Shown here piece by piece: positions 1-64,000 of a stretch of DNA of 64,000 nucleotides. Positions within the stretch are counted from its first letter, which is position 1; each line of letters starts with the position of its first letter. The notes under the pieces are model-generated. The model searched no databases. It saw only the letters and a program-made list of their open reading frames with translations, and had not been told where the DNA came from. The translations under genes and the position numbers were made by a program. Origin of the DNA: Eubacteriales bacterium (GTDB lineage Bacteria; Bacillota; Clostridia; Oscillospirales; CAG-272); the NCBI GenBank assembly GCA_045535815.1, contig JAZSMJ010000066.1, forward strand, positions 890 through 64,889, written 5' to 3'.

Positions 1-727
1 GAACGGTTACAGAGAAGAAGGTCAGAAGATATTCGCAATCATCGCAATAACCGTCAAAATCGGAATCTTTATGGTAATCCATTTCGTCTGTACTGTATTC
101 ACAGTGGCAGACAACTTCGCGAATATGCTCTGAATCGGAAATCGAACTCCATGCCCCATAAATGAAGGTATGATCTTCGGTTTCTTCGATTTCAAAACCA
201 CAGTCACAGGTATGAATCAGATAATGCTGCGTAGCATCCTTTTGCTGAAATTTATTGTTGGCAATTAACTGATGATTTTCATACTCATATCTGTTGTATC
301 CGCAACTACAGCTTGCAAGTCGACTGTGTTGTGACGAATTATCCATAGTCCATGCTCCATATGACAATGAGTGGCTTTCGTATTTGATAGCACTATATCC
401 ACAGATCGAACATGAAACACTATACTTATGTTGTGATTCAGAATAATTTGTCTTTGATCCATATACGGAACTATGACTTTCGGTTTGACTGAAACTGTAT
501 CCGCAAGGACAGATTACAGTACGTGTATGACCTGAAGAGCTATCTGGACTCCATTTTCCGTATTGTAAAGAATGGTTTCCAAAAACAGAGCAGATACTTC
601 GACTCGAAATGTTAACGTGTTCTTCTGATGTATCAGACGCCATAGCGTATGTTGTGAAAATGTTGAATGTGAGCATAACTGCCATGAACAGCGACAGGAT
701 AGATTTCTTATTTAAAAATGTTGTCAT
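1..727 (-). CDS. Secreted protein with tandem His/His/Cys/Cys repeats (partial; runs off the left edge, so absent from the ORF track)
   Basis: ATG at 727 preceded by AAGGAG (733-738). My hand translation is open to position 1. N-terminal signal peptide MTTFLNKKSILSLFMAVMLTFNIFTTYAMA, then 5-6 repeats. Confidence 0.6.
   Translation of the reverse strand, partial: MTTFLNKKSILSLFMAVMLTFNIFTTYAMASDTSEEHVNISSRSICSVFGNHSLQYGKWSPDSSSGHTRTVICPCGYSFSQTESHSSVYGSKTNYSESQHKYSVSCSICGYSAIKYESHSLSYGAWTMDNSSQHSRLASCSCGYNRYEYENHQLIANNKFQQKDATQHYLIHTCDCGFEIEETEDHTFIYGAWSSISDSEHIREVVCHCEYSTDEMDYHKDSDFDGYCDDCEYLLTFFSVTV
68..580 (-). repeat. In-frame tandem protein repeat, period ~33-34 aa
   Basis: Motif H-x3-Y-G-x-W-x5-6-H-x5-6-C-x-C-G-[YF]. 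Examples: NHSLQYGKWSPDSSSGHTRTVICPCGY, SHSLSYGAWTMDNSSQHSRLASCSCGY, DHTFIYGAWSSISDSEHIREVVCHCEY. Confidence 0.6.
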
Positions 728-736
728 AAAGTCTCC

Positions 737-1243
737 TTAATCTACGATAGAGATCGTAAATACCACATTGGCAGCGTTTACATTCTCTGTATTGGGAGCA
801 TCCCTCGATACCTTGGCGTAATAGGTGAGAATATGGCTTTGTTCAGCAGCAATTACGGGAAATGCGGAAGAAGTGATGGAAAGGTTTCCCGACCCCTGCG
901 TAGAACAGCCGTTGATCTTTAGAGCGATGGTTTGACTTCCCGAAAAGCTACTGTAGTTACCGACCTTGTATGCACCATCGGTGACAGAAACTGATGTTAC
1001 CTGAATTTGTGTGGTTTTGGAGTTGTTGATGATTCTCGCATTATCCGCTGTGACGACTGTGCCGTTGATAACGTACACTGGAAGCGATGCAGGAATGGTT
1101 ACATTGACCGCACGGTACTCGTTTGCAACTGTCAGCGTAACTGGAACTTTTGCCGTTGTTGATGTGGAGGCAAATACCGTTGTGCTAAGGGAGAGCATAC
1201 AGATTACGACAAGGAGGATTGCTATCAGGTGTTTATGCTTCAT
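737..1243 (-). CDS. Secreted beta-rich protein, divergent paralog 1 of 3
   Basis: Signal peptide ending VFA-ST. Shares the ...IINNS...V.SVSVT... core and the ANVVF.I... C-terminus with the next two ORFs. Confidence 0.6.
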   Translation of the reverse strand: MKHKHLIAILLVVICMLSLSTTVFASTSTTAKVPVTLTVANEYRAVNVTIPASLPVYVINGTVVTADNARIINNSKTTQIQVTSVSVTDGAYKVGNYSSFSGSQTIALKINGCSTQGSGNLSITSSAFPVIAAEQSHILTYYAKVSRDAPNTENVNAANVVFTISIVD

Positions 1244-1327
1244 ATACCTTCCTTTCCGCAGTAATGGTGTCCCAGAGAATAATTCCCGGAGATACCATTA
1301 CTGCTGTTAATATTTGCTGTTTGGCGA

Positions 1328-1990
1328 TCAGGCTACCATATCCCATTCTATAACAAATACCACATTTGCTATGGTTGTATTGCTCATCGCCCCGGAAAGA
1401 GGAGTGACGATAGCGGAATACTGGATTGCAACAGTATTGCCGGAAAGATTACCTAAGCCCGTCATATAGCAACCTGCGATAGGTTCGGAAATGAGGTGCT
1501 GAGTGGAATTATCGGAAGTGGTCTTGACCTGCTTACCGCCGCCGATGGACAAAGCAAAACCGAGTTTGTTGGAGTCAACCTTTTCTGCGGCAAGAATGAA
1601 TTTATCACCGAATGCCGTTAGATTCCAATCATCGGCTGCCGTGATGGTTACGGACTTCACACGAACTGCACCGTAGGAATTGTTGATGATCTTACAGTCG
1701 GTAGCGGTGACGACATTACCATCATCGGACATTGCCATTGGAAGTGCAGTGGGAACAACGACGCTCAGTTTGGTTGGTGTTACAGTGCACGGATCATCGG
1801 GAATGCCGTCACCGTCGGTATCTGTACCACCGAGCCCGTCGTTTGTAGTAGTGAGGTTTACGGGAGTTGAAGCCGATTCGCCGCTTGTGCTTATTTCAGC
1901 CGCAAAAGTGTTAATGGACATTGCACACACCATGCAGCAGAGCGCAAGACAAAGGGACACGATCTTTGAAATGGATTTGTGTTTGGTCAT
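1328..1990 (-). CDS. Secreted beta-rich protein, paralog 2 (contains DTDGDGIPDD Ca-binding-like motif)
   Basis: Preferred start ATG 1990 with AAGGAG upstream; signal peptide ...TFA-AE; long identical stretch TATDCKIINNSYGAVRVKSVTI shared with paralog 3. Confidence 0.65.
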   Translation of the reverse strand: MTKHKSISKIVSLCLALCCMVCAMSINTFAAEISTSGESASTPVNLTTTNDGLGGTDTDGDGIPDDPCTVTPTKLSVVVPTALPMAMSDDGNVVTATDCKIINNSYGAVRVKSVTITAADDWNLTAFGDKFILAAEKVDSNKLGFALSIGGGKQVKTTSDNSTQHLISEPIAGCYMTGLGNLSGNTVAIQYSAIVTPLSGAMSNTTIANVVFVIEWDMVA

Positions 1991-2085
1991 ATGTTTTTCT
2001 CCTTTTATGCCTTTCAGCTTTGAAAATATGATTGTTTGTATAGAAAAAGGGCGGTTGCTCACCGCCCTATATCCATATTATTTGA

Positions 2086-2694
2086 TTATGCTGCAGTATC
2101 CCATTCGATGACGAATACCACATTTGCAATGTTAGCATTGGTTACGGGAGAGGAAAGGGGTGTTACGATTGCATCGTAGGTTACGCTTACGAAATTGCTG
2201 TTCGGATTACCTACGCCACTCATATAGCATCCTGCAATTGGTGCAGAAATGAGTGCCTGAGATACTTCGTTGGAATTATCGGTCATTACAGCGTTACCTT
2301 CGCCAATAGCGATGGAAAATCCGAGCTTGTTGGAATCTACCTTTTCAGACGCGAGAGTAGACTTGTCACCAAAAGTGGTGAGTCTCCAGCCGTTTGCGGT
2401 AGAGATTGTGACGGATTTTACGCGAACTGCACCGTAGGAATTGTTGATGATTTTGCAGTCTGTTGCAGTGGTTACATCACCGGTCTGGCTCATTGCCATC
2501 GGGAGAGTGGTAGGAACGGTTACGGACATTGCGGTTGCGGCAGGTTCTCCGTCGATGGAACCATCCTCGGTAGAACTGAGATAAACGGGAGTAGTACCTG
2601 CTCCGCCGTCAGAATCTACTTCAGCGGCAAAGGCAGATATGGACATGGCACATACCATGCAGATCGTAAGAGCGAGTGCAATAAACTTTTTCAT
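2086..2694 (-). CDS. Secreted beta-rich protein, paralog 3
   Basis: RBS AAGGAG; signal peptide ...AFA-AE; C-terminus ANVVFVIEWD as in paralog 2. Confidence 0.7.
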   Translation of the reverse strand: MKKFIALALTICMVCAMSISAFAAEVDSDGGAGTTPVYLSSTEDGSIDGEPAATAMSVTVPTTLPMAMSQTGDVTTATDCKIINNSYGAVRVKSVTISTANGWRLTTFGDKSTLASEKVDSNKLGFSIAIGEGNAVMTDNSNEVSQALISAPIAGCYMSGVGNPNSNFVSVTYDAIVTPLSSPVTNANIANVVFVIEWDTAA

Positions 2695-2752
2695 AGGTTT
2701 AATCTCCTTTTTTTGTTTATGAATTATTTTTTTATTACTTGTGTATCACAGC

Positions 2753-3340
2753 TTATTCAAGCACAGTGATGTGAATGATAGCTCCGGCACAACCAAGATG
2801 TGCGCCGGAATTGGGATCTACATTGTAGAACATGGCGGTACATTCATACACACCCTTATCAAGATCGACGTTCAGCTTGGCACTTTCGATTTTACTGCCA
2901 ACGGGAATTGCACCGGATCTATATATTATCTCACCCGTATCATTTCGGGTGATTTCCACAACTTGCGGATAACGGTTGATGTTCTCGTTGACGATCATGA
3001 GATTTCCGGCAGATGTACCGTTAGCGAAGTTGGGAGCGGTGTTGCAAGAAATATTCATCATTCCTTCCTCAACCTTTTCATTCAGATTTGCAATGATTCT
3101 GTCTGCATCTGTTTTGTCCCAGCCGCCCTGTACAGCATCGTTATCATATACAATGCCGGACTTGATTGTGTCGTCTGTCGTTTCAATCGGCTTGTCGCTT
3201 TCACAACCACGGAGCAGACTAATGATAATGGCAATCGCAATAAGGATACCGATTGTGATACCTGTAATTTTTAAGAACATGCCGTTATCTTTTTTTTGAT
3301 AACGTGATTTGTTGTTTACGGAATGTTTGGAATCTTTCAT
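2753..3340 (-). CDS. Membrane-anchored extracytoplasmic protein, unknown function
   Basis: Preferred start ATG 3340 with AGGAG upstream; basic N-terminus, one TM (ITGITIGILIAIAIIISLL), then a ~140-aa soluble domain. Confidence 0.55.
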   Translation of the reverse strand: MKDSKHSVNNKSRYQKKDNGMFLKITGITIGILIAIAIIISLLRGCESDKPIETTDDTIKSGIVYDNDAVQGGWDKTDADRIIANLNEKVEEGMMNISCNTAPNFANGTSAGNLMIVNENINRYPQVVEITRNDTGEIIYRSGAIPVGSKIESAKLNVDLDKGVYECTAMFYNVDPNSGAHLGCAGAIIHITVLE

Positions 3341-3487
3341 TCTGGTCTCCTGTCTGCCGTCTTTGCGGCGTATAGATTTGTCTTTGCGCATTTGTCTTGG
3401 TGGTTCGGTTAAGGCGGAATCACCAAGCGGTGCAGATAATACAGCATGGAATCACTCCTTTCGAGGGCATAAAAATAACTCCCACTT

Positions 3488-4393
3488 TTATTTGTTGTGA
3501 GAGCTGTTACCATACAAATCATGCTGAACTAACGCTGAGTAATAGTTGCCGATGGTAATCGAGGCATTGTACAGCGTTGTCAGTAGATATTGCTTGATGT
3601 TTCGAATTTTCGTTGTGTTTTCTTTCAGGCAGTTAAATACGAATTTGATATGCTCTATGTCCAGCTTTAGTAGCCGTGAGCGAACTATCTCGGAAGGGTG
3701 GTCTGTTCCTGCCACGCGTATATACCTTTTCGTGGAACATACCGTTTCCACTAGAAGTTCTAGTATTTCCTTCAGCCTGTCACGGTCAAGGGGGAGTTCA
3801 TCGTACAGAATGTCATACGAGATATTTTCCTTTATGATTTCTCTGTATATCTCTATATCACGCATATTCGCTTCGTTTCGTTTCGATTCAAGGTCGGTAA
3901 GCACGGAAAGATGTTTACCATCGGAATAGAATGAATCGATGTTTTGTGAGTTAGTAATTGATTTGTGAGTATTTGTTATATCTATATTTAATTGTGTGGG
4001 ATTTTCCTGTTCAGGCTTTGCCAAGATAGGTTTATCCAAGCTTGGATTTTCCAAAACTGGATTTTCCCGTTCAGGTTTTTCCGGTTTAGGTGAAGGCTGT
4101 TTCGGCTGTTCTAGTATAGTGTATTCGATAGAACCGAGCTGACCGTTGGTGCTCCGAACACGCTCACGAATCACATATCCGTGTTCTTCCAGTTCTCTCA
4201 CTCCGGCACAAATGCTGTCTACACCGTCCTTACAGATATGGGCAAGACCTTTAGTGGTGTAGTCCCAATCTTCGGGAAGGGAGAGCATAAGTGAGAGCAA
4301 ACCTTTTGCTTTCAGTGATAAATCCTTATTCCGCAGATGATAATTAGCCATCACGGTATAATCCTTTGTCTTTTCAATTCGGAATACTGCCAT
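3488..4393 (-). CDS. Replication-initiator-type winged-HTH protein typical of Firmicutes ICEs/plasmids
   Basis: Start MAVFRIEKTKDYTVMANYHLRNKDLSLKAKGLLSLMLSLPEDWDYT... is the conserved N-terminal module of this family as I recall it; P/E-rich linker; RBS GAGGGA. Confidence 0.6.
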   Translation of the reverse strand: MAVFRIEKTKDYTVMANYHLRNKDLSLKAKGLLSLMLSLPEDWDYTTKGLAHICKDGVDSICAGVRELEEHGYVIRERVRSTNGQLGSIEYTILEQPKQPSPKPEKPERENPVLENPSLDKPILAKPEQENPTQLNIDITNTHKSITNSQNIDSFYSDGKHLSVLTDLESKRNEANMRDIEIYREIIKENISYDILYDELPLDRDRLKEILELLVETVCSTKRYIRVAGTDHPSEIVRSRLLKLDIEHIKFVFNCLKENTTKIRNIKQYLLTTLYNASITIGNYYSALVQHDLYGNSSHNK

Positions 4394-5009
4394 GCGTGTC
4401 TCCCTCGTTGTCCAGCGACAGAATTGCTGGTCCGTATCTGCTGATAAGAATTGCATTGATAACAAGCCGAAATGCTTCTTCATCGTATATCTCGGGGTCG
4501 GCAAGTTCATCCGCTTTCATGTCGTTTGATTGTGTGTACAGGCTTTTCGCCGCTTTATACAGTGCATATTGTTTGATATTCATGCCGAGAAGCTGTGTGA
4601 AACGAAAATCTATTCTCAGATTTGTGAAGCACTTTGACATACGGCTGAACAAGTCGGCATCTGCGGTCAGTAGATAGAGAGCCGCATAATATACGTTGGT
4701 GCCCTGTTCTTCAAAATGATCGTATTCAAAATGATCGTATATGATTTGTGTATGAGTGAATCTGTGCTTGTGATTTTTGTCTTTCCATAAAGGTTGATCG
4801 GCATATCTCAATAAGTGTTTCAATCGATTTTGTAGGTGCATATGCTCCAAGAAAAAAGAACGAAACAGCAGCTTATATTCTACAACACCCGTTTCGATTC
4901 TCTCGCTCATCCAAGGGCATATGATCTCTCTGCATCGTCCGCGAATGAATCGCAGGCAATATTTACAGTTCATATCCTGACGTTTGTATTTATATTCTTG
5001 ACGTTTCAT
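4374..5009 (-). CDS. ICE-associated protein of unknown function (DUF6075-like by recollection)
   Basis: Preferred start ATG 5009 with GGAGG upstream; sits between the ParB-like and Rep-like genes, as is usual in such elements. Confidence 0.45.
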   Translation of the reverse strand: MKRQEYKYKRQDMNCKYCLRFIRGRCREIICPWMSERIETGVVEYKLLFRSFFLEHMHLQNRLKHLLRYADQPLWKDKNHKHRFTHTQIIYDHFEYDHFEEQGTNVYYAALYLLTADADLFSRMSKCFTNLRIDFRFTQLLGMNIKQYALYKAAKSLYTQSNDMKADELADPEIYDEEAFRLVINAILISRYGPAILSLDNEGDTHGSIPN

Positions 5010-5087
5010 GATTTCCTCCGATAGATTTTGAAATGACAAACGTCCGATGAGATGAATCACTCAACATCGGACGTTCAAATAAGATAT

Positions 5088-5963
5088 TCAGTTATTGCTT
5101 GTTTTCTGATTTATATTTTCTATTCGCCGTTTATACCACATATCCAGCAGGCGGTAGATTGTTTTTTCGATTTGCTTTGAAGTATAGCTTTTTGGGAAGT
5201 ATTTGCGGAGTTTTTCCAATGTGAGTGTCAGATTCCCACTCTCGGGTTTCTTTTGCTCGGTCATAATCCCCAGCATGGAGTCATCGTCCAATTTGCCTTC
5301 TTGGGACAGTTTCTTCATGCGCTGAGCCTGTGAGAGCGATGGCGTAGCCTGTTCGCTGTCGATAGTGTCAATCAGTAGCAATTGTTCATCAGGTTTCAGA
5401 TAAGAGAGTTCAACAGCAGGCGTCATGCCTATTTTTCCATTATCAACCATTTGTTGAAGTTCAGGCTTCAGTTCGGTCAGTCGTATGTATCTCTGTATTT
5501 GTGCGCGGCTTTCACCTGATTCCTTCGCTATTATTTCATCTGAACGCAACTTCGTCTCAACTTGAGACGAAGTTAAATCACGCCGTGCTCCTTGCCGTTT
5601 TATTGCATCGATTTTCATCTTGTATGCTTTTGCACGTTCGCTGGGGAGAATAAACTCTCTCTGCAAATTGCTGTCTACCATGATGATTGTAGCGACATCT
5701 CTGTCCACATCTCGGACAATTACGGGCATTGTATTAAATCCGGCTTGTTCACAGGCATATTTGCGTCTGTGTCCTGAAATCAGTTCGTATAATCCATTTT
5801 CAATCGGTCTGACAATTGCCGGAACTATAATGCCATATTCTTTGACGCTCTCTATTGTCTGCTTCATGGAGTCATCATCTCTGATGCTGAATGGGTGATT
5901 GGGAAATGAAACAATTTTGCTGATTGGTAAATTCATTATTTGTTCCGTAGAGCCCTTTAACAT
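5088..5963 (-). CDS. ParB/Spo0J-like nuclease-domain partition protein (mobile-element type)
   Basis: ParB-N motifs ...IVPAIVRP...YELISGHRRKYACEQAG...; HTH region SGESRAQIQRYIRL; RBS AGGAGG. Confidence 0.8.
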   Translation of the reverse strand: MLKGSTEQIMNLPISKIVSFPNHPFSIRDDDSMKQTIESVKEYGIIVPAIVRPIENGLYELISGHRRKYACEQAGFNTMPVIVRDVDRDVATIIMVDSNLQREFILPSERAKAYKMKIDAIKRQGARRDLTSSQVETKLRSDEIIAKESGESRAQIQRYIRLTELKPELQQMVDNGKIGMTPAVELSYLKPDEQLLLIDTIDSEQATPSLSQAQRMKKLSQEGKLDDDSMLGIMTEQKKPESGNLTLTLEKLRKYFPKSYTSKQIEKTIYRLLDMWYKRRIENINQKTSNN

Positions 5964-5994
5964 TTTGACCTCCTGCTATGCAAACAATTCCTTG

Positions 5995-6279
5995 TTATAA
6001 TTTTAACTGTATGTATGCTTCCAACAGTTCTTGAAGAGTTCTCCCGGATGTTTCATCGAAGGAAAGTTTTACGGTATATTTTCCGTGCTTATAACAATAA
6101 GGATTTTTAATTTGCTTTACAAAATTATTTATCCGTTCTTCTTGCGTAAGATCTGTGTTAATTTTGACATCCCGAATATCTACTAGCTCATCACGGTCAA
6201 CTGTAAGCAAATCAACATTTTTTAGATTGTCAAGAGTTGTTTTCTTGTTTTCATTATCAGTTATATTATGCTCATCCAT
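5995..6279 (-). CDS. Small conserved ICE-associated protein (DUF6870-like by recollection)
   Basis: 94 aa with ...IKNPYCYKHGKYTVKLSF... motif. Confidence 0.4.
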   Translation of the reverse strand: MDEHNITDNENKKTTLDNLKNVDLLTVDRDELVDIRDVKINTDLTQEERINNFVKQIKNPYCYKHGKYTVKLSFDETSGRTLQELLEAYIQLKL

Positions 6280-6389
6280 CTTGAATCCTTCACTAAAAGT
6301 ATAACGACGATCATTGATAGGATACTCTTTGATCGCCGCTATCGCATCAGAAGCACCTCCATTCCTTTTTAATTTGCAGAAAAAGAAAA

Positions 6390-6436
6390 ATAGGACTAAA
6401 GCGACGCCCGTTTGTCGGGTTTTGCTTTAGTCCTAT
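6390..6436. repeat. Nested hairpin at the recombinase break point
   Basis: ATAGGACTAAAGC (6390-6402) is the perfect complement of GCTTTAGTCCTAT (6424-6436); inner CCCG/CGGG stem. Confidence 0.6.
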
Positions 6437-6445
6437 TATATCAGA

Positions 6446-6586
6446 GGCATCTGCGTATATTCCGTAAAGCTCCCATCCGTCTTTATTCGATATGTATTTT
6501 TCAAAAAAGCTTTTCTGATTTTCAAGCGAGAGCGCCTGGTCGCTCTTGTCTGTCGATACACGGCAGTATACCGCTATCCGCTTCAA
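6446..6586 (-). pseudogene. N-terminal ~46-codon fragment of a serine recombinase (resolvase/invertase catalytic domain)
   Basis: MKRIAVYCRVSTDKSDQALSLENQKSFFEKYISNKDGWELYGIYAD matches the catalytic-Ser N-terminus. The remaining 33 codons of ORF 6347-6586 are unrelated sequence. Confidence 0.65.
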
Positions 6587-6759
6587 GCCTTATCACCTCT
6601 GCAGTCGGGAATATAATGCAGCTCATTTTCTCTTATAAGAGCACGCTCAAGTGCAAGCGTTACCGCCTTTATAAAAAGCTTTTCCATATGCGGATCAAGC
6701 CTTGTGATCTTGGATATCAGCCTCACCCGATCTGCCTTTTTTGATGTGTTCAATTTCAT
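6583..6759 (-). CDS. Small hypothetical protein upstream of the recombinase fragment
   Basis: ATG 6759 preceded by GGAGG; its stop overlaps the recombinase start (ATGA). Confidence 0.3.
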   Translation of the reverse strand: MKLNTSKKADRVRLISKITRLDPHMEKLFIKAVTLALERALIRENELHYIPDCRGDKA

Positions 6760-6927
6760 CGCCTCCACTTGATAAATACGCCCGAAAAGCTTCCCTTATG
6801 AAAAACAAAAGGGGAAAAATTTAAATCATTAAAAAAAATATTTTTTATGCAATCTAAAAACGCATTGACACTTAATGTCAAAAATGGTAGTATAATATAT
6901 AATATTATTTTAAAAAAGGATCATAAA

Positions 6928-7893
6928 ATGAAAAGCTATATTTTGCCTTTCTCTTCCGATGTAGAGGTGCAGACGTATCAATACAGAGCCTTCCCGTTGG
7001 GGATCATTAAAGCAGTTTTAGGTGAATACGATATATTTCTTTGCAACAGATTAATTAATGTTGCGTTTTCTCCGGATAGCGGATTGTTTGATTTTTTAGA
7101 TGATGACCTTTGGGGGTTAAGAGACGGATTCGGTACAATGCAGAGTATGTTTCTTCATCCCGATACATACGGAAAAGGCGGAATGGATATAATTGAACTT
7201 AATAAATCAATGATAGATTCCGGTCATTATATAAACGGTGAATACAACGAGTTTTATATCCGTCAGAAAGCATCGTATAACAAGAGACACTTTGAACACG
7301 ATTATCTCATTTTCGGATATGACGATGAAAAAAGAGTTTTTAAATCAGCCGGATATCTTGCAGATAAAAAGTATTCGATGTTTGATATTGATTATGAAGA
7401 TTACCTGAGATCTGTCATAAACGCAAAGACAAATTTGCTTTTCGTTCACTATATAAAATATAACCAAAATATATCAGTTCAGCTTAATACGGAAAAGATC
7501 AAAGAAGAACTTAATAATTATCTGGGCTCAAAAAAAGATGTTACATCGCCTTCTGATAATATTTATGGAATAAGTGCGTGGAACAGGCTTTGCGAATATG
7601 TAGATCAATCTAATGACGATCTTGATTTCAGATTCGGAAGACTATTCGCGGAACATAAATCTCTTATGCTGTACAGGATGAATAAGCTAAGTGAGCTTAA
7701 AGCGTGCAATGCAGACAACTTGATAGAGCAATACCGCGAAACCGTATACTCGATCGCTCAGCAGATACATAAACTGTTTATCAAATACACAATATCGGGC
7801 GACAAAAAAACCAAAGAAAGAATAGTTGAAAAAATACGATCTGCCACAGAAGCCGAATCGAGAATTATTGAACAGTTTATACTGAAAATATAG
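6928..7893 (+). CDS. Hypothetical cytoplasmic protein (possibly a papain-fold/BtrH-N-like enzyme; weak)
   Basis: Preferred start MKSYILPF. Contains ...FEHDYLIFGYDDEKRVFKSAGY..., reminiscent of the H-x5-GYD motif of BtrH_N/DUF4872-type proteins. No catalytic Cys motif recognised with confidence. Confidence 0.5.
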   Translation: MKSYILPFSSDVEVQTYQYRAFPLGIIKAVLGEYDIFLCNRLINVAFSPDSGLFDFLDDDLWGLRDGFGTMQSMFLHPDTYGKGGMDIIELNKSMIDSGHYINGEYNEFYIRQKASYNKRHFEHDYLIFGYDDEKRVFKSAGYLADKKYSMFDIDYEDYLRSVINAKTNLLFVHYIKYNQNISVQLNTEKIKEELNNYLGSKKDVTSPSDNIYGISAWNRLCEYVDQSNDDLDFRFGRLFAEHKSLMLYRMNKLSELKACNADNLIEQYRETVYSIAQQIHKLFIKYTISGDKKTKERIVEKIRSATEAESRIIEQFILKI

Positions 7894-7963
7894 CAATTTA
7901 AAAAATATGAGCGGTAAAAAAGATGCATTTTGAAAAGCATTGTGTTCTAAAGGACAATTTTGG

Positions 7964-8003
7964 AAGAATACGGCATACCTCTTTTGAGATATGCCGTATT
8001 CTT
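7964..8003 (+). terminator. 14-bp perfect hairpin after the 6928-7893 gene
   Basis: AAGAATACGGCATA (7964-7977) / TATGCCGTATTCTT (7990-8003); T-poor tail. Confidence 0.45.
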
Positions 8004-8094
8004 GTGTTTGTGTCTACAAATGCAAAATTTATTAGGGAAAATGATGAGATAAAATTATCACTTGGAGTATTTTTTATAAACTTCTCTAAAAGTA

Positions 8095-8123
8095 TTTACA
8101 ATTCGTCGAAACAATGATATAAT
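8095..8123 (+). promoter_or_regulatory. Near-consensus sigma-A-type promoter with extended -10
   Basis: TTTACA (8095-8100), 17-nt spacer, TGaTATAAT (8115-8123). Confidence 0.45.
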
Positions 8124-8129
8124 TTTATT

Positions 8130-8340
8130 GTCACACAAACTTAATAATCGGTATTAATGATATTTTCTGCTTTAAGGAATATTATACCTTTTTTTGAGCA
8201 TACCTAAATTAATGGACTTGGTAAAAATGCAAGCTCCTCTAGTTTGGGTATGTCTGAAATATTCATATTCCGGTTAGTTTGTGTGACAACAATCGGAGTT
8301 TGCGTTTTTCGGTGCGTGGCTTCGGTTACGCACCTTTTTA
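8130..8340 (+). ncRNA. Candidate ~210-nt structured RNA (rod-like nested helices), unclassified
   Basis: Bounded by the promoter above and the terminator at 8311-8340. Nested pairings 8129-8141/8276-8288 (13 bp), 8177-8183/8258-8264, 8199-8204/8247-8252. No ORF with an RBS. Confidence 0.35.
8311..8340 (+). terminator. Rho-independent terminator (plus-strand orientation)
   Basis: GGTGCGT / ACGCACC stem followed by a TTTTTATATTCTT tail. The minus-strand reading lacks a T tail. Confidence 0.6.
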
Positions 8341-8358
8341 TATTCTTATATCAAAAAA

Positions 8359-8598
8359 TTAATCAGTGCTTTCATCAAAAGTTTTAAACAGATCGTCTAC
8401 GGCAGTGCCAAGAATTTTCGCAATGACAAAGATCTCTTTATCAGTCGCAAGTCTTACTTGACCTTCTAATTTTGAATAACTTGTAGGATTGATATCACAG
8501 CCCATTGTTTGCATTTTTGAAATAAAATCTCTTTGTGATATTCCTTGTTTTTTACGCAGTTGTTCAATGTTTCGTCCAACAATATTTGCGTTGCCGTA
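8359..8598 (-). pseudogene. XRE-family HTH regulator with an apparent +1 frameshift directly after its ATG
   Basis: The open frame gives YGNANIVGRNIEQLRKKQGISQRDFISKMQTMGCDINPTSYSKLEGQVRLATDKEIFVIAKILGTAVDDLF..., but TGA lies immediately upstream. The only ATG (8602-8600) is out of frame by one nt, and no ATG/GTG/TTG is in frame near the 5' end. Confidence 0.45.
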
Positions 8599-8635
8599 TC
8601 ATTTTTTCTGGGTTTCAATTCCATCACCACTCGAT

Positions 8636-8728
8636 TATAATTCTGTTATAGAATATTATATAACCGAATAGCATTGACATAATTCTGTAATGGAAGTATA
8701 ATATAAATAATTCCGAAACAGAATTATA
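8636..8728 (+). promoter_or_regulatory. Consensus promoter of the 93-aa gene, bracketed by three operator-like repeats
   Basis: TTGACA (8674-8679), 17-nt spacer, TATAAT (8697-8702). ATAATTCTGT at 8637-8646 (+), 8679-8688 (+) and 8718-8727 (-). Confidence 0.5.
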
Positions 8729-8761
8729 ATTTATGTAAAAATTAACAAGCAAGAGGATGTA

Positions 8762-9043
8762 ATGGTATTGGATGATATAAAAAGCAGCATGGAAATACAA
8801 TGCGTTTTATCATTAAGCGAGAAAAGACAGGAAGTATATAAGCTTGCAAAAGAAAAGGGAATTGTATTAGATGAATCGACGCAAGAGTTTTTTGATTACT
8901 ATTTATTTCGGAAGAAAACCGTAATTCAATATGATGAAGATGAAATTATGATTCTTTCAGTAGAAGGTAATTGGGAAGATGAGGTCCACATTAAGCATGA
9001 TGGAACGTATTCCTGCTTCGGAGGGATTAACTGTATTTTTTAA
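8762..9043 (+). CDS. Small cytoplasmic protein of unknown function (alternative precursor candidate; C-terminus ...SCFGGINCIF)
   Basis: RBS AAGAGGA; own consensus promoter and own terminator; directly upstream of the PqqD/rSAM operon. Confidence 0.55.
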   Translation: MVLDDIKSSMEIQCVLSLSEKRQEVYKLAKEKGIVLDESTQEFFDYYLFRKKTVIQYDEDEIMILSVEGNWEDEVHIKHDGTYSCFGGINCIF

Positions 9044-9063
9044 TAATAAATGTATAATTATTT

Positions 9064-9098
9064 TTCCGGACTGTATTTAAGTCCGGAATTTCTTTTAT
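9064..9098 (+). terminator. Hairpin terminator/attenuator between the 93-aa gene and the PqqD operon
   Basis: TTCCGGAC / GTCCGGAA stem followed by TTTCTTTTAT. Confidence 0.55.
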
Positions 9099-9115
9099 AT
9101 AACCGTTCTATATAT

Positions 9116-9156
9116 CATAGAATTATATAGACAAGTATGATTTTTTATGGTATAAT
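9116..9156 (+). promoter_or_regulatory. Promoter of the PqqD-rSAM operon with an abutting operator-like motif
   Basis: CATAGAATTATA (9116-9127), then TAGACA (9128-9133), 17-nt spacer, TGgTATAAT (9148-9156). Confidence 0.5.
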
Positions 9157-9182
9157 ATGTCAAAAGACAATGGGGGATCAAT

Positions 9183-9461
9183 ATGAAAAAGTACATAAAA
9201 AATAAAACCATGGAATATATCGAACTTGATGAATCGGAAACAGTGATTAATGACATTGAAAGCGGAGATATACATTATATTGATGAAGTATCAACGATTA
9301 TTTTAAAGCAACTTGAAAAAGCATTATCGTTTGAAGAACTGATTGTAGCATTGCTTGAGCTGTTTGAAGGGAATGAACATGAGATCAGACAGGATACCGC
9401 CGAGTTCTTGAATGAGCTTGTACAGAAAAATATCATCCTTGAGGTAGAAGATGAAGATTGA
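9183..9461 (+). CDS. PqqD-family protein (stand-alone RiPP recognition element)
   Basis: 92 aa. The pattern ...GDIHYIDEVSTIILKQLEKALSFEELIVALLELFEGNEHEIRQDTAEFLNELVQKNII fits the PqqD fold signature. Its stop overlaps the rSAM start by 11 nt. Confidence 0.8.
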   Translation: MKKYIKNKTMEYIELDESETVINDIESGDIHYIDEVSTIILKQLEKALSFEELIVALLELFEGNEHEIRQDTAEFLNELVQKNIILEVEDED

Positions 9462-10467
9462 ATCTGTCTATTTTGAACTGACGAATATCTGTAATCTGAA
9501 CTGCAAAACCTGCTATAACCGCTCCGGATTGAATAATGAACGCCGGGAGATACCTATAGACGTATTATTTGAGTCAATCGAGAGATTTAATCGGTACGGA
9601 CTGAAATCAGTTCAATTAAGCGGTGGAGAAACAATGCTTTATACAGACATTGTGCCGCTTTTTGAGAAGATTCACAAAGTGCCTGACCTGCCGTTTTCAA
9701 TTTCTACGAACGGTACTGTGCACGGAGATTTATTGCTTGATTATTACAGAAGAGTTCCAAATCTGTATGTTCAGCTTAGTCTGGACGGAGCAAATGAGAA
9801 AGTTAATGCACGGACTCGCGGCAAAGGAAATTTTGAAAGATCTTTGCAGTTTCTCAAAGGATTGCATGACAGCGAGCGTCCTGTAGGCTATCGTATAAAA
9901 ATGGTATTGTCAAAGTATAACGTGGATAATATTCCCGATTATTTCCGTCTTGCCTCAGAGTATGACTGTGAGCCGCGTTTTTCATTTATGAATTCTGTTG
10001 GCAACGGAGAAAAAAACTGGTCTGATATGGCGCTGTCCGATGCAGAGAAAATGAAAGCATTGCGGTATATTGATCAAGCGAACAAAGCTTATAATATGGA
10101 AGTAACGCTTCCGTTCTGTGCGTTCAGCTGCCCGTTTGCAAGTGATGATCCGTATAATGTCAAGCTGAGCTGCATGGTGAAGCCGAACGGAGATATTATG
10201 CCTTGCCAGGGATTATACGATCCGGTATTCACGCTTAGTAATATAAATAAATTTGATGAGAACGAGCTTCAGCAAAACATGGAAAAGCTCTGCAATATTG
10301 CGTGTAAACGGCTGGATATGGACTATGGGTGCAAAAAATGCTTGATTGAACCGCTGTGCAAGAGAGGTTGCCCTGCTATGGCGGTGCTGAATAGCGGTGA
10401 TATTCTCGGAACTGATAAAGAGTGTTCATTCCGCCTCAAGCATTATTTGAAATATCAGCTTAGATAA
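9451..10467 (+). CDS. Radical SAM enzyme with C-terminal SPASM domain (peptide-maturase type)
   Basis: CNLNCKTC (CxxxCxxC) at residues 14-21; SGGE motif; C-terminal Cys cluster ...CMVKPNGDIMPCQG...CKKCLIEPLCKRGCP... Confidence 0.9.
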   Translation: MKIESVYFELTNICNLNCKTCYNRSGLNNERREIPIDVLFESIERFNRYGLKSVQLSGGETMLYTDIVPLFEKIHKVPDLPFSISTNGTVHGDLLLDYYRRVPNLYVQLSLDGANEKVNARTRGKGNFERSLQFLKGLHDSERPVGYRIKMVLSKYNVDNIPDYFRLASEYDCEPRFSFMNSVGNGEKNWSDMALSDAEKMKALRYIDQANKAYNMEVTLPFCAFSCPFASDDPYNVKLSCMVKPNGDIMPCQGLYDPVFTLSNINKFDENELQQNMEKLCNIACKRLDMDYGCKKCLIEPLCKRGCPAMAVLNSGDILGTDKECSFRLKHYLKYQLR

Positions 10468-10505
10468 GAGTATTATTGGAGTTTTCGTACATAAAAAGGA
10501 TCAAA

Positions 10506-11981
10506 ATGAATAATACGAAAATATTAAAAGCAGTTCTTGCCGTTAAAGGAGAATATACCATTACTGTTTTGGGCGTAAGTATGATGCCCGTGTTGAAACA
10601 CGGGCAGACTGTGAAAGTTGTTAAACAGAATAGCTATGTTGTCGGAGATATTCTTGTGTATGAATATAAGAATGAAGGTTTGCTTGCGCACAGAGCGCTG
10701 AAAATTGAAAACGGACGCTATTTCTGCAAGGGTGACAATTCTTTCAGATTGGAAGATATTACTGCGGAACAAGTTATTGGAAAAATTGAACTTGATGAAG
10801 ATGAAAACCGTACCGCAGAGTTTATTGAAGCGTCATATGCTATAAACAGACTGTTCCGAAAGAACGGATATGACATAGAGAAAACAAGATCACATCCGCA
10901 ATATGAAGTATATAAGCATACATATATTGATCGAATACAAAAAAATGAGCTTGTGGTAAATATTCGCAAGCTGGCGAATGGAGTTTCGGTCGAAGATGCG
11001 GAAACAATACGTGCGTTAGAAAAACATAAATGCTTTTATTTGCTGTCTCAGATTCCATCATATAGATCCAAACAGATAATGCAGCTTGCGGTAAGTCAAG
11101 CTGCGACGAAAATTCGATATAATACTTGCGCAGAAGTCTTCGCGGATCTAAAAAATATTCCGTATGCCGTTATCAAAGGCGCAGTATTATCTGATCAGAT
11201 CTACGGTAATTCTGCATATAGAACGTCGGGTGATATTGATCTGTTGATTGCTCCTGATAACGTTCAGGAAGTAAAATCTATTTTAAAAAAACACGGATTT
11301 ATACAAGGATATGTAAACGGCAATGATATCGTTCCGTACAGCAGGCAGGAGCTGATATATCAAAAAGCTTTTACGCATCAGATGGCAGCATTTGTGAAGC
11401 CAACCGGAGTTATGCTGTTTCCGTTTGTTAATATTGATGTTAATCTGGATATATTCTGGGGTGAAAGCGAACGAAAAGCGGATATGCAATCGTTTTTGCA
11501 AAACAGGGAAGATTACAATGTGCTTGGCGTAGAGGTGCAAAAGCTAAAACCGATATACGAATTTATTTCACTTTGCATGCATCACTACAAAGATTGTAAT
11601 TCATTGTATCTGCTCTCGGAGCGAGGCGTCAACCTTTCGTTGTTCTGCGATATTTATTACTATATAACGAAAGTGGCCCCGGATCCTTTTCAACTGAAAA
11701 ACGCGTGCGATTCCTATGGCGTGACGGATTATGTGGCGTATTGCGTATTCCATACTTATAGATTGTTTGAAGATGCTGAGCTTTTGAAATATCATCAAAT
11801 TTTGGCGCCGGGCGGAATCGGTAATCACTACTTTCGATTTGGTTTAACGGAGGATGAATATAAATATCCGGGGTTCGGTATTTCTGAATACGTTTTGAAT
11901 GATTCGTTTCGAGAACGTTTTCTTTCATGCCTTAATGAAAAGGATATTGAAAAAATAGAGATAAACAAAAAGTTTATGTAA
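10506..11981 (+). CDS. Fusion: N-terminal SipW/ER-type (S26B/S24-like) serine peptidase domain without a TM, plus C-terminal NTP_transf_5-type nucleotidyltransferase
   Basis: VSMMP ... GDILVY ... AHRAL ... CKGDNS parallels the B. subtilis SipW motifs GSMEP/GDVITF/THRIV/KGDNN. No hydrophobic N-terminal segment. The C-terminal part has SGDIDLLIAP. Confidence 0.7.
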   Translation: MNNTKILKAVLAVKGEYTITVLGVSMMPVLKHGQTVKVVKQNSYVVGDILVYEYKNEGLLAHRALKIENGRYFCKGDNSFRLEDITAEQVIGKIELDEDENRTAEFIEASYAINRLFRKNGYDIEKTRSHPQYEVYKHTYIDRIQKNELVVNIRKLANGVSVEDAETIRALEKHKCFYLLSQIPSYRSKQIMQLAVSQAATKIRYNTCAEVFADLKNIPYAVIKGAVLSDQIYGNSAYRTSGDIDLLIAPDNVQEVKSILKKHGFIQGYVNGNDIVPYSRQELIYQKAFTHQMAAFVKPTGVMLFPFVNIDVNLDIFWGESERKADMQSFLQNREDYNVLGVEVQKLKPIYEFISLCMHHYKDCNSLYLLSERGVNLSLFCDIYYYITKVAPDPFQLKNACDSYGVTDYVAYCVFHTYRLFEDAELLKYHQILAPGGIGNHYFRFGLTEDEYKYPGFGISEYVLNDSFRERFLSCLNEKDIEKIEINKKFM

Positions 11982-11996
11982 ATACGGGGATTTTAA

Positions 11997-12776
11997 ATGA
12001 GATTACATATTCAACTTCCATATCACGAAGATAGCTACACGGTCGATACCGAGTGTGAAGAAATAATCAGCGCACTGCGAATTACATACGGCAAATTTTG
12101 TAATACACTCGAGTGTGAAGATATGTATGTTTATAGGATAATCCGAGATGGGGAATCATATAAATTAACGTATAACGGACACAAGAGAAATACGGATACA
12201 CCTCTTCAAATTCTGCACAATGCGATGTTTACACATAAAAAGATATCCCCGGGTATTTTTGCACTTCATGCAGGCGGTGTTGAGTGGGGCGGTAAAGCAT
12301 ATATTTTCTGTGCTGCCACGTCTACGGGAAAAACTACTTTGACTGCATATCTGACACAAAAGGGACTGAACTATATTGCAGATGATTGTGTTTTTGTAAA
12401 TATGAATGATCTGATGGTCTATCCATGCCATACACCTATTCATCTGAGAGACGGCGGATATAAAGTTCTGCGCGATTTGGGAGTGTTGGAAGATCCCGCT
12501 TTCTGTGTGGATGACAGATATGTTTATATGCCCAATAACCTCTCTTCGATGCAGATGGAGCTTGGTGGTATATTTTTTATAAATCGCACTGAGAATGAGA
12601 ACGTTATAGAGATACCCGATAAGGCAACTACCCTGCGGAATCTGATGCTGTCCCCAATTACAAGCTATCCGATGAAGAAAGAGTACATTGCGTTTTTGAA
12701 CAGATTAACACCATATTGCCGTAGCATAAAGTATAGTGATATGGACTACGTGTTAAATAAAATTCTGACAATATAA
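11997..12776 (+). CDS. HPr-kinase-related P-loop protein (RiPP-associated Ser/Thr kinase type)
   Basis: ...FALHAGGVEWGGKAYIFCAATSTGKTTLTAYLTQKGLNYIADDCVF... matches the HprK C-terminal-domain-like core (HA..V, GKT/S, DD). Confidence 0.7.
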   Translation: MRLHIQLPYHEDSYTVDTECEEIISALRITYGKFCNTLECEDMYVYRIIRDGESYKLTYNGHKRNTDTPLQILHNAMFTHKKISPGIFALHAGGVEWGGKAYIFCAATSTGKTTLTAYLTQKGLNYIADDCVFVNMNDLMVYPCHTPIHLRDGGYKVLRDLGVLEDPAFCVDDRYVYMPNNLSSMQMELGGIFFINRTENENVIEIPDKATTLRNLMLSPITSYPMKKEYIAFLNRLTPYCRSIKYSDMDYVLNKILTI

Positions 12777-12778
12777 CA

Positions 12779-12815
12779 AAAGACCCACAGCTTATAAAAC
12801 AGCGGGTCTTTTATT
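12779..12815 (+). terminator. Imperfect hairpin terminator after the kinase-like gene
   Basis: AAAGACCC ... GGGTCTTT followed by TATT. The 5' arm ACCCACAGC is shared with the terminator at 14286. Confidence 0.5.
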
Positions 12816-12848
12816 GCATTTTTGAAAAAATGAAGCCTTTCGACATAA

Positions 12849-12899
12849 TTCGTCGTAAAAAGTGTAGTTAATAAACATTTTTTCGTCGTAAAAAGTGTA
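12849..12899. repeat. Perfect 18-bp direct repeat x2, 33-bp period
   Basis: TTCGTCGTAAAAAGTGTA at 12849-12866 and at 12882-12899, upstream of the ATPase gene. Confidence 0.7.
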
Positions 12900-12977
12900 T
12901 TTGTTTTCCAAAAGTTCATTGTTTTTTTGTAATTGTGTGCTATACTATACTTGTATTATAATGACGGAGGTGCGTGT

Positions 12978-14276
12978 ATGTACCGAATTGCTATTGAAAA
13001 GCTGTTGAAATGGAAACAAAGCGAACGCCGTAAGCCTTTAATTATCGAAGGTGCACGTCAGGTCGGCAAGACTTGGCTGATGAAAGAATTCGGCAGGCAG
13101 GCGTATGCGGATACCGTATATATTAATTTCGACTCCAATTCCAGAATGGCAGAGCTGTTTGCTTCGGATCTGGACACCGAGCGCTTGATCATGGGCTTGG
13201 AGGTGTATGTGGGGCGCAAAATAGATCCCGACAACTCTTTGCTTATTTTCGATGAAGTACAGGAAGTTCCGAGAGCACTCACGTCTCTTAAATATTTTTA
13301 CGAAAATGCGCCGCAGTATCACATTGTATGTGCCGGTTCGCTACTCGGCATTGCGTTGCATCAAGGTACGTCTTTCCCCGTGGGCAAGGTGGATTTCTTA
13401 AAACTGTATCCCCTTTCCTTCAAGGAATTTTTGATGGCAACCGATAAGGAACGATTTGCCGAGCTGCTTGATAAGCGAGACTTCGATATGATCACGAGCT
13501 TTAAGCAAACGTATATTGATGCTTTGAAGCATTATTACTTTGTTGGCGGTATGCCTGAAGCTGTGCAAAGCTTCGCAGAGAATAGAGATTTTAATGAGGT
13601 TCGTGAAATTCAAAAGAGGATCCTTGCAGCCTATGAACAAGATTTCTCCAAACATGCTCCCAACGAAATCGTTCCGAGATTGCGTATGCTGTGGAACAGC
13701 ATACCCTCTCAGTTGGCAAAAGAAAATAAGAAGTTTATCTACGGGCTTGTTCGTGAGGGCGCTCGTGCAAAAGACTATGAAACTGCAATTATGTGGCTCA
13801 GCGATTGCGGTCTTGTTCATAAGGTCAGCCGTATCAATGCCCCGGGTATCCCCTTGCGTGCTTATGAGGACTTGAAAGCGTGTAAGCTATTTGTGGTAGA
13901 CGTTGGTCTCCTCGGCTGTATGGCCGGACTTCGTCAACGAACCTTGCTTGACGGAAGCGACCTTTTTGTTGAGTTCAAGGGTGCACTTACAGAACAGTAC
14001 GTTTGTCAGCAGTTAAAAACTGTAGATGACCTGGATGTATATTACTATACAAACGACAGAGGCACTTGCGAGGTTGACTTTGTCGTTGATACGGGCGAGT
14101 TGATCGTACCCGTTGAAGTAAAGGCAGAGGTAAACCTTAGAGCAAAGAGCCTAAAAAACTATCATGAAAAATTCTCTCCCGAAGTTTCTGTCCGTACATC
14201 TATGGCGGACTATAAAAAAGAAGAATGGCTTGTTAATCTTCCGCTGTATGCGATAGATCGGATAACTCAAATATAA
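12978..14276 (+). CDS. AAA-type ATPase with DUF4143-like C-terminal domain
   Basis: Start MYRIA with GGAGG upstream; Walker A GARQVGKT; Walker B LLIFDEVQ; visibly higher GC than the flanking genes. Confidence 0.8.
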   Translation: MYRIAIEKLLKWKQSERRKPLIIEGARQVGKTWLMKEFGRQAYADTVYINFDSNSRMAELFASDLDTERLIMGLEVYVGRKIDPDNSLLIFDEVQEVPRALTSLKYFYENAPQYHIVCAGSLLGIALHQGTSFPVGKVDFLKLYPLSFKEFLMATDKERFAELLDKRDFDMITSFKQTYIDALKHYYFVGGMPEAVQSFAENRDFNEVREIQKRILAAYEQDFSKHAPNEIVPRLRMLWNSIPSQLAKENKKFIYGLVREGARAKDYETAIMWLSDCGLVHKVSRINAPGIPLRAYEDLKACKLFVVDVGLLGCMAGLRQRTLLDGSDLFVEFKGALTEQYVCQQLKTVDDLDVYYYTNDRGTCEVDFVVDTGELIVPVEVKAEVNLRAKSLKNYHEKFSPEVSVRTSMADYKKEEWLVNLPLYAIDRITQI

Positions 14277-14285
14277 GCGGACACA

Positions 14286-14321
14286 AAAATACCCACAGCG
14301 TTTATAAGCTGTGGGTATTTT
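14286..14321. terminator. Perfect 14-bp bidirectional terminator
   Basis: AAAATACCCACAGC (14286-14299) / GCTGTGGGTATTTT (14308-14321), with A/T runs on both sides. Confidence 0.75.
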
Positions 14322-14332
14322 AATGTTTTTAC

Positions 14333-14509
14333 TTACATTTTTATCGGCGGATTGCCCGGAATAGAGTCGAGATGATATCCCGCCGGGAAGCAATCAGAAC
14401 CATCATCATAATTTGAACAAGCAGAAACAGCAATTCTTTCTTTTATGCTTTTGTCATTTACTGTGAGCATTGACGGTTTTTTCCAAGTTGTTTTCATATT
14501 ATTTTCCAT
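14333..14509 (-). CDS. 58-aa peptide, candidate RiPP precursor (below the 60-aa cut-off of the ORF track)
   Basis: MENNMKTTWKKPSMLTVNDKSIKERIAVSACSNYDDGSDCFPAGYHLDSIPGNPPIKM. AGAGG lies 5 nt upstream of ATG 14509. It starts 11 nt after the stop of the upstream gene and ends at the 14286-14321 terminator. Confidence 0.5.
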   Translation of the reverse strand: MENNMKTTWKKPSMLTVNDKSIKERIAVSACSNYDDGSDCFPAGYHLDSIPGNPPIKM

Positions 14510-14520
14510 TTTTACCTCTG

Positions 14521-15558
14521 TTAAAAGAATTTTTCTATATGTTTTTTTAATGTATTGAAATAGGTTGAATTTATACTGTAATAAACAAATTTTCCTTGTT
14601 TGGTGTGTATAGTCAATCCGGATTTTTCAAGCATATTTAAATGATAAAGCGTGCTGTTGTTTTTTAAGCCCAATTCTTTGGCTATCTGTGCACAAAACAT
14701 ATCTTCTTTGGCTAACATATTCAATATTTTAATGCGCTGCTCGTCATAAAGAACACGGCCTAATTCATATAAATTAATTTTTTCCACATTTGAATCAATG
14801 TCATATAACGATAAATACGGTTCACTGTTGATTCCCAATAATGATACCCAGGTATCAGGCGTGCTTTCGTATGAGTTTGCAACAACAAGCACTGAGCAAC
14901 AAGAGACGTATATATTTTCAAATTGAGTAATATCCTTGCAGAATATAGAGCTTAAGAGATTAATATATTTTGATTCAAAATCTTTAACTAACTGCTTGAT
15001 TTCATTCTGATGTATTTGGTTGAATTCTCTGCAAAGCGCTTCTACTTTTCTAAGTTCGGAAATGATCTCTTCAATTTCTCTATCTCCGTACATGAGAAAA
15101 TAGAATATGTACATCTTAACGTCACTTGGCAGGTCAGCATTGAAAAGTTCATCTTTTATTGAGCAAATAGTTTCAACGTCAAAAATATCGGGACTATTCT
15201 CTGAAACATAGTTTTTGTAAATCGTTTGTTTCAATCTGTTTATATCGCGAAGCGAATCATAGAAACGCTCAATCAAACCGTCTTGAGGATTTGAAGCGAT
15301 TTTAACGTATTTGCGAATATGAGAAACAAGCGCTGTTTTTATGTTTTTTTCTTTGTTACAATAAAATAAACATAATAATTTGTCCGGGATGTTTGATAAT
15401 CTTTCGATGATCAATTTGTAGAAGTTTTCATTCTGCTCATAGGGAACATTATCTGTTCGCAATTGAATATACGCACGCTCGCCGTTAAAACGAAGCTTCA
15501 GAGCGAATAACATGTCATAAAGTATACCGGGCTCTTTTAAATATACGATATTGTTCAA
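14521..15558 (-). CDS. ArsR-family winged-HTH regulator with a long N-terminal domain of unknown function
   Basis: C-terminal ...DEQRIKILNMLAKEDMFCAQIAKELGLKNNSTLYHLNMLEKSGLTIHTKQGKFVYYSI is a classic ArsR/HTH_20 pattern. Confidence 0.7.
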   Translation of the reverse strand: MNNIVYLKEPGILYDMLFALKLRFNGERAYIQLRTDNVPYEQNENFYKLIIERLSNIPDKLLCLFYCNKEKNIKTALVSHIRKYVKIASNPQDGLIERFYDSLRDINRLKQTIYKNYVSENSPDIFDVETICSIKDELFNADLPSDVKMYIFYFLMYGDREIEEIISELRKVEALCREFNQIHQNEIKQLVKDFESKYINLLSSIFCKDITQFENIYVSCCSVLVVANSYESTPDTWVSLLGINSEPYLSLYDIDSNVEKINLYELGRVLYDEQRIKILNMLAKEDMFCAQIAKELGLKNNSTLYHLNMLEKSGLTIHTKQGKFVYYSINSTYFNTLKKHIEKFF

Positions 15559-15745
15559 TAATTCATCTCCTTTTTATTAACGTTCGCACAATAATTCTAT
15601 CACAAAACGAATCAAATGTCAATGATTTTTGGAAATATCAGTTAAAAAATTTGAATTATTCTGTCGAAATACAGTTACGGATTGTGGATTTTTGTTCGAT
15701 GTATGATAAAATATTATTCGATTGTGTTTGGATATATTGGTGATA

Positions 15746-16015
15746 ATGAGACACATTATGGAAGAAACATTGAAAGAAGAACTGCGTTTTCTTGCTTTGA
15801 ACACAAGAGATCAACTTGATCTTACCCAAAGCAAGATGGCTGAAAAGCTTGTTATGAGTGTAAACTCATACTCCGATATTGAGACCGGAGCGCATATGTG
15901 CGGAGCATTAACAACGGTCTTACTGTTGGCGGAACAGGAAGATCCTAAATCTATTTTGCAGGAATTTAAAGAGAAGCTTGATAAATTTCGCAAAAAAGAT
16001 ACTAAAGAGACATGA
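15746..16015 (+). CDS. XRE-family HTH protein
   Basis: ...LRFLALNTRDQLDLTQSKMAEKLVMSVNSYSDIETG...; start uncertain (15722/15746/15758); ATGA overlap with the next ORF. Confidence 0.6.
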   Translation: MRHIMEETLKEELRFLALNTRDQLDLTQSKMAEKLVMSVNSYSDIETGAHMCGALTTVLLLAEQEDPKSILQEFKEKLDKFRKKDTKET

Positions 16016-16254
16016 CCGCCGTTACATACGGGATAGTTGAAGAGCGGTATATACTCGGAAATTGTAGTCGTACCTCTTATGGAATTGCAGCCTATGCAAA
16101 TTCGGAAGTTGACGGATCGGCAATTATAGTTGCTTCGGTAAGCGACGTATCCGATAAAAAGCATGAGATGGAAGAACTTGTCCGTCTGTGCAACAGTATG
16201 GACCTTTCTCCAATTCACCTGTATGATGTAGTCGAAGATTTTCTGTCTATGTAA
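16012..16254 (+). CDS. Small conserved protein (DUF6514-like by recollection), translationally coupled to the XRE gene
   Basis: 80 aa, ...RTSYGIAAY...LSPIHLYDVVEDFL. Confidence 0.45.
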   Translation: MTAVTYGIVEERYILGNCSRTSYGIAAYANSEVDGSAIIVASVSDVSDKKHEMEELVRLCNSMDLSPIHLYDVVEDFLSM

Positions 16255-16315
16255 GATAGAATAAAAAGCACTAAAAATACAATGAAAGGAAAATCCAAAC
16301 ACAATCACACGTTTT

Positions 16316-16345
16316 CCTCCGAGCGTAATCGCTCGGAGGTTTTTC
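16316..16345 (+). terminator. Rho-independent terminator
   Basis: CCTCCGAGCG-TAAT-CGCTCGGAGG followed by TTTTT. Confidence 0.7.
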
Positions 16346-16396
16346 GTTCGTTGCTTTTTAGTTTGAGCTTTTTCGACAAACAATTACTTCCTTATA

Positions 16397-16426
16397 TTGA
16401 CAAATAGTTAGTTATTATGATACAAT
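16397..16426 (+). promoter_or_regulatory. Putative promoter of the ACP/FkbH-like operon
   Basis: TTGACA (16397-16402), 18-nt spacer, TGaTACAAT. The operator-like CATAGAATTATA follows at 16472-16483. Confidence 0.4.
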
Positions 16427-16530
16427 TAATTGTAGAAACATCGCAAATTTATAGTTAATAAGTCTATAATACATAGAATTATACTTTTGGAAATATCGAA
16501 TTATGAGAATGAACAAGCGAGGAATGTGCA

Positions 16531-16788
16531 ATGAAAAAAATAACAAAAGAGAACGTATTGTGTGTGCTTAACGAAACAATTGAAGAAATAAAAATAACCG
16601 AAGAATGCATGGATGTTGATTTAACTCAACTTGGGCTTGACTCTATTCTTTTTATAAAGACTATCGTAGCTCTTGAAGAAGAATTTGAAGTTGAGGTGCC
16701 CGACTCAAAATTGCTGATTGCTGAAATGAATACAGCACAAAAAATATGGGATGTACTGAAAGAGCTTACATCAGAAGGAGATCAATAA
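16531..16788 (+). CDS. Acyl carrier protein
   Basis: 85 aa with phosphopantetheine-attachment motif LGLDSILFIK. Confidence 0.8.
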   Translation: MKKITKENVLCVLNETIEEIKITEECMDVDLTQLGLDSILFIKTIVALEEEFEVEVPDSKLLIAEMNTAQKIWDVLKELTSEGDQ

Positions 16789-18341
16789 TGAATCGTTTTG
16801 TTATTACATCCAATATATGCTTTGAGCCGTATCTGCGACGTTCGCTTGAAGAAAGATATGGCAGCAATATAAAGCTTTCGTCGGTACCGTTGGCAGAGCT
16901 GCAAGATAATACTCATTATGAAACACTCTGCAGTGCAGATTACATAATTGTTATAATAAACCTCGAAGAACGGTTTCCGAATTTGACAGATGGCTTAAGA
17001 TGCGGCATTTTTTCTGCGGATGAAATCGTCGGTATAATGGAGGCTGAATGCAAAACTACCATTGCTTATCTTACAAAAACAACATCAGCACCGATTTTTT
17101 TGTTTTCTTTTGAGGATTACGGAATCAGAGAGAGACCTCTGTTTGGCTCGGTCTTATATCTTGACGGTCTTGTCGGAAGATTGAATGAAATGCTGTTTGC
17201 TTTGAAAACAGATAACATTACTTTCTTTGATATGCAATACATTATTGCACGTGTCGGAATGGCAAACTCATATGATATACGCGGAAAATATCGTTGGAAT
17301 GCTCCGTATTCGAAAGAAATGATATCGGATATGGTAGCCGAAATTGATCGCCATATCAGAACTTTAAACAGTGAGACAAAAAAATGCATTGTAGTCGATT
17401 GCGATAATGTGCTTTGGGGCGGTATTATCTCGGAAGATGGCATAGAAAGAATCAAGCTTGACAGCAGTGGTCTTGGCAGAGAATATCAGGATTTTCAGCG
17501 TTATCTTAAGCTCATGTATGACTATGGAATCATAATTGCTGTTTGCAGTAAGAATGATCAGGTTGACGTTATGCGGATGTTTCGTGAGCACAATGCGATG
17601 ATTTTGCGCGAGGAACACATTTCAAGCTTCCGTGTGAATTGGCAAAGCAAAGCTGAGAATATAAAGGAAATAGCGGCCGAGTTGAATATCGGGCTGGAGA
17701 GCATGGTGTTTGTTGATGATTCGGAATTTGAAGTGAATTCGGTTCGTGCGTTGCTGCCGGAGGTTACTTCTATATTATATAATAGGAAGACGATAATGTC
17801 TGACATGGCAGAATGTATAGGGCTGAGCGATAGAGTGCCAAATCAAAATGCTTTGGAACGTCAGAATACATATTTAACAAATAGAAAACGGGAGCAGTTG
17901 CGTGCAGAATGCTCGTCGTTTGATGAATATCTGAATTCTCTTGAGATGAAAATCGATATCCATATTGCCGATAACTCGGAGCTTAACCGTATCTCCGAGC
18001 TCACGCAGAGAGCAAATCAATGCACAAACGGTGTGCGTTGCTCAGTGAATGATTTGAAAGCTTATATTGCAAACGGCGGAAGTTTGTATGCCGTATATGT
18101 AACTGATAAATATTCCGATTTAGGCTTGGTTGGCGCTATCGGAATGAAGGGAGAGCGCCTTTGTTTGTTTGTTCTTTCCTGCCGTGCGCTAGGCAGAAAA
18201 ATCGAAGATGCTATGCTTGATTTTACAAACAAGTGTTGTGTACGTGAGGTCGTTTTTTCCGATACCGATAAAAACAAAGAGCTTTCGGATATGTTATCGA
18301 GAAACAGTCTGAGAATATTGTTGAATAGCTCGCCTTTTTAA
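16788..18341 (+). CDS. FkbH-like HAD-IIIC phosphatase/acyl-loading enzyme with GNAT-like C-terminus
   Basis: Start overlaps the ACP stop (TAATG). HAD motif VVDCDNVLWGG; ...AVCSKND...; ...VFVDDS... Confidence 0.75.
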   Translation: MNRFVITSNICFEPYLRRSLEERYGSNIKLSSVPLAELQDNTHYETLCSADYIIVIINLEERFPNLTDGLRCGIFSADEIVGIMEAECKTTIAYLTKTTSAPIFLFSFEDYGIRERPLFGSVLYLDGLVGRLNEMLFALKTDNITFFDMQYIIARVGMANSYDIRGKYRWNAPYSKEMISDMVAEIDRHIRTLNSETKKCIVVDCDNVLWGGIISEDGIERIKLDSSGLGREYQDFQRYLKLMYDYGIIIAVCSKNDQVDVMRMFREHNAMILREEHISSFRVNWQSKAENIKEIAAELNIGLESMVFVDDSEFEVNSVRALLPEVTSILYNRKTIMSDMAECIGLSDRVPNQNALERQNTYLTNRKREQLRAECSSFDEYLNSLEMKIDIHIADNSELNRISELTQRANQCTNGVRCSVNDLKAYIANGGSLYAVYVTDKYSDLGLVGAIGMKGERLCLFVLSCRALGRKIEDAMLDFTNKCCVREVVFSDTDKNKELSDMLSRNSLRILLNSSPF

Positions 18342-18455
18342 AAAGCAAAGAATGAAAATTGAAAAAAGGCTTTACAAAATTGATTATATGGTATATAATA
18401 GTTACATCATATCGCTTTAGCATGATAAATTAACAACGCAAAGGATGAATTTGAC

Positions 18456-19268
18456 ATGAAAAAGATCATTGCTTTGGTGCTCGCACTTTTGACGGTTGCA
18501 TTCTGCTTCGCTTCGTGCGGTGACACCGCTGTTCAGACAGTTTTTGAACCCACAGGAGAGGTTAAAGGCTCTCTCAAGCTCGGATTTGACTCCGAATATC
18601 CGCCCTACGGCTACCTCGATACCGAAAAGAATGAGTATGCAGGATTTGACATCGAATCCGCAAAGGCAGTTTGTGACTATCTCGGTTACACACTTACTCT
18701 CGTTCCGATCGATTGGAACTCCAAGGATATGGAGCTTGAGGCAGGCAATATCGACTGCATCTGGAACGGCTTTACAATAAACGGACGTGAAGATCAGTAC
18801 CAGTGGAGCGTTCCTTACGTTGATAACTCCATCGTCGTTCTCACAGCTGCCGATTCCGGCATAAACGCAGTTGCTGACCTTGCAGGCAAGATCATCACGG
18901 TTCAGGCAGGCTCTTCGGGACAGAGTGCTCTTGATAAGAACGCAGAGCTTGTTGCAAGCCTTGCTGACGGCAAGTATCTCACATGCGCTAACTACACAAC
19001 TGCTTTCCAGGAACTCAAGACCGGTGCGGTTGAGGCTGTTATAGTTGATATCGGCGTTGCTAAGTACCTCATCGAGGGTACTGAAGGCTACGTTATCCTT
19101 GACGAAGCAGTTTCCTCCGAGCAGTACGGTATCGGCTTCCTTAAGGGCAATACCGAGCTTTGCAAGACAATAGAGGATGCGTTCCTTCACCTTGCAAACA
19201 ATACCGACACTATAGCTAAGCTCGCTGAAAAGTACGAAATTACAGACGCAGTTACGGTCGGTAAGTAA
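18456..19268 (+). CDS. Amino-acid ABC transporter substrate-binding lipoprotein
   Basis: Lipobox FASC; family-3 SBP pattern ...PPYGY...GFDIE...IDCIWNGFTI... Confidence 0.85.
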   Translation: MKKIIALVLALLTVAFCFASCGDTAVQTVFEPTGEVKGSLKLGFDSEYPPYGYLDTEKNEYAGFDIESAKAVCDYLGYTLTLVPIDWNSKDMELEAGNIDCIWNGFTINGREDQYQWSVPYVDNSIVVLTAADSGINAVADLAGKIITVQAGSSGQSALDKNAELVASLADGKYLTCANYTTAFQELKTGAVEAVIVDIGVAKYLIEGTEGYVILDEAVSSEQYGIGFLKGNTELCKTIEDAFLHLANNTDTIAKLAEKYEITDAVTVGK

Positions 19269-19348
19269 TTTTAATAAGGTCAAAAGGATGAATCGCTGTG
19301 CCGTTTCATAAACGGTACAGCGTTTCGTTTAACGGGAGCACTTATAAG

Positions 19349-20017
19349 ATGTCAAACATAATGGAAATATTGAATCTGCTGGTGGGCGGAATGTGGGTAT
19401 CGCTTCAGATATTCTTTTTTACGCTTTTGTTTTCTCTTCCGCTCGGCTTTCTGATTTGCTTCGGCAGACAATCGAAAAATATAATAATCAGCACGCTTTT
19501 CCGCATCTACATATCCATCATGCGCGGAACTCCGCTTATGCTTCAGCTGTTTGTCGTGTATTACGCACCCTTCTATCTTTTCGGAATAAAGCTGAGTGTA
19601 TTCGGACCCAATTACCGTTTGATAGCCGTGCTTATTGGCTTCGTTTTGAATTACGCCGCATATTTTGCCGAGATATATCGCTCGGGTATTGAATCTATGC
19701 CTCAGGGTCAGTATGAGGCAAGCCGTGTTCTCGGATATAACAAGGCTCAGACCTTTTTCGTTATAATACTTCCGCAGGTCATAAAAAGAATAATGCCTAC
19801 CGTCACAAACGAGGTCATTACCCTCATCAAGGATACCTCGCTTGCGTATACGATAGGCGTTATCGAGATGTTTACAAAGGCTAAGCAGATATCTGCCGAT
19901 GACTCCAATCTTACCGCCCTCGTGATAGCCGGCGTGGTGTATTACATCTTCAACTTTATAGTTGCCTTCGTCATGGAAAAGATTGAAAAACGAATGAGCT
20001 ATTACAGCATCAAATAA
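19349..20017 (+). CDS. Amino-acid ABC transporter permease
   Basis: His/Glu/Gln/Arg-type permease; EAA-like region ...QYEASRVLGYNKAQTFFVIILPQ... Confidence 0.85.
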   Translation: MSNIMEILNLLVGGMWVSLQIFFFTLLFSLPLGFLICFGRQSKNIIISTLFRIYISIMRGTPLMLQLFVVYYAPFYLFGIKLSVFGPNYRLIAVLIGFVLNYAAYFAEIYRSGIESMPQGQYEASRVLGYNKAQTFFVIILPQVIKRIMPTVTNEVITLIKDTSLAYTIGVIEMFTKAKQISADDSNLTALVIAGVVYYIFNFIVAFVMEKIEKRMSYYSIK

Positions 20018-20027
20018 GGAGGACGGT

Positions 20028-20789
20028 ATGAGTATTCTTACAGCAACGGGAATAAAAAAGGCTTTTATAGCCGGCAAAGACGTTCTCCGTGACATATCCT
20101 TTTCTATGGAAAAGGGAGATGTGCTTTCGATAATCGGATCGTCGGGATCGGGAAAATCCACACTTTTGCGCTGTATAACGCAGCTTGAAACGGTTGATCT
20201 TGGCGAGATAGTTATAAACGGCAGAACGCTGGTGCGCAGTGAAAACGGAAAGGCTGTATATGCGGATAAAAAAGAGCTCAAGCTTATTCAGCAGAGCGTC
20301 GGAATGGTATTTCAGTCGTTCAATCTGTTTCCTCATTTTACAGTTCTTCGCAATATAACCGATGCTCCGAGAAGGGTATTCGGTGTGCCTAAGGAGGAAG
20401 CTGAGGCACAGGCGATGGAGATCCTTTCAAAGATGGATCTTGCCGATAAGGCAAAGTCCTATCCGTGCGAATTATCGGGCGGCCAGCAGCAGAGAGTTGC
20501 TATTGCGAGAGCGCTAGCCCTTAGGCCCGATATAATCTGCTTTGACGAGCCTACGAGTGCGCTTGACCCCGAGCTTACGGGCGAGGTGCTCAAGGTCATA
20601 AGAGACCTCAAAAAAGCAGGGCATACCATGATAGTGGTAACTCACGAGATGGAATTTGCAAGAAGCGTTTCCGACTACGTTATATTTATGGCAGACGGAA
20701 TAATAGAGGAGCAGGGAACTCCCGAGGAGGTCTTCGGAAATCCCAGATCAGAGCGTGCAAGGGCGTTCCTTTCACGCATTACGAATTGA
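20028..20789 (+). CDS. Amino-acid ABC transporter ATP-binding protein
   Basis: Walker A GSSGSGKST; signature LSGGQQQR; Walker B IICFDEPTSALD. Confidence 0.9.
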   Translation: MSILTATGIKKAFIAGKDVLRDISFSMEKGDVLSIIGSSGSGKSTLLRCITQLETVDLGEIVINGRTLVRSENGKAVYADKKELKLIQQSVGMVFQSFNLFPHFTVLRNITDAPRRVFGVPKEEAEAQAMEILSKMDLADKAKSYPCELSGGQQQRVAIARALALRPDIICFDEPTSALDPELTGEVLKVIRDLKKAGHTMIVVTHEMEFARSVSDYVIFMADGIIEEQGTPEEVFGNPRSERARAFLSRITN

Positions 20790-20796
20790 CAGATAA

Positions 20797-20829
20797 AGTC
20801 TTATCCATTATCGGATAAGGCTTTTTTTG
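20797..20829 (+). terminator. Terminator of the ABC operon
   Basis: CTTATCC / GGATAAG stem followed by CTTTTTTTG. Confidence 0.6.
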
Positions 20830-20831
20830 CA

Positions 20832-21035
20832 TCATTTGCGGTCTGCAGTACCTATATCCGTAAACATACCCACTATGCGTCTGTCGGGCATTGAAAATCT
20901 CTGATTGAGATATCTCATCGAAGCGCCAAGCTCACCGTCGGGTCCGCCGAGCTGGCTTATAATGACTTTAGCGAGAGCAGGATTGGGATTTTTTATTTTG
21001 ACGGGGAATTCAAGATTTTTCTGATATATCCACAT
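20832..21035 (-). pseudogene. cotJC: cotJC (Mn-catalase-family spore coat protein) truncated to 67 codons
   Basis: MWIYQKNLEFPVKIKNPNPALAKVIISQLGGPDGELGASMRYLNQRFSMPDRRIVGMFTDIGT matches the CotJC N-terminus. Full-length CotJC is ~190 aa; this frame ends ...ADRK*. Confidence 0.75.
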
Positions 21036-21038
21036 AAC

Positions 21039-21302
21039 TTATACGCACCTTTCTTCAAGTTCCCAGGGCCATGGGGTCTTTACCCAGTCCCAATTTTCAT
21101 CCGTACCGTAAACGGTAAGCGGACCGTATTTCTTTTCGTATTCGTTAACTGCATATCCGAGCTGCTCACGCTGACGCTTGAAATATTCGAGAGCCTTTTT
21201 GCAGTGGGGATGTCCGTCGAGATAGAGCGATGCCTCGATTACCGTGAAATTAAGCTCCTGAATAAGTCTTAAAGCCTTTTCCTTTTCATTATACGATATC
21301 AT
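21039..21302 (-). CDS. cotJB: Spore coat protein CotJB
   Basis: ...LIQELNFTVIEASLYLDGHPHCKKALEYF... typical of CotJB. Confidence 0.8.
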   Translation of the reverse strand: MISYNEKEKALRLIQELNFTVIEASLYLDGHPHCKKALEYFKRQREQLGYAVNEYEKKYGPLTVYGTDENWDWVKTPWPWELEERCV

Positions 21303-21493
21303 CTGCAGCAGCCTCCGTTTCCCGATCCGTAAAAGGGCTTATCAAGGTCCTTGAAGATTGTTCCCTTGATAAGAGCGTTTTTGCAGTCAAAAAGATCGGC
21401 AAATTCCTGATGCGGACCGTATACCATCGCAAGAGAGGGATATCTGCATCCGGTGTAGCCTTCAGACGACACAGTCTTTCTTTCGTACTCCAT
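21299..21493 (-). CDS. cotJA: Spore coat-associated protein CotJA
   Basis: Preferred start MEYERK; ...YPSLAMVYGPHQEFADLFDCKNALIKGTIFKDLDKPF... pattern; overlaps the cotJB start. Confidence 0.65.
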   Translation of the reverse strand: MEYERKTVSSEGYTGCRYPSLAMVYGPHQEFADLFDCKNALIKGTIFKDLDKPFYGSGNGGCCR

Positions 21494-21921
21494 GTGATAG
21501 GATCCTTTCGTGTTTATTATCTCTTTTTTAGTAATAAGTGAACACATGCTGTGTTCACGAACACCTACTGTGTTCACTATTTATGATATGCAGACCGTTC
21601 TTTTGTTGATAAAATATGCCATACCTGAAAAAATAGATGAAAAAAAGGACAAAAAATAGTGTATTTTGAATATTTACAAAACGGTACGGTTTGTGTATAA
21701 TATATAGGCAACAACAGCACGACAGTCGGATTTACTTTTGGAATATCAAACTCATGATAAGCTCGCAACAGTAAACCCTCTGTTGTGTTTTTTTTTACTT
21801 ATTCATAAAATATTAAAGTATAATTAAAGCTAAAAACATTTGATTATATTGTAAATATATGTTATAATGTATATTAACGTATTTAAGATGGAGAAGTTTT
21901 GCGTGGCGATAGGCCGGGCAA

Positions 21922-24378
21922 ATGATAAGGATTACTATGCTCAGATATACAGAATCAGCAATGCAGCTTACGCTTCCGGTCGTTCCGATGACCGGTATAG
22001 TGGCTTTCCCGTCGATACCGATAAGCTTTGAGGTGTCGAATAAAGCCGCAGTTGCCGCTTGCGAAAAGGCAAATGCAGACAGGGGAGATATATTCCTTTT
22101 GACTCAGAAGGATCCGATTGTGTCTGACCCCGAAGCAGAGGATATGTACACGGTAGGTACTGCCGCAAAGATAAAACAGTTTATAAAGCTTCCCGAGGGC
22201 AATATCAGAATCATTGCAGAGGGATATTGCAGAGGAACCGTTCTCACTATGGATAAGGTTGACGGTGTTTTCGTTGCCGATATAATGAGTAAAACGGTCA
22301 ATCTCGGAAGCGGTGGAGTTCGTGAGGAGGCTGCAGTCAGAGAGCTGCTTACGCTTTTTGACCGCTTTACAAAGCATCTTCCCAAAATGTCAAACGACCT
22401 TGTAACAGCAGTAAAGGGAATAAAATCAGCAGGACTGCTTTCCGATTTCATAGCAAGCAACGTGCTCATCAGCTTCAGCGACAAGCAGCTTGTCCTGAAT
22501 GAATATGAGCCGCTTCGCAGAGCGGAGGCTCTTGCCGTTATAATGGAGCGTGAGATAGGCGTTCTTAAGACCGAGCTTCAGATACATCAGAAGGTTCGTG
22601 CCAAGATAGACGCTAATCAGAGAGAATATTATCTCAGAGAACAGCTGAAGGTCATTCAGAGCGAGCTCGGCAATGCAGGCGAGGATAACGAAATAGACGA
22701 GTATTACGAGAAGATAGATGCCGCACATCTTCCGCAGGAGGTTGCGGAAAAGCTTGAGAAGGAAGTTCGTAAGCTTGAAAAAACTCCCTTCAACTCGGCA
22801 GAAAGCTCGGTTATAAGAAGCTATCTTGACACCTGCCTTGAGTTCCCTTGGAGTGCTATGTCAAAGGATACTACCGATATAGCACTTGCGAAAAAGATAC
22901 TCGAGAGAGATCATGACGGACTTGATAAGGTAAAGGAAAGAATTCTCGAATACCTTGCGGTAAAGCAGCTCTCTCCCTCACTTAACAATCAGATAATCTG
23001 CCTTGTTGGCCCTCCCGGCACGGGTAAGACCTCGATAGCAAGATCTATAGCCGATGCGCTCAAGCGCAAGTACGTCAGAGTATCGCTTGGCGGCGTCAGA
23101 GACGAGGCTGATATAAGAGGTCACAGAAAGACTTATATAGGCTCAATGCCCGGACGTATAGTAAACGCCCTTGTGCAAGCGCAGGTACGCAATCCGCTTA
23201 TGCTTCTTGACGAGATAGATAAGCTGACACACGATGCGCACGGAGATCCTGCATCTGCACTTCTGGAGGTGCTTGACTCGGAGCAGAACAAGGCCTTCAG
23301 AGATCATTTTATGGAAATACCCGTAGATCTTTCTGAGTGCGTTTTCATAGCAACTGCCAATACGCTCGATACGGTACCCCGTCCTCTGCTTGACAGAATG
23401 GAGGTAATCGAGCTCAAGATCTACACGAGAAACGAGAAGGCGGCTATTGCCCACAATCATCTCATACCCAAGCAGATGAAGCGTCACGGACTTAACAAGC
23501 GTATGCTTAAGATAAGCGAGGCTGCGGTATACGATATAATCGACTATTATACCCGTGAGGCAGGCGTCAGAAATCTCGAAAGAGAGATAGCAAGTATATG
23601 TCGCCGTGTCGCTAAAATACTCGTTGAGAGCGGCAAAAAGAGCTGCTCGGTAACTCCTTCAAATCTGAAGGAATTTCTCGGCAGAAGAAAGATAAAGCCC
23701 GAGAGAATAGCAGACAAAAACGAGATAGGCGTTGTCAACGGAATGGCGTATACCGAGCTTGGAGGAGAGCTTCTTCAGATCGAGGTAGCGGCAGTTCCCG
23801 GAAGCGGAAAGATAGAGCTTACCGGTTCTCTCGGAGACGTTATGAAGGAATCGGCAAAGACGGCTATAAGCTGTGTAAGAGCTATATCCGAAAGACTCGG
23901 AATAGACCCTGATTTTTATAAGAACAAGGATATACATATCCATGCCCCCGAGGGAGTAGTTCCCAAGGACGGACCATCTGCAGGCGTTACTATGACGAGC
24001 GCACTTGTCAGCGAGCTGACAGGCATACCGGTCAGACGTGACGTTGCTATGACGGGTGAGATAACCCTGAGAGGCAGAGTGCTTCCGATAGGCGGTCTTA
24101 AGGAAAAGACAATGGCTGCTTATATGGCAGGATGCAAGACTATTCTCATCCCCCGTGATAACGAGGATGATTTAGATGACGTTGACCCTGTAGTAAAGGA
24201 AAACGTCAGATTCGTGCTCTGCTCGACCATACACGACGTGCTCGACGAGACTCTTGAAGACAGATGCGAGAGTGTGTACGGTATGGGTGAGGTCAAGGAT
24301 GAGATAAAATATATACCGGATATGGTCGGTATAAACGATAAGAGCGAAAGCGTTAGGATGTGTGATGGTGAAGCTTAA
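21922..24378 (+). CDS. lon: ATP-dependent Lon protease
   Basis: LON N-domain; AAA+ GPPGTGKTS; protease domain ...PKDGPSAGVTM... The start may instead be the internal Met at 21961. Confidence 0.9.
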   Translation: MIRITMLRYTESAMQLTLPVVPMTGIVAFPSIPISFEVSNKAAVAACEKANADRGDIFLLTQKDPIVSDPEAEDMYTVGTAAKIKQFIKLPEGNIRIIAEGYCRGTVLTMDKVDGVFVADIMSKTVNLGSGGVREEAAVRELLTLFDRFTKHLPKMSNDLVTAVKGIKSAGLLSDFIASNVLISFSDKQLVLNEYEPLRRAEALAVIMEREIGVLKTELQIHQKVRAKIDANQREYYLREQLKVIQSELGNAGEDNEIDEYYEKIDAAHLPQEVAEKLEKEVRKLEKTPFNSAESSVIRSYLDTCLEFPWSAMSKDTTDIALAKKILERDHDGLDKVKERILEYLAVKQLSPSLNNQIICLVGPPGTGKTSIARSIADALKRKYVRVSLGGVRDEADIRGHRKTYIGSMPGRIVNALVQAQVRNPLMLLDEIDKLTHDAHGDPASALLEVLDSEQNKAFRDHFMEIPVDLSECVFIATANTLDTVPRPLLDRMEVIELKIYTRNEKAAIAHNHLIPKQMKRHGLNKRMLKISEAAVYDIIDYYTREAGVRNLEREIASICRRVAKILVESGKKSCSVTPSNLKEFLGRRKIKPERIADKNEIGVVNGMAYTELGGELLQIEVAAVPGSGKIELTGSLGDVMKESAKTAISCVRAISERLGIDPDFYKNKDIHIHAPEGVVPKDGPSAGVTMTSALVSELTGIPVRRDVAMTGEITLRGRVLPIGGLKEKTMAAYMAGCKTILIPRDNEDDLDDVDPVVKENVRFVLCSTIHDVLDETLEDRCESVYGMGEVKDEIKYIPDMVGINDKSESVRMCDGEA

Positions 24379-24964
24379 TTTAAATAACGTAAAGCTTAAG
24401 ATAAGTGCGGGCACGCTTGCACAGATACCTCGTGAGCCTATTCCGAATTTTGCTTTGTCGGGTCGCTCAAACGTAGGTAAAAGCTCGCTGATAAACACCC
24501 TTCTTTCAAGAAAGGGACTTGCGAGAGTCAGCGGTGAGCCGGGCAAGACCATAACCATCAATTTTTACGATATAGACGGAAAGATATATTTTGCAGACCT
24601 TCCCGGATACGGATATGCAAAGCGGGGCGCTGCAGATATAAAGAAGTGGTCGGCACTCGTTCAGGGATATTTTTCATCCTCTGAGGCAACCAGGAATCTT
24701 TCTGCAGTAATACAGCTGATAGACCTCAAGGTAGGTCCTACAAAGGACGATGAGATAATGCTCGATTGGTTAAACCAGACCGGCACGCCTTATTTTATAG
24801 TTGCAACAAAGGCTGATAAGCTGTCAAAAACGGCGGCGCAGGAGGCTGTCACGAGCATTATGAATCACGAGCTCGTTGCAGAGGGAACGGCTATTATTCC
24901 GTTTTCAGCCCTTAAGGGAAGTGGCAAGGATGAGGTCTGGTCGGAAATACAGAAGTATTGCTGA
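24362..24964 (+). CDS. engB: Ribosome-biogenesis GTPase YsxC/EngB
   Basis: GRSNVGKSSLIN G1 motif; DLPGYG; TKADK; the usual position after lon. Confidence 0.85.
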   Translation: MMVKLNLNNVKLKISAGTLAQIPREPIPNFALSGRSNVGKSSLINTLLSRKGLARVSGEPGKTITINFYDIDGKIYFADLPGYGYAKRGAADIKKWSALVQGYFSSSEATRNLSAVIQLIDLKVGPTKDDEIMLDWLNQTGTPYFIVATKADKLSKTAAQEAVTSIMNHELVAEGTAIIPFSALKGSGKDEVWSEIQKYC

Positions 24965-24997
24965 TATGGGAATATCGGCAAAGGAAGGTCAATTATT

Positions 24998-26299
24998 ATG
25001 GAGTTTACACATTCCTGTTACGGAATAAATGAAAAGGGACATCTTACCATAGGCTCGGTCGATACAGTCGAGCTTGCGGCTGAATACGGCACGCCTGCCT
25101 ACGTTATGGATGAGGATTATATAAGAGCACAGTGCAGACTGTACAGAGAAAGCGCAAAAAAATACTTCGGTGAGGGAAGCCTTCCTCATTTTGCAAGTAA
25201 GGCGCTGTGCATCAAGAGAATATATCAGATAATCGCTGAGGAGGGAATAGGCACGGACGTCGTTTCCCCGGGAGAGCTTTATACTGCAAAGGCTGCAGAT
25301 TTCCCGATGGAAAATATATGCTTCCACGGCAATAACAAGACCGACCGTGATATCGAAATGGCTGTCAGCATGGGTGTCGGCAGATTTGTAGTCGATAACG
25401 ACGAGGAGCTTGATTCGCTTGATGCGATTGCAGGAAAATACGGCATTAAGCAGAAGATAATGCTTCGTATTACCCCCGGTATAGACCCTCATACTCATAA
25501 AGCGGTAATCACAGGAAACGTCGATTCAAAGTTCGGCAACGCCATAGTTACCGGTCAGGCAATGGCGATAGTAAAGAGAGCCCTTGCAAAGAAAAATATA
25601 GAGCTTACGGGTATACACTGCCATATCGGCTCTCAGATATTTGAGATAGCTCCGTTTGAGGATGCCGCAAGAATAATGGTCACGTTTATGGCGGATGTTC
25701 GCAGAGAGTGCGGATACGAGATGTACGAGCTCAATCTCGGCGGCGGCTTCGGTGTAAGATATATTCCCGAGGACCCGATAATAGATTACGAAAAGAATAT
25801 AGCCGACGTTGCGGCGGCGGTAAAGAAAAATTGCGCAGAGCAGGGTATCCCGGTGCCGAGAGTTATACTCGAGCCGGGCCGCTCGATAGTTGCAGGCGCA
25901 GGAATTACCCTTTATACCGTTGGCTCGGTAAAGGAGATCACGGGCTTTAAGAATTACGTGTCGATAGACGGCGGTATGCCCGATAATCCCAGATACGCTC
26001 TTTATTCGTCTCAGTACGAGGCGTTTATCGCAAACAGAGCGGCTGAAGAAAAAAATTATGAATGTACTATAGCAGGACGCTGCTGTGAAAGCGGCGACCT
26101 TATTGCCGAAAATATAAAGATACAGAGCGCAAAAAGAGGCGATATTATGGCTGTAACGGTTACGGGTGCGTATAACTACGCTATGGCTTCAAACTACAAC
26201 CGTATAACACGTCCCCCGATAATTCTTATAAAGGATAAAAAGCCTTACGTAGCGCTTGAGAGAGAAAGCTTCGAGGACCTTATAAGAAACGACAGATAA
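24998..26299 (+). CDS. lysA: Diaminopimelate decarboxylase
   Basis: Orn/DAP/Arg decarboxylase family 2 motifs (...FASKAL..., GGGFG, CESGD). Confidence 0.9.
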   Translation: MEFTHSCYGINEKGHLTIGSVDTVELAAEYGTPAYVMDEDYIRAQCRLYRESAKKYFGEGSLPHFASKALCIKRIYQIIAEEGIGTDVVSPGELYTAKAADFPMENICFHGNNKTDRDIEMAVSMGVGRFVVDNDEELDSLDAIAGKYGIKQKIMLRITPGIDPHTHKAVITGNVDSKFGNAIVTGQAMAIVKRALAKKNIELTGIHCHIGSQIFEIAPFEDAARIMVTFMADVRRECGYEMYELNLGGGFGVRYIPEDPIIDYEKNIADVAAAVKKNCAEQGIPVPRVILEPGRSIVAGAGITLYTVGSVKEITGFKNYVSIDGGMPDNPRYALYSSQYEAFIANRAAEEKNYECTIAGRCCESGDLIAENIKIQSAKRGDIMAVTVTGAYNYAMASNYNRITRPPIILIKDKKPYVALERESFEDLIRNDR

Positions 26300-26335
26300 G
26301 ATATTTCAATTCCAAAACGAAAGGAAAATATCATA

Positions 26336-27007
26336 ATGTTACAGCAGATATTTGATCCGCAGCAGCTGCCGTATATCCTTTTGAGGATACCGTGTATACT
26401 TATAGCGCTTTCCTTCCACGAGCTTGCTCACGGCTGGATGGCGTACAAGCTGGGTGACCCGACTGCAAGAAATTTCGGACGTCTGTCCATGAATCCGTTG
26501 AAGCACCTTGACCCGATAGGTGCGCTTGCTATGCTTTTGCTCGGATTCGGTTGGGCAAAGCCGGTGCCGATAAATACAAGATATTTCAAAAAGCCGAGAA
26601 GAGATATGGCTCTTTCCGCCCTGGCAGGACCGGTGGCAAACCTTATACTTGCATTTATAGGCTGCTTTATCTATTATCTTGCACTTCTTTTGCTGATAGT
26701 GCTTGAGGTAGAGGTGAACACGTTGTGGGACATTGTTCTTATGTTTATAGGAACCTTCTACTCGCTCAATCTCGGTCTTGCAGTATTCAATCTGCTTCCG
26801 ATACCTCCGCTTGACGGCTCGAGAATAGCGTTTATATTCCTCCCCGACAGGCTATACTTCAAGGTAATGCAGTACGAGCAGTATATTTCGATAGCACTTA
26901 TGCTGCTTCTGTTTACCGACGTTCTGAACAGACCGATCTCGACCCTTATAGGTTGGGTAGACTTCGGTATGAGCTACGTAGTCAGTCTGATACTCCCCAT
27001 CATTTAA
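26336..27007 (+). CDS. Site-2 (M50) family zinc metalloprotease
   Basis: HELAHG motif; multi-TM; ...NLLPIPPLDGS... Confidence 0.8.
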   Translation: MLQQIFDPQQLPYILLRIPCILIALSFHELAHGWMAYKLGDPTARNFGRLSMNPLKHLDPIGALAMLLLGFGWAKPVPINTRYFKKPRRDMALSALAGPVANLILAFIGCFIYYLALLLLIVLEVEVNTLWDIVLMFIGTFYSLNLGLAVFNLLPIPPLDGSRIAFIFLPDRLYFKVMQYEQYISIALMLLLFTDVLNRPISTLIGWVDFGMSYVVSLILPII

Positions 27008-27028
27008 AAATGAAAGCGATAAATACAA

Positions 27029-27781
27029 ATGACAGTTTTACCTGATTTCAGGCTTGAGATATTTGAAGGCCCGCTTGACCTTCTGCTCTCGCTTATCTCA
27101 AAAAACAAAGTGAATATATACGATATCCCGATAGCGCTTATATTCGAGCAGTATATGGCGTATCTCGACGAGATGAAAAAGATGGATATGGAGATAGCGG
27201 GCGAGTTTATCGTAATGGCATCCGAGCTTATGCTGATAAAGAGCCGAATGCTTCTTCCCAAGCAGGAAAACGAAGAGGAGGAAGACCCGAGAGCAAAGCT
27301 TGCCGCTGCACTTATCGAATATAAAAAGGCTAAGGAGGCGGCGGTATATCTGTCTGAAAGATACGGCATTTATTCGGGCAGAATGATAAAGGATACCGAT
27401 GAATATGAGCCGGATATCACCTGTGACGAGGGTCAGGATATCGAGCTTCTGACGAGTGCGTTCAGACTGCTTCTGAGAAGGGCGGTAGAGGTAAAGAAGA
27501 GCGAGGGAAGCGATCCCTCAAGAGCCTTTGGAAGGATAACCACACGTCCGTCGGCCTCTGTGCCTGCAAGAACGGTCTTCGTTATGAGATATCTCTTCAA
27601 AAACGGAAGGACAAGCTTTACCGATCTTATGCTGAAATCACAGGACAGAGAGGAGCTTATCGCATCCTTCCTTGCACTTTTAGAGCTTGTTCACGCACAG
27701 CGTGTTACAGTTTCTGACGGTGAAGACGGCGAGTATATACTTGAGCTAAACAGAAAAAAGGCGGTAGTAAACAATGGATAA
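27029..27781 (+). CDS. scpA: Segregation and condensation protein A
   Basis: FEGPLDLLLSLISKNKVNIYDIPIA... kleisin N-terminus. Confidence 0.85.
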   Translation: MTVLPDFRLEIFEGPLDLLLSLISKNKVNIYDIPIALIFEQYMAYLDEMKKMDMEIAGEFIVMASELMLIKSRMLLPKQENEEEEDPRAKLAAALIEYKKAKEAAVYLSERYGIYSGRMIKDTDEYEPDITCDEGQDIELLTSAFRLLLRRAVEVKKSEGSDPSRAFGRITTRPSASVPARTVFVMRYLFKNGRTSFTDLMLKSQDREELIASFLALLELVHAQRVTVSDGEDGEYILELNRKKAVVNNG

Positions 27782-28379
27782 CCAACAGATACCGGTATCA
27801 AGAGTGCCGAAAATAATAGAGGCGGTGCTTTTTGCGGCAGGATATCCCGTAAGCTATGAAAAGCTTGCCGAAATAATCGGATATAAGCCGAGCGAGATAA
27901 AGAAGATAGCGGACAGTATGTGCGCTGATTATCCCGGAAGAGGGATACAGATGGTGTGCTACGAGGATTCGTGTCAGCTGTGCACCGTAGAGGATTGCGA
28001 GAGCTATATAAAGGCGGCACTCGGAATAAAACGAAGCGGAAATTTATCAAAATCATCGCTTGAGGTGCTTGCGATAATTGCGTATAATCAGCCGGTAACG
28101 AGAGCATACATAGAGCAGGTAAGAGGAGTTGACAGCGCATATGCGGTCAATAATCTGATAGAAAGAGGTCTTATCGAGGCAAAGGGAAGACTTGACGTTC
28201 CCGGAAGACCTAATATCTACGGCACGACCGCAGACTTTCTCAGATGCTTCGGGCTTTCCTCCTTGGGAGAGCTTCCGATCCCCGATCTTTTGGCTCCTGC
28301 AGAGGAGGCAGACGAGGGAGATGAGGCTGTAAGCGCAGATACCTTAAGTGAAAAGGAAAACGCAAACGGGGAAGAGTAA
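27774..28379 (+). CDS. scpB: Segregation and condensation protein B
   Basis: ...IEAVLFAAGYPVSYEKLAEI...LEVLAIIAYNQPVTRAYIEQVRGV... Confidence 0.85.
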   Translation: MDNQQIPVSRVPKIIEAVLFAAGYPVSYEKLAEIIGYKPSEIKKIADSMCADYPGRGIQMVCYEDSCQLCTVEDCESYIKAALGIKRSGNLSKSSLEVLAIIAYNQPVTRAYIEQVRGVDSAYAVNNLIERGLIEAKGRLDVPGRPNIYGTTADFLRCFGLSSLGELPIPDLLAPAEEADEGDEAVSADTLSEKENANGEE

Positions 28380-28408
28380 ATCTATCTTTTCTATGGGAGA
28401 GGTCAGAT

Positions 28409-29032
28409 ATGAAGGGTATTATTATAGCGCTGTCTGTAATAGCGTTTATAGCTGCGCTGTTATTCATTCCTATCCATATACGGCTGAAGTATTCAGACAG
28501 CTTTGTCGCAAGGATAAGAGTGCTTTTTCTGACGTTTCCGTTATATCCGTCAAAGAAAAAGCCGAAAAAGAAAAGGGCAAAAGGAAAAAAGAAGCAAAAG
28601 AAAAAGACTGATGAAGCTAAGACAGAGGGAGCACCGGAAAAAAAGAAAAAGCTTAGTGCATCCTCGGTAAAGGGGCTTATCAGGCTTGTCTATGCTATCT
28701 CAAAAATAATTATAAGCCGTTTTGCCTGCCATCTGAAAACCAAGATATACCGCATATATATAAAGATAGGCTCGGACGATATGGCAAAAACTGCCGTTGA
28801 ATACGGAGCGGCAGCGCAGGGGATGGCGTATCTTATTGAATTTCTGTCACAGAAGACAAGCGTTAAGCTTGCAAGAAACAGTATAGTAAGAGTAGAGCCG
28901 GATTTTATGTCGGAAAGGTTTTCTGCTGCAGTCGATATTGATTTTTCGCTTCGCATATGGCAGATATTTGATATTGGACTTAAAGCGGTAATGCATTTAA
29001 TAAAAAATAAAATGGGAAGCTTATCCCGATAA
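28409..29032 (+). CDS. DUF2953-like sporulation-neighbourhood membrane protein with a Lys-rich linker
   Basis: N-terminal TM, KKKPKKKRAKGKKKQKKK tract, and a position upstream of ytfJ. Confidence 0.5.
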   Translation: MKGIIIALSVIAFIAALLFIPIHIRLKYSDSFVARIRVLFLTFPLYPSKKKPKKKRAKGKKKQKKKTDEAKTEGAPEKKKKLSASSVKGLIRLVYAISKIIISRFACHLKTKIYRIYIKIGSDDMAKTAVEYGAAAQGMAYLIEFLSQKTSVKLARNSIVRVEPDFMSERFSAAVDIDFSLRIWQIFDIGLKAVMHLIKNKMGSLSR

Positions 29033-29058
29033 AGAAATAAATTTTTACGGAGGATATT

Positions 29059-29505
29059 ATGGCAGAAGCAACTAAACTCAGCGATATTATAAAAGCCTCA
29101 CTTGAAAATATACGTAACGTAGCGGATGTAAACACCGTTATCGGAAATGAGATAACTACGTCAAACGGAACGGTTATAATTCCGGTATCAAAGGTATCGG
29201 TAGGTATAGCGTCTGGCGGCGTTGACTATTTCGGAAAGAATGTAAACGGGGCAGATTCAAAGCCGTCCGCACAGAATTTCGGCGGTGGAGGCGGTACGGG
29301 TGTTTCCGTTTCTCCGGTAGGATTTCTCGTTATAAAGCCGAGCGGAGAGGTCGAGCTTCTCAATATAGATGCACCGACAGGTCCTGCTCCCGCTCCTTCA
29401 TCTATTGATTCGATAATAAACGCAATAGAAAAATCTCCCGATCTTATACAGCGCTTTAGGGAGATATTCAAAAAGGACGAAAAGAAGGAAGACAGCGCAG
29501 AATAA
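29059..29505 (+). CDS. ytfJ: GerW/YtfJ-family sporulation protein
   Basis: ...VIGNEITTSNGTVIIPVSKVSVGIASGG...GGGGTGVSVSPVGFLVI... Confidence 0.7.
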   Translation: MAEATKLSDIIKASLENIRNVADVNTVIGNEITTSNGTVIIPVSKVSVGIASGGVDYFGKNVNGADSKPSAQNFGGGGGTGVSVSPVGFLVIKPSGEVELLNIDAPTGPAPAPSSIDSIINAIEKSPDLIQRFREIFKKDEKKEDSAE

Positions 29506-29580
29506 GCTCTTGCGCTATGACATACTCACGCACTTGCATTAATATAATTTCTATATAAAAACAATGCGGAGCGTGAGAAT

Positions 29581-30765
29581 ATGAAAAAAACGGTACTTAG
29601 AGTAGTGTCGCTGCTTGTGTGTGCGGTGCTGACAATTTGCTCAGCGAATGCATCGGGTGGTGCTGTCGAGGTTTTTGACGGCGAGAGCGACCCTATAAAA
29701 GAAACGGCGGCAGTGCCGTCTGTCAGTGCGGCAGGAGCTATTTTAATAGATGCAGACAGTGGCAGAGTACTGTACAAGCACAACGCCTATCAGCGAATGC
29801 CGATGGCAAGCACTACCAAGATAATGACTGCGCTTGTGGCGCTATCGTCAGTTCCGGTCGATACCGTTGTGAGCGTATCTCCTTTGGCGGTGGGAGTTGA
29901 GGGCTCGTCAGTTTATCTTTATGCAGGTGAGGAGCTGACTATGGAGCAGCTGCTGTACGCTATGCTGCTTGAGAGTGCAAACGATGCCGCAGCGGCTATA
30001 GCTATTGCCGTGGGCGGTGATATTGAATCCTTTGCGGATATGATGAATGAAATGGCGCAAAGGATAGGACTTGCGGATACGCATTTTGAAAATCCTCACG
30101 GACTTGACGGCGAGGAGCATTATACCACGGCAGCAGATCTTGCAACTCTTACGGCATATGCCTTGCAAAACGAGACCTTCAGAAGCATCGTTTCAACCTA
30201 TAAGCATACCATACCAATGAACGGCAGCGAGGGAACACGGCTTCTTATAAACCACAATAAGCTGCTGAAGAGCTACAGTGGAGCTATAGGCGTAAAGACC
30301 GGCTTTACCAAAAAGAGCGGAAGATGCCTTGTCAGTGCAGCTGAAAGGGAGGGCGTTACTCTTGTGGCAGTAACTCTTTCTGCAGCTGACGATTGGAATG
30401 ACCATGCAAATATGCTGGATTACGGCTTTTCGCTTATCGAAAGATTGAGCATCTGCGAAAAGGGAGAAATAGCTATTTCGGTACCGGTCATAAACGGAAG
30501 CTGTGACAGCCTTGCCGTATCAAACGAAGTCGCACTTGAGCTGACGCTTGACAGATATTCCGACCGGAATATAAAGACTGTTATAGAGCTTGACAGATTT
30601 TACTTTGCCCCGATAGCAAAGGGCGACGTGCTTGGCCGTGCGGTCTTTACGATTGAAGGAAAAACCGTCGGAGTGCTTGAGCTTACCGCAACTCAGTCGG
30701 TTGAAGAAATAACGTACAAAATGAATTTTTGGGAGCGAATACTTAGCTTTTTCGGTATAGGTTAA
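29581..30765 (+). CDS. D-alanyl-D-alanine carboxypeptidase (S11 PBP)
   Basis: Signal peptide; SxxK (STTK), SxN (SAN) and KTG (KTGFT). Confidence 0.85.
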   Translation: MKKTVLRVVSLLVCAVLTICSANASGGAVEVFDGESDPIKETAAVPSVSAAGAILIDADSGRVLYKHNAYQRMPMASTTKIMTALVALSSVPVDTVVSVSPLAVGVEGSSVYLYAGEELTMEQLLYAMLLESANDAAAAIAIAVGGDIESFADMMNEMAQRIGLADTHFENPHGLDGEEHYTTAADLATLTAYALQNETFRSIVSTYKHTIPMNGSEGTRLLINHNKLLKSYSGAIGVKTGFTKKSGRCLVSAAEREGVTLVAVTLSAADDWNDHANMLDYGFSLIERLSICEKGEIAISVPVINGSCDSLAVSNEVALELTLDRYSDRNIKTVIELDRFYFAPIAKGDVLGRAVFTIEGKTVGVLELTATQSVEEITYKMNFWERILSFFGIG

Positions 30766-30776
30766 GTTTTTGATTT

Positions 30777-31496
30777 ATGGAAAGTTTAAGGATACAAAAA
30801 TATTTGTCGGACTGCGGAGTTATGTCACGCAGAGCCGCTGAAAAGGAAATAGCCGCAGGCAGAGTTAAGGTAAACGGAGCCGTGGCACAGATAGGACAGA
30901 AGATAGACCCCGATACGGATGAGGTGGTCTACAAGGGCAAGGTAGTCAAAAAGGAGATAAAGAGCTATACCTATATAATGCTCAATAAGCCTGTGGGATA
31001 CGTTACCACCATGTCGGACGAGAGCTCTCGTCCGTGCGTTCGTGACCTCGTGTCTGACGTCGGAGTAAGAGTCTATCCGGTCGGAAGACTTGATATGTAT
31101 TCAGAGGGGCTTCTGATAATGACAAACGACGGAGAGCTTACCAATAAGCTCACACACCCAAAGCACGAGATACCTAAAATATATCACGTCAAGGTGGACG
31201 AGGAGATAAATTCGGATAAGCTTAGATTTCTTGGCAGACGTATGAATATAGACGGGTACGACATAGAGCCTGTAAAGTGTGAGGTAGTTACCAGAAAGGA
31301 CGGATTTACCGTTCTGCGTATGACTCTTTACGAGGGCAGAAACCGTCAGATAAGAAAGATGTGTGAGGCGGCAGAGCTTAAGGTGCTTTCACTTAAGCGC
31401 ATTGCAATAGGAGAGCTGAGCCTTGGAAATCTGAAGCCGGGTGAATGGAAGAAAATGAGCGCTTCGCAGATAAAATATCTGAGGGGCGGAAAATAA
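30777..31496 (+). CDS. rluB: RluB/RsuA-type pseudouridine synthase with S4 domain
   Basis: ...RIQKYLSDCGVMSRRAAEKEI...; catalytic ...GRLDMYSEGLLIMTNDG... Confidence 0.85.
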   Translation: MESLRIQKYLSDCGVMSRRAAEKEIAAGRVKVNGAVAQIGQKIDPDTDEVVYKGKVVKKEIKSYTYIMLNKPVGYVTTMSDESSRPCVRDLVSDVGVRVYPVGRLDMYSEGLLIMTNDGELTNKLTHPKHEIPKIYHVKVDEEINSDKLRFLGRRMNIDGYDIEPVKCEVVTRKDGFTVLRMTLYEGRNRQIRKMCEAAELKVLSLKRIAIGELSLGNLKPGEWKKMSASQIKYLRGGK

Positions 31497-31508
31497 GGAG
31501 AGATAGAT

Positions 31509-31910
31509 ATGCTGGAAATAAAACCGGTGCAGAGTGCCGATCAGCACGAGCAGGTATGCCGAGATTGCACAGTTGCATACGATGCGGACAATCTGTGCTA
31601 TGCCGCTTATGAGGGCGAGCGACTTATAGGAATATCCGAATTCGTTATAAAGGGAAAATACGGATATATCCGCTCGCTGAAAAACGCAAACGGTGTGGAC
31701 GACCTTGGGGCTTTGTTTATTGCCGCAAGAGCAACGCTCAACTTTATAGACCTTCATGGAGTGCACGAGGCATTTTTCGAGGCAGAGGACAGCTGTCCTG
31801 ATGAGCGTTTTATCAAATGGGTCGGTTTTTCAAAGGATGCCGAGGGCAGATGGTATATGGATTTGAACGGCTTTTTCGAAGAGCCCTGCAAGCACGAAAA
31901 TAAAGAATAA
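31509..31910 (+). CDS. Hypothetical protein
   Basis: 133-aa ORF in operon position; no family recognised. Confidence 0.4.
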   Translation: MLEIKPVQSADQHEQVCRDCTVAYDADNLCYAAYEGERLIGISEFVIKGKYGYIRSLKNANGVDDLGALFIAARATLNFIDLHGVHEAFFEAEDSCPDERFIKWVGFSKDAEGRWYMDLNGFFEEPCKHENKE

Positions 31911-32153
31911 AAATAAAAAGGACTTAGGCGTTATGATTTTGCTTCAGTCCTTTTTTCGTCATTTTTTTATACTAATTTACCTTTTACAAGAGCAATTTCC
32001 ACAATCAAACACAAGTGTTTGGTAATATTTGGCAGATATTACCAAGTTAACGGTGTTAATTTTGTTGTAATTTTTTATTCACAAACTATTGCAAAATATC
32101 CCAAAATATGGTAATATATTGGTGTAATAAAAATGAGACGGAGAGTGAAAGCG

Positions 32154-32930
32154 ATGGAACAGAACATACGGATACTTATAGCCGATGAAAATGCGGATTT
32201 CAGAAAAATATGCCGTGATAATCTGACGGAACTTGGCTTTAAATATATTGAAGAGGCGGTAAACGGTGAGGATGCTCAGTATAAGATATCAAAGAGCCGT
32301 CCGGACGTTGTTCTTCTGGATATCTGGCTGTCAAGAATAGACACGGTCGAGGTCATACGTAATTCGAGAGCAAACATATCGCAAAGCGATATTCCTCCTG
32401 CGTTTATAGTATATTCAATAGTAAACAATCAGAATATGTTCGGTGAAGCGACCGAGGCTGGCGCTGACTACTGTCTGTTAAAGCCGTTTGATTACAAGAG
32501 CCTTTCTGAGCGTATAAGAAGGGCAAATGCAGGCAGACTTCCGCAGAGCAAGGCTAAGTCTATGGGAGTGCAGGAAAACGATATCGAAACGCAGGTCACC
32601 AAGGTGATACATCAGATAGGCGTTCCTGCTCATATAAAGGGATATCAGTATCTCAGAACTGCAATAATGATGACTATAGAGGATAACGATATAATCAATT
32701 CGGTAACCAAGATACTCTATCCGTCGGTTGCGAAAAAGTATCAGACCACGTCGTCAAGAGTTGAGCGTGCGATACGTCATGCTATAGAGGTTGCGTGGGA
32801 CAGAGGAGATATCGACACCTTGAATTCCTATTTCGGATATACCATCCAGAACAACAGAGGCAAGCCCACGAACAGCGAGTTTATCGCTATGATTGCAGAC
32901 AATCTTCGCTTGTCCAATAAATTATCTTAA
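32154..32930 (+). CDS. spo0A: Sporulation master regulator Spo0A
   Basis: Receiver domain plus the invariant Spo0A C-terminal domain ...[17 protein letters not shown]...[15 protein letters not shown]... Confidence 0.9.
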
Positions 32931-32966
32931 GCGTACCCGTTTAATCATCCATATATTTCCATTAAA

Positions 32967-33000
32967 GAGAAAAAACGCCTTCCCCGAGGCGTTTTTTCTC
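32967..33000. terminator. Bidirectional terminator
   Basis: GAGAAAAAACGCCT / AGGCGTTTTTTCTC, 14-bp perfect stem. Confidence 0.7.
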
Positions 33001-33008
33001 TTTTGGAT

Positions 33009-34178
33009 TTATTCTATTCCGAGATAATGGTTATAGATGGTGAAGGCATCGATTATGGGATATGTAACGTCGGTACCTGCGCCGAAGGTGACCAGGATAT
33101 ATTCCTTGCCGTCATATGATGCGAGAGATGCAAGGCATCTTCCTGCCTCGGGCGTATAGCCGGTCTTACCGCCTATCAGTATCTGATTGTCGTAGCCTGC
33201 GGCGGTTATTGCGTTGAACATGGTGCTTCTGACCGTTATACCGTCGGGATGCTTATCCGTGCCCGTGCTCGAGTGTCTTGACGAGGTGAACAGATTTCTG
33301 AAAAGCTCGTTATTCAGAGAATATTTCAAAAGGGTGTATATATCGTAGGTGGTTGTGTAGAGCTGCTCGTTATGAAGCCCCGTGCAGTTGGTGAAATGGG
33401 TATCTTCCATTCCCAGCTCCTTCGCTTTGGCGTTCATCATGTCTGCAAACTGAGCCTCGGTGCCTGCCACGTACTGTGCAAGCGCAAGCGCCGCATCTGC
33501 TCCGGAGGGAAGCATCATTCCGTAAAGAAGCTCGTATATCGATACGGTTTCTCCCGGCAAATATCCGGAGGTTACGGCATTTTCTGCCGTCGTATAGTCG
33601 TAGATAGCAGCGTCAAGCGTAATAACGTCGTGAATATCTTCGATGTTTTCTATGGCTATTATGGCGGTCATTATCTTTGTAACGGAAGCGGGATATGCTA
33701 TCTCGGCGCTGTTTTTACCTGCCATTATGACGTTATCAGTCAGATTTACAAGCAAAACGTTGTGGCTGTATACGTCAACCTCAAGTGATTCGGGAGCCTC
33801 AGAGTGGTCTATATGCTGCTCGGTCTCATCGGTGTCAGAGCTTTCAAGATCTGATACGTCCGAGCTCTCAAGCTCTTGCTTTGTATTATCGGTATCGGAG
33901 ATTTCTTCCGAGCCTGCGCTTTCCTGCGATGAGTCAGAGCTTTCGCTTCCTTCGGCTTGCTCTGTCTGATCAGCAGGGCGGTCGAATATATCAAGTCTTG
34001 TATCCTCGGAGATAATATAGGTCTTTACTGCCCATACCGCAAGGACGATAAGTGCGGCAACCAATATGTAAGTGAGGCAGGACTTGAAGCCACAGCCTAT
34101 CTCACGTTTTCTTCTTCTGTTTTTTGATTTATTCATCTTCATCTTCCTTTTTTGCTTTATTGGACTGCGATGCGGCAC
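33009..34178 (-). CDS. Membrane-anchored D-alanyl-D-alanine carboxypeptidase (S11) with an acidic Ser/Asp/Glu linker
   Basis: SxxK (SVTK) and KTG (KTGYT). The start may be the internal Met at 34145. Confidence 0.8.
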   Translation of the reverse strand: MPHRSPIKQKRKMKMNKSKNRRRKREIGCGFKSCLTYILVAALIVLAVWAVKTYIISEDTRLDIFDRPADQTEQAEGSESSDSSQESAGSEEISDTDNTKQELESSDVSDLESSDTDETEQHIDHSEAPESLEVDVYSHNVLLVNLTDNVIMAGKNSAEIAYPASVTKIMTAIIAIENIEDIHDVITLDAAIYDYTTAENAVTSGYLPGETVSIYELLYGMMLPSGADAALALAQYVAGTEAQFADMMNAKAKELGMEDTHFTNCTGLHNEQLYTTTYDIYTLLKYSLNNELFRNLFTSSRHSSTGTDKHPDGITVRSTMFNAITAAGYDNQILIGGKTGYTPEAGRCLASLASYDGKEYILVTFGAGTDVTYPIIDAFTIYNHYLGIE

Positions 34179-35148
34179 TCACGTTTGCAAGAGGATTATT
34201 TTGGATCGCCTCTTCCATATTTTTATCGCTGACGTGTGTGTATATCTGGGTGGTGTTGAGCTGCTCGTGCCCGAGGATGTCCTTAAGCACACGCACGTCT
34301 ACCTTTCCCGTCTGATACATAAGGGTAGCGGCAGTATGTCTGAGCTTATGTACCGAATAATGCTTATATTCGAGCCCTGCAGCCTTAAGATATTTATATA
34401 CCATAGTCTGCACCGTCTGTCTGCCTACTCTTTTATGAAGTCGGCTTATAAACAGTGCGTTTTTATCCTTTATTTCGACGTCAAGCGCCCTTTCTGCAAG
34501 ATATGCTCTCAAAGCCTCCTTGCAGGCATCGTTCAGATATACTATACGTTCCTTGCTGCCCTTACCGATAACTCTCAGCGAGCGCAGATCTCTGTCCATG
34601 TCGCTCAGGTTTATACCAACCAGCTCGGAAAGTCGCATTCCGCAGTTGAGAAACAGCGTAAGGATCGCATAATCACGCACTCGTGATTTTGATTCGGTAT
34701 CACTCTGCACCGCCCCCAGCAGAGAAAGGCTTTCATCTACCGAAAGATACTTGGGAAGCGATTGCTTTATCGTGGGCGACTCCCAATCCTTTACGGGATT
34801 GTCTTCAAGGCGCCGTGTTTTCACCGTCAGATATTTATAAAAGCTTTTCAGTGCCGACAGCTTTCTTGCACGTGCACGTGCTTTGTTCATACGCACGTTT
34901 GCGGTATACGCAAAGAATTCGTATATCTCCTCGCTTGTGATACCGCCTATATAATCAACGTCCACGTCGGAAGTATCTATTTTATCGAAATCCTCGCCTA
35001 TAGTTTCGCTTCCGCTTCTGAAGGCTTTGATATATCTGAAAAACAGCTCAAGATCCTGCTCGTACTGAGCTATTGTCTTGGGTGAACGGTTGAGCTGAAC
35101 TCTGAGATATGTAGAAAAATCCCTGACGGGTCTTGGAAGATCCTTCAA
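34129..35148 (-). CDS. Tyrosine recombinase, XerC/XerD family
   Basis: ...HKLRHTAATLMYQ...LGHEQLNTTQIYTHV... catalytic R-H-R-Y pattern. Confidence 0.85.
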   Translation of the reverse strand: MKDLPRPVRDFSTYLRVQLNRSPKTIAQYEQDLELFFRYIKAFRSGSETIGEDFDKIDTSDVDVDYIGGITSEEIYEFFAYTANVRMNKARARARKLSALKSFYKYLTVKTRRLEDNPVKDWESPTIKQSLPKYLSVDESLSLLGAVQSDTESKSRVRDYAILTLFLNCGMRLSELVGINLSDMDRDLRSLRVIGKGSKERIVYLNDACKEALRAYLAERALDVEIKDKNALFISRLHKRVGRQTVQTMVYKYLKAAGLEYKHYSVHKLRHTAATLMYQTGKVDVRVLKDILGHEQLNTTQIYTHVSDKNMEEAIQNNPLANVSAASQSNKAKKEDEDE

Positions 35149-35263
35149 AAAAAACGCCTCTTTTCCGTATATTGCTCAATCTTTACTTTTTCTTGTATCT
35201 TTGTTAATAATTTTTAATGTAAAATTATAATACATAAGATAGGTAATTTAAACGAGGAAAAAC

Positions 35264-35821
35264 ATGAACTTTATAAAAGAAAATTCAAGAACTATCACGT
35301 CTATGGTTGCAAATCAGATCGGTATGACCGTATTCGGTCTGGTGCTCTCTATGGCTACACATACGAACGAGACCATATTCCTTCTGACCAGCGTGTTCGC
35401 TATCGGTCTTTATATGGTGCTTCTGTATATGCTCACCTGGGAGGTCGGTGCAAAGGACAGCGTCCGCATAAGTGGCGGAAGAATGTCTCCGATGCCTTTA
35501 AAGGGACTTTATCTTTCCCTGGTTGCCAACTCAGTAAATATAATTCTTGCAATAATGCTTAATATAGGTTATATTGCCGGTGGTGCATCTGATGCTTCTG
35601 CAGAGTGGGCGAGCAACCTTTATCATATCCCGATGATGATCGCCAGTGCCATTCAGGGAATGTACGCAGGCGTGAGATATGTATTTATGCCCCAAAATCC
35701 CCTTGCATATATTTTGATGGTAGTTCCTGCACTTGCAGTCTGTGCGCTGGGATATTATCTCGGCTCTATCGAAAGATCCATCAGCGGTATGCTTGGAATT
35801 CGCAAAAATAAAAAAGATTGA
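35264..35821 (+). CDS. Integral membrane protein, unknown function
   Basis: 185 aa with ~5 hydrophobic segments. Confidence 0.5.
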   Translation: MNFIKENSRTITSMVANQIGMTVFGLVLSMATHTNETIFLLTSVFAIGLYMVLLYMLTWEVGAKDSVRISGGRMSPMPLKGLYLSLVANSVNIILAIMLNIGYIAGGASDASAEWASNLYHIPMMIASAIQGMYAGVRYVFMPQNPLAYILMVVPALAVCALGYYLGSIERSISGMLGIRKNKKD

Positions 35822-35894
35822 TCCAAAGGCGTAATTTCTTTTGCGGTATTTTTATATAAATGATTATGTAAAATACCAAAGAAGGAGTGACGCC

Positions 35895-36650
35895 TTGAAA
35901 AAATTCTCTGTATTTGCCTTTAAATTTACCGTACTGTCTATTATTTTAGCATTTTCGGCTCTTTTTTGCAATCACTATTTTATTAATTATGTATTAATTT
36001 CGTCTGAGGAGGCCTCGGATATTCAGGAAGAGCCTGCCGTGCAGGGCAGAGTGATAGTGATAGATGCAGGGCACGGCGGAATGGACGGAGGAACTTCGTC
36101 AGGCGAAGGAGTTCTCGAAAAGGATCTGAATCTCGATATATCAAAAACTCTCTCCTCTCTTCTTAAGCTTTGCGGATACGATACCGTGCTTACGAGAGAC
36201 GGAGATTATATGCTTACGGGCGATTCTTCTGCAAAAAAGAAGATGCAGGATCTTCGGGGAAGGCTTGATATTGCTCAGTCGTATGAGGACTGTGTTTTGG
36301 TTAGCATACATATGAACTATTTTCCGCAAGAGAGCTGTCGTGGGATTCAGATATACTATTCGCCAAACCGAACCGAAAGCAAGGATATTGCAGAGCGTGT
36401 GATGACAGACGTGAGGCAGTATCTTCAACCGGATAACGAAAGGCAGACAAAGTCTGCGGATTCGTCAATTTTTCTGCTTAAAAGAATTCAAAGACCGGCA
36501 ATTCTTATCGAATGCGGTTTTTTATCAAATAACGAGGAGGCCTCTCTTCTGAATACCGACGGATACAGAGATAAGCTGTGCGCGGTATTTTGCTCCTCTC
36601 TCTCAGCTTTATTATGCGAGAGCGAGAGCTTGCAGGAGGGGACGGCATAA
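35895..36650 (+). CDS. cwlD: N-acetylmuramoyl-L-alanine amidase, CwlD-like (germination-specific)
   Basis: Probable TTG start at 35895 with AAGGAG upstream; VIVIDAGHGGMDGG; ...LVSIHMN...; ...ILIECGFLSN... Confidence 0.75.
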   Translation: MKKFSVFAFKFTVLSIILAFSALFCNHYFINYVLISSEEASDIQEEPAVQGRVIVIDAGHGGMDGGTSSGEGVLEKDLNLDISKTLSSLLKLCGYDTVLTRDGDYMLTGDSSAKKKMQDLRGRLDIAQSYEDCVLVSIHMNYFPQESCRGIQIYYSPNRTESKDIAERVMTDVRQYLQPDNERQTKSADSSIFLLKRIQRPAILIECGFLSNNEEASLLNTDGYRDKLCAVFCSSLSALLCESESLQEGTA

Positions 36651-36676
36651 AATTCAAACTGTTAAGGAGCGTCATT

Positions 36677-38056
36677 GTGAAAACGGCAAAGAGTGTGTTT
36701 ATTTGTTCCGAGTGCGGATATCAGTCAGCCAAGTGGGTAGGAAAATGCCAATCGTGTGGCTCGTGGAATACCATGGAGGAGACTGTGCTCTCTCCTGAGC
36801 CTTCGACAAAGCGTGCGTCAGTATCTGCCGTAACGTCGTATGCCCAGACCTTTGCTGAGCTTGAAACTCCCGAATATATGCGTGTTTCCACAGGTATGGG
36901 TGAGCTTGACAGAGTGCTTGGCGGAGGACTTGTCTCGGGCTCGGTAGTGCTTTTGTCGGGTGAGCCGGGTATAGGTAAATCGACCTTGCTTCTGCAGGTC
37001 CTTGCACTTATCGGTGAGGAGCACAGCGTGCTCTATATATCGGGTGAGGAATCAAGAGGTCAGCTCAAAATGAGAGCTCAAAGACTTGATATCAAGGGAG
37101 ACGGGATATACGTCTTTACCGAGACCAATATCGATTCCATATTAAGCGAGATAGACAGACTTCATCCCGAGATAGTTATAATAGACTCTATACAGACCAT
37201 GTATACCGATTCAGCAAGCTCGGTTCCCGGAAGCATAACGCAGGTAAAGGAATCTGCCTCTCGCATTATGGGCAAGGCAAAAAACGACGGTATATCCGTT
37301 ATTATGGTAGGCCACGTAAATAAAGAGGGCGGAATAGCAGGACCGAAGGTGCTTGAGCATATGGTCGATGCAGTGCTCTATTTTGAGGGTGAGCGTCAGC
37401 TTTCCTACCGCATTATCAGAGCTGTGAAAAACAGATTCGGATCGACTAACGAAATAGGCGTCTTTGAAATGACCGATATGGGACTTACCGAGATACCGAA
37501 TCCGTCAGAGATGCTTTTGGCGGACAGACCTAAAAACGTTTCGGGTAACTGTGCCGTCTGCGTAATGGAGGGCTCACGCCCCGTTATAGCCGAGGTTCAG
37601 GCGCTTGCAACACCGACGGTATTCGTATCGCCCAAAAGAACCTCCAACGGCATTGATTATAACAGATTGTACCTTTTGCTTGCGGTTATGGAAAAACGTC
37701 TCGGACTTAAATTTTCGACCTCTGACGTCTACGTAAACGTAGTAGGAGGCCTTCGTCTTGACGAGCCTGCCACGGATATTGCCATAATCCTTGCGCTGAT
37801 ATCCAGCCTCAAGGATATACCGCTGTCAGATGAGCTGATAGCAGTGGGCGAGATAGGTCTTGCAGGCGAGTTCAGAGCGGTATCGAATATAGAGCAGAGA
37901 ATATCCGAATCGGCAAGACTCGGCTTTTCCAAGATAATAGTACCTAAGAGAAACTACGATAAGATAGTAAAGAAGAGTGCAGATCACGGCATAGAGGTCA
38001 TACCTGCTAAATCGATATTTGACGTGCTCAATCTTTGCTTCGGAAACAAAAAATAA
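36677..38056 (+). CDS. radA: DNA repair protein RadA/Sms
   Basis: GTG 36677 with AAGGAG upstream; zinc finger CSECGYQSAKWVGKCQSCGSW; Walker A GEPGIGKST; KNRFG; Lon-like C-terminus. Confidence 0.9.
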   Translation: MKTAKSVFICSECGYQSAKWVGKCQSCGSWNTMEETVLSPEPSTKRASVSAVTSYAQTFAELETPEYMRVSTGMGELDRVLGGGLVSGSVVLLSGEPGIGKSTLLLQVLALIGEEHSVLYISGEESRGQLKMRAQRLDIKGDGIYVFTETNIDSILSEIDRLHPEIVIIDSIQTMYTDSASSVPGSITQVKESASRIMGKAKNDGISVIMVGHVNKEGGIAGPKVLEHMVDAVLYFEGERQLSYRIIRAVKNRFGSTNEIGVFEMTDMGLTEIPNPSEMLLADRPKNVSGNCAVCVMEGSRPVIAEVQALATPTVFVSPKRTSNGIDYNRLYLLLAVMEKRLGLKFSTSDVYVNVVGGLRLDEPATDIAIILALISSLKDIPLSDELIAVGEIGLAGEFRAVSNIEQRISESARLGFSKIIVPKRNYDKIVKKSADHGIEVIPAKSIFDVLNLCFGNKK

Positions 38057-38090
38057 TGACGAGGAAAATCCTCGTCATTTGTTTTTATTT
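38056..38090 (+). terminator. Terminator after radA
   Basis: ATGACGAGG / CCTCGTCAT stem followed by TTGTTTTTATTT. Confidence 0.6.
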
Positions 38091-38513
38091 GTCTGTTTTT
38101 CCTGACGTGCAGTCAAGCACCGACTGCATCGTTATGCCCGACAGCTTTTCGGCTATTATGCCGTTTATGTCGTCAAAAACGTGATAGAAGTAGCAGGAGG
38201 TCTTCATGCCCTCGCCGTGCGAGCACTCGAACCCGTCGCTAAGGCATTGGGATATGGTGATAGGACCCTCGATGGCTTCAACTATCTGCTTTAAGGTTAT
38301 TTTATCGGGTGTGCCGTCAAGCGTGTATCCACCGTTTGCGCCCTTGTACGATTTTACAAGCCCTGCGCTCATCAGCTTGCGGAGTATCTTCAGCGAAAAT
38401 CTCTGAGGCACGCCTGCGGTATCTGCAATGGTTTTAGCATCGGAAATGCCTTCGCTTGAAGCGAGCATACTCATCATACGAAGGGCGTAATCCGTTTCCT
38501 TGGTAATTCTCAT
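38085..38513 (-). CDS. Rrf2-family transcriptional regulator (Fe-S type, three Cys)
   Basis: MRITKETDYALRMM...; Cys cluster CLSDGFECSHGEGMKTSC. Confidence 0.85.
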   Translation of the reverse strand: MRITKETDYALRMMSMLASSEGISDAKTIADTAGVPQRFSLKILRKLMSAGLVKSYKGANGGYTLDGTPDKITLKQIVEAIEGPITISQCLSDGFECSHGEGMKTSCYFYHVFDDINGIIAEKLSGITMQSVLDCTSGKTDK

Positions 38514-38647
38514 CTATATAAATTCCTTTGTTTTTATTTATAATATAATTATACCCCTAAGGGCTTTTTTTGTCAACGGCTCGGTTTGACAAAATGGGGA
38601 AATAGTGTTAATATTATTTCAATGCTTGAAATAAGGAGGGATATGCG

Positions 38648-39961
38648 TTGTTTGAGCTTGATTCAAGGGTAGAGCTTGTAATAGACAGACTTGAGCGAAA
38701 CGGCTATGAAGCCTACGTCGTGGGCGGATGCGTCAGAGATTATATATCAGATAGACCGATAAACGATTGGGATATGACCACAAACGCATTGCCCGATGAT
38801 ATTATCAAGGCTTTTTCCGATAAAAAAACGGTGATGACAGGCGCACGCTTCGGCATGGTCACCGTTATAATTGACTCGCTTCCGATAGAGATAACCACCT
38901 TCAGAGCAGAGCAGGGATACAGTGATATGCGCCATCCCGATAGGGTGATATTCTCGGATAAGCTTGAGGACGATCTGTGCAGACGTGATCTTACCGTGAA
39001 TTCAATGGCGTTTTCTCCGAAAAGAGGGATAGTGGATCTGTTTGGCGGATGCGACGATATAAAAAATAAGATAATACGTGCGGTAGGAGAAGCTGAGAAA
39101 CGCTTCTCGGAGGATCCGCTTCGGATAATGCGTGCGCTCCGCTTTGCCTCGGTGCTCGGCTTTGAAATAGAAGAAAAAACCAAAGAGGCAATAATGTCAA
39201 ACGCCCATCTTCTCTCTGCCGTTTCGGCTGAGAGGATATTTACCGAGCTTAAAAAGCTCCTGTGCGGAGTCGGTGCAGGTGAAGTTCTTGTAAAATACGC
39301 AAGGGCGCTTTATCCAATCCTTCCCGAGCTTGAGGCAATGAACGGATTTGAACAGCATAATTATCACCATATATACGACGTGATTACCCACACCGCAAAG
39401 GTGGTGGATAATACACCACCAGAGCCTCATTTAAGGCTTTGTGCGCTCTTTCACGATATGGGCAAGCCTCACTGCTTTTCGATAGATGCAAACGGCGTAG
39501 GGCATTTTTACGGTCATGCAGGCATAAGCGCACAAATGGCTGACGAGGTGCTGAGAAGGCTCAAGAGCGACAATAAAACACGTGAGAGCGTGGTGTCGCT
39601 TGTAAAAAGGCACGACACACCGATAGAAGCGGATAAGAAGAGCGTTTCTAAATATATATCAAAGCTCGGAAAGCAGGGATTTTACAATCTCGTAGCTCTT
39701 ATGAGAGCCGACTGCTTAGGACTTGCACCGCAGTTTCATAAAAGGCTGGAGCACTATAAAAGGCTTGAGCAGATAGCAGATGAAGCGTCGGATGCCGAAA
39801 TATCCCCGATAAAAGCTCTCGCTATAAACGGAAACGATCTGATAGAGCTCGGCTACAAGGGCAAGGAAATAGGCAACGCTCTAAAAGAGCTTTCAGAAGC
39901 GGTCTTATCGGAAAAGGTCGAAAACGAAAAATCAAAGCTAATTGAATATCTGAAAAGATAA
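38648..39961 (+). CDS. cca: CCA-adding tRNA nucleotidyltransferase with HD domain
   Basis: GGCVRD, ...DWDMTT..., RDLTVN, HD motif ...LFHDMGKP... Confidence 0.85.
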   Translation: MFELDSRVELVIDRLERNGYEAYVVGGCVRDYISDRPINDWDMTTNALPDDIIKAFSDKKTVMTGARFGMVTVIIDSLPIEITTFRAEQGYSDMRHPDRVIFSDKLEDDLCRRDLTVNSMAFSPKRGIVDLFGGCDDIKNKIIRAVGEAEKRFSEDPLRIMRALRFASVLGFEIEEKTKEAIMSNAHLLSAVSAERIFTELKKLLCGVGAGEVLVKYARALYPILPELEAMNGFEQHNYHHIYDVITHTAKVVDNTPPEPHLRLCALFHDMGKPHCFSIDANGVGHFYGHAGISAQMADEVLRRLKSDNKTRESVVSLVKRHDTPIEADKKSVSKYISKLGKQGFYNLVALMRADCLGLAPQFHKRLEHYKRLEQIADEASDAEISPIKALAINGNDLIELGYKGKEIGNALKELSEAVLSEKVENEKSKLIEYLKR

Positions 39962-39986
39962 AAAACTCCCGAAAGGGAGTTTATTC

Positions 39987-40063
39987 GTAGGGCGGGGGCT
40001 TGCTCCCGCCGAAAACAAGCGATATAGCTGAAGGAAACGGCGGGAGATAAACCCCCGCCCTAC
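39987..40063. repeat. GC-rich nested palindrome
   Basis: GTAGGGCGGGGG (39987-39998) / CCCCCGCCCTAC (40052-40063), with inner CTCCCGCC / GGCGGGAG. Confidence 0.6.
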
Positions 40064-40066
40064 AAC

Positions 40067-40101
40067 AAAAGGAGTACGAGCAAAATGTTCGTACTCCTTT
40101 T
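40067..40101. terminator. Bidirectional terminator
   Basis: AAAAGGAGTACG / CGTACTCCTTTT. Confidence 0.6.
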
Positions 40102-40421
40102 CACACGTCTTGCTATGCAAGGTATAATGTGTTACATCTTTTAGGCATACTGTCGGGCGGTAAGATAGCATCGCCCTATGGGAGAGGTGGCAGGTGTAGC
40201 CTGACGGAGAGGGTAATATTTACGCCCTCTCACCCGCTATCGCGGGAGCTCTCCCCAAGGGAGAGCCTTTGGTTTGTGCATCCCGAAAGTCCGTCTGCTT
40301 TTCCTGACAAGCACTGCCTTTGTGGACACAAAAGCGAAGCTCCGTCGAAGCGGGGTGAAAAAGGCAATTTGATTATCATATAAACATTCTATGAAATCAT
40401 TGATAATTACAAAATACTCAT

Positions 40422-41030
40422 TTAGTTGCCAAGAAGTATATTTCGAATATTGTCATTTATTTCGGACTCGTCAAGACCCTTTTGAATTAGCGGTTGAATA
40501 ATTTCTCGACTTTCTCTTGTATGTGGAAGTTCAGAAGCAAGTGCATTTGCCTTATCCACTTTTCCACATTTTAGATACAAAAAACAAAGTGTAGCACGCA
40601 TTGTTGCTTTTTGATTCTCATTTATAGACAATGGTAAACCGCGTTCCATTAACTCAATTGCTTCCTCTGATTTGTTCTGCAAAGCCAATACCCCTGCAAG
40701 TCCTAAAATCATTCCCGGCTTGTTTGGATATATCAACAATGCATCTCGATATACTTTCTCTGCGGAAACGTAATCACCGTCACGCTGAAACTCAGAAGCT
40801 TTTTTGTGAATGTTGAAGCGTGTCTCTTGTGCTCGTATTGTATCCATACCTATAAGTAGATCTATGCTTGTTTCAAATATGTTTGCCAATGCGGGCAGAA
40901 ACGTTATATCGGGATAACATTCACCGCGCTCCCATTTTGAAATACTTTGAGGAGTTAGACCCAAATATCCTGCAACATCCTCTTGTGTAACATTTTTCAT
41001 AATGCGATATTTTTTTAGATTTTCTGACAT
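40422..41030 (-). CDS. XRE-HTH regulator with TPR repeats
   Basis: ...LKKYRIMKNVTQEDVAGYLGLTPQSISKWERGECYP..., followed by TPR-like helices; AT-richer than its neighbours. Confidence 0.7.
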   Translation of the reverse strand: MSENLKKYRIMKNVTQEDVAGYLGLTPQSISKWERGECYPDITFLPALANIFETSIDLLIGMDTIRAQETRFNIHKKASEFQRDGDYVSAEKVYRDALLIYPNKPGMILGLAGVLALQNKSEEAIELMERGLPLSINENQKATMRATLCFLYLKCGKVDKANALASELPHTRESREIIQPLIQKGLDESEINDNIRNILLGN

Positions 41031-41208
41031 ATAAAACATCATTATCTCCTTTGCTTACTTTTGATTAGCTTCGAAGCACTATTATTATATCATTAGAATA
41101 CCATTTTTTTCAATAACGTAAAAGTTGTTATTGATTCAACTGCTGAAAATCAATTCTGATGCAATAGAAAAGGCGCACCTGCTTTATCGCAGGTACGCCA
41201 AAAAGTTT

Positions 41209-44395
<3,187 letters not shown>

Positions 44396-44413
44396 ACCGT
44401 GCTCCTTTCGTTT

Positions 44414-47011
44414 TTACTCGGCGTCCTTTTTGAGTTGATAGAGAAAGTTCATCGCTTCAATAGGAGTCATAAGCTCTACGTCGGCATTTCTTATCTTTCT
44501 TACTATCTCGTCTGTTATAAGATTATCTATGGTTACGTTTTCGATATCGTCACTATCGTCAAATACCTCGTCCGCCTTTATTACCCTTGCGCTGTTTTCT
44601 TCAAGGCGGTGAAGCTCCTTCTTTGCGTTTTTGATTATCTCGGAGGGAATGCCTGCAAGCTTTGCTACCTCTATACCGTAGCTGTCGTCTGCCGCCCCCT
44701 TTACTATCTTGCGAAGGAAGATTATATCGTCTCCCCTCTTCTTTGCGGCAATACTGTAATTCACAACTCCGGGAAGTGCGCCCTCCATATCGGTAAGCTC
44801 GTGATAGTGGGTAGCAAACAGAGTTTTAGCTCCAAGCTTTGAGGATGCGGTGTATTCAGCGACCGCACGTGCGATGCTCATTCCGTCAAAGGTGCTGGTG
44901 CCTCTGCCTATCTCGTCGTAAATAATAAGGCTTCGCTTCGTGGCGTTTTTGAGGATGTAGGCGACCTCGTTCATCTCAAGCATAAAGGTCGACTGACCGG
45001 ACGCAAGATCGTCCGATGCGCCAACTCTTGTGAACAGCTTGTCTATTATACCTATCCGTGCTTCCTTTGCAGGAACGAATGAGCCTATCTGTGCCATAAC
45101 GCAGATAACGGCAGTCTGTCTCATATATGTGGATTTACCCGACATATTTGGTCCGGTTATTATCATAAGTCGGTTGTGATTTGTATCAAGCAGAGTATTG
45201 TTGGGAACGAAATATCCACCGCTTACAAACTGCTCTACAACGGGATGTCTGCCGTCAACTATAGAGATAGTGTCGCTGTAGTCCACCTCGGGACAAACGT
45301 AGTTATTGCGCACCGCAACGTCCGCAAGAGAGGTGTAAACGTCTATTAAGGCAAGCGCAGAGGCGGTCGACTGTATGCGTGCGGAATTCTCCGCAACCCT
45401 TGCGCGTATCTGCTGGAAGAGCTCGTATTCAAGAGATATGACCTTTTCGGATGCTCCGAGTATCTTTGCCTCTTCAATCTTTAATTCCTCGGTTATATAT
45501 CTTTCGCAGTTGGTGAGGGTCTGCTTGCGTATGTATCTGTCAGGAACGAGGGAGAGCATAGAGTTGGTGACCTCGATATAATATCCGAACACCTTGTTGT
45601 ATCTTATGCGGAGATTTTTGATGCCGGTCTCCTCACGCTCTCTTGCTTCTATGCCCTCAAGATAGCTGTGACCACCCTTCATAATGGCAACCAGCTCGTC
45701 AATATCGGGAGAAAATCCGGGCTTTATAAGACCGCCCTCACGAAGAGAGAACGGCGGATCCTCACTTATAGCCGAATCGATAAGTGAGCAGATATCGGTA
45801 AGCTCGTCCATCTGATCTCTTGCCTCGGAAATTCCGTCCGAGGTGCAATTACCGATAAGAGCCTTTATCCTCGGCACTGCCGAAAGAGCAGAGCATACTG
45901 CACGAAGGTCACGTGCATTTGCGGTGCCGTATACTATTTTTGTCATAAGACGCTCGATGTCAAGAACACCCTTCAGCATCTGTGATAGCTCTTCTCTGAG
46001 CATAAAATCGTCAAAGAGCTCCTTGACTGCGTTCTGACGTCTGCATATATAATAGGTATTCACCAAAGGAAGCTCTACCCATTTGCGAAGCAAGCGTGCG
46101 CCCATTGCAGTTTTGGTGCGGTCAAGCACCCACAAAAGAGTGCCTCTTTTTTCACGGTTGCGCATGGTCTCGCAAAGCTCTAAGTTTCTTCTGGTGTTAA
46201 GGTCTATGTCGAGATACTGCTCCTCGGAATATACCGACAGAGTTTTTATGTAGGATGAGTCCGTTTTCTGCGTTTCTATGATATATCTTATCATTGCGGC
46301 AACGGACGCTATCTGCAATTCCTGTGTCAGATCAAGCTCAGACAGCTGTTTTTTGAACTGTGAGGATATGAGCGTCTGCGCACCCTCCATATCGAAAAGA
46401 TCGGAGCGCATATCGTTTATTACAGCGTGTATTCTCTCGGTTGCAAACGAAACGACGGGGGCAAAAAGTTTTCTGTCTGTGTTGAATATTATCTCACGGG
46501 GAGAATATGTGCCTATCTCATTTGTAAGGCGCTGTATACAATGGTTTCCGGTTATAAAGGTAACGGATATATCGCCGGTCGAAACGTCTGCAAAGGTAAC
46601 TCCTGCGCAGTTATCCCGGTAGCAGACGGTGCAGAGGTAGTTATTCTGCGATTCGCTCAGCATTGCGTTATCTATAACAGTACCGGGAGTTACTATTCTG
46701 ACAACGTCACGTCTGACTATTCCCTTGGCAAGTGCAGGGTCCTCCATCTGCTCGCAGATGACAACCTTGTAGCCCTTGTTTACAAGTCTGCCAATATAGG
46801 AATCAACGCTGTGAAACGGAACGCCGCACATAGGAGCACGCTCCTCCTCACCGCAATCTCTGCCCGTAAGGGTGAGCTCAAGCTCACGGGATGCGGTTTT
46901 AGCATCGTCGAAGAACATTTCGTAAAAATCTCCGAGACGGTAGAATACAAGGGAGTCCTTGTACTGTTCCTTTATCTCCATATACTGTTGCATCATCGGA
47001 GAAAGAGCCAT
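44414..47011 (-). CDS. mutS: DNA mismatch repair protein MutS
   Basis: TPMMQQY-type N-terminus (SPMMQQYMEIK), GDFYEMFF, Walker A GPNMSGKST. Confidence 0.95.
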   Translation of the reverse strand: MALSPMMQQYMEIKEQYKDSLVFYRLGDFYEMFFDDAKTASRELELTLTGRDCGEEERAPMCGVPFHSVDSYIGRLVNKGYKVVICEQMEDPALAKGIVRRDVVRIVTPGTVIDNAMLSESQNNYLCTVCYRDNCAGVTFADVSTGDISVTFITGNHCIQRLTNEIGTYSPREIIFNTDRKLFAPVVSFATERIHAVINDMRSDLFDMEGAQTLISSQFKKQLSELDLTQELQIASVAAMIRYIIETQKTDSSYIKTLSVYSEEQYLDIDLNTRRNLELCETMRNREKRGTLLWVLDRTKTAMGARLLRKWVELPLVNTYYICRRQNAVKELFDDFMLREELSQMLKGVLDIERLMTKIVYGTANARDLRAVCSALSAVPRIKALIGNCTSDGISEARDQMDELTDICSLIDSAISEDPPFSLREGGLIKPGFSPDIDELVAIMKGGHSYLEGIEAREREETGIKNLRIRYNKVFGYYIEVTNSMLSLVPDRYIRKQTLTNCERYITEELKIEEAKILGASEKVISLEYELFQQIRARVAENSARIQSTASALALIDVYTSLADVAVRNNYVCPEVDYSDTISIVDGRHPVVEQFVSGGYFVPNNTLLDTNHNRLMIITGPNMSGKSTYMRQTAVICVMAQIGSFVPAKEARIGIIDKLFTRVGASDDLASGQSTFMLEMNEVAYILKNATKRSLIIYDEIGRGTSTFDGMSIARAVAEYTASSKLGAKTLFATHYHELTDMEGALPGVVNYSIAAKKRGDDIIFLRKIVKGAADDSYGIEVAKLAGIPSEIIKNAKKELHRLEENSARVIKADEVFDDSDDIENVTIDNLITDEIVRKIRNADVELMTPIEAMNFLYQLKKDAE

Positions 47012-47043
47012 ATCGTTTTACCTCTTTATCTTTATTCTGATGC

Positions 47044-48453
47044 TTATTCGGCGAGCTCGCCGATAAGCGCGTATGTGTCTGCACGGATTATACGTACGTT
47101 TACGTATCTGCCGATAACCGAATCGTCTGCGGCAAAGTGAACGAGACGGTTTTTCTCGTTTCTGCCGGTTATCTTGGTGCTGTCTGTCTTGCTTCTGCCC
47201 TCTGCAAGAACCCGTATAATTGCACCCTCGTAATTTTTTTCGTTTTTCTCGTGTGAAATGGTGCTCTGAAGGTCTATAAGACGGGTAAGGCGGTTGGTCT
47301 TGACATCCTCGCTTATCTGTCCGTCCATCTCAGCCGCCTTTGTGTTTTTACGCTTTGAGTAGATGAATGAGAAGAGGGAATCGTATCTCACCCTTTTCAG
47401 CATTTCAAGCGTATCGAGAAATTCTTCCTCGGTTTCGGTCGGGAATCCGACTATTATATCGGTGGAGAGGGCTATATCGGGCATTTTTTCACGCATATAG
47501 TCTACAAGCGCAAGATAATCCTTTGTAGTATAACCTCTGTTCATTGCTTTGAGAATGCGGTCGTTTCCTGCCTGAAGGGGAAGGTGAAACTGCTTTGCAA
47601 TCTTGGGGTTTGCCGCCATTGTGTCTATCAGCTTGCGTGAGGCATCCTTTGGGTGACTGGTCATAAAGCGGACCATAAAATCGCCATCGATCTCACAGAT
47701 TCTGTTTAGAAGATCGGAAAAATCAAAATCGATATCAAGGTCCTTGCCGTAGGAGTTTACGTTCTGACCTAAAAGCGTTATCTCCTTATAGCCTGCATCG
47801 GCAAGCTCTCTTACCTCTTTGAGTATCTCCCCGGGCTGTCTGCTGCGTTCTCTGCCTCTGACGTAAGGAACTACGCAGTAGGTGCAGAAATTGTTACAGC
47901 CGTACATAATGCTGACCCAAGCCTTAAAGGAGCTTTCTCTGAGCACCGGAAGATCCTCTGCGATGTTTCCCTCGCTATCGTCAAGCCAGAAGCTTCTCTT
48001 GGTCTGTGTAAGTGCCGAGAAGAGTATCTCGGGGAAGCGGTAGAGCATACTCGTTCCGAAAAGAAAATCAACGTAAGGATATCTGTTCTTTATATCGTCA
48101 CAGCGGTGCTCCTGGGTAACCATGCACCCGCATATTCCGATAAGCATATCGGGCTTCTTAGCCTTTAGGTGCTTGAACTGACCCGTTTTTGAAAGGGCCT
48201 TCAGCTCTGCGTGCTCACGTACTGCGCAGGTATTGACGAGAAGCAGATCCGCCTGCTCGGGCGATGCTGCAATACCGTATCCCATCTGCGATGCCATGCC
48301 TGCAAGACGCTCGCTGTCCGCCTCGTTTTGCTGACAGCCGAAGGTCTGTATGTAAACGAGCTTTTCCTCGCCCAAAAGGAGAGATCTTACCCGTTCCATA
48401 AATTTATACTGTATATCTATATTTTCTTTTGATATGATCTCGGTCTTTCTCAT
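47044..48453 (-). CDS. miaB: tRNA (i6A37) methylthiotransferase MiaB
   Basis: UPF0004 N-domain FGCQQNEADSE; radical SAM CNNFCTYCVVP; TRAM C-terminus. Confidence 0.9.
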   Translation of the reverse strand: MRKTEIISKENIDIQYKFMERVRSLLLGEEKLVYIQTFGCQQNEADSERLAGMASQMGYGIAASPEQADLLLVNTCAVREHAELKALSKTGQFKHLKAKKPDMLIGICGCMVTQEHRCDDIKNRYPYVDFLFGTSMLYRFPEILFSALTQTKRSFWLDDSEGNIAEDLPVLRESSFKAWVSIMYGCNNFCTYCVVPYVRGRERSRQPGEILKEVRELADAGYKEITLLGQNVNSYGKDLDIDFDFSDLLNRICEIDGDFMVRFMTSHPKDASRKLIDTMAANPKIAKQFHLPLQAGNDRILKAMNRGYTTKDYLALVDYMREKMPDIALSTDIIVGFPTETEEEFLDTLEMLKRVRYDSLFSFIYSKRKNTKAAEMDGQISEDVKTNRLTRLIDLQSTISHEKNEKNYEGAIIRVLAEGRSKTDSTKITGRNEKNRLVHFAADDSVIGRYVNVRIIRADTYALIGELAE

Positions 48454-48563
48454 GTATAAAATAAAGTTCCTTACAAATAAAATAACAATATAATATTATT
48501 TTATCATTTTTCCGCCCTTTTTACAAGAGCTTTTTCACTTTTTTTACACTATAGAGAAGAACT

Positions 48564-49031
48564 TTATTTATAAAAGCAGTAGCCGTCAATTACCGATGCA
48601 AAGGAGGGTGATTTCTCGCTCTTTTCCTCCCAATAAATTGCCCCGTTTGAAGGGTCTATTCCCATAAGCGCCGCCTTAGCTGCGCTTACCGATACGCTAT
48701 CGGGCTCAGCTGAATATGAAACGCCTGGTACAGAGCAGATTATAACGTCGGGAAGAGTGTCGGGGAAGGAAGGATCACCGCATCTGTTTAAGAGAAGGGA
48801 GGCAAGTGCGGTCTTAGCGGTGAGATTAGCCTTTGGCATTGCCGCTGCAACTGCGCAGGCAAGCATTTTTTCGCTCATCGGTGTCATATCGGGAGATGAC
48901 GCTTCGGTATCGTAGTCCGTATTTATTCCTGGGAATATACAGCTGTAGATAAGCATAACGCACGCCATAAGTATTGCAGGACTGACTATATATTTTCCGT
49001 TTTCAAGACCTTTAAAAAACGTTTTTTTCAT
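48564..49031 (-). CDS. SleB-type cell wall hydrolase domain protein
   Basis: ...LLLNRCGDPSFPDTLPDVI...GIDPSNGAIYW... resembles the Hydrolase_2 pattern; N-terminal TM. Confidence 0.55.
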   Translation of the reverse strand: MKKTFFKGLENGKYIVSPAILMACVMLIYSCIFPGINTDYDTEASSPDMTPMSEKMLACAVAAAMPKANLTAKTALASLLLNRCGDPSFPDTLPDVIICSVPGVSYSAEPDSVSVSAAKAALMGIDPSNGAIYWEEKSEKSPSFASVIDGYCFYK

Positions 49032-49204
49032 CTTAATTTACCCTCGCACAAGATTTTATCTTTAAGATAATTTTTGCCCGCAACTAAAAAAATATGGCAT
49101 GTAATGTGTGGCTTTTGAGGGTATATGCGGTTGACACGGAGCTTTCTGTATGATATAGTTAAATATATAAAAATGTGAAATATACGGAGATACCTCGGAT
49201 AATT

Positions 49205-49738
49205 ATGAATGAAAAAACGGTAAGAATAAAAATAACTGCAAAGATATACGATCTGACGGATGATCCGGGAGATATGCCCGAGACCTTGTCTGAAGAATAT
49301 ATGAGAAGCTATCTTGAAGCGGGTGACGAATCTGAAGAGCTTGAGTATGACGAAACGGCGTACGAAATGACTGCAGAGGGAGTTATGAAGCTTGAGGAGG
49401 GCATTTTGTCACTCACATATCCCGAACCCGAGGAAAACGGTATGGGAGCGTCAGAAACGAGAATATCCTTTGATACAAGCTCACCGCAGTCGGTCACCAT
49501 GACAAGAACGGGTATAGTTTCGACCGCAATGGTTTTTGACGAGAAGATAAAAAGACATATATGCTCTTACGATACCGGGGTTTTTCCGATAGAATTCTGC
49601 GTTTGCACCAAGGGTGTTACAAACGGTATCACGCAGGAGGGCGGAATACTCAATCTTGATTACGTGATCGAGATGAGAGGAATTCAGACCGAAAGAAACG
49701 TGCTTATACTTGAGGTGTACGACCTCGTTTCAGAATAA
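49205..49738 (+). CDS. Hypothetical protein (DUF1934/YwiB-like by recollection)
   Basis: Beta-rich ~180-aa ORF; start uncertain (49175 GTG or 49205 ATG). Confidence 0.4.
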   Translation: MNEKTVRIKITAKIYDLTDDPGDMPETLSEEYMRSYLEAGDESEELEYDETAYEMTAEGVMKLEEGILSLTYPEPEENGMGASETRISFDTSSPQSVTMTRTGIVSTAMVFDEKIKRHICSYDTGVFPIEFCVCTKGVTNGITQEGGILNLDYVIEMRGIQTERNVLILEVYDLVSE

Positions 49739-49774
49739 AAAACAGCATTAAACTTCAAAGGAGGGGAGCCTTTT

Positions 49775-50830
49775 ATGAATTATACTGAGCTTAAATCAAT
49801 ACTTGACAAAAACGGCGATATATCGGGCTGTTGGCTCTTCTTCGGAGAAGAGGATTATCTTAAAAGATACAGTCTTACCGCTATAAGAAAAGCGGTGCTC
49901 GGTGAGAATACCGACGACGTTTTCAATCATACGGTGTTTGACGCTCAGGATGCCGATTTCAATATGTCAAGGCTTATCTCGTGTGCATCGGCTCTGCCTG
50001 TCTTTTGCGAAAAAAAGCTGATTGAGCTTCGAGGCTTTAAGATAACCGAGGGCATGGCTTTAAACTCCCTTACTGAAGCTGTAAATGAGATAGGAGCGTA
50101 TGACTTCAACGTGTTCGTAGTATACGCAGAACCGCTTGAATTTGACGGTGGAACCGAAAAAAAGCGCTCAAAGGTATACAAGGCACTTGAAAAGTGTATG
50201 ACGCCGGTCGAATTTGCAAGAGAGTCGCCTCAAAGGCTGAAGAGCTGGCTTCAGAAGCATTTTCGTGCGCAGGGTATATTTGCCGATGCGGAGCTTTGCG
50301 CTCGGGTGGTTGATATCAGCGGAAGAGATATGTTTATACTTACTTCTGAGGCAAAAAAGCTCTCGGCGTATATTATCTCTCACGGAAGGGACAAGCTTGT
50401 AAGCTCGGATATAGAGCTTGTAACCTCAAAAAATACCGAGGTTGGGGCATTTGATTTTACAAACGCTCTGCTTGACGGCAATACCGCCTCGGCCTATTCC
50501 ATACTTGCGCATATGAAAAATAACCGTGAGGAGCCCATAGCTATACTCGGCTCTATTTCGAAGGTATATACCAATCTTTATTTGGTAAAGACGCTTGTAT
50601 CTGCCGGAACCTCTGCCAAGGGTATCGCCTCGGCTATGAAGATACACGAATATACCGCAACGCTATATTCGAGAATAGTTTCAAAGTGCACGGACGAAAT
50701 GCTTGACAGAGCAATAAAGGCGTGCTACGATACCGACGTTAAGCTGAAATCTCTCCCGGCAAACGGATATCTGATAATAGACAGGCTTGTTGCACAGCTG
50801 AGTGCATTGCGAGTGAGCTCGGGGAGATAA
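49775..50830 (+). CDS. holA: DNA polymerase III delta subunit
   Basis: Length and N-terminal pattern ...WLFFGEEDYLKRY... typical of HolA. Confidence 0.7.
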   Translation: MNYTELKSILDKNGDISGCWLFFGEEDYLKRYSLTAIRKAVLGENTDDVFNHTVFDAQDADFNMSRLISCASALPVFCEKKLIELRGFKITEGMALNSLTEAVNEIGAYDFNVFVVYAEPLEFDGGTEKKRSKVYKALEKCMTPVEFARESPQRLKSWLQKHFRAQGIFADAELCARVVDISGRDMFILTSEAKKLSAYIISHGRDKLVSSDIELVTSKNTEVGAFDFTNALLDGNTASAYSILAHMKNNREEPIAILGSISKVYTNLYLVKTLVSAGTSAKGIASAMKIHEYTATLYSRIVSKCTDEMLDRAIKACYDTDVKLKSLPANGYLIIDRLVAQLSALRVSSGR

Positions 50831-50835
50831 AGCGT

Positions 50836-51447
50836 ATGGAAAAAATAAAGATAGACCGTCCGGTTATCGTTGAGGGGAAATACGACAAGATAAAGCTGTC
50901 TTCAATCCTTGATGCGCAGATAATAACCACCGAGGGCTTCGGTATCTTCAATTCGGATGAAAAGCTTGATTATATAAAAAGAATAGCTCAGCCGTGTGGC
51001 ATTATCGTGGCAACCGACAGTGACGGTGCAGGACTTGTTATACGCAATCTTTTTAAGTCGGTATTGCCCTCGGATAAGATAATAAACGTCTATATACCGC
51101 CAATAAAGGGCAAGGAAAAGCGCAAGGTCGCACCGTCCAGGGAAGGCCTTTTAGGACTTGAGGGAATAGACGCAGACAGACTTCGTGAGGTCTTCCGTCC
51201 GTTTGAGGATAAAGCGGAAAAGGATACCGCTAAAAAGCTTGTTACAAAGCAGGATTTTATGAATGACGGACTCAGCGGATCAACTAACAGTGCGACACGT
51301 CGCCTTCAGGTGATAGACAGACTTAAGCTTCCTCGCAATATGTCGTCAAATGCACTGCTTTCGGCAATAAATCTTCTTATGGATTACGATAGCTATAAGG
51401 CAATGATTTCCGAGATCGGAGATGAAGATAAGATTGAAAAACAGTAA
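50836..51447 (+). CDS. Toprim-domain protein (RNase M5-like / DUF4093)
   Basis: ...PVIVEGKYDKIKL...IVATDSDGAG... Confidence 0.65.
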   Translation: MEKIKIDRPVIVEGKYDKIKLSSILDAQIITTEGFGIFNSDEKLDYIKRIAQPCGIIVATDSDGAGLVIRNLFKSVLPSDKIINVYIPPIKGKEKRKVAPSREGLLGLEGIDADRLREVFRPFEDKAEKDTAKKLVTKQDFMNDGLSGSTNSATRRLQVIDRLKLPRNMSSNALLSAINLLMDYDSYKAMISEIGDEDKIEKQ

Positions 51448-51862
51448 TTTAACCAAGAGCATAAAGCTGCTGTTTAACAAATACCGTGAATATATACTTT
51501 ATATAATATTCGGCGGACTTACCACGGCGGTAAACTTTACAGTATATTATGCGCTTAACGTGTTTATCTGGTATATCATCGCAAACGTTATCGCCTGGGC
51601 GGTATCGGTAGTATTTGCATTCGTGACCAATAAAATATTCGTTTTCGAGAGCAAAAATACCTCGGATAAGAAAACTCTTACTGAATTTATCGAATTTACT
51701 CTTTTCAGAGTGCTCTCGGGAGTTATGGAAACTGCGCTGCTTTACGTCTTCGTCGACCTTTTATCGCAAAGCGAAAATATATTCAAGATAATAATATCCG
51801 TTTTGGTAGTGGTGCTCAATTATATCTTTTCAAAGTTTATAATCTTTTCAAAAAAGAAGTAA
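51422..51862 (+). CDS. GtrA-family membrane protein
   Basis: ...YIIFGGLTTAVNFTVYY...; four TM segments; 146 aa. Confidence 0.7.
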   Translation: MKIRLKNSNLTKSIKLLFNKYREYILYIIFGGLTTAVNFTVYYALNVFIWYIIANVIAWAVSVVFAFVTNKIFVFESKNTSDKKTLTEFIEFTLFRVLSGVMETALLYVFVDLLSQSENIFKIIISVLVVVLNYIFSKFIIFSKKK

Positions 51863-51871
51863 GAGGGCGGA

Positions 51872-52228
51872 ATGCAAACTATAGACCAGGCACTTGAAAA
51901 GCTGAGGCGCTCTGATTTCAGAGCAAGATTTAAGCTATCCGAGAAGGATAAGGCTTATATAAGAGAAAAGGGTATAGATACGGTACGCCGACATGCGCAG
52001 GAGATAATAGAGAAAAGACTTGCTCCTGCCTTTATTGAAAACGACGGCCGTCAAACGCCAATGCGAGGGCATCCCGTATTTATCGCACAGCACTCGTGTG
52101 CCTGCTGTTGCAGAGGATGTCTTGAAAAATGGTACAGAGTGCCAAAAGGCATACAGCTTACCGATATTCAGCAAAAGAAGATAGTCGATCTTATAATGCG
52201 CTGGATAGAGCTTGAAATGACAAAATAA
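51872..52228 (+). CDS. DUF4186-domain protein
   Basis: ...HPVFIAQHSCACCCRGCLEKWY... signature. Confidence 0.65.
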   Translation: MQTIDQALEKLRRSDFRARFKLSEKDKAYIREKGIDTVRRHAQEIIEKRLAPAFIENDGRQTPMRGHPVFIAQHSCACCCRGCLEKWYRVPKGIQLTDIQQKKIVDLIMRWIELEMTK

Positions 52229-52255
52229 TTTTTAAAAATATAGAAGGACAATATT

Positions 52256-53623
52256 ATGAATCAACGTGAAAAGCTTTCCTCACGCCTGGGCTTTATATTG
52301 CTGTCTGCAGGATGCGCAATAGGTCTTGGCAACGTCTACCGCTTTCCGATAATAACCGGAGCTTACGGCGGTGCGTTTTTCGTTCTTATCTATCTTGCGT
52401 TTCTCGTTTTGCTGGGTATACCGGTAATGACGGCAGAGCTTTCTGTCGGCAGAGCAAGTCAGCGAAGCATAGCGTCATCCTTTGACGTAATGGAAAAGCC
52501 GGGTCAGAAATGGCATCTTATGAAGTTTGTCGGAATAGCAGGCAACTATCTTCTTATGATGTTCTATACCACCATATCCGGCTGGATGCTCATCTATTTC
52601 GTCAAGTATATTACCGGCTCGATATCCTCGGTGCACGGTGATAAGGCGATGATGGATGTTTTTGTCTCAATGACCAAGGACCCCGTTCAGTGCGTCGTTG
52701 CGGCAAGTACAATTATAATCATCTGCTTTGCTATATGCTCACTCGGACTTAAAAACGGAGTTGAAAGAATTACCAAGTATATGATGGTAGCCCTCTTTGC
52801 TCTGATGATTGGTCTTGCGGTGTATTCCTGCACGCTTCCCGGTGCGGCACAGGGACTTAAATTCTATCTCGTTCCCTCTGTTGACAATCTTTTATCATCG
52901 GGTATATGGACGGTAATATCTGCCGCTATGGGTCAGGCATTCTTTACACTCAGCGTAGGTATTGGCTCAATCGCCATATTCGGAAGCTATATAAACAAGG
53001 ACCGCCGTCTTCTCGGTGAGGCGGTGACCATAGTATCACTTGATACCTCGGTTGCACTTATATCGGGACTTATCGTTTTCCCTGCGTGCTTTACCTATGG
53101 CACTCAGGTAACGGCAGATTCGGCAGACTCGCTCTTCCTTTTCAGAACTCTCTCAAGCATATTCAACGAAATGCCGGGCGGACGTATATTGGGCTCGCTT
53201 TTCTTCCTGTTTATGCTGTTTGCGGCGCTCTCGACGGTAATTGCGGTCTTTGAGAACATAATGTCGTTCTGGCTTGAAATGACAAAGCTCAACCGCAGAG
53301 CAGTTGCTCTTATAAATATAGGGCTGGTTCTCGTGCTTGCACTGCCTGCAATGCTTGGTGAAAACCTGCTTTCGTTTATAAATATAGGCGGTAAAGGAAT
53401 AATAGATTTAGAGGATTTTGCGGTAACCAACCTTCTGTTGCCCTTCGGAAGTCTGATATACGTGCTTTTCTGTACTAACAGATATGGCTGGGGATGGAAA
53501 AACTACTTTGCAGAGGTAAACTGCGGCGACAAGGGCGTAAAGCTTCCTGCATGGCTTCGCCCGTATATGACCTACGTGCTGCCGATAATCATAATCGTAG
53601 TTATGATAATGTCCATCTTGTGA
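52256..53623 (+). CDS. Sodium-dependent transporter, SNF (neurotransmitter:sodium symporter) family
   Basis: ...GFILLSAGCAIGLGNVYRFPI...; ~11-12 TM segments. Confidence 0.85.
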   Translation: MNQREKLSSRLGFILLSAGCAIGLGNVYRFPIITGAYGGAFFVLIYLAFLVLLGIPVMTAELSVGRASQRSIASSFDVMEKPGQKWHLMKFVGIAGNYLLMMFYTTISGWMLIYFVKYITGSISSVHGDKAMMDVFVSMTKDPVQCVVAASTIIIICFAICSLGLKNGVERITKYMMVALFALMIGLAVYSCTLPGAAQGLKFYLVPSVDNLLSSGIWTVISAAMGQAFFTLSVGIGSIAIFGSYINKDRRLLGEAVTIVSLDTSVALISGLIVFPACFTYGTQVTADSADSLFLFRTLSSIFNEMPGGRILGSLFFLFMLFAALSTVIAVFENIMSFWLEMTKLNRRAVALINIGLVLVLALPAMLGENLLSFINIGGKGIIDLEDFAVTNLLLPFGSLIYVLFCTNRYGWGWKNYFAEVNCGDKGVKLPAWLRPYMTYVLPIIIIVVMIMSIL

Positions 53624-53647
53624 TAATGGCGTGCTTTCAAAGATAAA

Positions 53648-53687
53648 ACCACCCGTGAAAGAATTTTGAAATTCTTTCACGGGTGGT
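53648..53687. terminator. 19-bp palindromic bidirectional terminator
   Basis: ACCACCCGTGAAAGAATTT / AAATTCTTTCACGGGTGGT. Confidence 0.75.
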
Positions 53688-53704
53688 ATTTTTATTATAT
53701 CGGA

Positions 53705-53929
53705 TCACTCTTTATCTCCGTTAAGTATCCAGTGTTCGTCATATCCGAATTCCAGCGCAATAAGCTTTGCAAGGGAAGCAGATATGGTCATAGGTTTTTG
53801 GGGATCGTTGCCTCGTATACCAGTGAGAATATAGATGTAATTCTCGCTGATCCCCATCCTTCTTGCAAATTCTGCCTTTGTGAACTTTTGTTCTCGGATA
53901 ATGGTATTCAGTCGCTGTGCAAGTGTCAT
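53705..53929 (-). CDS. XRE-family HTH protein
   Basis: ...LNTIIREQKFTKAEFARRMGISENYIYIL...; starts 1 nt after the stop of the upstream gene. Confidence 0.7.
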   Translation of the reverse strand: MTLAQRLNTIIREQKFTKAEFARRMGISENYIYILTGIRGNDPQKPMTISASLAKLIALEFGYDEHWILNGDKE

Positions 53930-53930
53930 A

Positions 53931-55607
53931 TCAATCCTCCCGTTGTCTGATCTTCATCAGTGCGGCAAATTCCAGTAGCTGCTTGCGTGATGTCACACCG
54001 AGTTTTGAATAGATATTCTTATTGTGATATTTCAGCGTGTTCTGATTGATGTCGGCAAGCACGAGAATTTCTTTTGCACTTTTGCCATCCATATATAAAT
54101 CGAATATCGAGCGTTCCTTCGGTGTCAGCGTACACAGACATTGTATAAATTGCTCAAAGCTGTCAAGGTCTACCTCGGGCAGCTTTTCATTTGCCAGCCT
54201 TGTCATATGGGTCTGTGCCATATCAAACTTGGAGCGGACCTCTTTGTTCTCCTTATCCAGCCGCTCAAGCTCCTCTGCGTGAGCACGGTCGTTTGCGGCA
54301 AGAAATTCAAGAAGGTCGTTTATCTCGGAGTAGGGCGCACCGGTCTGCTCTGAGTAAGATCGGCTGCGAATGGTATCAAGCGCATCGTTCACCGGGCGCA
54401 GATAGCGGCGGCTGATAAAGATAGATACGATAACGCTGACCGCCAGCAAAATAACGACCGTAAGCGAGAAATAATCGGTGTTACCCTTGACGGCTGAATG
54501 TAAAATATCCTGCGGCATAAGTATGGCAGTCACCCAGGCTTGATCTTCATAGGGCGAGCCTCCGGGATAGAGCCGTATAGCGCTGCTCTTGCCTGCATAG
54601 CTTTCTCCTCCGCCCGACAGATGTATGAAATCCTCATGGCTATCGGTCACCTCAAGGTCGTAATCCCAATGGTTGCCTGTCAGATAGTAGTTTCCTGCAA
54701 TCAATCCGAGAGAGGTGCAGAAGCCCGATTCGCATACGGGAGCCATAACGGTGAAAATATTTTCAAAATTACCGCCTGCAGGGGTATAAAATGACTTGAA
54801 CAGCCTGTCACTGACCTCGACACCGCATACGCCGAAGACGGTGCCGTCTTCACTTCGCAAAGGGACGCAGAGCATAAAGCCTGCTTCGCTGTTGTCCTTC
54901 AGCACCGTGCGACCGCTCCAGTAATACAAACGGGAAAGGTCAAGGTCGGGGTTTTGGCGGGCTGTGTCAATAACGCAGTCAAAGAAATCCTGACCTTCGG
55001 TATCAAATTCCATTCGCCACTGTCCGAGAAGCATTATCCCGTTGTCACGGGCAAGTGACGCAGGACCTCGCAGATAGTGTATGTCCACACCTGTAGCCGA
55101 CGTGTGAGTAGGCTGTGTTTTCTTCAGAAATATGCCCGATTTTGCCGTTTCTGCATTATCTGAGGCAGGATTGACCGTTGCATCCAGAATAATAAAAGCT
55201 CCGCCGCAATAGCGGGTGTTTACCGTGGAGATAAGTGTCTGCATATGTTCGCTCAGCAGAGCTTCCAAAAGCTCGGGATGCTCCGACAATGAGGCTGCTG
55301 TGATGCCGTTGTCGGCAAAGAAGCGGTCACTCCGTCGGGCAATATCCTCAGCAATGGAGATGCCACCGAGCGACACTCGACCGAAATCCTCGCTTATCTT
55401 ATCGGAAATAATGGATATTTCGGTGGTAAGATGGCTGTCTACCGCCTTTCTCTCGCTCCCCGTAATGCCGAACAGTGAGAGCAGAAGGGTAAATGCCAAT
55501 ATAAGTGTGACCGAAACCATTACAAAGAACAGAATAAGTCTGCCGTGCAGAGTCGTTCCTTTTTTGTTGCGCTCCTTTTTCCAGAGTGCGATAGCCTGTT
55601 TTAACAT
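53931..55607 (-). CDS. Membrane-bound one-component regulator: TM, ~330-aa extracytoplasmic domain, TM, coiled coil, LuxR-type HTH
   Basis: C-terminal ...LTPKERSIFDLYMDGKSAKEILVLADINQNTLKYHNKNIYSKLGVTSRKQLL; two hydrophobic segments. Confidence 0.75.
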   Translation of the reverse strand: MLKQAIALWKKERNKKGTTLHGRLILFFVMVSVTLILAFTLLLSLFGITGSERKAVDSHLTTEISIISDKISEDFGRVSLGGISIAEDIARRSDRFFADNGITAASLSEHPELLEALLSEHMQTLISTVNTRYCGGAFIILDATVNPASDNAETAKSGIFLKKTQPTHTSATGVDIHYLRGPASLARDNGIMLLGQWRMEFDTEGQDFFDCVIDTARQNPDLDLSRLYYWSGRTVLKDNSEAGFMLCVPLRSEDGTVFGVCGVEVSDRLFKSFYTPAGGNFENIFTVMAPVCESGFCTSLGLIAGNYYLTGNHWDYDLEVTDSHEDFIHLSGGGESYAGKSSAIRLYPGGSPYEDQAWVTAILMPQDILHSAVKGNTDYFSLTVVILLAVSVIVSIFISRRYLRPVNDALDTIRSRSYSEQTGAPYSEINDLLEFLAANDRAHAEELERLDKENKEVRSKFDMAQTHMTRLANEKLPEVDLDSFEQFIQCLCTLTPKERSIFDLYMDGKSAKEILVLADINQNTLKYHNKNIYSKLGVTSRKQLLEFAALMKIRQRED

Positions 55608-55612
55608 GACTT

Positions 55613-56944
55613 TTACTTTCTCATCTGCGAAAGGGCGTCATCGGCAAGGGCCGATGCTCCCGAAAGAAATCTCTCACGCTCATCCTTGAGCAGTTTTTTG
55701 AAGGTTTCTTCGTATGTTTCGCTGTCGGAATCAAAGCTCGTATAAGTAGGTGCGGTAATGAAGGAGTATTCCTCGTACATGGAGAGAACGCTTGTCAGCA
55801 TTTTGATGATCTGCTCGTTTTGAAGCGTTTCCAGGTGAGCTTCCATATCCTCTTCAAACGCCTTCTTGGTAACGGGGAGATATCCCGTTTCTCCTACAAA
55901 CTTCATATTCTGCTCGGAAGCGGTAAGCCACTTGATAAACTCTGCTGCAGCGTATTCCTTCTTTTCGTCGGACTTTGACACCATCAGACCGCCTCCTCGC
56001 TGCAATGCAGTCTTCGTTCCGCCTTCAAACACAGGATAGGGAAGGATGCTGTATTCCACATCCTCTACCGTGCCGTCGGAATAGGTGATGGTATCACCGT
56101 AAAACAGGATTCCTGCAGATGATCCGGTGGAGCATACAAGGTCTCCCGTTTTGGATAAGTCGGATGAATATCCGTCGTATATTGCAAATCCTCCCTCAAC
56201 GGCAGGAGTATAGACCGTTTTAAAGATATGAGCGTACTGATCAGCGCTCAGGGAAAGAGTCTCACCTTCAAAAATACTTGCACCCAGCTGAGTCATTCCG
56301 ACCTGGGCAAAATTAAACCATGAATCCGAGCCGTAGAACTGCCCTCCGCCGCTCCATTCGTAGTACATTTCGGAAAGCTCTGCTATGCCTTCAAAGGTGG
56401 TGAGTTTATCGGCTTGCGCACCGGTCTCTGCTGCAAAACGGTCGAATAGAGTCTGATTTACATAGAGCACCTCTGTCGATTTTGCGATAGGGAATACGTA
56501 CAGTCCGCCGTCTGCGAGGCGTCCTTCCTCGATGAAGGCATCGATATATGCGTCAAGCTCGTTTTGGTCAAAATAGCTGTCAAGATCGGCAAGCATTCCT
56601 TTCTCCTGAAACTGGATGGCGATCTTCGGATAGCCCGTGAAGATATCGGGCTGCTCGGGTGCGCCGGGATCGTCATTTACTATCATGGTCAGGCTCTTGT
56701 TCAGCTCTGAGCTGGAGGAAATTGCGGTCACGTTGATAACGATGCCTTTTTCTTTTCCTACCGTGCTGTTGAATTGGTCTATCAGCAGATCCATGGTAGA
56801 CTGCATATCGCCGCCGTAGTTGTGCCACATATTAAGCGTGATCGGATCGTCGGGGTCAAGAGGAGAACTGTCGCATCCTGCTAATATACCGATAGCACAT
56901 AATAAAACGATCAGAACTGAAATAGAATAAAACAGCTTTTTCAT
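55613..56944 (-). CDS. Orphan ABC-type extracellular solute-binding lipoprotein (family 1, sugar-type)
   Basis: Lipobox LAGC. No permease or ATPase genes adjacent. Its stop is 5 nt before the start of the LuxR-type regulator gene. Confidence 0.8.
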   Translation of the reverse strand: MKKLFYSISVLIVLLCAIGILAGCDSSPLDPDDPITLNMWHNYGGDMQSTMDLLIDQFNSTVGKEKGIVINVTAISSSSELNKSLTMIVNDDPGAPEQPDIFTGYPKIAIQFQEKGMLADLDSYFDQNELDAYIDAFIEEGRLADGGLYVFPIAKSTEVLYVNQTLFDRFAAETGAQADKLTTFEGIAELSEMYYEWSGGGQFYGSDSWFNFAQVGMTQLGASIFEGETLSLSADQYAHIFKTVYTPAVEGGFAIYDGYSSDLSKTGDLVCSTGSSAGILFYGDTITYSDGTVEDVEYSILPYPVFEGGTKTALQRGGGLMVSKSDEKKEYAAAEFIKWLTASEQNMKFVGETGYLPVTKKAFEEDMEAHLETLQNEQIIKMLTSVLSMYEEYSFITAPTYTSFDSDSETYEETFKKLLKDERERFLSGASALADDALSQMRK

Positions 56945-56977
56945 AAAAAACCTCCCAAAGCGGTCTCCCCCCCTGTT

Positions 56978-57071
56978 TTCCCACCCGATTTTGCGAAAAA
57001 ATATAAAAAACGGTGCAAAAATCGGTAATTATTTTTGATTTCCCACCCGTTTTGGAAAAATGGGGTGGGGA
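56978..57071. promoter_or_regulatory. Repeated GC-rich boxes in the divergent intergenic region
   Basis: TTCCCACCCG at 56978-56987 and at 57040-57049; inverted GGGGTGGGGA at 57062-57071; TATAAT at 57090-57095. Confidence 0.35.
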
Positions 57072-57255
57072 CAGAAGATGAAAAACCGGTATAATTGTAC
57101 TCGTAAGCACGGACGGCTTAAGAGTGACTTGCATACAAGGAAACCTCATTTTCCTTGCAGGTTCTCTGAAGACAGTATATCATAAACCCTTGAATTTTTC
57201 AACGGTTTATCTATTGCTTTGAAAAAAACTTAACTGTTAAGGGAAGGGGGCAAAA

Positions 57256-57633
57256 ATGAAGACTGTACGTTATGATACGGCAAGCTTCAAAATTATTAAT
57301 ACGTCAGGCGGGAACCGATACCGTTTTTTCTGCGAAGCGTGCGGCGGAGCGGTATGTACGACAAAGCCTATCAGAGGTACCTCGCCCGAGAAGGAATTGC
57401 AGACTGCATGGGAAACCGAGGCAAAAGAATATTTCAATCTCTGTCACAGCTGCGGAAAATGGATAAGCGATGCAATGTATAATGCTGATACGCTTTCCTG
57501 CGTAGACTGTACCCCCTGGGAGGACCCGCCGAAATACTGCCCGATGTGCGGCAGTAAGGTGCCTGAGGATAATACCTTCTGCAATAACTGCGGAGTGAGG
57601 CTGATGTACGGAGGGGGAGAAAATGACGGATAG
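57256..57633 (+). CDS. Multi-CxxC zinc-ribbon protein
   Basis: CEAC, CHSC, CVDC and the terminal CPMCGSKVPEDNTFCNNCG ribbon. Confidence 0.6.
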   Translation: MKTVRYDTASFKIINTSGGNRYRFFCEACGGAVCTTKPIRGTSPEKELQTAWETEAKEYFNLCHSCGKWISDAMYNADTLSCVDCTPWEDPPKYCPMCGSKVPEDNTFCNNCGVRLMYGGGENDG

Positions 57634-57889
57634 TTACAAAGTAACAAGAAAAGAAGGTAAAAAACGGTATGGCTTCGGAGTGGAGCGTATGAAGGATATA
57701 AAGGTGTGCGCACATTGCGGGACCGTATCGAATTCGTTAAAGCTTTTCTGTCCCGAGTGTTCCAAAAAGCTTCCGAAGGAAACGGTATATATGCAGTATC
57801 AAAAAAGGCACAGGACCTGTCTTGACTGCGGTCAGGTGATATCAAACAGTATGCAGTTCTGCCCGATGTGCGGAACGAAAATAATATAA
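57623..57889 (+). CDS. Double zinc-ribbon protein
   Basis: CAHCG-x9-FCPEC and CLDCG-x9-FCPMCG. Confidence 0.6.
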   Translation: MTDSYKVTRKEGKKRYGFGVERMKDIKVCAHCGTVSNSLKLFCPECSKKLPKETVYMQYQKRHRTCLDCGQVISNSMQFCPMCGTKII

Positions 57890-57902
57890 AGGAGGATGAG
57901 AG

Positions 57903-58982
57903 ATGGCAAACTGTACGAGATGCGGTGCTGAACTGAAAAGCGGCATCAAATTTTGCACCGAGTGCGGAGCGGCGGTACCCGAAACGAGAACGGAGGGCGT
58001 TGCTTTTGCAAAAGAACGGAAGGCTGAGTTGCCGACGGCAGATAATCAACAGCCCGTGCAGCAGACGGTGTATCAGCAACCGATAAATACACAGCCTGCT
58101 CCGCCTCGCACACAACCGATAACGGAGCAAGCACCGGGCCCGGGCAGCCCTTACGGACTCATATCCACCGGAGGATATATCGGTATAATGCTTTTGCTAT
58201 GTATACCGATAATCGGATTGATTCTGATGATCGTATGGGCGTGTGGCGGATGCAGAAAGCATCAGAAGCGAAATATGGCCCGTGCGATGCTGATCATGAC
58301 GGTAATTATGCTGGTGATCGGATTGGTAATAGGGCTTGTTTTTCGAGGTGTGATCGTTTCGGTTTTTGATGCGTTAAAAGATCAAGCGCCGGAAGCGGTA
58401 AGCCGGGAGGATGAAGGTGAACAGGATGCTCTGTCAAGCCTGTTCGGTGGTCTGTTTGGAGGCGGCGATACATATGAAGGTGATGAGGATGCCGAAAATG
58501 CGGACGATATATACGGACTTTTTTCCGGACTTTTTGGAGGCGACAGCTCCTATGACGACAGCACCGGTGACGGAAGCTCAGACGATATATACGGGCTTCT
58601 TGCCGGGCTTATGGGAGAAGACCTCTCCGGTATAATGAATGAGGTGGAGGATATCAACAGCGAAGCCTCTGAAAATTCCGACGGATGGCCGTCAGATCTG
58701 CCCGATTACCCGGACGGGACGATGGAGCAAGTTGAAAACTACCGTACTCTGATCACAGGCACATCAGACCAAACCATGTGGAGCTATGTTGAAACGCTGA
58801 AAGGCAAAGGTTACGAATTTCAGGATTTCTACGGCTTTGGTATGAGTGAAGAAGATATGAAATATATGAACGCATGGTGGGGTACTAACGGCAAATGGTA
58901 TCTTAGCATATCGTATGCCGACGGCACCGTGACGATAGACCACACGACCGAGCTGCCCGATTTAAGCGGACTGTTCGGATAA
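57903..58982 (+). CDS. Zinc-ribbon membrane protein with an acidic repeat linker and a C-terminal globular domain
   Basis: CTRCGAELKSGIKFCTECG; Q/P-rich linker; TM segments; DDIYGL[FL][SA]GL[FM]GG repeats. Confidence 0.7.
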   Translation: MANCTRCGAELKSGIKFCTECGAAVPETRTEGVAFAKERKAELPTADNQQPVQQTVYQQPINTQPAPPRTQPITEQAPGPGSPYGLISTGGYIGIMLLLCIPIIGLILMIVWACGGCRKHQKRNMARAMLIMTVIMLVIGLVIGLVFRGVIVSVFDALKDQAPEAVSREDEGEQDALSSLFGGLFGGGDTYEGDEDAENADDIYGLFSGLFGGDSSYDDSTGDGSSDDIYGLLAGLMGEDLSGIMNEVEDINSEASENSDGWPSDLPDYPDGTMEQVENYRTLITGTSDQTMWSYVETLKGKGYEFQDFYGFGMSEEDMKYMNAWWGTNGKWYLSISYADGTVTIDHTTELPDLSGLFG

Positions 58983-59015
58983 AAAATAAACATTATATAA
59001 AAAGGAGATAATATT

Positions 59016-59492
59016 ATGGCATTTTGCGGAAATTGCGGAACAAAAGTAGAAGAAGGAAAGAAATTCTGTCCCGAGTGCGGAACGGTTATAGCCGCTCAAA
59101 CGGCACAGCAGCCCCAGACACAGGCACAGCAGCCTCAGCAGACTTCACAGATAAAGCTGATGGGTGATGACACAACGTCAAACTTTAATGCAGCGGATAT
59201 CGAAGCCAACAAGATAATGGCAGTTCTTGCGTACATCATCTTCCTCATCCCATTGCTTGCGGCAAAGGAATCACCATTTGCAAAATTTCATACAAATCAG
59301 GGACTTATACTCTTTATAGCAGGTGTTGCGGTGACTTTAGTCGGTGCTATAATCCCGTTCCTGGGCTGGTTTGTTATCCTTCCGTTAGGATGCCTTGCAG
59401 TCGGCGTACTCGGCATTATAGGCATTATCAACGCTATCGGAGGAAAAGCAAAGGAGCTGCCCCTTATCGGTAAATTCAGAATTATAAAATAA
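59016..59492 (+). CDS. Zinc-ribbon protein fused to a DUF4870-like membrane domain
   Basis: CGNCGTKVEEGKKFCPECG; Q-rich linker; ...FHTNQGLILF... TM domain. Confidence 0.7.
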   Translation: MAFCGNCGTKVEEGKKFCPECGTVIAAQTAQQPQTQAQQPQQTSQIKLMGDDTTSNFNAADIEANKIMAVLAYIIFLIPLLAAKESPFAKFHTNQGLILFIAGVAVTLVGAIIPFLGWFVILPLGCLAVGVLGIIGIINAIGGKAKELPLIGKFRIIK

Positions 59493-59522
59493 GACGAGAT
59501 CTTGTAACAGGGGGAATGTATT

Positions 59523-60020
59523 ATGGCAGGAATTTTTGACGGACTTGTAAAGGGACTTGCAAGCCTGGCGCCCCAGGACGATCCCGAAATAAAATTGTTC
59601 AATGCACAAAACGAGCTTAAAGAGCTGAGCGAAAAGGAAGAGGCGATATTTGCTCGGCTCGGACGCAGGCTATATACGGAAAACGGCAAGGATGCATATC
59701 CCGATGAATCGGTACAGCTGAGTGCTATTGCAGCAAGCCGTACGGAAATAGAAGCGAGGATAGTACAGATACGTGAGGAGAAGGCCGCACGTGAAAAGGC
59801 GGAAGAAGAGGCAAGCGCAGCGAGAGAGGCAGAAGAGGCTTTGCGCACCTGCCCGAATTGCGGTCTTGTGAATGCGGAAGGATGCAAATTCTGCGGAGAC
59901 TGCGGAACAAAACTTCCTCAGAAGATTGAAGAGAAAAAGCGTTTTTGCACCGAATGCGGCGAGGAATTGTCGGACGGAATGAAGTTCTGCTCCTCCTGCG
60001 GAGCAAAACAGACGGAATAG
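59523..60020 (+). CDS. Coiled-coil protein with two C-terminal zinc ribbons
   Basis: CPNCG-x7-CKFCGDCG and FCTECG-x8-FCSSCG. Confidence 0.65.
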   Translation: MAGIFDGLVKGLASLAPQDDPEIKLFNAQNELKELSEKEEAIFARLGRRLYTENGKDAYPDESVQLSAIAASRTEIEARIVQIREEKAAREKAEEEASAAREAEEALRTCPNCGLVNAEGCKFCGDCGTKLPQKIEEKKRFCTECGEELSDGMKFCSSCGAKQTE

Positions 60021-60122
60021 TTGATTTGAAGAACTATACGCAATTGATCCTAAGAGAGCAAAAAACGAAAACTCTGTCCAAACTGCGGGCAGTAACTGAA
60101 ATAATAAAAGGAGATTTTACCT

Positions 60123-60527
60123 ATGAAGAAAATATTGGTTGTTTTACTTTGCACAGTGATGTTGTTATCACTTGCTTCCTGCGGCGGAAGCTCAAATGAA
60201 AAAGCAATTGTCGGCACGTGGAAATTGTTAGATACCGAAACGGAAACGGAATACGGTCTGGGAATGGAATTCACAAAGGACGGCAAGCTTCGTTACGGAC
60301 TTACCGAAGACGTTTTTGAACAGCTGGCAGATGGCGAGGACGTCGATGACGTTACGGCAGGATTGGACATACTTATGAGCATTGACTACGAAATAGAGAG
60401 CGATACTGAAATGAAGGTCACCGTCAGTGCACTGTTTGGACTTGCCAAAGAGGCCACTATGATCGAATATTCTCTTAACGGCGATACGCTTGTCTTTGAC
60501 GGCGCTACATATACCCGTGTAAAATAA
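60123..60527 (+). CDS. Small lipoprotein
   Basis: Lipobox LASC, followed by GTWKL lipocalin-like start. Confidence 0.65.
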   Translation: MKKILVVLLCTVMLLSLASCGGSSNEKAIVGTWKLLDTETETEYGLGMEFTKDGKLRYGLTEDVFEQLADGEDVDDVTAGLDILMSIDYEIESDTEMKVTVSALFGLAKEATMIEYSLNGDTLVFDGATYTRVK

Positions 60528-60541
60528 GATCAGGCAAAAAC

Positions 60542-60573
60542 AAAACCCGTAAGGCTCTTCCTTACGGGTTTTA
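60542..60573. terminator. Bidirectional terminator
   Basis: AAAACCCGTAAGG / CCTTACGGGTTTT. Confidence 0.75.
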
Positions 60574-60587
60574 TATATGCTTTTAAA

Positions 60588-61499
60588 TCAAAGGGTATCA
60601 ATAAATCTGCAGGCTGAAAGTGCGGCAATCGCACCGTCTGCAGTTGCGGTAGTTACCTGACGGATGGTCTTCGTTCTGCAGTCTCCTGCGGTAAATATAC
60701 CGGGAGCAGCGCTTGGAACACAGCTTTCATCTGCTATGATATAGCCGTTTTCGTTCAGCTTTACCGCATCGGCAAAGGGCTCGTTATCCGAGACCTGACC
60801 GATTGCAACGAATATACCGTCAAGCTCAAGCTTTTCGGTCTCGCTTGTGTTTTGATTCTTAATAATGATACCATTCAGCTTACCGTCACCGATAAGCTCG
60901 CAAACAACAGCACTCAAAATTATTTTAACGTTTTCTCTCTTATAAAGCTCGGCTGCAAGTCTTTGCTCGCCGGTCAGAAAATCGAGGTTTTGTACAAGGT
61001 AAACGGTCTTGCAGGAAGAGGCGAGGAGTATTGCCTCCTGAAGCGCAGAGTTTCCGCCGCCTATGACCGCAACGGTCTTATCCTTGTAAAAGGCACCGTC
61101 GCATACCGCACAGTATGAAACTCCCTCACCGGTAAGCTCATCCTCACGCTCAAGACCGAGTGTGCGGTGCTTTGATCCGGTTGCTATTATTACCGCTTTG
61201 CCCTTGTATTCGCCGTTTTCTCCTTTAACGGTGAAGTCACCGCCCTCACCGCTGATTGCAGTTGCACGGTCAAGCTCTATCTCAGCTCCCTGAGATAGAG
61301 CTTGCTCTACCATTTTATCTGCTATTTCGTTACCGCTTGCCGTAGGGAAGCCGGGATAGTTCTCAACCAGGGGAGAGTGGGTTATCTGACCCCCGAAGGT
61401 CTCTTTTTCGAGGATCAGAACTGTTTTTTCGGCTCTGCGTGCGTATATTGCCGCAGTCAGACCGGCAGGTCCTGCACCGATAACTATAATATCGTACAT
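60588..61499 (-). CDS. trxB: Thioredoxin-disulfide reductase
   Basis: GAGPAG FAD motif; redox-active CAVCDG; GGGNSA NADPH motif. Confidence 0.9.
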   Translation of the reverse strand: MYDIIVIGAGPAGLTAAIYARRAEKTVLILEKETFGGQITHSPLVENYPGFPTASGNEIADKMVEQALSQGAEIELDRATAISGEGGDFTVKGENGEYKGKAVIIATGSKHRTLGLEREDELTGEGVSYCAVCDGAFYKDKTVAVIGGGNSALQEAILLASSCKTVYLVQNLDFLTGEQRLAAELYKRENVKIILSAVVCELIGDGKLNGIIIKNQNTSETEKLELDGIFVAIGQVSDNEPFADAVKLNENGYIIADESCVPSAAPGIFTAGDCRTKTIRQVTTATADGAIAALSACRFIDTL

Positions 61500-61510
61500 T
61501 ATATCCTCCG

Positions 61511-63886
61511 TTATGCGCGCGATTCTGTAAATGCACGGATATTGGAGAGGTTGGGTATCTTTTCTACCTGTCCGCCGGAAATACTAACCAGAGTGGGTGC
61601 CTGACGGATATCGTACTGCTTTGCAAGCTCGGGATCCTCTTCAGCTACTACCTTCTCGAATGCAATGCCTGCTTTTTCGAGGAAGTGAACTGCCATCTTA
61701 CAGTTGGGGCAGTTTGCGGATGCAAAGAGTATCAGCTTGTCTGCCTCAGCGGATTCGCAGCAGCATTCTGCTTTATCTTCAGATACACAGCGTGCGGGGT
61801 CAACGTTTTCAAACTTTTCGGGATTGTAGACCTTACGGTCCTTGTATTCCTGGCTCTTACCGCTGTTCCAGTTCTGAACAGGACGGTAGTAGCCTGTTAT
61901 ACGGCTGTATACCTCGGTCTTCTCACCGCATTCGGGGCAGGTGAATTTCTCGCCTGCGATGTATCCGTGATTCTTACAGATAGAATACGTGGGAGAGAGA
62001 GTATAATAAGGAAGCTTATAATTTTCTGCGATCTTGCGTATAAGCGATGCGGCACTCTTCCAGCTCGGAAGCTTTTCACCGAGAAATGCATGGAATACCG
62101 TTCCCGACGTATAGAGTGTCTGAAGCTCGTCCTGAATATCGAGAGCTGCAAATATATCGTCTGTGTATCCAACGGGAAGGTGAGATGAGTTGGTGTAGTA
62201 GGGTGTCGCATCTTCCTTGTCGGATGCAGTTATTATTTCGGGATAACGCTGAACGTCGTGCTTTGCAAGACGGTAGCTTGTAGATTCAGCAGGAGTTGCT
62301 TCAAGGTTGTAAAGATCGCCGTACATTTCCTGATAGTCGGAGAGGCGCTCACGCATATGATTGAGAACGTCCTTTGCAAACTGCTGCGTCTTTTCATTTG
62401 TCATATCAGCACGGATCCACTTTGCGTTAAGTCCTGCTTCGTTCATACCTACAAGACCTATAGTAGAGAAGTGGTTATTAAACGTGCCGAGATAACGCTT
62501 TGTATAGGGATAAAGACCTTCGTCAAGAAGTCTTGTTATAACCTTACGCTTGATGCTGAGCGAGCGTGCGGAGATATCCATAAGCTTGTCAAGTCTTGCG
62601 TAGAAGTCAGCCTCGTCCTCTGCGAGATATGCAATTCTCGGGATGTTGATGGTAACAACGCCGATAGAACCGGTGCTCTCACCGCTTCCGAAGAAGCCGC
62701 CCGACTTTTTGCGGAGCTCACGAAGGTCAAGACGGAGACGGCAGCACATACTTCTGACGTCGCTGGGCTCCATATCGCTGTTTATATAGTTTGAGAAATA
62801 GGGAGTGCCGTACTTGGAGGTCATCTCGAAGAGAAGACGGTTGTTTTCGGTTTCCGACCAGTCGAAATCTCTTGTTATCGAATAGGTGGGGATAGGATAC
62901 TGGAAGCCTCTGCCGTTGGCGTCACCGTCGATCATGGTCTCGATGAAGGCCTTGTTTATCATATCCATTTCCTTCTTGCAGTCCTTATACTTGAAGGGCA
63001 TCTCAACACCGCCGACTATAGCGTTGAGCTCAGCGATATCATTCGGTACAGTCCAGTCAAGAGTGATGTTGGTAAAGGGAGCCTGCGTACCCCATCTGGA
63101 GGGTGTATTTACACCGTAAATGAAGGACTCAATGCACTTCTTTACCTGGTCGTAGCTTAAATTATCAGCCTTGACGAAGGGAGCGAGATAGGTATCAAAC
63201 GATGAGAATGCCTGAGCGCCTGCCCATTCGTTCTGCATGATACCGAGGAAGTTTACCATCTGGTTGCAGAGGGTAGCAAGATGCTTTGCAGGAGCGGAGG
63301 TTATCTTACCCGTAACACCGCCAAGACCTACCTGGATAAGCTGCTTGAGCGACCAACCTGCACAGTATCCCGTGAGCATTGAAAGGTCGTGAATGTGTAT
63401 GGATGCATCCTTGTGAGCGGATGCTATTTCGTTATCGTATATCTCAGACAGCCAGTAATTTGCCGTTATAGCGCCTGAGTTGCTGAGTATAAGTCCGCCG
63501 ACAGAATACGTAACGGTGGAGTTTTCCTTAACTCTCCAGTCGGTAGCGTTAACATAATCGTTAACGGTATCCTTATAGTCAAGGTATGTGTTTTTGATGC
63601 TGCGGAGCTTTTCGTGCTGACGGCGGTAAAGGATGTATGCCTTTGCAACGTCATCGTAGCCTGCCTGAACGAGCACAGACTCAACGCTGTCCTGGATATC
63701 CTCGACAACTATCTTTCCGTCTTTTATTTTGGGTTCAAAGTTTGCAGTTACCTTCAAAGCAAGAAAATCGATAATGTCTTCATTAAAGTTTCTCTGCTGT
63801 GCTTCGAATGCAAGCTGTATTGCATTGCTGATCTTTTTTAAGTCAAAATCTACTATTTTGCCGTCTCTTTTAAGAACTGAATACAT
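61511..63886 (-). CDS. nrdD: Anaerobic (class III) ribonucleoside-triphosphate reductase with a fused C-terminal thioredoxin/glutaredoxin-like domain
   Basis: ATP-cone N-terminus; zinc site CPECG; glycyl-radical motif SRITGYYRPV; then a ~110-aa extension with CCC and CPNC (...ILFASANCPNCKMAVHFLEKAGI...). Confidence 0.9.
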   Translation of the reverse strand: MYSVLKRDGKIVDFDLKKISNAIQLAFEAQQRNFNEDIIDFLALKVTANFEPKIKDGKIVVEDIQDSVESVLVQAGYDDVAKAYILYRRQHEKLRSIKNTYLDYKDTVNDYVNATDWRVKENSTVTYSVGGLILSNSGAITANYWLSEIYDNEIASAHKDASIHIHDLSMLTGYCAGWSLKQLIQVGLGGVTGKITSAPAKHLATLCNQMVNFLGIMQNEWAGAQAFSSFDTYLAPFVKADNLSYDQVKKCIESFIYGVNTPSRWGTQAPFTNITLDWTVPNDIAELNAIVGGVEMPFKYKDCKKEMDMINKAFIETMIDGDANGRGFQYPIPTYSITRDFDWSETENNRLLFEMTSKYGTPYFSNYINSDMEPSDVRSMCCRLRLDLRELRKKSGGFFGSGESTGSIGVVTINIPRIAYLAEDEADFYARLDKLMDISARSLSIKRKVITRLLDEGLYPYTKRYLGTFNNHFSTIGLVGMNEAGLNAKWIRADMTNEKTQQFAKDVLNHMRERLSDYQEMYGDLYNLEATPAESTSYRLAKHDVQRYPEIITASDKEDATPYYTNSSHLPVGYTDDIFAALDIQDELQTLYTSGTVFHAFLGEKLPSWKSAASLIRKIAENYKLPYYTLSPTYSICKNHGYIAGEKFTCPECGEKTEVYSRITGYYRPVQNWNSGKSQEYKDRKVYNPEKFENVDPARCVSEDKAECCCESAEADKLILFASANCPNCKMAVHFLEKAGIAFEKVVAEEDPELAKQYDIRQAPTLVSISGGQVEKIPNLSNIRAFTESRA

Positions 63887-64000
63887 AGCTTAAATCCCCT
63901 TGATATATTTATTTGCGTTATATCTTTGCTAAAGCGTCCTGCAAAAATACCGCATAAGTCTCACGATACATAGTATAACACATATAAAACAAAAAATCAA

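Follow-up and report, generated by a model that had tools for sequence, protein, structure and literature searches.

Between positions 8095 and 8340 of the 64-kb stretch of DNA analysed here (the window), a promoter is followed some 210 nt later by an intrinsic terminator on the same strand, and the locus raises the question of what kind of RNA is made there and on what it acts. The sequence-only reading had described an orphan transcription unit for a rod-like RNA, had offered a regulatory sRNA, a 6S-like decoy, a type I toxin/antitoxin RNA or a MITE-like foldback as candidates, and had named an Rfam scan, covariation among homologous loci and a genome-wide copy search as ways to choose among them. 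We find it likely that the unit is an intact, orphaned copy of a promoter-leader-terminator module that belongs to an attenuator family of gut Clostridia. The window unit is not an sRNA class of its own, and the locus adds decayed context only.

The boundaries of the unit are readily defined. The promoter lies at 8095-8123 on the plus strand, with a -35 hexamer at 8095-8100, a 17-nt spacer and a TG-extended, perfect -10 element at 8115-8123; a consensus scan matches 11 of 12 positions, which bears out the near-consensus extended -10 promoter first proposed. The intrinsic terminator at 8311-8339, likewise as described, consists of a 10-bp stem (stem-loop 8311-8334) with six G-C pairs, a UUCG loop and a tract of five Us, and the 5′ end of the RNA is predicted at 8129, ≈6 nt past the conserved extended -10. 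The resulting 212-nt plus-strand transcript folds with -72.7 kcal/mol, compared to -41.4 ± 3.9 kcal/mol in dinucleotide shuffles (z = -7.98); the minus strand of the unit folds less well (z = -4.96), because several of the pairs are G-U. We find no ORF with a ribosome-binding site inside the unit and none that is conserved between paralogs, as candidate frames are broken by indels in every frame, and a coding reading is therefore rejected. A search of the whole window against Rfam 15 (4227 families) at the gathering threshold returns no match, a permissive scan (E ≤ 10) of 7900-8700 yields chance-level matches only, and the same permissive scan of 18 other copies finds only tRNAs and one chance-level snoRNA match, all outside the units. 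The initial picture of a structured, non-coding plus-strand RNA unit of no catalogued class thus holds on both fold and Rfam evidence.

Copies of the unit elsewhere allow its structure to be examined comparatively. A DNA search of the genome from which the window derives reveals two more places at which the final 65 nt recur with ≈90% identity, and both are complete paralogous units with their own promoters and a closing helix that is different in sequence but still paired. A covariance model, R1, built from three copies of this genome (window copy included), finds five copies in this genome, two of them divergent, with rods that are only ≈70% identical to one another. The window copy scores 217.8 bits over model positions 1-209, a score that is partly circular given that this copy is one of the three seeds. 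A naive all-against-all covariation scan of a MAFFT alignment gave mostly wobble noise, with the P1 and terminator pairs alone standing out, and a covariance-model alignment of 108 units, 104 of them distinct, was therefore built. In this alignment, 91.6% of cells in the nested structure are paired versus 76.0% with shuffled partners, double changes occur in 47 of 56 pairs, and the covariation score is 0.444 versus 0.185 in shuffles, a value that none of 500 shuffles reached; after sliding by 1-3 columns, structures score ≤0.07. The helices thus covary among homologues.

The individual helices follow from the minimum free energy (MFE) fold and the alignment together. The closing helix P1 pairs 8129-8141 with its perfect complement at 8276-8288, exactly as first noted; the 64-kb window contains this 13-mer at exactly two places, here and as its reverse complement at 8276-8288, compared to a mean of 0.06 matches in shuffles, none of which (0/100) reached two, and with their flanks the closing arms span 17 nt at 94% complementarity. 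P1b, in which 8146-8151 pair with 8270-8275 in the MFE fold, extends P1 past a conserved internal loop and covaries between copies as helix 2 of the family; helices 1 and 2 together are ≈96% paired, with changes on both sides in 13 of 15 pairs. P2 (8157-8185, MFE fold), the hairpin of a three-way junction, corresponds to family helix 3, which is the weakest at 77.7% paired yet has double changes in 7 of 7 pairs; compared to its closest relatives the window copy carries a G-C to A-U double change here that keeps the pairing, as judged by eye. A U-rich strand (8186-8195) joins P2 to P3 and is almost invariant in alignments of 28 and 79 units. P3, a long hairpin at 8193-8259 in the MFE fold (8193-8211 with 8240-8259) that bears hairpin P4 at its tip, corresponds to helices 6 and 7, 93-94% paired with double changes in 10 of 10 pairs, and the terminator is family helix 10, 99.5% paired. 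P1/P1b, P3 and the terminator are the best-supported helices. Of the two further nested helices proposed inside P1, one (8199-8204 with 8247-8252) falls within the covarying P3, and the other (8177-8183 with 8258-8264) is perfect in the window copy but is not a feature of the family, where it is 60.4% paired versus 60.6% in shuffles, 282 of 500 of which score as high. These data are best modelled as a rod that opens into a three-way junction of P1b, P2 and P3 with conserved joining strands.

The promoter, too, is conserved in the family. Among 134 distinct upstream regions of family units, 128 match the -10 at five or more of six positions, 120 carry the extended TG, and 124 place the -10 element 5-6 nt before the first base of P1; the window copy likewise has its own extended -10 promoter 5-6 nt ahead of P1.

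The family is widespread. The closest relatives of the window copy, at 86-92% identity, are found in four other genera, which supports its membership independently of the model score; within the same taxonomic family, DNA matches occur in 87 of 201 genomes and 60 of 97 genera. By the model, 55 of the 151 genomes sampled from the order, spread over 19 of 30 families, have matches, as do 38 of the 150 sampled from the class, where one genome has up to 14. An exact 22-nt motif from the 3′ tail recovers at least 120 stretches from one-genome-per-species contigs, and among the stretches listed nearly all are gut or rumen MAGs assigned to Oscillospiraceae, Acutalibacteraceae, Ruminococcus, Eubacteriales or Clostridia. 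The exact tail pattern has no match in IMG/VR viral contigs and BLAST finds none in plasmids; in phage records BLAST finds only three faecal "Bacteriophage sp." contigs, which are unverified, and two of these three carry full units by the model. Tandem pairs or arrays of units are frequent (L012:1187-1718, L014:702-1560, L038:1077-1616, L055, L044 and L090), and in some arrays the peptide gene between two units is truncated. Shorter variants of ≈80-165 nt keep the tail and terminator while the upstream domain is reduced or different (L030:1403-1565, L033:1499-1663, L036:1498-1658 and L099:3351-3431); many are among the order and class model matches, and they may constitute a second subclass of the family. 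The family is absent from Rfam 15 and is apparently undescribed: we find no description in the literature covered, which for the human-microbiome catalogue of structured RNAs (PMC8040213) means 200 of the 408 supplementary files, searched for the motif.

What lies behind these units speaks to their function. We asked, for 157 units with enough downstream sequence, which are followed on the same strand by an ORF that has a Shine-Dalgarno motif and a length of ≥30 codons, and find that 130 (83%) precede such an ORF, the start of which lies at a median of 14 nt past the unit. Several of the other 27 units are the first of a tandem pair (e.g., L012) or have a weaker Shine-Dalgarno motif missed by the filter. 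The other four copies in this genome each have a gene directly behind them (4/5 copies). This position is at odds with the free-standing sRNA that had been suggested from the window alone, and position, spacing and the built-in terminator together argue that the family is a cis-acting, riboswitch-like transcription attenuator.

The downstream genes are diverse. The 126 distinct proteins comprise 22 six-Cys peptides, 24 lipoprotein-like proteins, nine with an N-terminal zinc ribbon, 22 other membrane proteins and 49 others, and Pfam and NCBIfam searches return few matches (zinc ribbon, LiaF-like and SHOCT domains). The six-Cys peptide, the commonest product behind the leader, is ≈55-70 residues long, lacks a signal peptide and has no Pfam or NCBIfam match (examples at L010:637-801:+, L011:1731-1934:+ and L003:850-1011:-); its family, which forms at least 1310 clusters at 90% identity, is called "hypothetical protein" in every source that names it. 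Downstream proteins of at least 150 residues contain 2.3% Cys compared to 1.6% in other ORFs of the same loci (L002-L159), with p = 0.005 in a one-sided Mann-Whitney test on samples that are not independent, and shorter downstream proteins have a median of 4.9% Cys. This enrichment is a possible hint at the sensed signal, a lead rather than a result. We conclude that the family normally heads genes for surface proteins and small cysteine-rich proteins in gut Clostridia.

The window copy departs from this arrangement at a sharply defined point. BLAST against the other loci and a five-way alignment show that similarity to the four closest relatives runs from ≈8040-8070 to ≈8343 and stops within 8343-8350, a few bases past the U tract. 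Beyond this breakpoint the relatives have a ribosome-binding site and then the small six-Cys peptide gene; the window has unrelated sequence and a convergent XRE-type gene at 8359-8602 on the minus strand, with no same-strand gene preceded by a ribosome-binding site ≈15-90 nt past the terminator. The orphan status recognised at the outset is thus correct for this locus. The window copy is a family member by descent and structure, an orphaned leader with intact switch elements, from which a rearrangement a few bases past the U tract appears to have removed the controlled gene. If its promoter fires, it is predicted to yield only a terminated RNA of ≈210 nt or read-through antisense into the XRE gene at 8359-8602.

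The surroundings hold several further features. The XRE-type helix-turn-helix gene (window 8359-8640, minus strand) is open for ≈80 codons with an in-frame stop ahead, and its sole upstream ATG (8602-8600) is in another frame, such that its start looks frameshifted. Beyond it lies a divergent, perfect consensus promoter at 8674-8702, flanked by 17-nt direct repeats at 8637-8653 and 8679-8695 that may be operators. Behind this promoter, the plus strand of 8674-12776 encodes a 93-residue ORF, a PqqD-like protein and a radical SAM/SPASM maturase, followed by a signal-peptidase-like domain fused to NTP_transf_5 and an HprK-related kinase; these genes resemble a RiPP-like cluster, with the precursor peptide not among the genes recognised. 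On the other side of the unit, an 18-bp hairpin (7964-8003) with its flanks (7946-8048) recurs directly behind six-Cys peptide genes, e.g., at L003:687-787, and on this basis the window seems to hold the tail of one cassette and the head of the next, out of a tandem array. Further upstream, at 3488-6586 on the minus strand, are ICE/conjugative-type genes encoding DUF6017 with HTH_36, a ParB-like protein and DUF6870, with a serine recombinase N-terminal fragment at 6347-6586, and these neighbours place the unit, as far as gene content can tell, in the cargo region of a mobile element.

At the tip of P3, two mutually exclusive pairings compete for one strand. The local apical hairpin P4 (8214-8237; 8214-8220 with 8230-8237) corresponds to family helices 8 and 9, which are 83-89% paired with double changes in 7 of 9 pairs; its energy is -5.0 kcal/mol in the window copy, compared to a family median of -4.9 kcal/mol. 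The 3′ strand of P4 and its A-rich loop (8223-8237) can instead pair with a 3′ tail strand at 8295-8309, in a pseudoknot of 15 contiguous pairs, including two G-U, that is mutually exclusive with P4 and workable on the plus strand alone. Differences between paralogs in this pseudoknot are all wobble-compatible, and on the plus strand only. Across the 104 distinct units, 96.7% of pseudoknot cells are paired, with double changes in 8 of 15 pairs; slid controls reach at most 75.7%. In several divergent copies the tail has a new sequence and the loop has changed to match it; in one of these, a paralog of the same genome (L163), the G/C-rich core and the four distal pairs each carry changes in both strands. 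We take such copies as the strongest evidence for the predicted pseudoknot. The duplex is worth -21.0 kcal/mol here, compared to a family median of -18.8 kcal/mol.

The way in which the shared strand varies is informative. The P4 pair at alignment columns 241-317 is UA in 63 units and CG in 11, and the pseudoknot pair at columns 317-452 is AU in 67 and GU in 13; units with G as the shared loop base have C as its P4 partner and retain a wobbling U in the tail. Selection thus acts on both exclusive pairings of one strand, the signature of a switch.

The tail strand has a third potential partner. When one strand of the terminator is barred from pairing in folds of 91 units, a count of what the remaining strand binds points to a putative antiterminator hairpin of 14-15 bp at 8291-8327. 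In it the linker and tail (8291-8305, which includes part of the pseudoknot tail strand) pair with 8314-8327, a segment that takes in the distal part of the terminator 5′ strand, its UUCG loop and the proximal part of the 3′ strand. This hairpin replaced an earlier candidate, invasion of the terminator from the apical loop, which offered only ≈6 bp by eye and was dropped. The antiterminator halves are 96.1% pairable across the 104 distinct units, with variation too low for covariation to support or reject the helix. Its energy is -13.1 kcal/mol here compared to a family median of -16.7 kcal/mol for the antiterminator region, and the terminator, in a comparable range, is at -17.3 kcal/mol with a family median of -17.0 kcal/mol; P4, pseudoknot, antiterminator and terminator are all able to form in the window copy. 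Because three pairings overlap on the same 60 nt, the tail and terminator are kept in sequence and the rod in structure only, although most loci from the genome collection were picked by the exact 22-nt tail pattern, which inflates tail conservation and hides tail variation.

These elements suggest how the leader might operate. The antiterminator is complete ≈7-10 nt before the terminator and can therefore form first, unless its 5′ strand sits in the pseudoknot. With the tail held by the pseudoknot, the antiterminator would be blocked, the terminator would form and an RNA of ≈210 nt would be released; with P4 closed, the free tail would make the antiterminator ahead of the last terminator bases and allow read-through into the gene. 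A protein, a small-molecule ligand or some kinetic cue, acting on the junction and loop that are conserved, could tip the choice between P4 and pseudoknot. Nearest-neighbour energies make the OFF state (pseudoknot and terminator) far more stable than the ON state (P4 and antiterminator), and read-through would therefore need kinetic control or a factor.

An unlikely alternative, which takes the loss of the gene at face value, is that the terminated ≈210-nt product, of this copy or of the family as a whole, is a trans-acting sRNA that pairs with other RNAs via its apical loop or tail; it might target the four paralogous leaders, whose tails and loops are nearly identical and whose pseudoknot/antiterminator balance it would shift. 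The window copy does retain an intact promoter, fold and terminator without a gene, the tails of the three strong paralogs are ≈90% identical such that intermolecular loop-tail pairing is possible, and the double change in P2 has kept that helix paired by eye. However, a fixed short distance before a gene, as found in 83% of units, is needless for a free-standing sRNA; the loop and tail of one molecule match perfectly and covary within copies, which favours intramolecular pairing; and a simple rearrangement accounts for the orphan state.

Somewhat less probable still is that the unit is chiefly the boundary of a mobile or recombining cassette, a module that moves together with accessory genes, with the highly conserved palindromic terminator serving as a recombination target and not as part of a regulated switch. 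The identity of 86-92% to units in other genera, versus ≈70% to paralogs in the same genome, is consistent with such movement, as are the tandem arrays, the ever-changing accessory genes behind the units and the ICE-like surroundings in the window (ParB, DUF6017 and the serine-recombinase fragment). This explanation, however, leaves the covariation of the 150-nt rod, the pseudoknot and the conserved promoter spacing unaccounted for, and the conservation of tail and terminator follows from there being two or three alternative partners per base. We see neither target duplications nor a recombinase association at this locus. Boundary and attenuator readings are compatible, and both can be true.

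A MITE-like foldback, a 6S-type decoy or a type I toxin/antitoxin RNA, each prompted by the rod-like ≈200-nt fold and the 13-bp terminal inverted repeat, is very improbable: the genome holds just five copies by the model, diverged (rods ≈70% identical), each with its own promoter, the "terminal inverted repeat" covaries as a helix and no flanking target-site duplication is seen at the window copy or two paralogs; 6S RNA (RF00013) has no match on the unit and a canonical 6S gene lies on another contig (63.4 bits); and there is no Rfam match and no conserved ORF with a ribosome-binding site, frames being indel-broken between paralogs. A retron msr/msd was also considered and set aside, with no reverse-transcriptase domain in neighbouring ORFs and downstream genes in the family that encode small or surface proteins.

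Returning to the attenuator as the preferred reading, we offer a broader and distinctly tentative proposal: that the family is a new class of riboswitch or protein-gated leader through which, in gut and rumen Clostridia, a global signal acts on a large and variable regulon made up of surface lipoproteins, membrane proteins with a zinc ribbon and the abundant, unannotated six-Cys peptide. The signal might be cysteine, redox state or a metal, as suggested by the Cys-rich regulon, and gene-less copies are possibly kept by trans cross-talk with paralogous leaders via the loop/tail code. If the attenuator model is true, the leader is present in a quarter to a third of the Clostridia genomes sampled and gates many accessory surface- and small-protein genes, and the family would be among the larger remaining "orphan" regulatory RNA classes of the gut microbiota. 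The three-state design (P4 or pseudoknot, antiterminator, terminator) is directly testable by in vitro transcription, and the leader's signal would reveal what uncultured bacteria sense on surface remodelling. For annotation of the window, the unit would be a regulatory module that a rearrangement has stranded at the margin of an integrated element bearing a RiPP-like cluster. What is new here is the orphan with a mapped breakpoint, the co-constraint on P4 and pseudoknot, an explicit definition of the antiterminator with its energies, and the modest Cys enrichment.

Comparison with known systems places the family closest to regulatory leaders. It shares with 6S RNA a rod of ≈200 nt with paired 5′ and 3′ ends, but differs in being multi-copy, in having a terminator before genes and in having a three-way junction and pseudoknot in place of the central bubble. 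Like T-box leaders, it is a Firmicute/Clostridia leader of ≈200 nt with a long irregular stem, several copies and a terminator/antiterminator choice; unlike them, its alignments show no specifier loop or T-box motif that could be noticed on reading (as opposed to in a dedicated search), and neither aminoacyl-tRNA synthetase nor amino-acid genes lie behind it. A T-box leader (RF00230) was rejected for the window unit on these grounds, with no Rfam match on 19 copies and downstream genes unrelated to amino-acid metabolism. The c-di-GMP riboswitches GEMM-I and GEMM-II are multi-copy leaders of surface-protein genes in Clostridia, and the family resembles them in standing in many copies before such genes, which suggests a global signal, while it has no Rfam match and another architecture. 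Among Firmicute transcriptional riboswitches and attenuators are those that work by a relay of terminator, antiterminator and anti-antiterminator, some with a long-range pseudoknot beside the terminator (SAM-I/S-box, ZTP/pfl, preQ1-I and fluoride). Like these, a family leader starts from a promoter of its own, has a structured domain that resembles a sensor and three helices predicted to exclude one another, and ends in a terminator directly ahead of the ribosome-binding site; its pseudoknot would sequester the antiterminator strand and so be the anti-antiterminator. It is unlike them in that its tail and terminator are more conserved in sequence than its rod, and in that many copies per genome stand before unrelated accessory genes and not before those of one metabolic pathway.

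Follow-up and report, generated by a model that had tools for sequence, protein, structure and literature searches.

A Rearranged Clostridial Gene Cluster for a Modified Peptide, Most Likely from a Radical SAM- and FkbH-Containing Sister Family of LPP

Locus and Extent of the Cluster

The window, i.e., the whole stretch of DNA analysed, comprises 64,000 nt of contig JAZSMJ010000066.1 (assembly GCA_045535815.1, positions 890–64,889, forward strand) of a Eubacteriales bacterium (CAG-272). Four intact plus-strand ORFs lie close together in it, and the following features belong to their operon (window coordinates):

9128–9156, plus strand: extended −10 promoter (TAGACA-17-TG-TATAAT) before the RRE–rSAM–S::N–K operon
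9183–9461, plus strand: B, discrete PqqD-family RRE (peptide chaperone; Pfam PqqD, 4.9e-11)
9451–10467, plus strand: predicted radical SAM (rSAM)-SPASM peptide maturase (Pfam Radical_SAM, 7e-25)
10506–11981, plus strand: S::N fusion protein, SipW-like peptidase joined to NTP_transf_5
10506–10934, plus strand: S domain, cytoplasmic SipW/archaeal-type (S26B) signal-peptidase-like predicted leader peptidase (TIGR02228, 8.5e-10)
10935–11981, plus strand: N domain, NTP_transf_5 (Pol-beta fold) nucleotidyltransferase-like (Pfam, 5.4e-26, aa 215–430)
11997–12776, plus strand: K, HprK-like P-loop kinase (HprK-related kinase A TIGR04352, 3.4e-11, far under its cutoff)

The RRE gene overlaps the rSAM start by 11 nt (end 9461, start 9451); the gap from rSAM to the peptidase::nucleotidyltransferase gene is 38 nt if the latter starts at ATG 10506, and 15 nt separate this gene from that of the kinase. 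An earlier note, made from the letters of 8636–12776, had described this tight coupling, the promoter and an AT-rich setting, all of which were confirmed (GC is 0.30–0.42 over ~6000–18500 vs 0.43–0.50 in the flanks). Its four genes do not form a complete unit: the precursor, R, ACP/FkbH and U lie outside that range. Most likely they are the central operon of a modified-peptide biosynthetic cluster of ~11.5 kb (~6847–18341).

The gene order in the window is rearranged beside a mobile-element remnant; a truncated resolvase, an XRE gene that lacks a start and an orphan ORF are found around it. As the earlier note had stated, there is no lasso cyclase (Asn-synthetase-like) and no MsbA-like or other ABC exporter among the window ORFs of at least 500 aa; the sole ABC system in the window is an amino-acid importer (18456–20789).

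The sole small ORF within 8636–12776 belongs to a separate transcription unit:

8674–9088, plus strand: orphan unit with its own promoter (8674–8702, a 12/12 sigma-70 match in the promoter scan), a 93-aa ORF (8762–9043) and a terminator hairpin (9064–9088)

The 93-aa product matches nothing in Pfam, NCBIfam or PHROG and lacks the W/YxxP leader motif. It was rejected as part of a conserved system, since no homologue was found in 80 related loci or among 5.8 billion proteins.

Enzymes of the Central Operon

RRE B is 76% identical to its orthologue in related locus L004 and aligns end to end with LppB (20% identity, E 3e-4). The rSAM is 70–72% identical to the orthologues of loci L001–L004. It carries CxxxCxxC at C14/C18/C21, and its SPASM cysteines (C227, C252, C294-x2-C297-x5-C303-x3-C307) show at least 90% conservation across 71 family members; an N-terminal RRE is absent, as the earlier note had described. 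Its nearest solved structures are SkfB (5e-11), PqqE (1e-8) and CteB (2e-8), its top NCBIfam matches are ScmE, MftC and StsB, and its alignments with MftC (4.5e-28) and PqqE are full-length. These similarities support an enzyme of the peptide-modifying SPASM/twitch kind, in line with the RiPP-type maturation proposed before; sulfatase maturase, a non-peptide subfamily, is not among the best matches. Against all named NCBIfam families, kinase, RRE and rSAM score far under the cutoff.

The longest ORF of the third gene begins at TTG 10476. ATG 10506 is the likely start, because AAAGGA stands 7 nt upstream, the N-termini of relatives align there and the database calls a 491-aa protein. The S domain (aa 25–104) matches Peptidase_S24 (1.3e-4) besides the archaeal-type signal peptidase I family. 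Its catalytic residues Ser35/His72/Asp87 (counted from TTG 10476; Ser25/His62/Asp77 from ATG 10506) align with the triad S29/H68/D93 of LppS, with which the domain shares 30% identity (E 7e-12). Motifs GxSMxP, HR and KGDN show at least 90% conservation among 51 homologues. No transmembrane segment is found in the domain (maximum Kyte–Doolittle 19-residue mean 1.37). The Ser-His type suggested earlier is supported, and the homologue LppS is a proven leader peptidase.

The N domain has a conserved GDxD motif (D253/D255). An AF2 model of its orthologue P0004 (pLDDT 93) matches the folds of MenT1, ANT(2'')-Ia, LnuA and FKRP. All 233 homologues of N are ~350 aa long and span just 69% of the fused query, and S is a stand-alone gene of 143–146 aa in L001–L004. 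At the junction (...HTYIDR followed by IQKNELVVNIRKLANG), ATA occupies the position of the relatives' start codon. By this sequence comparison, S::N is an end-to-start fusion of two otherwise separate genes. The earlier note had listed it among the parts of the cassette; it is peculiar to the window, S and N being separate in 80/80 related loci.

Kinase K is 57% identical to the L001 orthologue; across 56 homologues, its Walker A residues G111-K112-x-T114 are conserved, as are D129/D130.

Precursor Peptide and Its Neighbour

A predicted precursor gene and its companion lie on the opposite strand:

14333–14509, minus strand: A, predicted precursor peptide of 58 aa, with leader MENNMKTTWKKPSMLTVNDKSIKERIAVSA and core CSNYDDGSDCFPAGYHLDSIPGNPPIKM (~14336–14419)
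14521–15558, minus strand: R, 345 aa (HTH_5, 1.8e-8; SdpR family, 1.9e-14)

Gene A is preceded by a GAGG ribosome-binding site, 7 nt upstream, and its stop is followed by a terminator hairpin; no Pfam or NCBIfam model matches it. Its 24 distinct homologues come from the related loci, where the gene stands directly downstream of R in 23 of 25 cases; a library of 1.84 billion proteins yielded 14 more short representatives sharing ACS-x-Y...C-x-P...DS[IF]PG...PPVEIM. The aligned leader reads W-x-K-P...I-x-x-x-A, with a conserved AxA at its end. WxKP is a PqqA/lasso-type motif, such as discrete PqqD-family RREs bind. After the leader follows [C/W/R/M/S]-S, with a Ser identical in all 24 distinct precursors and a conserved core Cys 2–9 residues further on. 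The C-terminus is fixed as C-x5-R in the short class vs ...PPVEIM in that of the window; across loci, the core varies widely in sequence and in length, from 13 to 28 residues.

R combines a C-terminal ArsR/SdpR-type winged helix-turn-helix with a 260-aa N-terminal domain without a Pfam match. It is co-transcribed with A, is 59% identical to the L001 orthologue and is present in 29/80 loci.

Carrier-Protein Module and Accessory Genes

The remaining genes of the cluster are as follows:

16531–16788, plus strand: stand-alone acyl carrier protein, ACP (PP-binding, 1.8e-8)
16746–18341, plus strand: FkbH-domain protein (TIGR01686 FkbH, 9e-66, 222 bits vs cutoff 146.65)
6847–7893, plus strand: U, CtaG/CcbD/AziU-fold protein of the BtrH-like carrier-protein-dependent enzyme family (AF2 and Foldseek)
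15722–16015, plus strand: accessory XRE-type HTH (HTH_3, 7e-6)
16012–16254, plus strand: accessory DUF6514 (3e-14)

ACP carries a phosphopantetheine site (DSI, Ser38). The FkbH protein contains a HAD-IIIC phosphatase/acyl-loading domain (aa 211–494) behind an N-terminal domain of ~210 aa without a family match; D218-x-D220, K302, D324/D325 and S478-C479-R480 show at least 90% conservation among 66 homologues.

The true start of U is probably M28 (~6928). Its AF2 model (pLDDT 81.6, pTM 0.77) has AziU2/U3, CtaG and CcbD as the best Foldseek PDB matches (E 1e-7 to 1e-5, probability 1.0, TM 0.5–0.6); in one of the matched CcbD entries, the protein is in complex with a PCP domain. In a 14-sequence alignment, H151, D160 and S167 are invariant and no Cys is. 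The Cys nucleophile of CtaG and CcbD is missing from the U family, which makes an acyl-transfer role of U uncertain. Homologues of U occur in 31/80 related loci, often right after the nucleotidyltransferase or FkbH gene, and those of DUF6514, in some cases as a fusion with the HTH, within or next to the cassette in ~20 loci.

Conservation in Related Loci

The 80 distinct related loci were collected via nucleotidyltransferase homologues. N, K, S, RRE and rSAM occur together in 43 of them, nearly all from gut Clostridia, and are joined by both ACP and FkbH in 36. The genes of the earlier note are indeed strongly co-conserved: 47 loci bear the peptidase, and rSAM is found in 46 of these, the kinase in 45 and the RRE in 44. 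In the closest MAG relative (L001/L005) the RRE is not detectable. Recurrence of the gene set across dozens of genomes is more than chance.

The canonical order is R–A / K, S::RRE, rSAM, ACP::FkbH, N, (U). ACP is present in 67/80 loci, in 31 of them as a fusion with FkbH. The ACP::FkbH gene of relatives is the direct upstream neighbour of N, with which it overlaps; in the window, ACP and FkbH are encoded separately, at the far end of the cluster. The cassette parts are tied together by gene fusions: S::RRE (29 related loci), ACP::FkbH, S::rSAM (one locus), S::N and the triple ACP::FkbH::N (P0065). The R–A pair of the window is inverted, and a higher-GC AAA_14/DUF4143 ATPase gene stands between K and A. 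In some relatives, the cassette itself contains two genes for MsbA-like exporters.

Proposed Pathway and Alternatives

We consider it quite probable that the locus encodes an LPP-sister modified-peptide cluster with an rSAM and a carrier module; its chemistry beyond homology is inferred. RRE B would offer the leader to the modifying enzymes. The kinase could phosphorylate, perhaps repeatedly, the second core residue, which is the invariant Ser, a step proposed in parallel with the action of LppK on Ser3. The rSAM-SPASM enzyme could form a radical cross-link, in the simplest case a thioether, via the one Cys conserved in the core. Cleavage by the peptidase after the conserved AxA, which fits the −3/−1 rule of signal peptidases, would free the core. 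FkbH could put a glyceryl-type three-carbon unit on ACP, and the nucleotidyltransferase-fold enzyme together with U may use the carrier-bound unit to modify the phosphoserine, the new N-terminus or both. The hybrid of radical cross-linking and phospho/nucleotidyl tailoring proposed earlier understates this pathway, the precursor gene, R, ACP/FkbH and U having been missed.

Given the unique arrangement and the mobile-element remnant nearby, the window copy may not be expressed or complete. That it is a rearranged, decaying remnant without a product is unlikely, though compatible with the preferred explanation at the level of the family. The unique order with R–A inverted, the inserted ATPase gene, the fusion of S with N, the truncated resolvase, start-less XRE gene and orphan ORF around the cluster, and the missing exporter would all suit such decay. 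Nevertheless, the conserved genes are all full-length ORFs with intact catalytic motifs, they come with good promoters, ribosome-binding sites and terminators, and the fusion is exactly in frame with both domains complete.

Slightly less credence is due to an intracellular small molecule or cofactor resembling PQQ or mycofactocin, for which trimming of the core would leave a fragment that is cross-linked, phosphorylated or bears a glyceryl unit. Such a product could account for the PqqA-like leader (WKKP), the kinship of the rSAM to MftC and PqqE, the few fixed core positions (Ser, Cys and the C-terminal residue) and the lack of an exporter in the window and many relatives. However, the variation of the core is typical of RiPPs and not of a universal cofactor, dedicated exporters stand within the operon in a subset of loci, the distribution is patchy and mobile-element-associated, and no conserved partner oxidoreductases lie nearby.

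A self-contained four-gene hybrid cassette of the sactipeptide/ranthipeptide type, with phospho/nucleotidyl tailoring, a designed bifunctional fusion and no relation to described families, is very improbable: one tight operon with its own promoter, the similarity of the rSAM to sactisynthases and the 93-aa ORF as a possible precursor (perfect promoter, terminator, Cys-containing C-terminus) speak for it, but comparative data largely refute it, for S, RRE, K and N are the published LPP core, the fusion is unique to the window, that ORF lacks homologues and a leader motif, a conserved precursor exists at 14333–14509, and ACP/FkbH and U co-occur and fuse with cassette genes.

Comparison with LPP Systems

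The core of linear polyphosphorylated peptide (LPP) systems consists of an SpI-like peptidase, a discrete RRE, a kinase like HprK and an NTP transferase (Popov et al., Nat Commun 2026; PMC13381572). Polyphosphorylation of Ser3 by LppK, RRE-dependent leader cleavage by LppS and LppS mutants are documented there, and LppN was inactive in the sole test of an LPP nucleotidyltransferase (PMC13381572). LppN is the counterpart of N by enzyme class; the likeness of N to PsmN-type lasso enzymes, which the earlier note had cited, is that of a common Pfam family, NTP_transf_5.

The window cluster has this core in common with LPP, so that the pathway, formerly taken as undescribed, is already described in that part; for the added rSAM and ACP/FkbH, the literature searched gives no description. 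The four genes belong to a larger cluster, conserved among gut Clostridia, for a modified peptide, and the products of the added rSAM/carrier module are uncharacterised. The two systems differ in the leader (YxxP with 12 residues to the cut in LPP, WxKP with 18 to the proposed cut in the window) and in the cleavage site, which follows Thr, with Phe at −3, for LppS (PMC13381572) and AxA, as proposed, for the window peptidase. LPP clusters carry MsbA-like exporters, as do some relatives of the window cluster, whereas the window has none. Most likely, LPP has an uncharacterised, mainly clostridial, rSAM- and FkbH-containing sister family, of which the window cluster is a rearranged member.

Four-gene operon

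The core of the cassette is the linear polyphosphorylated peptide (LPP) system published in 2026 (Popov et al., Nat Commun 2026;17:6633, PMC13381572) and is hence not an undescribed pathway, as the earlier note held. What is new in relation to LPP is the addition of a radical SAM-SPASM enzyme (rSAM), of an acyl carrier protein (ACP) with an FkbH-domain protein and of a CtaG-like protein; the family of precursors and the occurrence in Clostridia are new as well. The operon consists of four plus-strand genes, whose order and spacing in the ORF list are those originally described (double colons denote fused genes):

9183-9461, + strand: PqqD-family peptide chaperone, RRE (Pfam PqqD, 4.9e-11)
9451-10467, + strand: rSAM (Radical_SAM, 7e-25)
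TTG 10476 or ATG 10506 to 11981, + strand: S::N, SipW-like leader peptidase (Peptidase_S24, 1.3e-4; archaeal-type signal peptidase I, 8.5e-10) followed by nucleotidyltransferase, NTase (NTP_transf_5, 5.4e-26)
11997-12776, + strand: K, HprK-like kinase (HprK-related kinase A, TIGR04352, 3.4e-11, with a score well below the cutoff)

The first two genes overlap by 11 nt, and the last two are separated by 15 nt. ATG 10506 is the more likely start of the third gene, since AAAGGA lies 7 nt upstream and the N-termini of relatives align there. An extended -10 promoter is located ahead of the operon (9128-9156), and the region is AT-rich relative to both flanks. The CxxxCxxC motif of rSAM (C14-x3-C18-x2-C21) and its full SPASM cysteine set are kept across 71 homologues. 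Lasso cyclase, B2 protease and ABC exporter genes are absent from the window, in which all ORFs of at least 500 aa are accounted for. The ORF list, domain matches, motifs, promoter and composition thus confirm the observation made in the earlier note, and the finding is real and interesting.

Larger cluster and its surroundings

The four genes are part of a larger cluster (about 6847-18341), since further conserved parts are present in the window beyond 8636-12776, the stretch to which the cassette had been assigned:

6847-7893, + strand: U, CtaG/CcbD/AziU-fold protein, whose homologues travel with related cassettes
14333-14509, - strand: A, precursor (ribosome-binding site GAGG; terminator present)
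14521-15558, - strand: R, ArsR/SdpR-type protein, immediately upstream of the precursor on the same strand
15722-16254, + strand: XRE-HTH (97 aa) and DUF6514 (80 aa) pair, recurring in about 20 related loci
16531-16788, + strand: ACP (PP-binding, 1.8e-8), directly upstream of the FkbH gene
16746-18341, + strand: FkbH-domain protein (TIGR01686, 222 bits at a curated cutoff of 146.65)

HAD motifs and the SCR cysteine are intact in the FkbH protein, and DxD, K, DD and SCR are conserved in its homologues; with its score above the cutoff, the HAD motifs and an adjoining ACP it belongs to the FkbH-domain family. The XRE-HTH and DUF6514 pair is a conserved accessory of the cluster. About 20 related loci have DUF6514 homologues within or next to the cassette. 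A fusion is suggested for L019, L030 and L036, where both the HTH and the DUF6514 profile match one ORF. A minus-strand ORF of 190 aa (15811-16383) overlapping the pair is probably spurious.

Other genes of the window are the following:

3488-4510, - strand: replication-initiator-like protein (DUF6017/HTH_36), mobile-element remnant
5088-5963, - strand: ParB, mobile-element remnant
6347-6586, - strand: truncated resolvase (N-terminal 40 residues), mobile-element remnant
8359-8598, - strand: XRE-type HTH reading frame (HTH_3, 9e-5)
8674-9088, + strand: orphan 93-aa ORF, from a perfect TTGACA-17-TATAAT promoter to a terminator hairpin
12933-14276, + strand: AAA_14/DUF4143 ATPase gene of higher GC (0.46-0.47), between the kinase gene and the precursor
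47044-48453, - strand: second radical SAM gene, MiaB-type methylthiotransferase (UPF0004, Radical_SAM and TRAM)

The mobile-element remnant occupies positions 1-6600 upstream of the cluster; a resolvase likewise adjoins the cluster of related locus L013. No tRNA or other clear integration site for the island was found. ATG, GTG and TTG are all absent upstream of the HTH in the frame at 8359-8598, the listed ORF of which begins at an internal Met, and this frame is either a pseudogene or a user of an unusual start codon. The AAA_14/DUF4143 gene is probably an insertion outside the pathway; a homologue adjoins the kinase gene in L017 too. The MiaB-type gene is a housekeeping gene unrelated to the cluster, downstream of which an amino-acid ABC importer and then housekeeping genes are found. 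The sole match in an Rfam scan of 6000-19000 is sub-threshold and at chance level.

The 93-aa ORF (8762-9043) was rejected as a precursor, being an orphan without the leader motif: it has zero homologues among 5.8 billion proteins and matches no protein or Rfam family. This unit may be a small gene specific to the lineage, or its transcript may be non-coding.

Related loci

The NTase alignment, scanned against one genome per GTDB species, gave 79 loci; in profile searches over all ORFs of related loci, 80 distinct loci were counted. The hosts are almost all gut Clostridia (Oscillospiraceae, Acutalibacteraceae, Ruminococcaceae, Lachnospiraceae). Cultured members include Fumia xinanensis NSJ-33, which has two loci; its canonical locus L032 comprises A, R, K, S::RRE, rSAM, ACP::FkbH and N. 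The canonical gene order is R-A, then K, S::RRE, rSAM, ACP::FkbH and N, often followed by U. Since many contigs are incomplete, the component counts are lower bounds: among the 80 loci, rSAM is present in at least 61, ACP in at least 67, FkbH in at least 65, K in at least 55, RRE in at least 49 and S in at least 47. The four-gene set does recur across genomes, as N, K, S, RRE and rSAM occur together in 43 of the 80 loci, and ACP with FkbH are found as well in 36 of these 43. Companions of the cassette in relatives are a gene of about 355 aa without a known domain and an ArsR-like gene (about 350 aa) with a small ORF behind it. Neither lasso cyclase nor B2 protease was seen in related cassettes.

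In locus L013, a pair of genes for MsbA-like ABC exporters of 604 and 591 aa (3324-6910) is located between rSAM and ACP::FkbH, whereas many other loci, like the window, are without such genes. A gap of similar size occurs in the same place in L010, L017, L022, L038, L049 and L068. The closest named relative (L001/L005, MAG GCA_017467815.1) carries two R-A pairs; no RRE is detectable there, and a RelB-like gene occupies its expected place. More distant loci (L050, L051, L059, L064, L065, L072, L082 and others) have kept K, N, ACP, FkbH and U, have an rSAM of larger size (450-490 aa) and are without a SipW-like peptidase; they may represent a second subtype of the system.

Peptidase and NTase fusion

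The fusion of peptidase and NTase, which had been taken for a feature of the cassette, is confined to the window. All 233 homologues of the fusion protein are about 350 aa long and cover the NTase two-thirds of the query only, and contigs and tblastn searches show that relatives have one gene for the peptidase (143-146 aa) and another for the NTase (340-350 aa). The S::N fusion is absent from all other related loci examined (80 distinct loci), so it should be considered a local event and not a family feature; an exact-sequence look-up found no further record of the protein. At the junction, the peptidase end ...PQYEVYKHTYIDR is joined directly to the NTase start IQKNELVVNIRKLANG; the NTase of relatives begins with MNKETLLNNIRRLAAG, and the window has an ATA codon in place of the start codon.

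In the closest relatives (L001-L004), a PP-binding-domain gene of about 390 aa sits between the peptidase and NTase genes. Formation of the fusion by deletion of a PP-binding gene was rejected, as the junction is a clean end-to-start one and ACP and FkbH genes are present elsewhere in the window. Other fusions are S::RRE (29 loci, confirmed with Pfam), S::rSAM (1 locus), ACP::FkbH (31 loci) and the triple fusion ACP::FkbH::N of protein P0065. With S::N included, these fusions connect every component within a single functional network.

Precursor family

Iterated HMM searches gave 24 distinct small precursor ORFs, with 23 of 25 directly downstream of R; zero Pfam or NCBIfam models match these peptides. 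They align as W-x-K-P-x3-T-[LI]-...-I-x-x-x-A, followed by [C/W/R/M/S]-S, 1-8 residues and a Cys, which is the only universally conserved Cys of the cores. Sequences of a short class end with this Cys, exactly five further residues and a final Arg, e.g., WSGEGICDFEDFR. The class of the window has a longer tail (C-S-x-Y...C-x-P...DS[IF]PG...PPVEIM), seen in 14 further representatives in a library of 1.84 billion proteins. Matches to P0136, P0138, P0150 and other long repetitive library proteins were discarded as false positives caused by repeats or low complexity.

In 24 of 24 sequences the variable residue is preceded by an invariant Ala and followed by an invariant Ser. Signal peptidases follow the -3/-1 rule, which this pattern fits, since the third position before the predicted cut holds Ala, Val, Ile, Leu or Gly, all small or aliphatic, and the position directly before it holds Ala. 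In this family of precursors the leader is clear, a site of cleavage is likely and there are candidate sites for modification.

Candidate modifying enzymes

The nearest solved relatives of rSAM are SkfB, PqqE and CteB, and its best NCBIfam matches (ScmE, MftC, StsB and DynA) are all far below cutoffs. Together these results predict a SPASM enzyme that modifies peptides and falls outside all named subfamilies. With the conserved core Cys, the conservation of this enzyme argues that the product is probably not simply linear.

FkbH and OzmB load glyceryl from 1,3-bisphosphoglycerate, as the FkbH-domain protein of the window would. The model of U (pLDDT 81.6) matches the folds of AziU2/U3, the closthioamide amide synthase CtaG and the lincosamide condensation enzyme CcbD, including the CcbD-PCP complex, a fold family acting on carrier-protein-bound substrates. 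No invariant Cys was found in the U alignment, and the chemistry of U may therefore differ from that of its CtaG/CcbD-fold relatives. The model of an NTase orthologue (pLDDT 93) has a Pol-beta nucleotidyltransferase core like that of MenT1, ANT(2'')-Ia and LnuA, with a weaker likeness to the CDP-ribitol phosphotransferase FKRP. Sequence searches of the PDB gave no match for K or for the profiles of U and NTase, and fold comparison alone was informative.

Proposed pathway and alternatives

By homology and conservation, the cluster comprises a precursor whose W-type leader the RRE would guide, a serine leader peptidase resembling LppS and an HprK-like kinase, together with an enzyme of NTase fold, a radical enzyme of the SPASM type and FkbH with ACP as a loading pair. 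Phosphorylation would take place on the invariant Ser, the second residue of the core, the conserved Cys could form a thioether or another radical cross-link, and the leader would be cleaved after AxA. In the least certain step, N and/or U could use an ACP-bound glyceryl-type unit as a decoration, placed on the phosphate or on the newly formed N-terminus; it is gene neighbourhood and fusions that suggest a link of FkbH, ACP and U to a peptide substrate.

The window copy may be inactive through rearrangement, but all its genes and motifs are intact. A cofactor-type product is possible and is disfavoured, since the cores are variable between loci and some loci have exporters. The comparative data contradict a self-contained system of four genes in which the 93-aa ORF would be the substrate.

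Returning to a modified peptide as the product, it is conceivable, if rather doubtful, that the cluster represents a new RiPP class, in which the NTP_transf_5 enzyme, an ACP/FkbH glyceryl-type unit and the Cys-less CtaG/CcbD-fold protein equip an rSAM-cross-linked peptide with a three-carbon decoration, either phospho-linked or N-terminal. LppN, the NTP transferase of LPP, was inactive in a heterologous host, for which the authors suggest a missing partner, and the final product and the role of the NTase were left for later work (PMC13381572). If the cluster were such a new class, the partner proposed by Popov et al. would be identified, and this would apparently be the first FkbH/carrier-protein chemistry on a ribosomal peptide, as far as literature searches show; no paper on a combination of rSAM and FkbH was found. 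The clostridial family keeps the LPP core and has the NTase physically tied to ACP/FkbH via overlapping genes and even a triple fusion, which provides a concrete, testable candidate for the chemistry missing from LPP. Dozens of gut Clostridia carry the family, which points to a group of peptides of the gut microbiome that is still unexplored; the clusters mentioned in a review of human-microbiome RaS-RiPPs differ from this family. The leader peptidase, with its apparent AxA specificity, could serve as a tool.

Comparison with known systems

HPr-rel-A (TIGR04352/TIGR04353) and SynChlorMet (ScmC/ScmE/ScmF), the in-silico cassettes of Haft that are themselves uncharacterised, likewise pair HprK-related proteins with PqqD-family and/or rSAM-SPASM proteins, and their models are the best or near-best NCBIfam matches for K and rSAM. 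The scores fall far short of the cutoffs of both HPr-rel-A (HprK_rel_A 42.8 vs. 200, PqqD_rel_X 19.1 vs. 35) and SynChlorMet (ScmC 17.3 vs. 125, ScmE 98.4 vs. 400).

The systems of SkfB, CteB, PapB, PqqA/D/E and MftA/B/C resemble the cluster in an rSAM with a complete set of SPASM cysteines and in a PqqD partner that is a separate protein. The scores lie 4- to 10-fold under the cutoff of each family. The conserved core Cys could donate a thioether as in sactipeptides and ranthipeptides, but the cores are not Cys-rich and the scores are low for StsB (88 vs. 625) and PapB (56 vs. 340). The leader has a PqqA-like WKKP; the E...Y core motif of PqqA and the C-terminal VY of MftA are absent from the precursor, and PqqE (66 vs. 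381) and MftC (98 vs. 265) score below cutoffs. Unlike the clostridial cluster, sactipeptide/ranthipeptide, PQQ and mycofactocin systems are without kinase, NTase, FkbH/ACP and SipW-like peptidase partners.

Paeninodin and pseudomycoidin lasso clusters share an HprK-like kinase (PadeK/PsmK, which phosphorylates a peptide Ser), an NTP_transf_5-type protein and a W-type, RRE-binding leader. In pseudomycoidin the NTP_transf_5-type protein, PsmN, is required for hexose on phosphoserine (PMC6993621). The target Ser is C-terminal in lasso peptides, whereas the invariant Ser of the clostridial family is near the core N-terminus, and the clostridial leader peptidase is of the serine type instead of a B2 cysteine protease accompanied by a lasso cyclase. 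No window ORF encodes the Asn-synthetase-like cyclase or transglutaminase-like B2 protease of lasso clusters.

FkbH-type glyceryl-S-ACP synthases (FkbH, OzmB, tetronate pathways) share with the cluster an above-cutoff FkbH domain, HAD motifs, the SCR cysteine and a neighbouring ACP. Among carrier-protein-dependent amide synthases (CtaG, CcbD, BtrH), U has the fold of CtaG/CcbD/AziU without the catalytic Cys. The known examples serve polyketide or aminoglycoside/lincosamide pathways, not ribosomal peptides.

The LPP clusters of Bacilli, represented by LppA/K/B/S/D/N of Paenibacillus alginolyticus DSM5050, have a conserved core of the SipW-like SpI peptidase LppS, the discrete RRE LppB, LppK, LppN and an MsbA-like exporter (PMC13381572). 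LppK, an HprK-like kinase, adds up to 4 phosphates to core Ser3, and LppS (triad S29/H68/D93) removes the leader only in the presence of LppB (PMC13381572). The S domain of the window is 30% identical to LppS (E 7e-12), and its S35/H72/D87 (numbered from TTG 10476), conserved across 51 homologues, match the LppS triad, so that it corresponds to the cytoplasmic Ser/His/Asp peptidase of SipW/archaeal type in LPP. The discrete PqqD-family RRE shows weak but end-to-end similarity to LppB, and the HprK-like kinase and NTP_transf_5 transferase agree with LPP at the family level (TIGR04352, 3.4e-11; NTP_transf_5, 5.4e-26). MsbA-like exporters are present in some clostridial relatives and absent from the 64-kb window itself.

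Radical SAM, SPASM, FkbH, acyl carrier proteins and Clostridia are unmentioned in the main text of the LPP paper, the supplementary tables of which list other SpI and RRE groups (PMC13381572). The S-family motifs CKGDNS and KGDNSF are absent from its sequence tables, where the sole LLAHR match is an unrelated Paenibacillus protein. The LPP leader and core motif, YxxPxVLxHQxIxFET with the cut before xxS (PMC13381572), does not fit the window precursor, which has WxKP...I-x3-A, the cut, x-S and a longer spacing; the likeness is limited to a [Y/W]xxP element and a Ser 2-3 residues past the cleavage site. The clostridial family differs from LPP in its leader (WxKP...AxA), in its Cys-containing cores, in its hosts, which are gut Clostridia and not Bacilli, and in the location of its clusters neither inside capsule loci nor beside lasso clusters; to the LPP set it adds the rSAM-SPASM enzyme, the ACP and FkbH pair and the CtaG/CcbD-fold protein.

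Follow-up and report, generated by a model that had tools for sequence, protein, structure and literature searches.

A short conserved gene as the probable precursor of an undescribed radical-SAM RiPP pathway in ruminant-gut Clostridia

Several described systems come close to the locus we have studied. In lasso peptide biosynthesis, HprK-like kinases phosphorylate a Ser of the precursor and NTP_transf-type proteins add hexose to that phosphate; the latter are sometimes fused to the leader peptidase (PMC8498205). Lasso leaders have a YxxPxL motif, which is read by PqqD-type RiPP recognition elements (RREs), and a single RRE can serve the kinase and the peptidase alike (PMC10368454). The radical SAM (rSAM) enzymes SkfB, PqqE and CteB are found in other systems; all three are peptide cross-linkers. 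FkbH domains load glyceryl units onto an acyl carrier protein (ACP). We will compare these systems with a cassette found in a stretch of 64,000 nt, which we call the window. We found no database name, curated family, solved structure or paper which describes this cassette or the peptide family associated with it.

Our main conclusion is that a minus-strand ORF of 58 codons is quite probably the precursor peptide of an undescribed radical-SAM RiPP pathway in ruminant-gut Clostridia. The assignment is derived from sequence comparison; there is no chemical or binding evidence for it. The ORF and its surroundings have the following features.

14333-14509, minus strand: proposed precursor peptide gene, 58 aa plus stop (ORF and translation, homologues, synteny, strain variants)
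14509-14420, minus strand: proposed leader, residues 1-30
14419-14336, minus strand: proposed core, residues 31-58
14515-14519, minus strand: Shine-Dalgarno-like AGAGG, 5 nt ahead of the peptide ATG (direct sequence reading)
14286-14321: perfect hairpin of 14 pairs, loop of 8, T-runs on both sides, 11 nt past the peptide stop
14521-15558, minus strand: regulator of 345 aa, with an N-terminal helical domain of about 250 aa and a C-terminal ArsR/SmtB winged helix
15594-15622, minus strand: promoter-like TTGACA-17-TAGAAT with TG (11/12), upstream of the 345-aa gene (consensus match only)

The ORF, read from 14509 to 14333, is translated as MENNMKTTWKKPSMLTVNDKSIKERIAVSACSNYDDGSDCFPAGYHLDSIPGNPPIKM. 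From the TAA of the 345-aa gene to the peptide ATG there are 11 nt, CAGAGGTAAAA. A previous sequence-only reading of this DNA had described the AGAGG at 5 nt, the 11-nt gap and the 14-bp hairpin, and all of them hold on the sequence. We interpret the hairpin as the predicted terminator of the regulator-precursor operon, which faces a convergent ATPase gene. With a promoter-like site before them and the hairpin after, the regulator and peptide genes would thus form one promoter-to-terminator unit. Metatranscriptome contigs, which come from two runs only, cover parts of the regulator gene and no part of the peptide gene, so that they are uninformative for the peptide.

A 10-mer, ATAGAATTAT, is present three times in the 64 kb, while 0.35 copies are expected; it was a post hoc find. 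Its copies are:

9117-9126, plus strand: first copy of the 10-mer
15591-15600, minus strand: second copy
16473-16482, plus strand: third copy

Each copy is found 33-57 nt upstream of one of the three operons of the cluster, in the same orientation as the operon. In one related locus (L002) it is placed 41 nt before the regulator gene; elsewhere its conservation is partial. It could be an operator or a -10 region common to the three operons.

A word-indexed protein search with the single peptide gave nothing but the peptide itself. By an exhaustive HMMER search of 1.84 billion representatives we detected 13 small homologues of 50-59 aa, with E values from 1.7e-11 to 3.1e-4. This search also gave long repeat proteins (P0040, P0042, P0054 and others), which on inspection were driven by composition and repeats and were discarded. 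Further members were obtained by a profile search, up to a total of 23 distinct sequences. The resulting family of about 23 distinct homologues has lengths of 50-59 aa; all of them are unnamed or unannotated, and all come from gut or ruminant Clostridia. Scanned against Pfam and NCBIfam, the members gave no family, and 17 of them have no NCBIfam match even at E<=10. With the family profile an ORF is found at the same syntenic position in every related locus which bears the cassette (E 1e-18 to 1e-26), while the window contains one member only.

A short frame without any curated family match could be due to chance in an AT-rich intergenic region, but the comparative data already refute it. The sequence-only reading would have failed if the ORF had not been conserved in related islands; instead, in about 10 independent loci there are peptide homologues with 30-55% identity in which reading frame, invariant residues and gene position are all preserved. 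In two strain variants, found in metagenome contigs, the frame is likewise maintained and most changes are synonymous or conservative; one of them has 4 synonymous and 3 conservative changes with respect to the window in the shared segment. The conservation of the family, together with the strain variants, indicates purifying selection on a protein-coding gene. We give practically no credit to a chance ORF, and on this comparative evidence we conclude that the 58-codon frame is a real, conserved gene.

The conservation of the 23 peptides is very uneven. Trp9, Pro12 and the pair Cys31-Ser32 are invariant; Lys6, Ile26, the second Cys, Ser49, Pro51 and Gly52 are nearly so. In all of them the first Cys comes exactly 22 residues after Trp, with no indels in the leader. 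The residue at position i+5 from Trp is hydrophobic in the 23 members, and Trp and Pro (i, i+3) never change. The segment WKKPSML had been proposed as a leader motif; the family sustains this proposal, since W-x-x-P is invariant and followed by a hydrophobic residue at +5, in the same pattern as YxxPxL of lasso leaders. The segment past Cys31 varies both in length and in sequence. The core starts with Cys-Ser, usually has an aromatic residue at +4, and continues with a hypervariable stretch bounded by the second Cys. The latter is present in 23/23 peptides, at a distance of 6-9 residues from the first one; the two Cys which had been singled out in the window, C31 and C40, are therefore both conserved. 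Towards the end of the core we find [H/Y/F]-hydrophobic-[D/E]-Ser-[I/F]-Pro-Gly, followed by a short tail. The last residue is Met in 17 of the 23 peptides and never Ser, so that the absence of a C-terminal Ser, noted before for the window, is general. A leader/core architecture is deduced from the invariant Trp, Pro and Cys-Ser, the fixed spacing of 22 residues and the variable segment which follows Cys31.

The residue which precedes Cys31 is Ala in 22 peptides (Ala30 in the window) and Ser in the other one (P0066). Two positions further upstream we find Val in 13 cases, Ala in 6, Ile in 3 and Ser in 1. A sequence [VAIS]-x-A before the proposed cut site fits the -3/-1 rule of type I signal peptidases. 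On the other hand [VIA]-[SG]-A-C agrees with the lipobox consensus, and V-S-A-C could be taken as the mark of a secreted lipoprotein or of a small protein with a signal peptide. However the leaders have no hydrophobic h-region: in the five members for which it was computed there are 6-10 charged residues, and the most hydrophobic stretch of 9 leader residues has a mean Kyte-Doolittle value of only 0.5-1.5. A leader which is charged and not hydrophobic excludes a lipoprotein, to which we assign next to no probability.

The related loci were obtained from orthologues of the 345-aa protein, with 33-59% identity, which we placed on their contigs. Their hosts are MAGs of uncultured Clostridia, Eubacteriales and Ruminococcus, from ruminant and other guts. 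The peptide homologues include the following.

L001, 7915-8088: peptide homologue
L002, 9041-9208: peptide homologue
L003, 9044-9214: peptide homologue; GTG start, overlooked by gene callers
L004, 9038-9211: peptide homologue
L006, 8872-9027: peptide homologue

In every locus which has a homologue, the peptide gene either overlaps the regulator stop codon or begins at most 11 nt from it; in L012 and L013 the overlap is 4 nt (ATGA). The coupling to the ArsR-type gene, noticed at first in the window, is a constant feature of all of them. A homologous rSAM/SPASM gene is present in nine of ten non-redundant loci, and in eight of these it is accompanied by PqqD. In L002, L003, L006, L011-L014, L016 and L017 the rSAM gene is convergent with the peptide gene and is found 40-430 nt past its stop; its product is 50-62% identical to that of the window (9451-10467). 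The PqqD gene comes after the convergent rSAM gene in all these loci but L016, where the contig ends inside the rSAM gene. The same loci also encode an S24-like peptidase, an ACP-FkbH fusion, an NTP_transf_5 protein, a ScmC/HprK-like protein, Xre regulators and a DUF6514 protein. The sequence-only reading considered the peptide as the best precursor candidate for the rSAM and PqqD genes; its position directly convergent with them in nine loci strengthens this candidacy.

The true substrate of the rSAM enzyme might nevertheless be another peptide, and the 58-aa protein would then be unrelated to it. An ORF of 66 aa (MK..GLIITDYPDKR.IYSEWTKH...) is found just upstream of the regulator gene in L002 (7721-7921), L004, L012, L013, L016 and L018, so that it is conserved in one subclade; it has no family match. 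But this ORF has no counterpart in the window, and it is also absent from L001/L007, L003 and L006. An ORF upstream of PqqD is the other option, as the DNA of this region is conserved among L002, L011 and L012. In this case the similarity extends over several frames and both strands, which is a DNA-level and not a coding similarity, and it is absent in the window and in L006; upstream of PqqD, the window and its relatives share no other conserved small ORF. Among small ORFs, the 58-aa family alone is common to all loci which bear the cassette. We find it very unlikely that a different peptide is the substrate, and we retain the 58-aa protein as the precursor.

Some of the related loci have additional genes. 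A second, different radical-SAM gene with its own ORFs of 45-61 aa is found in L003 (10938-15306), L013 (10549-12502) and L014 (3476-4992); in these relatives it may correspond to another RiPP cluster beside the one studied here. In L004 (9363-10825) there are Thoeris-like genes (ThsB TIR, ThsA Macro) between the precursor gene and an rSAM remnant at the end of the contig.

The closest relative of the window, L007, is peculiar. It has a RelB antitoxin gene in the usual slot of PqqD, and in its rSAM protein Gly replaces the first SPASM Cys. Without an adjacent PqqD and with this Cys lost, either the dependence on PqqD is not universal or the L007 cluster is decaying. In this locus the pair of regulator and peptide genes is duplicated as a unit (2939-4133 and 10001-11222; the same is found in L001). 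The extra regulator is nearest to that of L006 (52%) and its peptide is among the nearest to the L006 peptide (50%).

The 345-aa regulator deserves a separate description. A genuine ArsR/SmtB winged helix makes up its C-terminal 90 residues: HTH_5 and HTH_20 are detected in 35/35 members of the regulator family, the PDB profile matches are SmtB, CadC and HlyU, and Foldseek gives a probability of 1.0 for the ArsR domain. Its score with the NCBIfam model HTH_metalloreg is 49.7, below the cutoff of 55. ArsR/SmtB metalloregulators are single-domain dimers of about 100-120 aa with metal-site residues, whereas the protein found here has 345 aa and an N-terminal domain of 250 aa. The AF2 model of the whole regulator has a pLDDT of 89, and a separate, high-confidence model of the N-domain has pLDDT 92 and pTM 0.90. 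No Pfam family and no PDB fold match were found for the N-domain (best Foldseek E 0.39, TM<0.2); with the whole model Foldseek matched the ArsR domain only.

These features allow a different view of the peptide: it could be mainly a regulatory partner of the ArsR-type protein (autoinducer precursor, anti-repressor or co-repressor), either not a substrate of the rSAM enzyme or only incidentally so, and the coupling of both genes would ensure a fixed ratio. In favour of this view, the peptide gene is in all cases attached to the regulator gene, by overlap or direct contact, and absent from the enzyme operon; the duplication in L007 includes both genes; and the large N-terminal part of the regulator, whose fold is unknown, resembles a ligand domain. 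However, regulator orthologues outside the cassette (L005/L009, L008) also have no peptide. The peptide thus tracks the enzymes and not the regulator alone. Furthermore the fixed spacer, the invariant Cys and the hypervariable core look like those of a precursor processed by enzymes. A mainly regulatory partner appears unlikely to us, and we continue with the peptide as an rSAM substrate, although the regulatory and substrate roles are not mutually exclusive.

The conserved cassette is complete in the window and extends to the left and to the right of the peptide gene. Its other genes, and the ATPase gene placed among them, are:

9183-9461, plus strand: PqqD-family RiPP recognition element, 92 aa (Pfam PF05402, E 4.9e-11)
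9451-10467, plus strand: putative radical SAM/SPASM peptide maturase, 338 aa (CX3CX2C and complete SPASM Cys set)
10476-11981, plus strand: fusion of an S24/S26 signal-peptidase-like domain (residues ~10-153) and NTP_transf_5 (154-501)
11997-12776, plus strand: HprK/ScmC-like P-loop kinase homologue, 259 aa (TIGR04352, E 3.4e-11, below cutoff; Walker A SxGKT)
12933-14276, plus strand: AAA_14/DUF4143 ATPase gene
15722-16015, plus strand: Xre-type HTH regulator, divergent from the regulator-precursor operon; orthologue in L001/L007
16012-16254, plus strand: DUF6514 protein, conserved cluster member
16531-16788, plus strand: acyl carrier protein (PP-binding)
16746-18341, plus strand: FkbH-domain (HAD-IIIC) protein (TIGR01686, 222 bits vs cutoff 146.65)

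An ORF of 190 aa (15811-16383, minus strand) is spurious, antisense to the Xre and DUF6514 genes. The organization of the window differs from that of its relatives. In the latter the order is S24, ACP-FkbH, NTP_transf_5, all of them separate genes, with FkbH fused to the ACP; in the window the S24 and NTP_transf_5 domains are fused, while the ACP and FkbH are separate genes and have moved to the opposite side of the cluster. PqqD orthologues are found next to the peptide gene in related loci. The rSAM cassette had been described as a separate unit about 4 kb away from the peptide gene, which is not correct: the peptide gene has a central place in the cluster, and what separates it from the rSAM cassette is the ATPase gene, which is absent from all related loci. 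This gene is bracketed by inverted 21-nt copies (95%) of an arm of the terminator hairpin, at 12778-12798 and 14301-14321, and its contig depth is 2-4 times above that of its neighbours in two metagenomes. To judge from these features, the ATPase gene has the appearance of an insert between the HprK-like and precursor genes. Upstream of the ATPase gene we have also detected two direct repeats of 21 nt (12849, 12882). Further to the left, in 3488-5963 of the minus strand, there are a ParB-like gene (5088-5963) and a DUF6017/HTH_36 gene (3488-4510), which suggests that this side of the window is part of a mobile element of plasmid or ICE type.

The rSAM protein of the window is 50-70% identical to its orthologues in the related loci, where the rSAM gene is in most cases the immediate neighbour of the peptide gene. 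Among proteins of solved structure, SkfB, PqqE and CteB are nearest to this enzyme. Every named NCBIfam model stays far below its cutoff (StsB 88/625, PapB 56/340, PqqE 66/381 and ScmE 98.4/400, the best one), and therefore the bond made by this enzyme cannot be deduced from homology. We consider it as a putative peptide-modifying enzyme of no named family, the chemistry of which is inferred and has not been shown. Low scores are also found for ScmC (17.3/125), HprK_rel_A (42.8/200) and PqqD_rel_X (19.1/35); the orthologues of the HprK/ScmC-like gene carry Pfam ScmC at a weak level. In the peptidase the motifs GxSMxP, HR and KGDN are invariant across eight loci. Its S24/S26-type domain is soluble and has as best family match the archaeal/ER-type signal peptidase I, with E 8.5e-10, below cutoff.

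With these elements a pathway can be proposed. The PqqD protein would hold the leader (residues 1-30) by its invariant W-x-x-P-x-hydrophobic motif, and the indel-free spacer of 22 residues would put Cys31 into the active sites of the partner enzymes. The rSAM/SPASM enzyme would then cross-link the hypervariable core, most likely by thioether-type bonds of the two conserved Cys, by the conserved aromatic residues, or by both. The S24/S26-like peptidase would cut the leader after [V/A/I/S]-x-A, between Ala30 and Cys31, which would expose Cys31 as the new N-terminus. Ser32 or Ser49 may receive a phosphate, with or without a further group, from the kinase homologue and the nucleotidyltransferase-like protein; these two residues are candidates by analogy with the homologues in paeninodin and pseudomycoidin. 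A glyceryl-type unit would be supplied by the ACP and FkbH proteins. Finally the novel N-terminal domain probably makes the regulator a sensor of the peptide or of its product, and the regulator would control the promoters of the cluster; this is again an inference. It speaks against this scheme that the precursor gene is transcribed with the regulator and not with the enzymes, an unusual arrangement which also fits a signalling role.

One may go further and suppose a new class of RiPPs. In this class a single PqqD would present a leader of fixed length in turn to an rSAM/SPASM cross-linker, to a protease of the signal-peptidase type which cuts between AXA and Cys, and to the kinase/nucleotidyltransferase pair. 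The FkbH/ACP glyceryl unit would cap the N-terminal Cys by a thioester-to-amide transfer, like native chemical ligation, and the product or the unprocessed precursor would be the ligand of a sensor domain not seen before, fused to an ArsR winged helix, so that the cluster would contain its own regulatory loop based on peptide sensing. The capping of the Cys is speculation, and the complete scheme is tentative, rather unlikely to be right in all its parts.

The family offers a concrete substrate candidate for an rSAM/SPASM enzyme whose own family has no named member. It is a small new precursor family (~23 sequences), which gene callers and family libraries have overlooked; further members can now be sought with the motif W-x2-P-x17-[VAI]-x-A-C-S. 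The combination of an rSAM enzyme with a signal-peptidase-like protease, a kinase/nucleotidyltransferase and FkbH/ACP was not found in the literature searched, so that the product could carry chemistry new to RiPPs (cross-linked, phosphorylated/glycosylated, acyl-capped). The invariant coupling of precursor and regulator, with a domain of novel fold, gives a handle on how such clusters sense their own product.

When we compare the cassette with known systems, the SynChlorMet (ScmC/ScmE) and HPr-rel-A (HprK_rel_A and PqqD_rel_X) cassettes, defined in silico by Haft, share with it an HprK-like P-loop protein, a PqqD-like protein and an rSAM/SPASM enzyme. ScmE and HprK_rel_A are the best NCBIfam matches, but all matches are far below the cutoffs, and those systems have no described peptide of the 58-aa family. 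The PQQ pathway (PqqA/PqqD/PqqE) has in common a separate PqqD chaperone and an rSAM/SPASM enzyme. PqqA also has a W-x-x-P segment near its N-terminus (MWKKPAF... in Klebsiella). However none of the 17 members scanned has a family match with PqqA, the pair Glu-x3-Tyr (E-x3-Y) is not conserved, PqqB, PqqC and PqqF are absent, and there are no PqqB/C homologues nearby.

Sactipeptides, ranthipeptides and other rSAM/SPASM RiPPs (SkfB, CteB/SCIFF, PapB, StsB) share an rSAM enzyme with a full SPASM domain, an RRE and a core which contains Cys. In the present family just two Cys are conserved and their spacing varies; the RRE is a protein of its own and the cluster has extra tailoring genes. As a member of the thioether family the rSAM enzyme gives a mixed result: it has a full SPASM and SkfB and CteB are the nearest solved proteins, while the StsB and PapB models are far below cutoff. 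The system does not qualify as one with precursors of SCIFF or mycofactocin type.

The lasso clusters of Firmicutes (paeninodin, pseudomycoidin; Bsf) have in common with the present one a discrete PqqD-type RRE and an HprK-like kinase (PMC8498205; PMC10368454), as well as an NTP_transf-type nucleotidyltransferase, sometimes fused to the leader peptidase as it is here (PMC8498205). Their leaders share the aromatic-x-x-P-x-hydrophobic motif (PMC10368454). No lasso cyclase (Asn-synthetase-like C) and no B2 transglutaminase-type peptidase were found in any cluster gene, neither in the window nor in the related loci; the rSAM/SPASM enzyme and the S24/S26-type peptidase take their places. The lasso marks of leader and core are also absent: position -2 is Ser, Phe, Gly, Leu or Gln instead of Thr/Ile, and there is no C-terminal Ser. 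Unlike the lasso clusters, the present one has ACP and FkbH genes. Two generic features of a precursor of the PqqD-RRE type are present, namely a leader with a conserved recognition motif before a variable core, and a small conserved ORF clustered with PqqD and a modifying enzyme: orthologous peptide, PqqD and rSAM genes are adjacent in L002, L003, L006, L011-L014 and L017. As far as gene content can tell, the system would work like an RRE-dependent rSAM RiPP pathway with kinase/nucleotidyltransferase tailoring in the style of lasso peptides.
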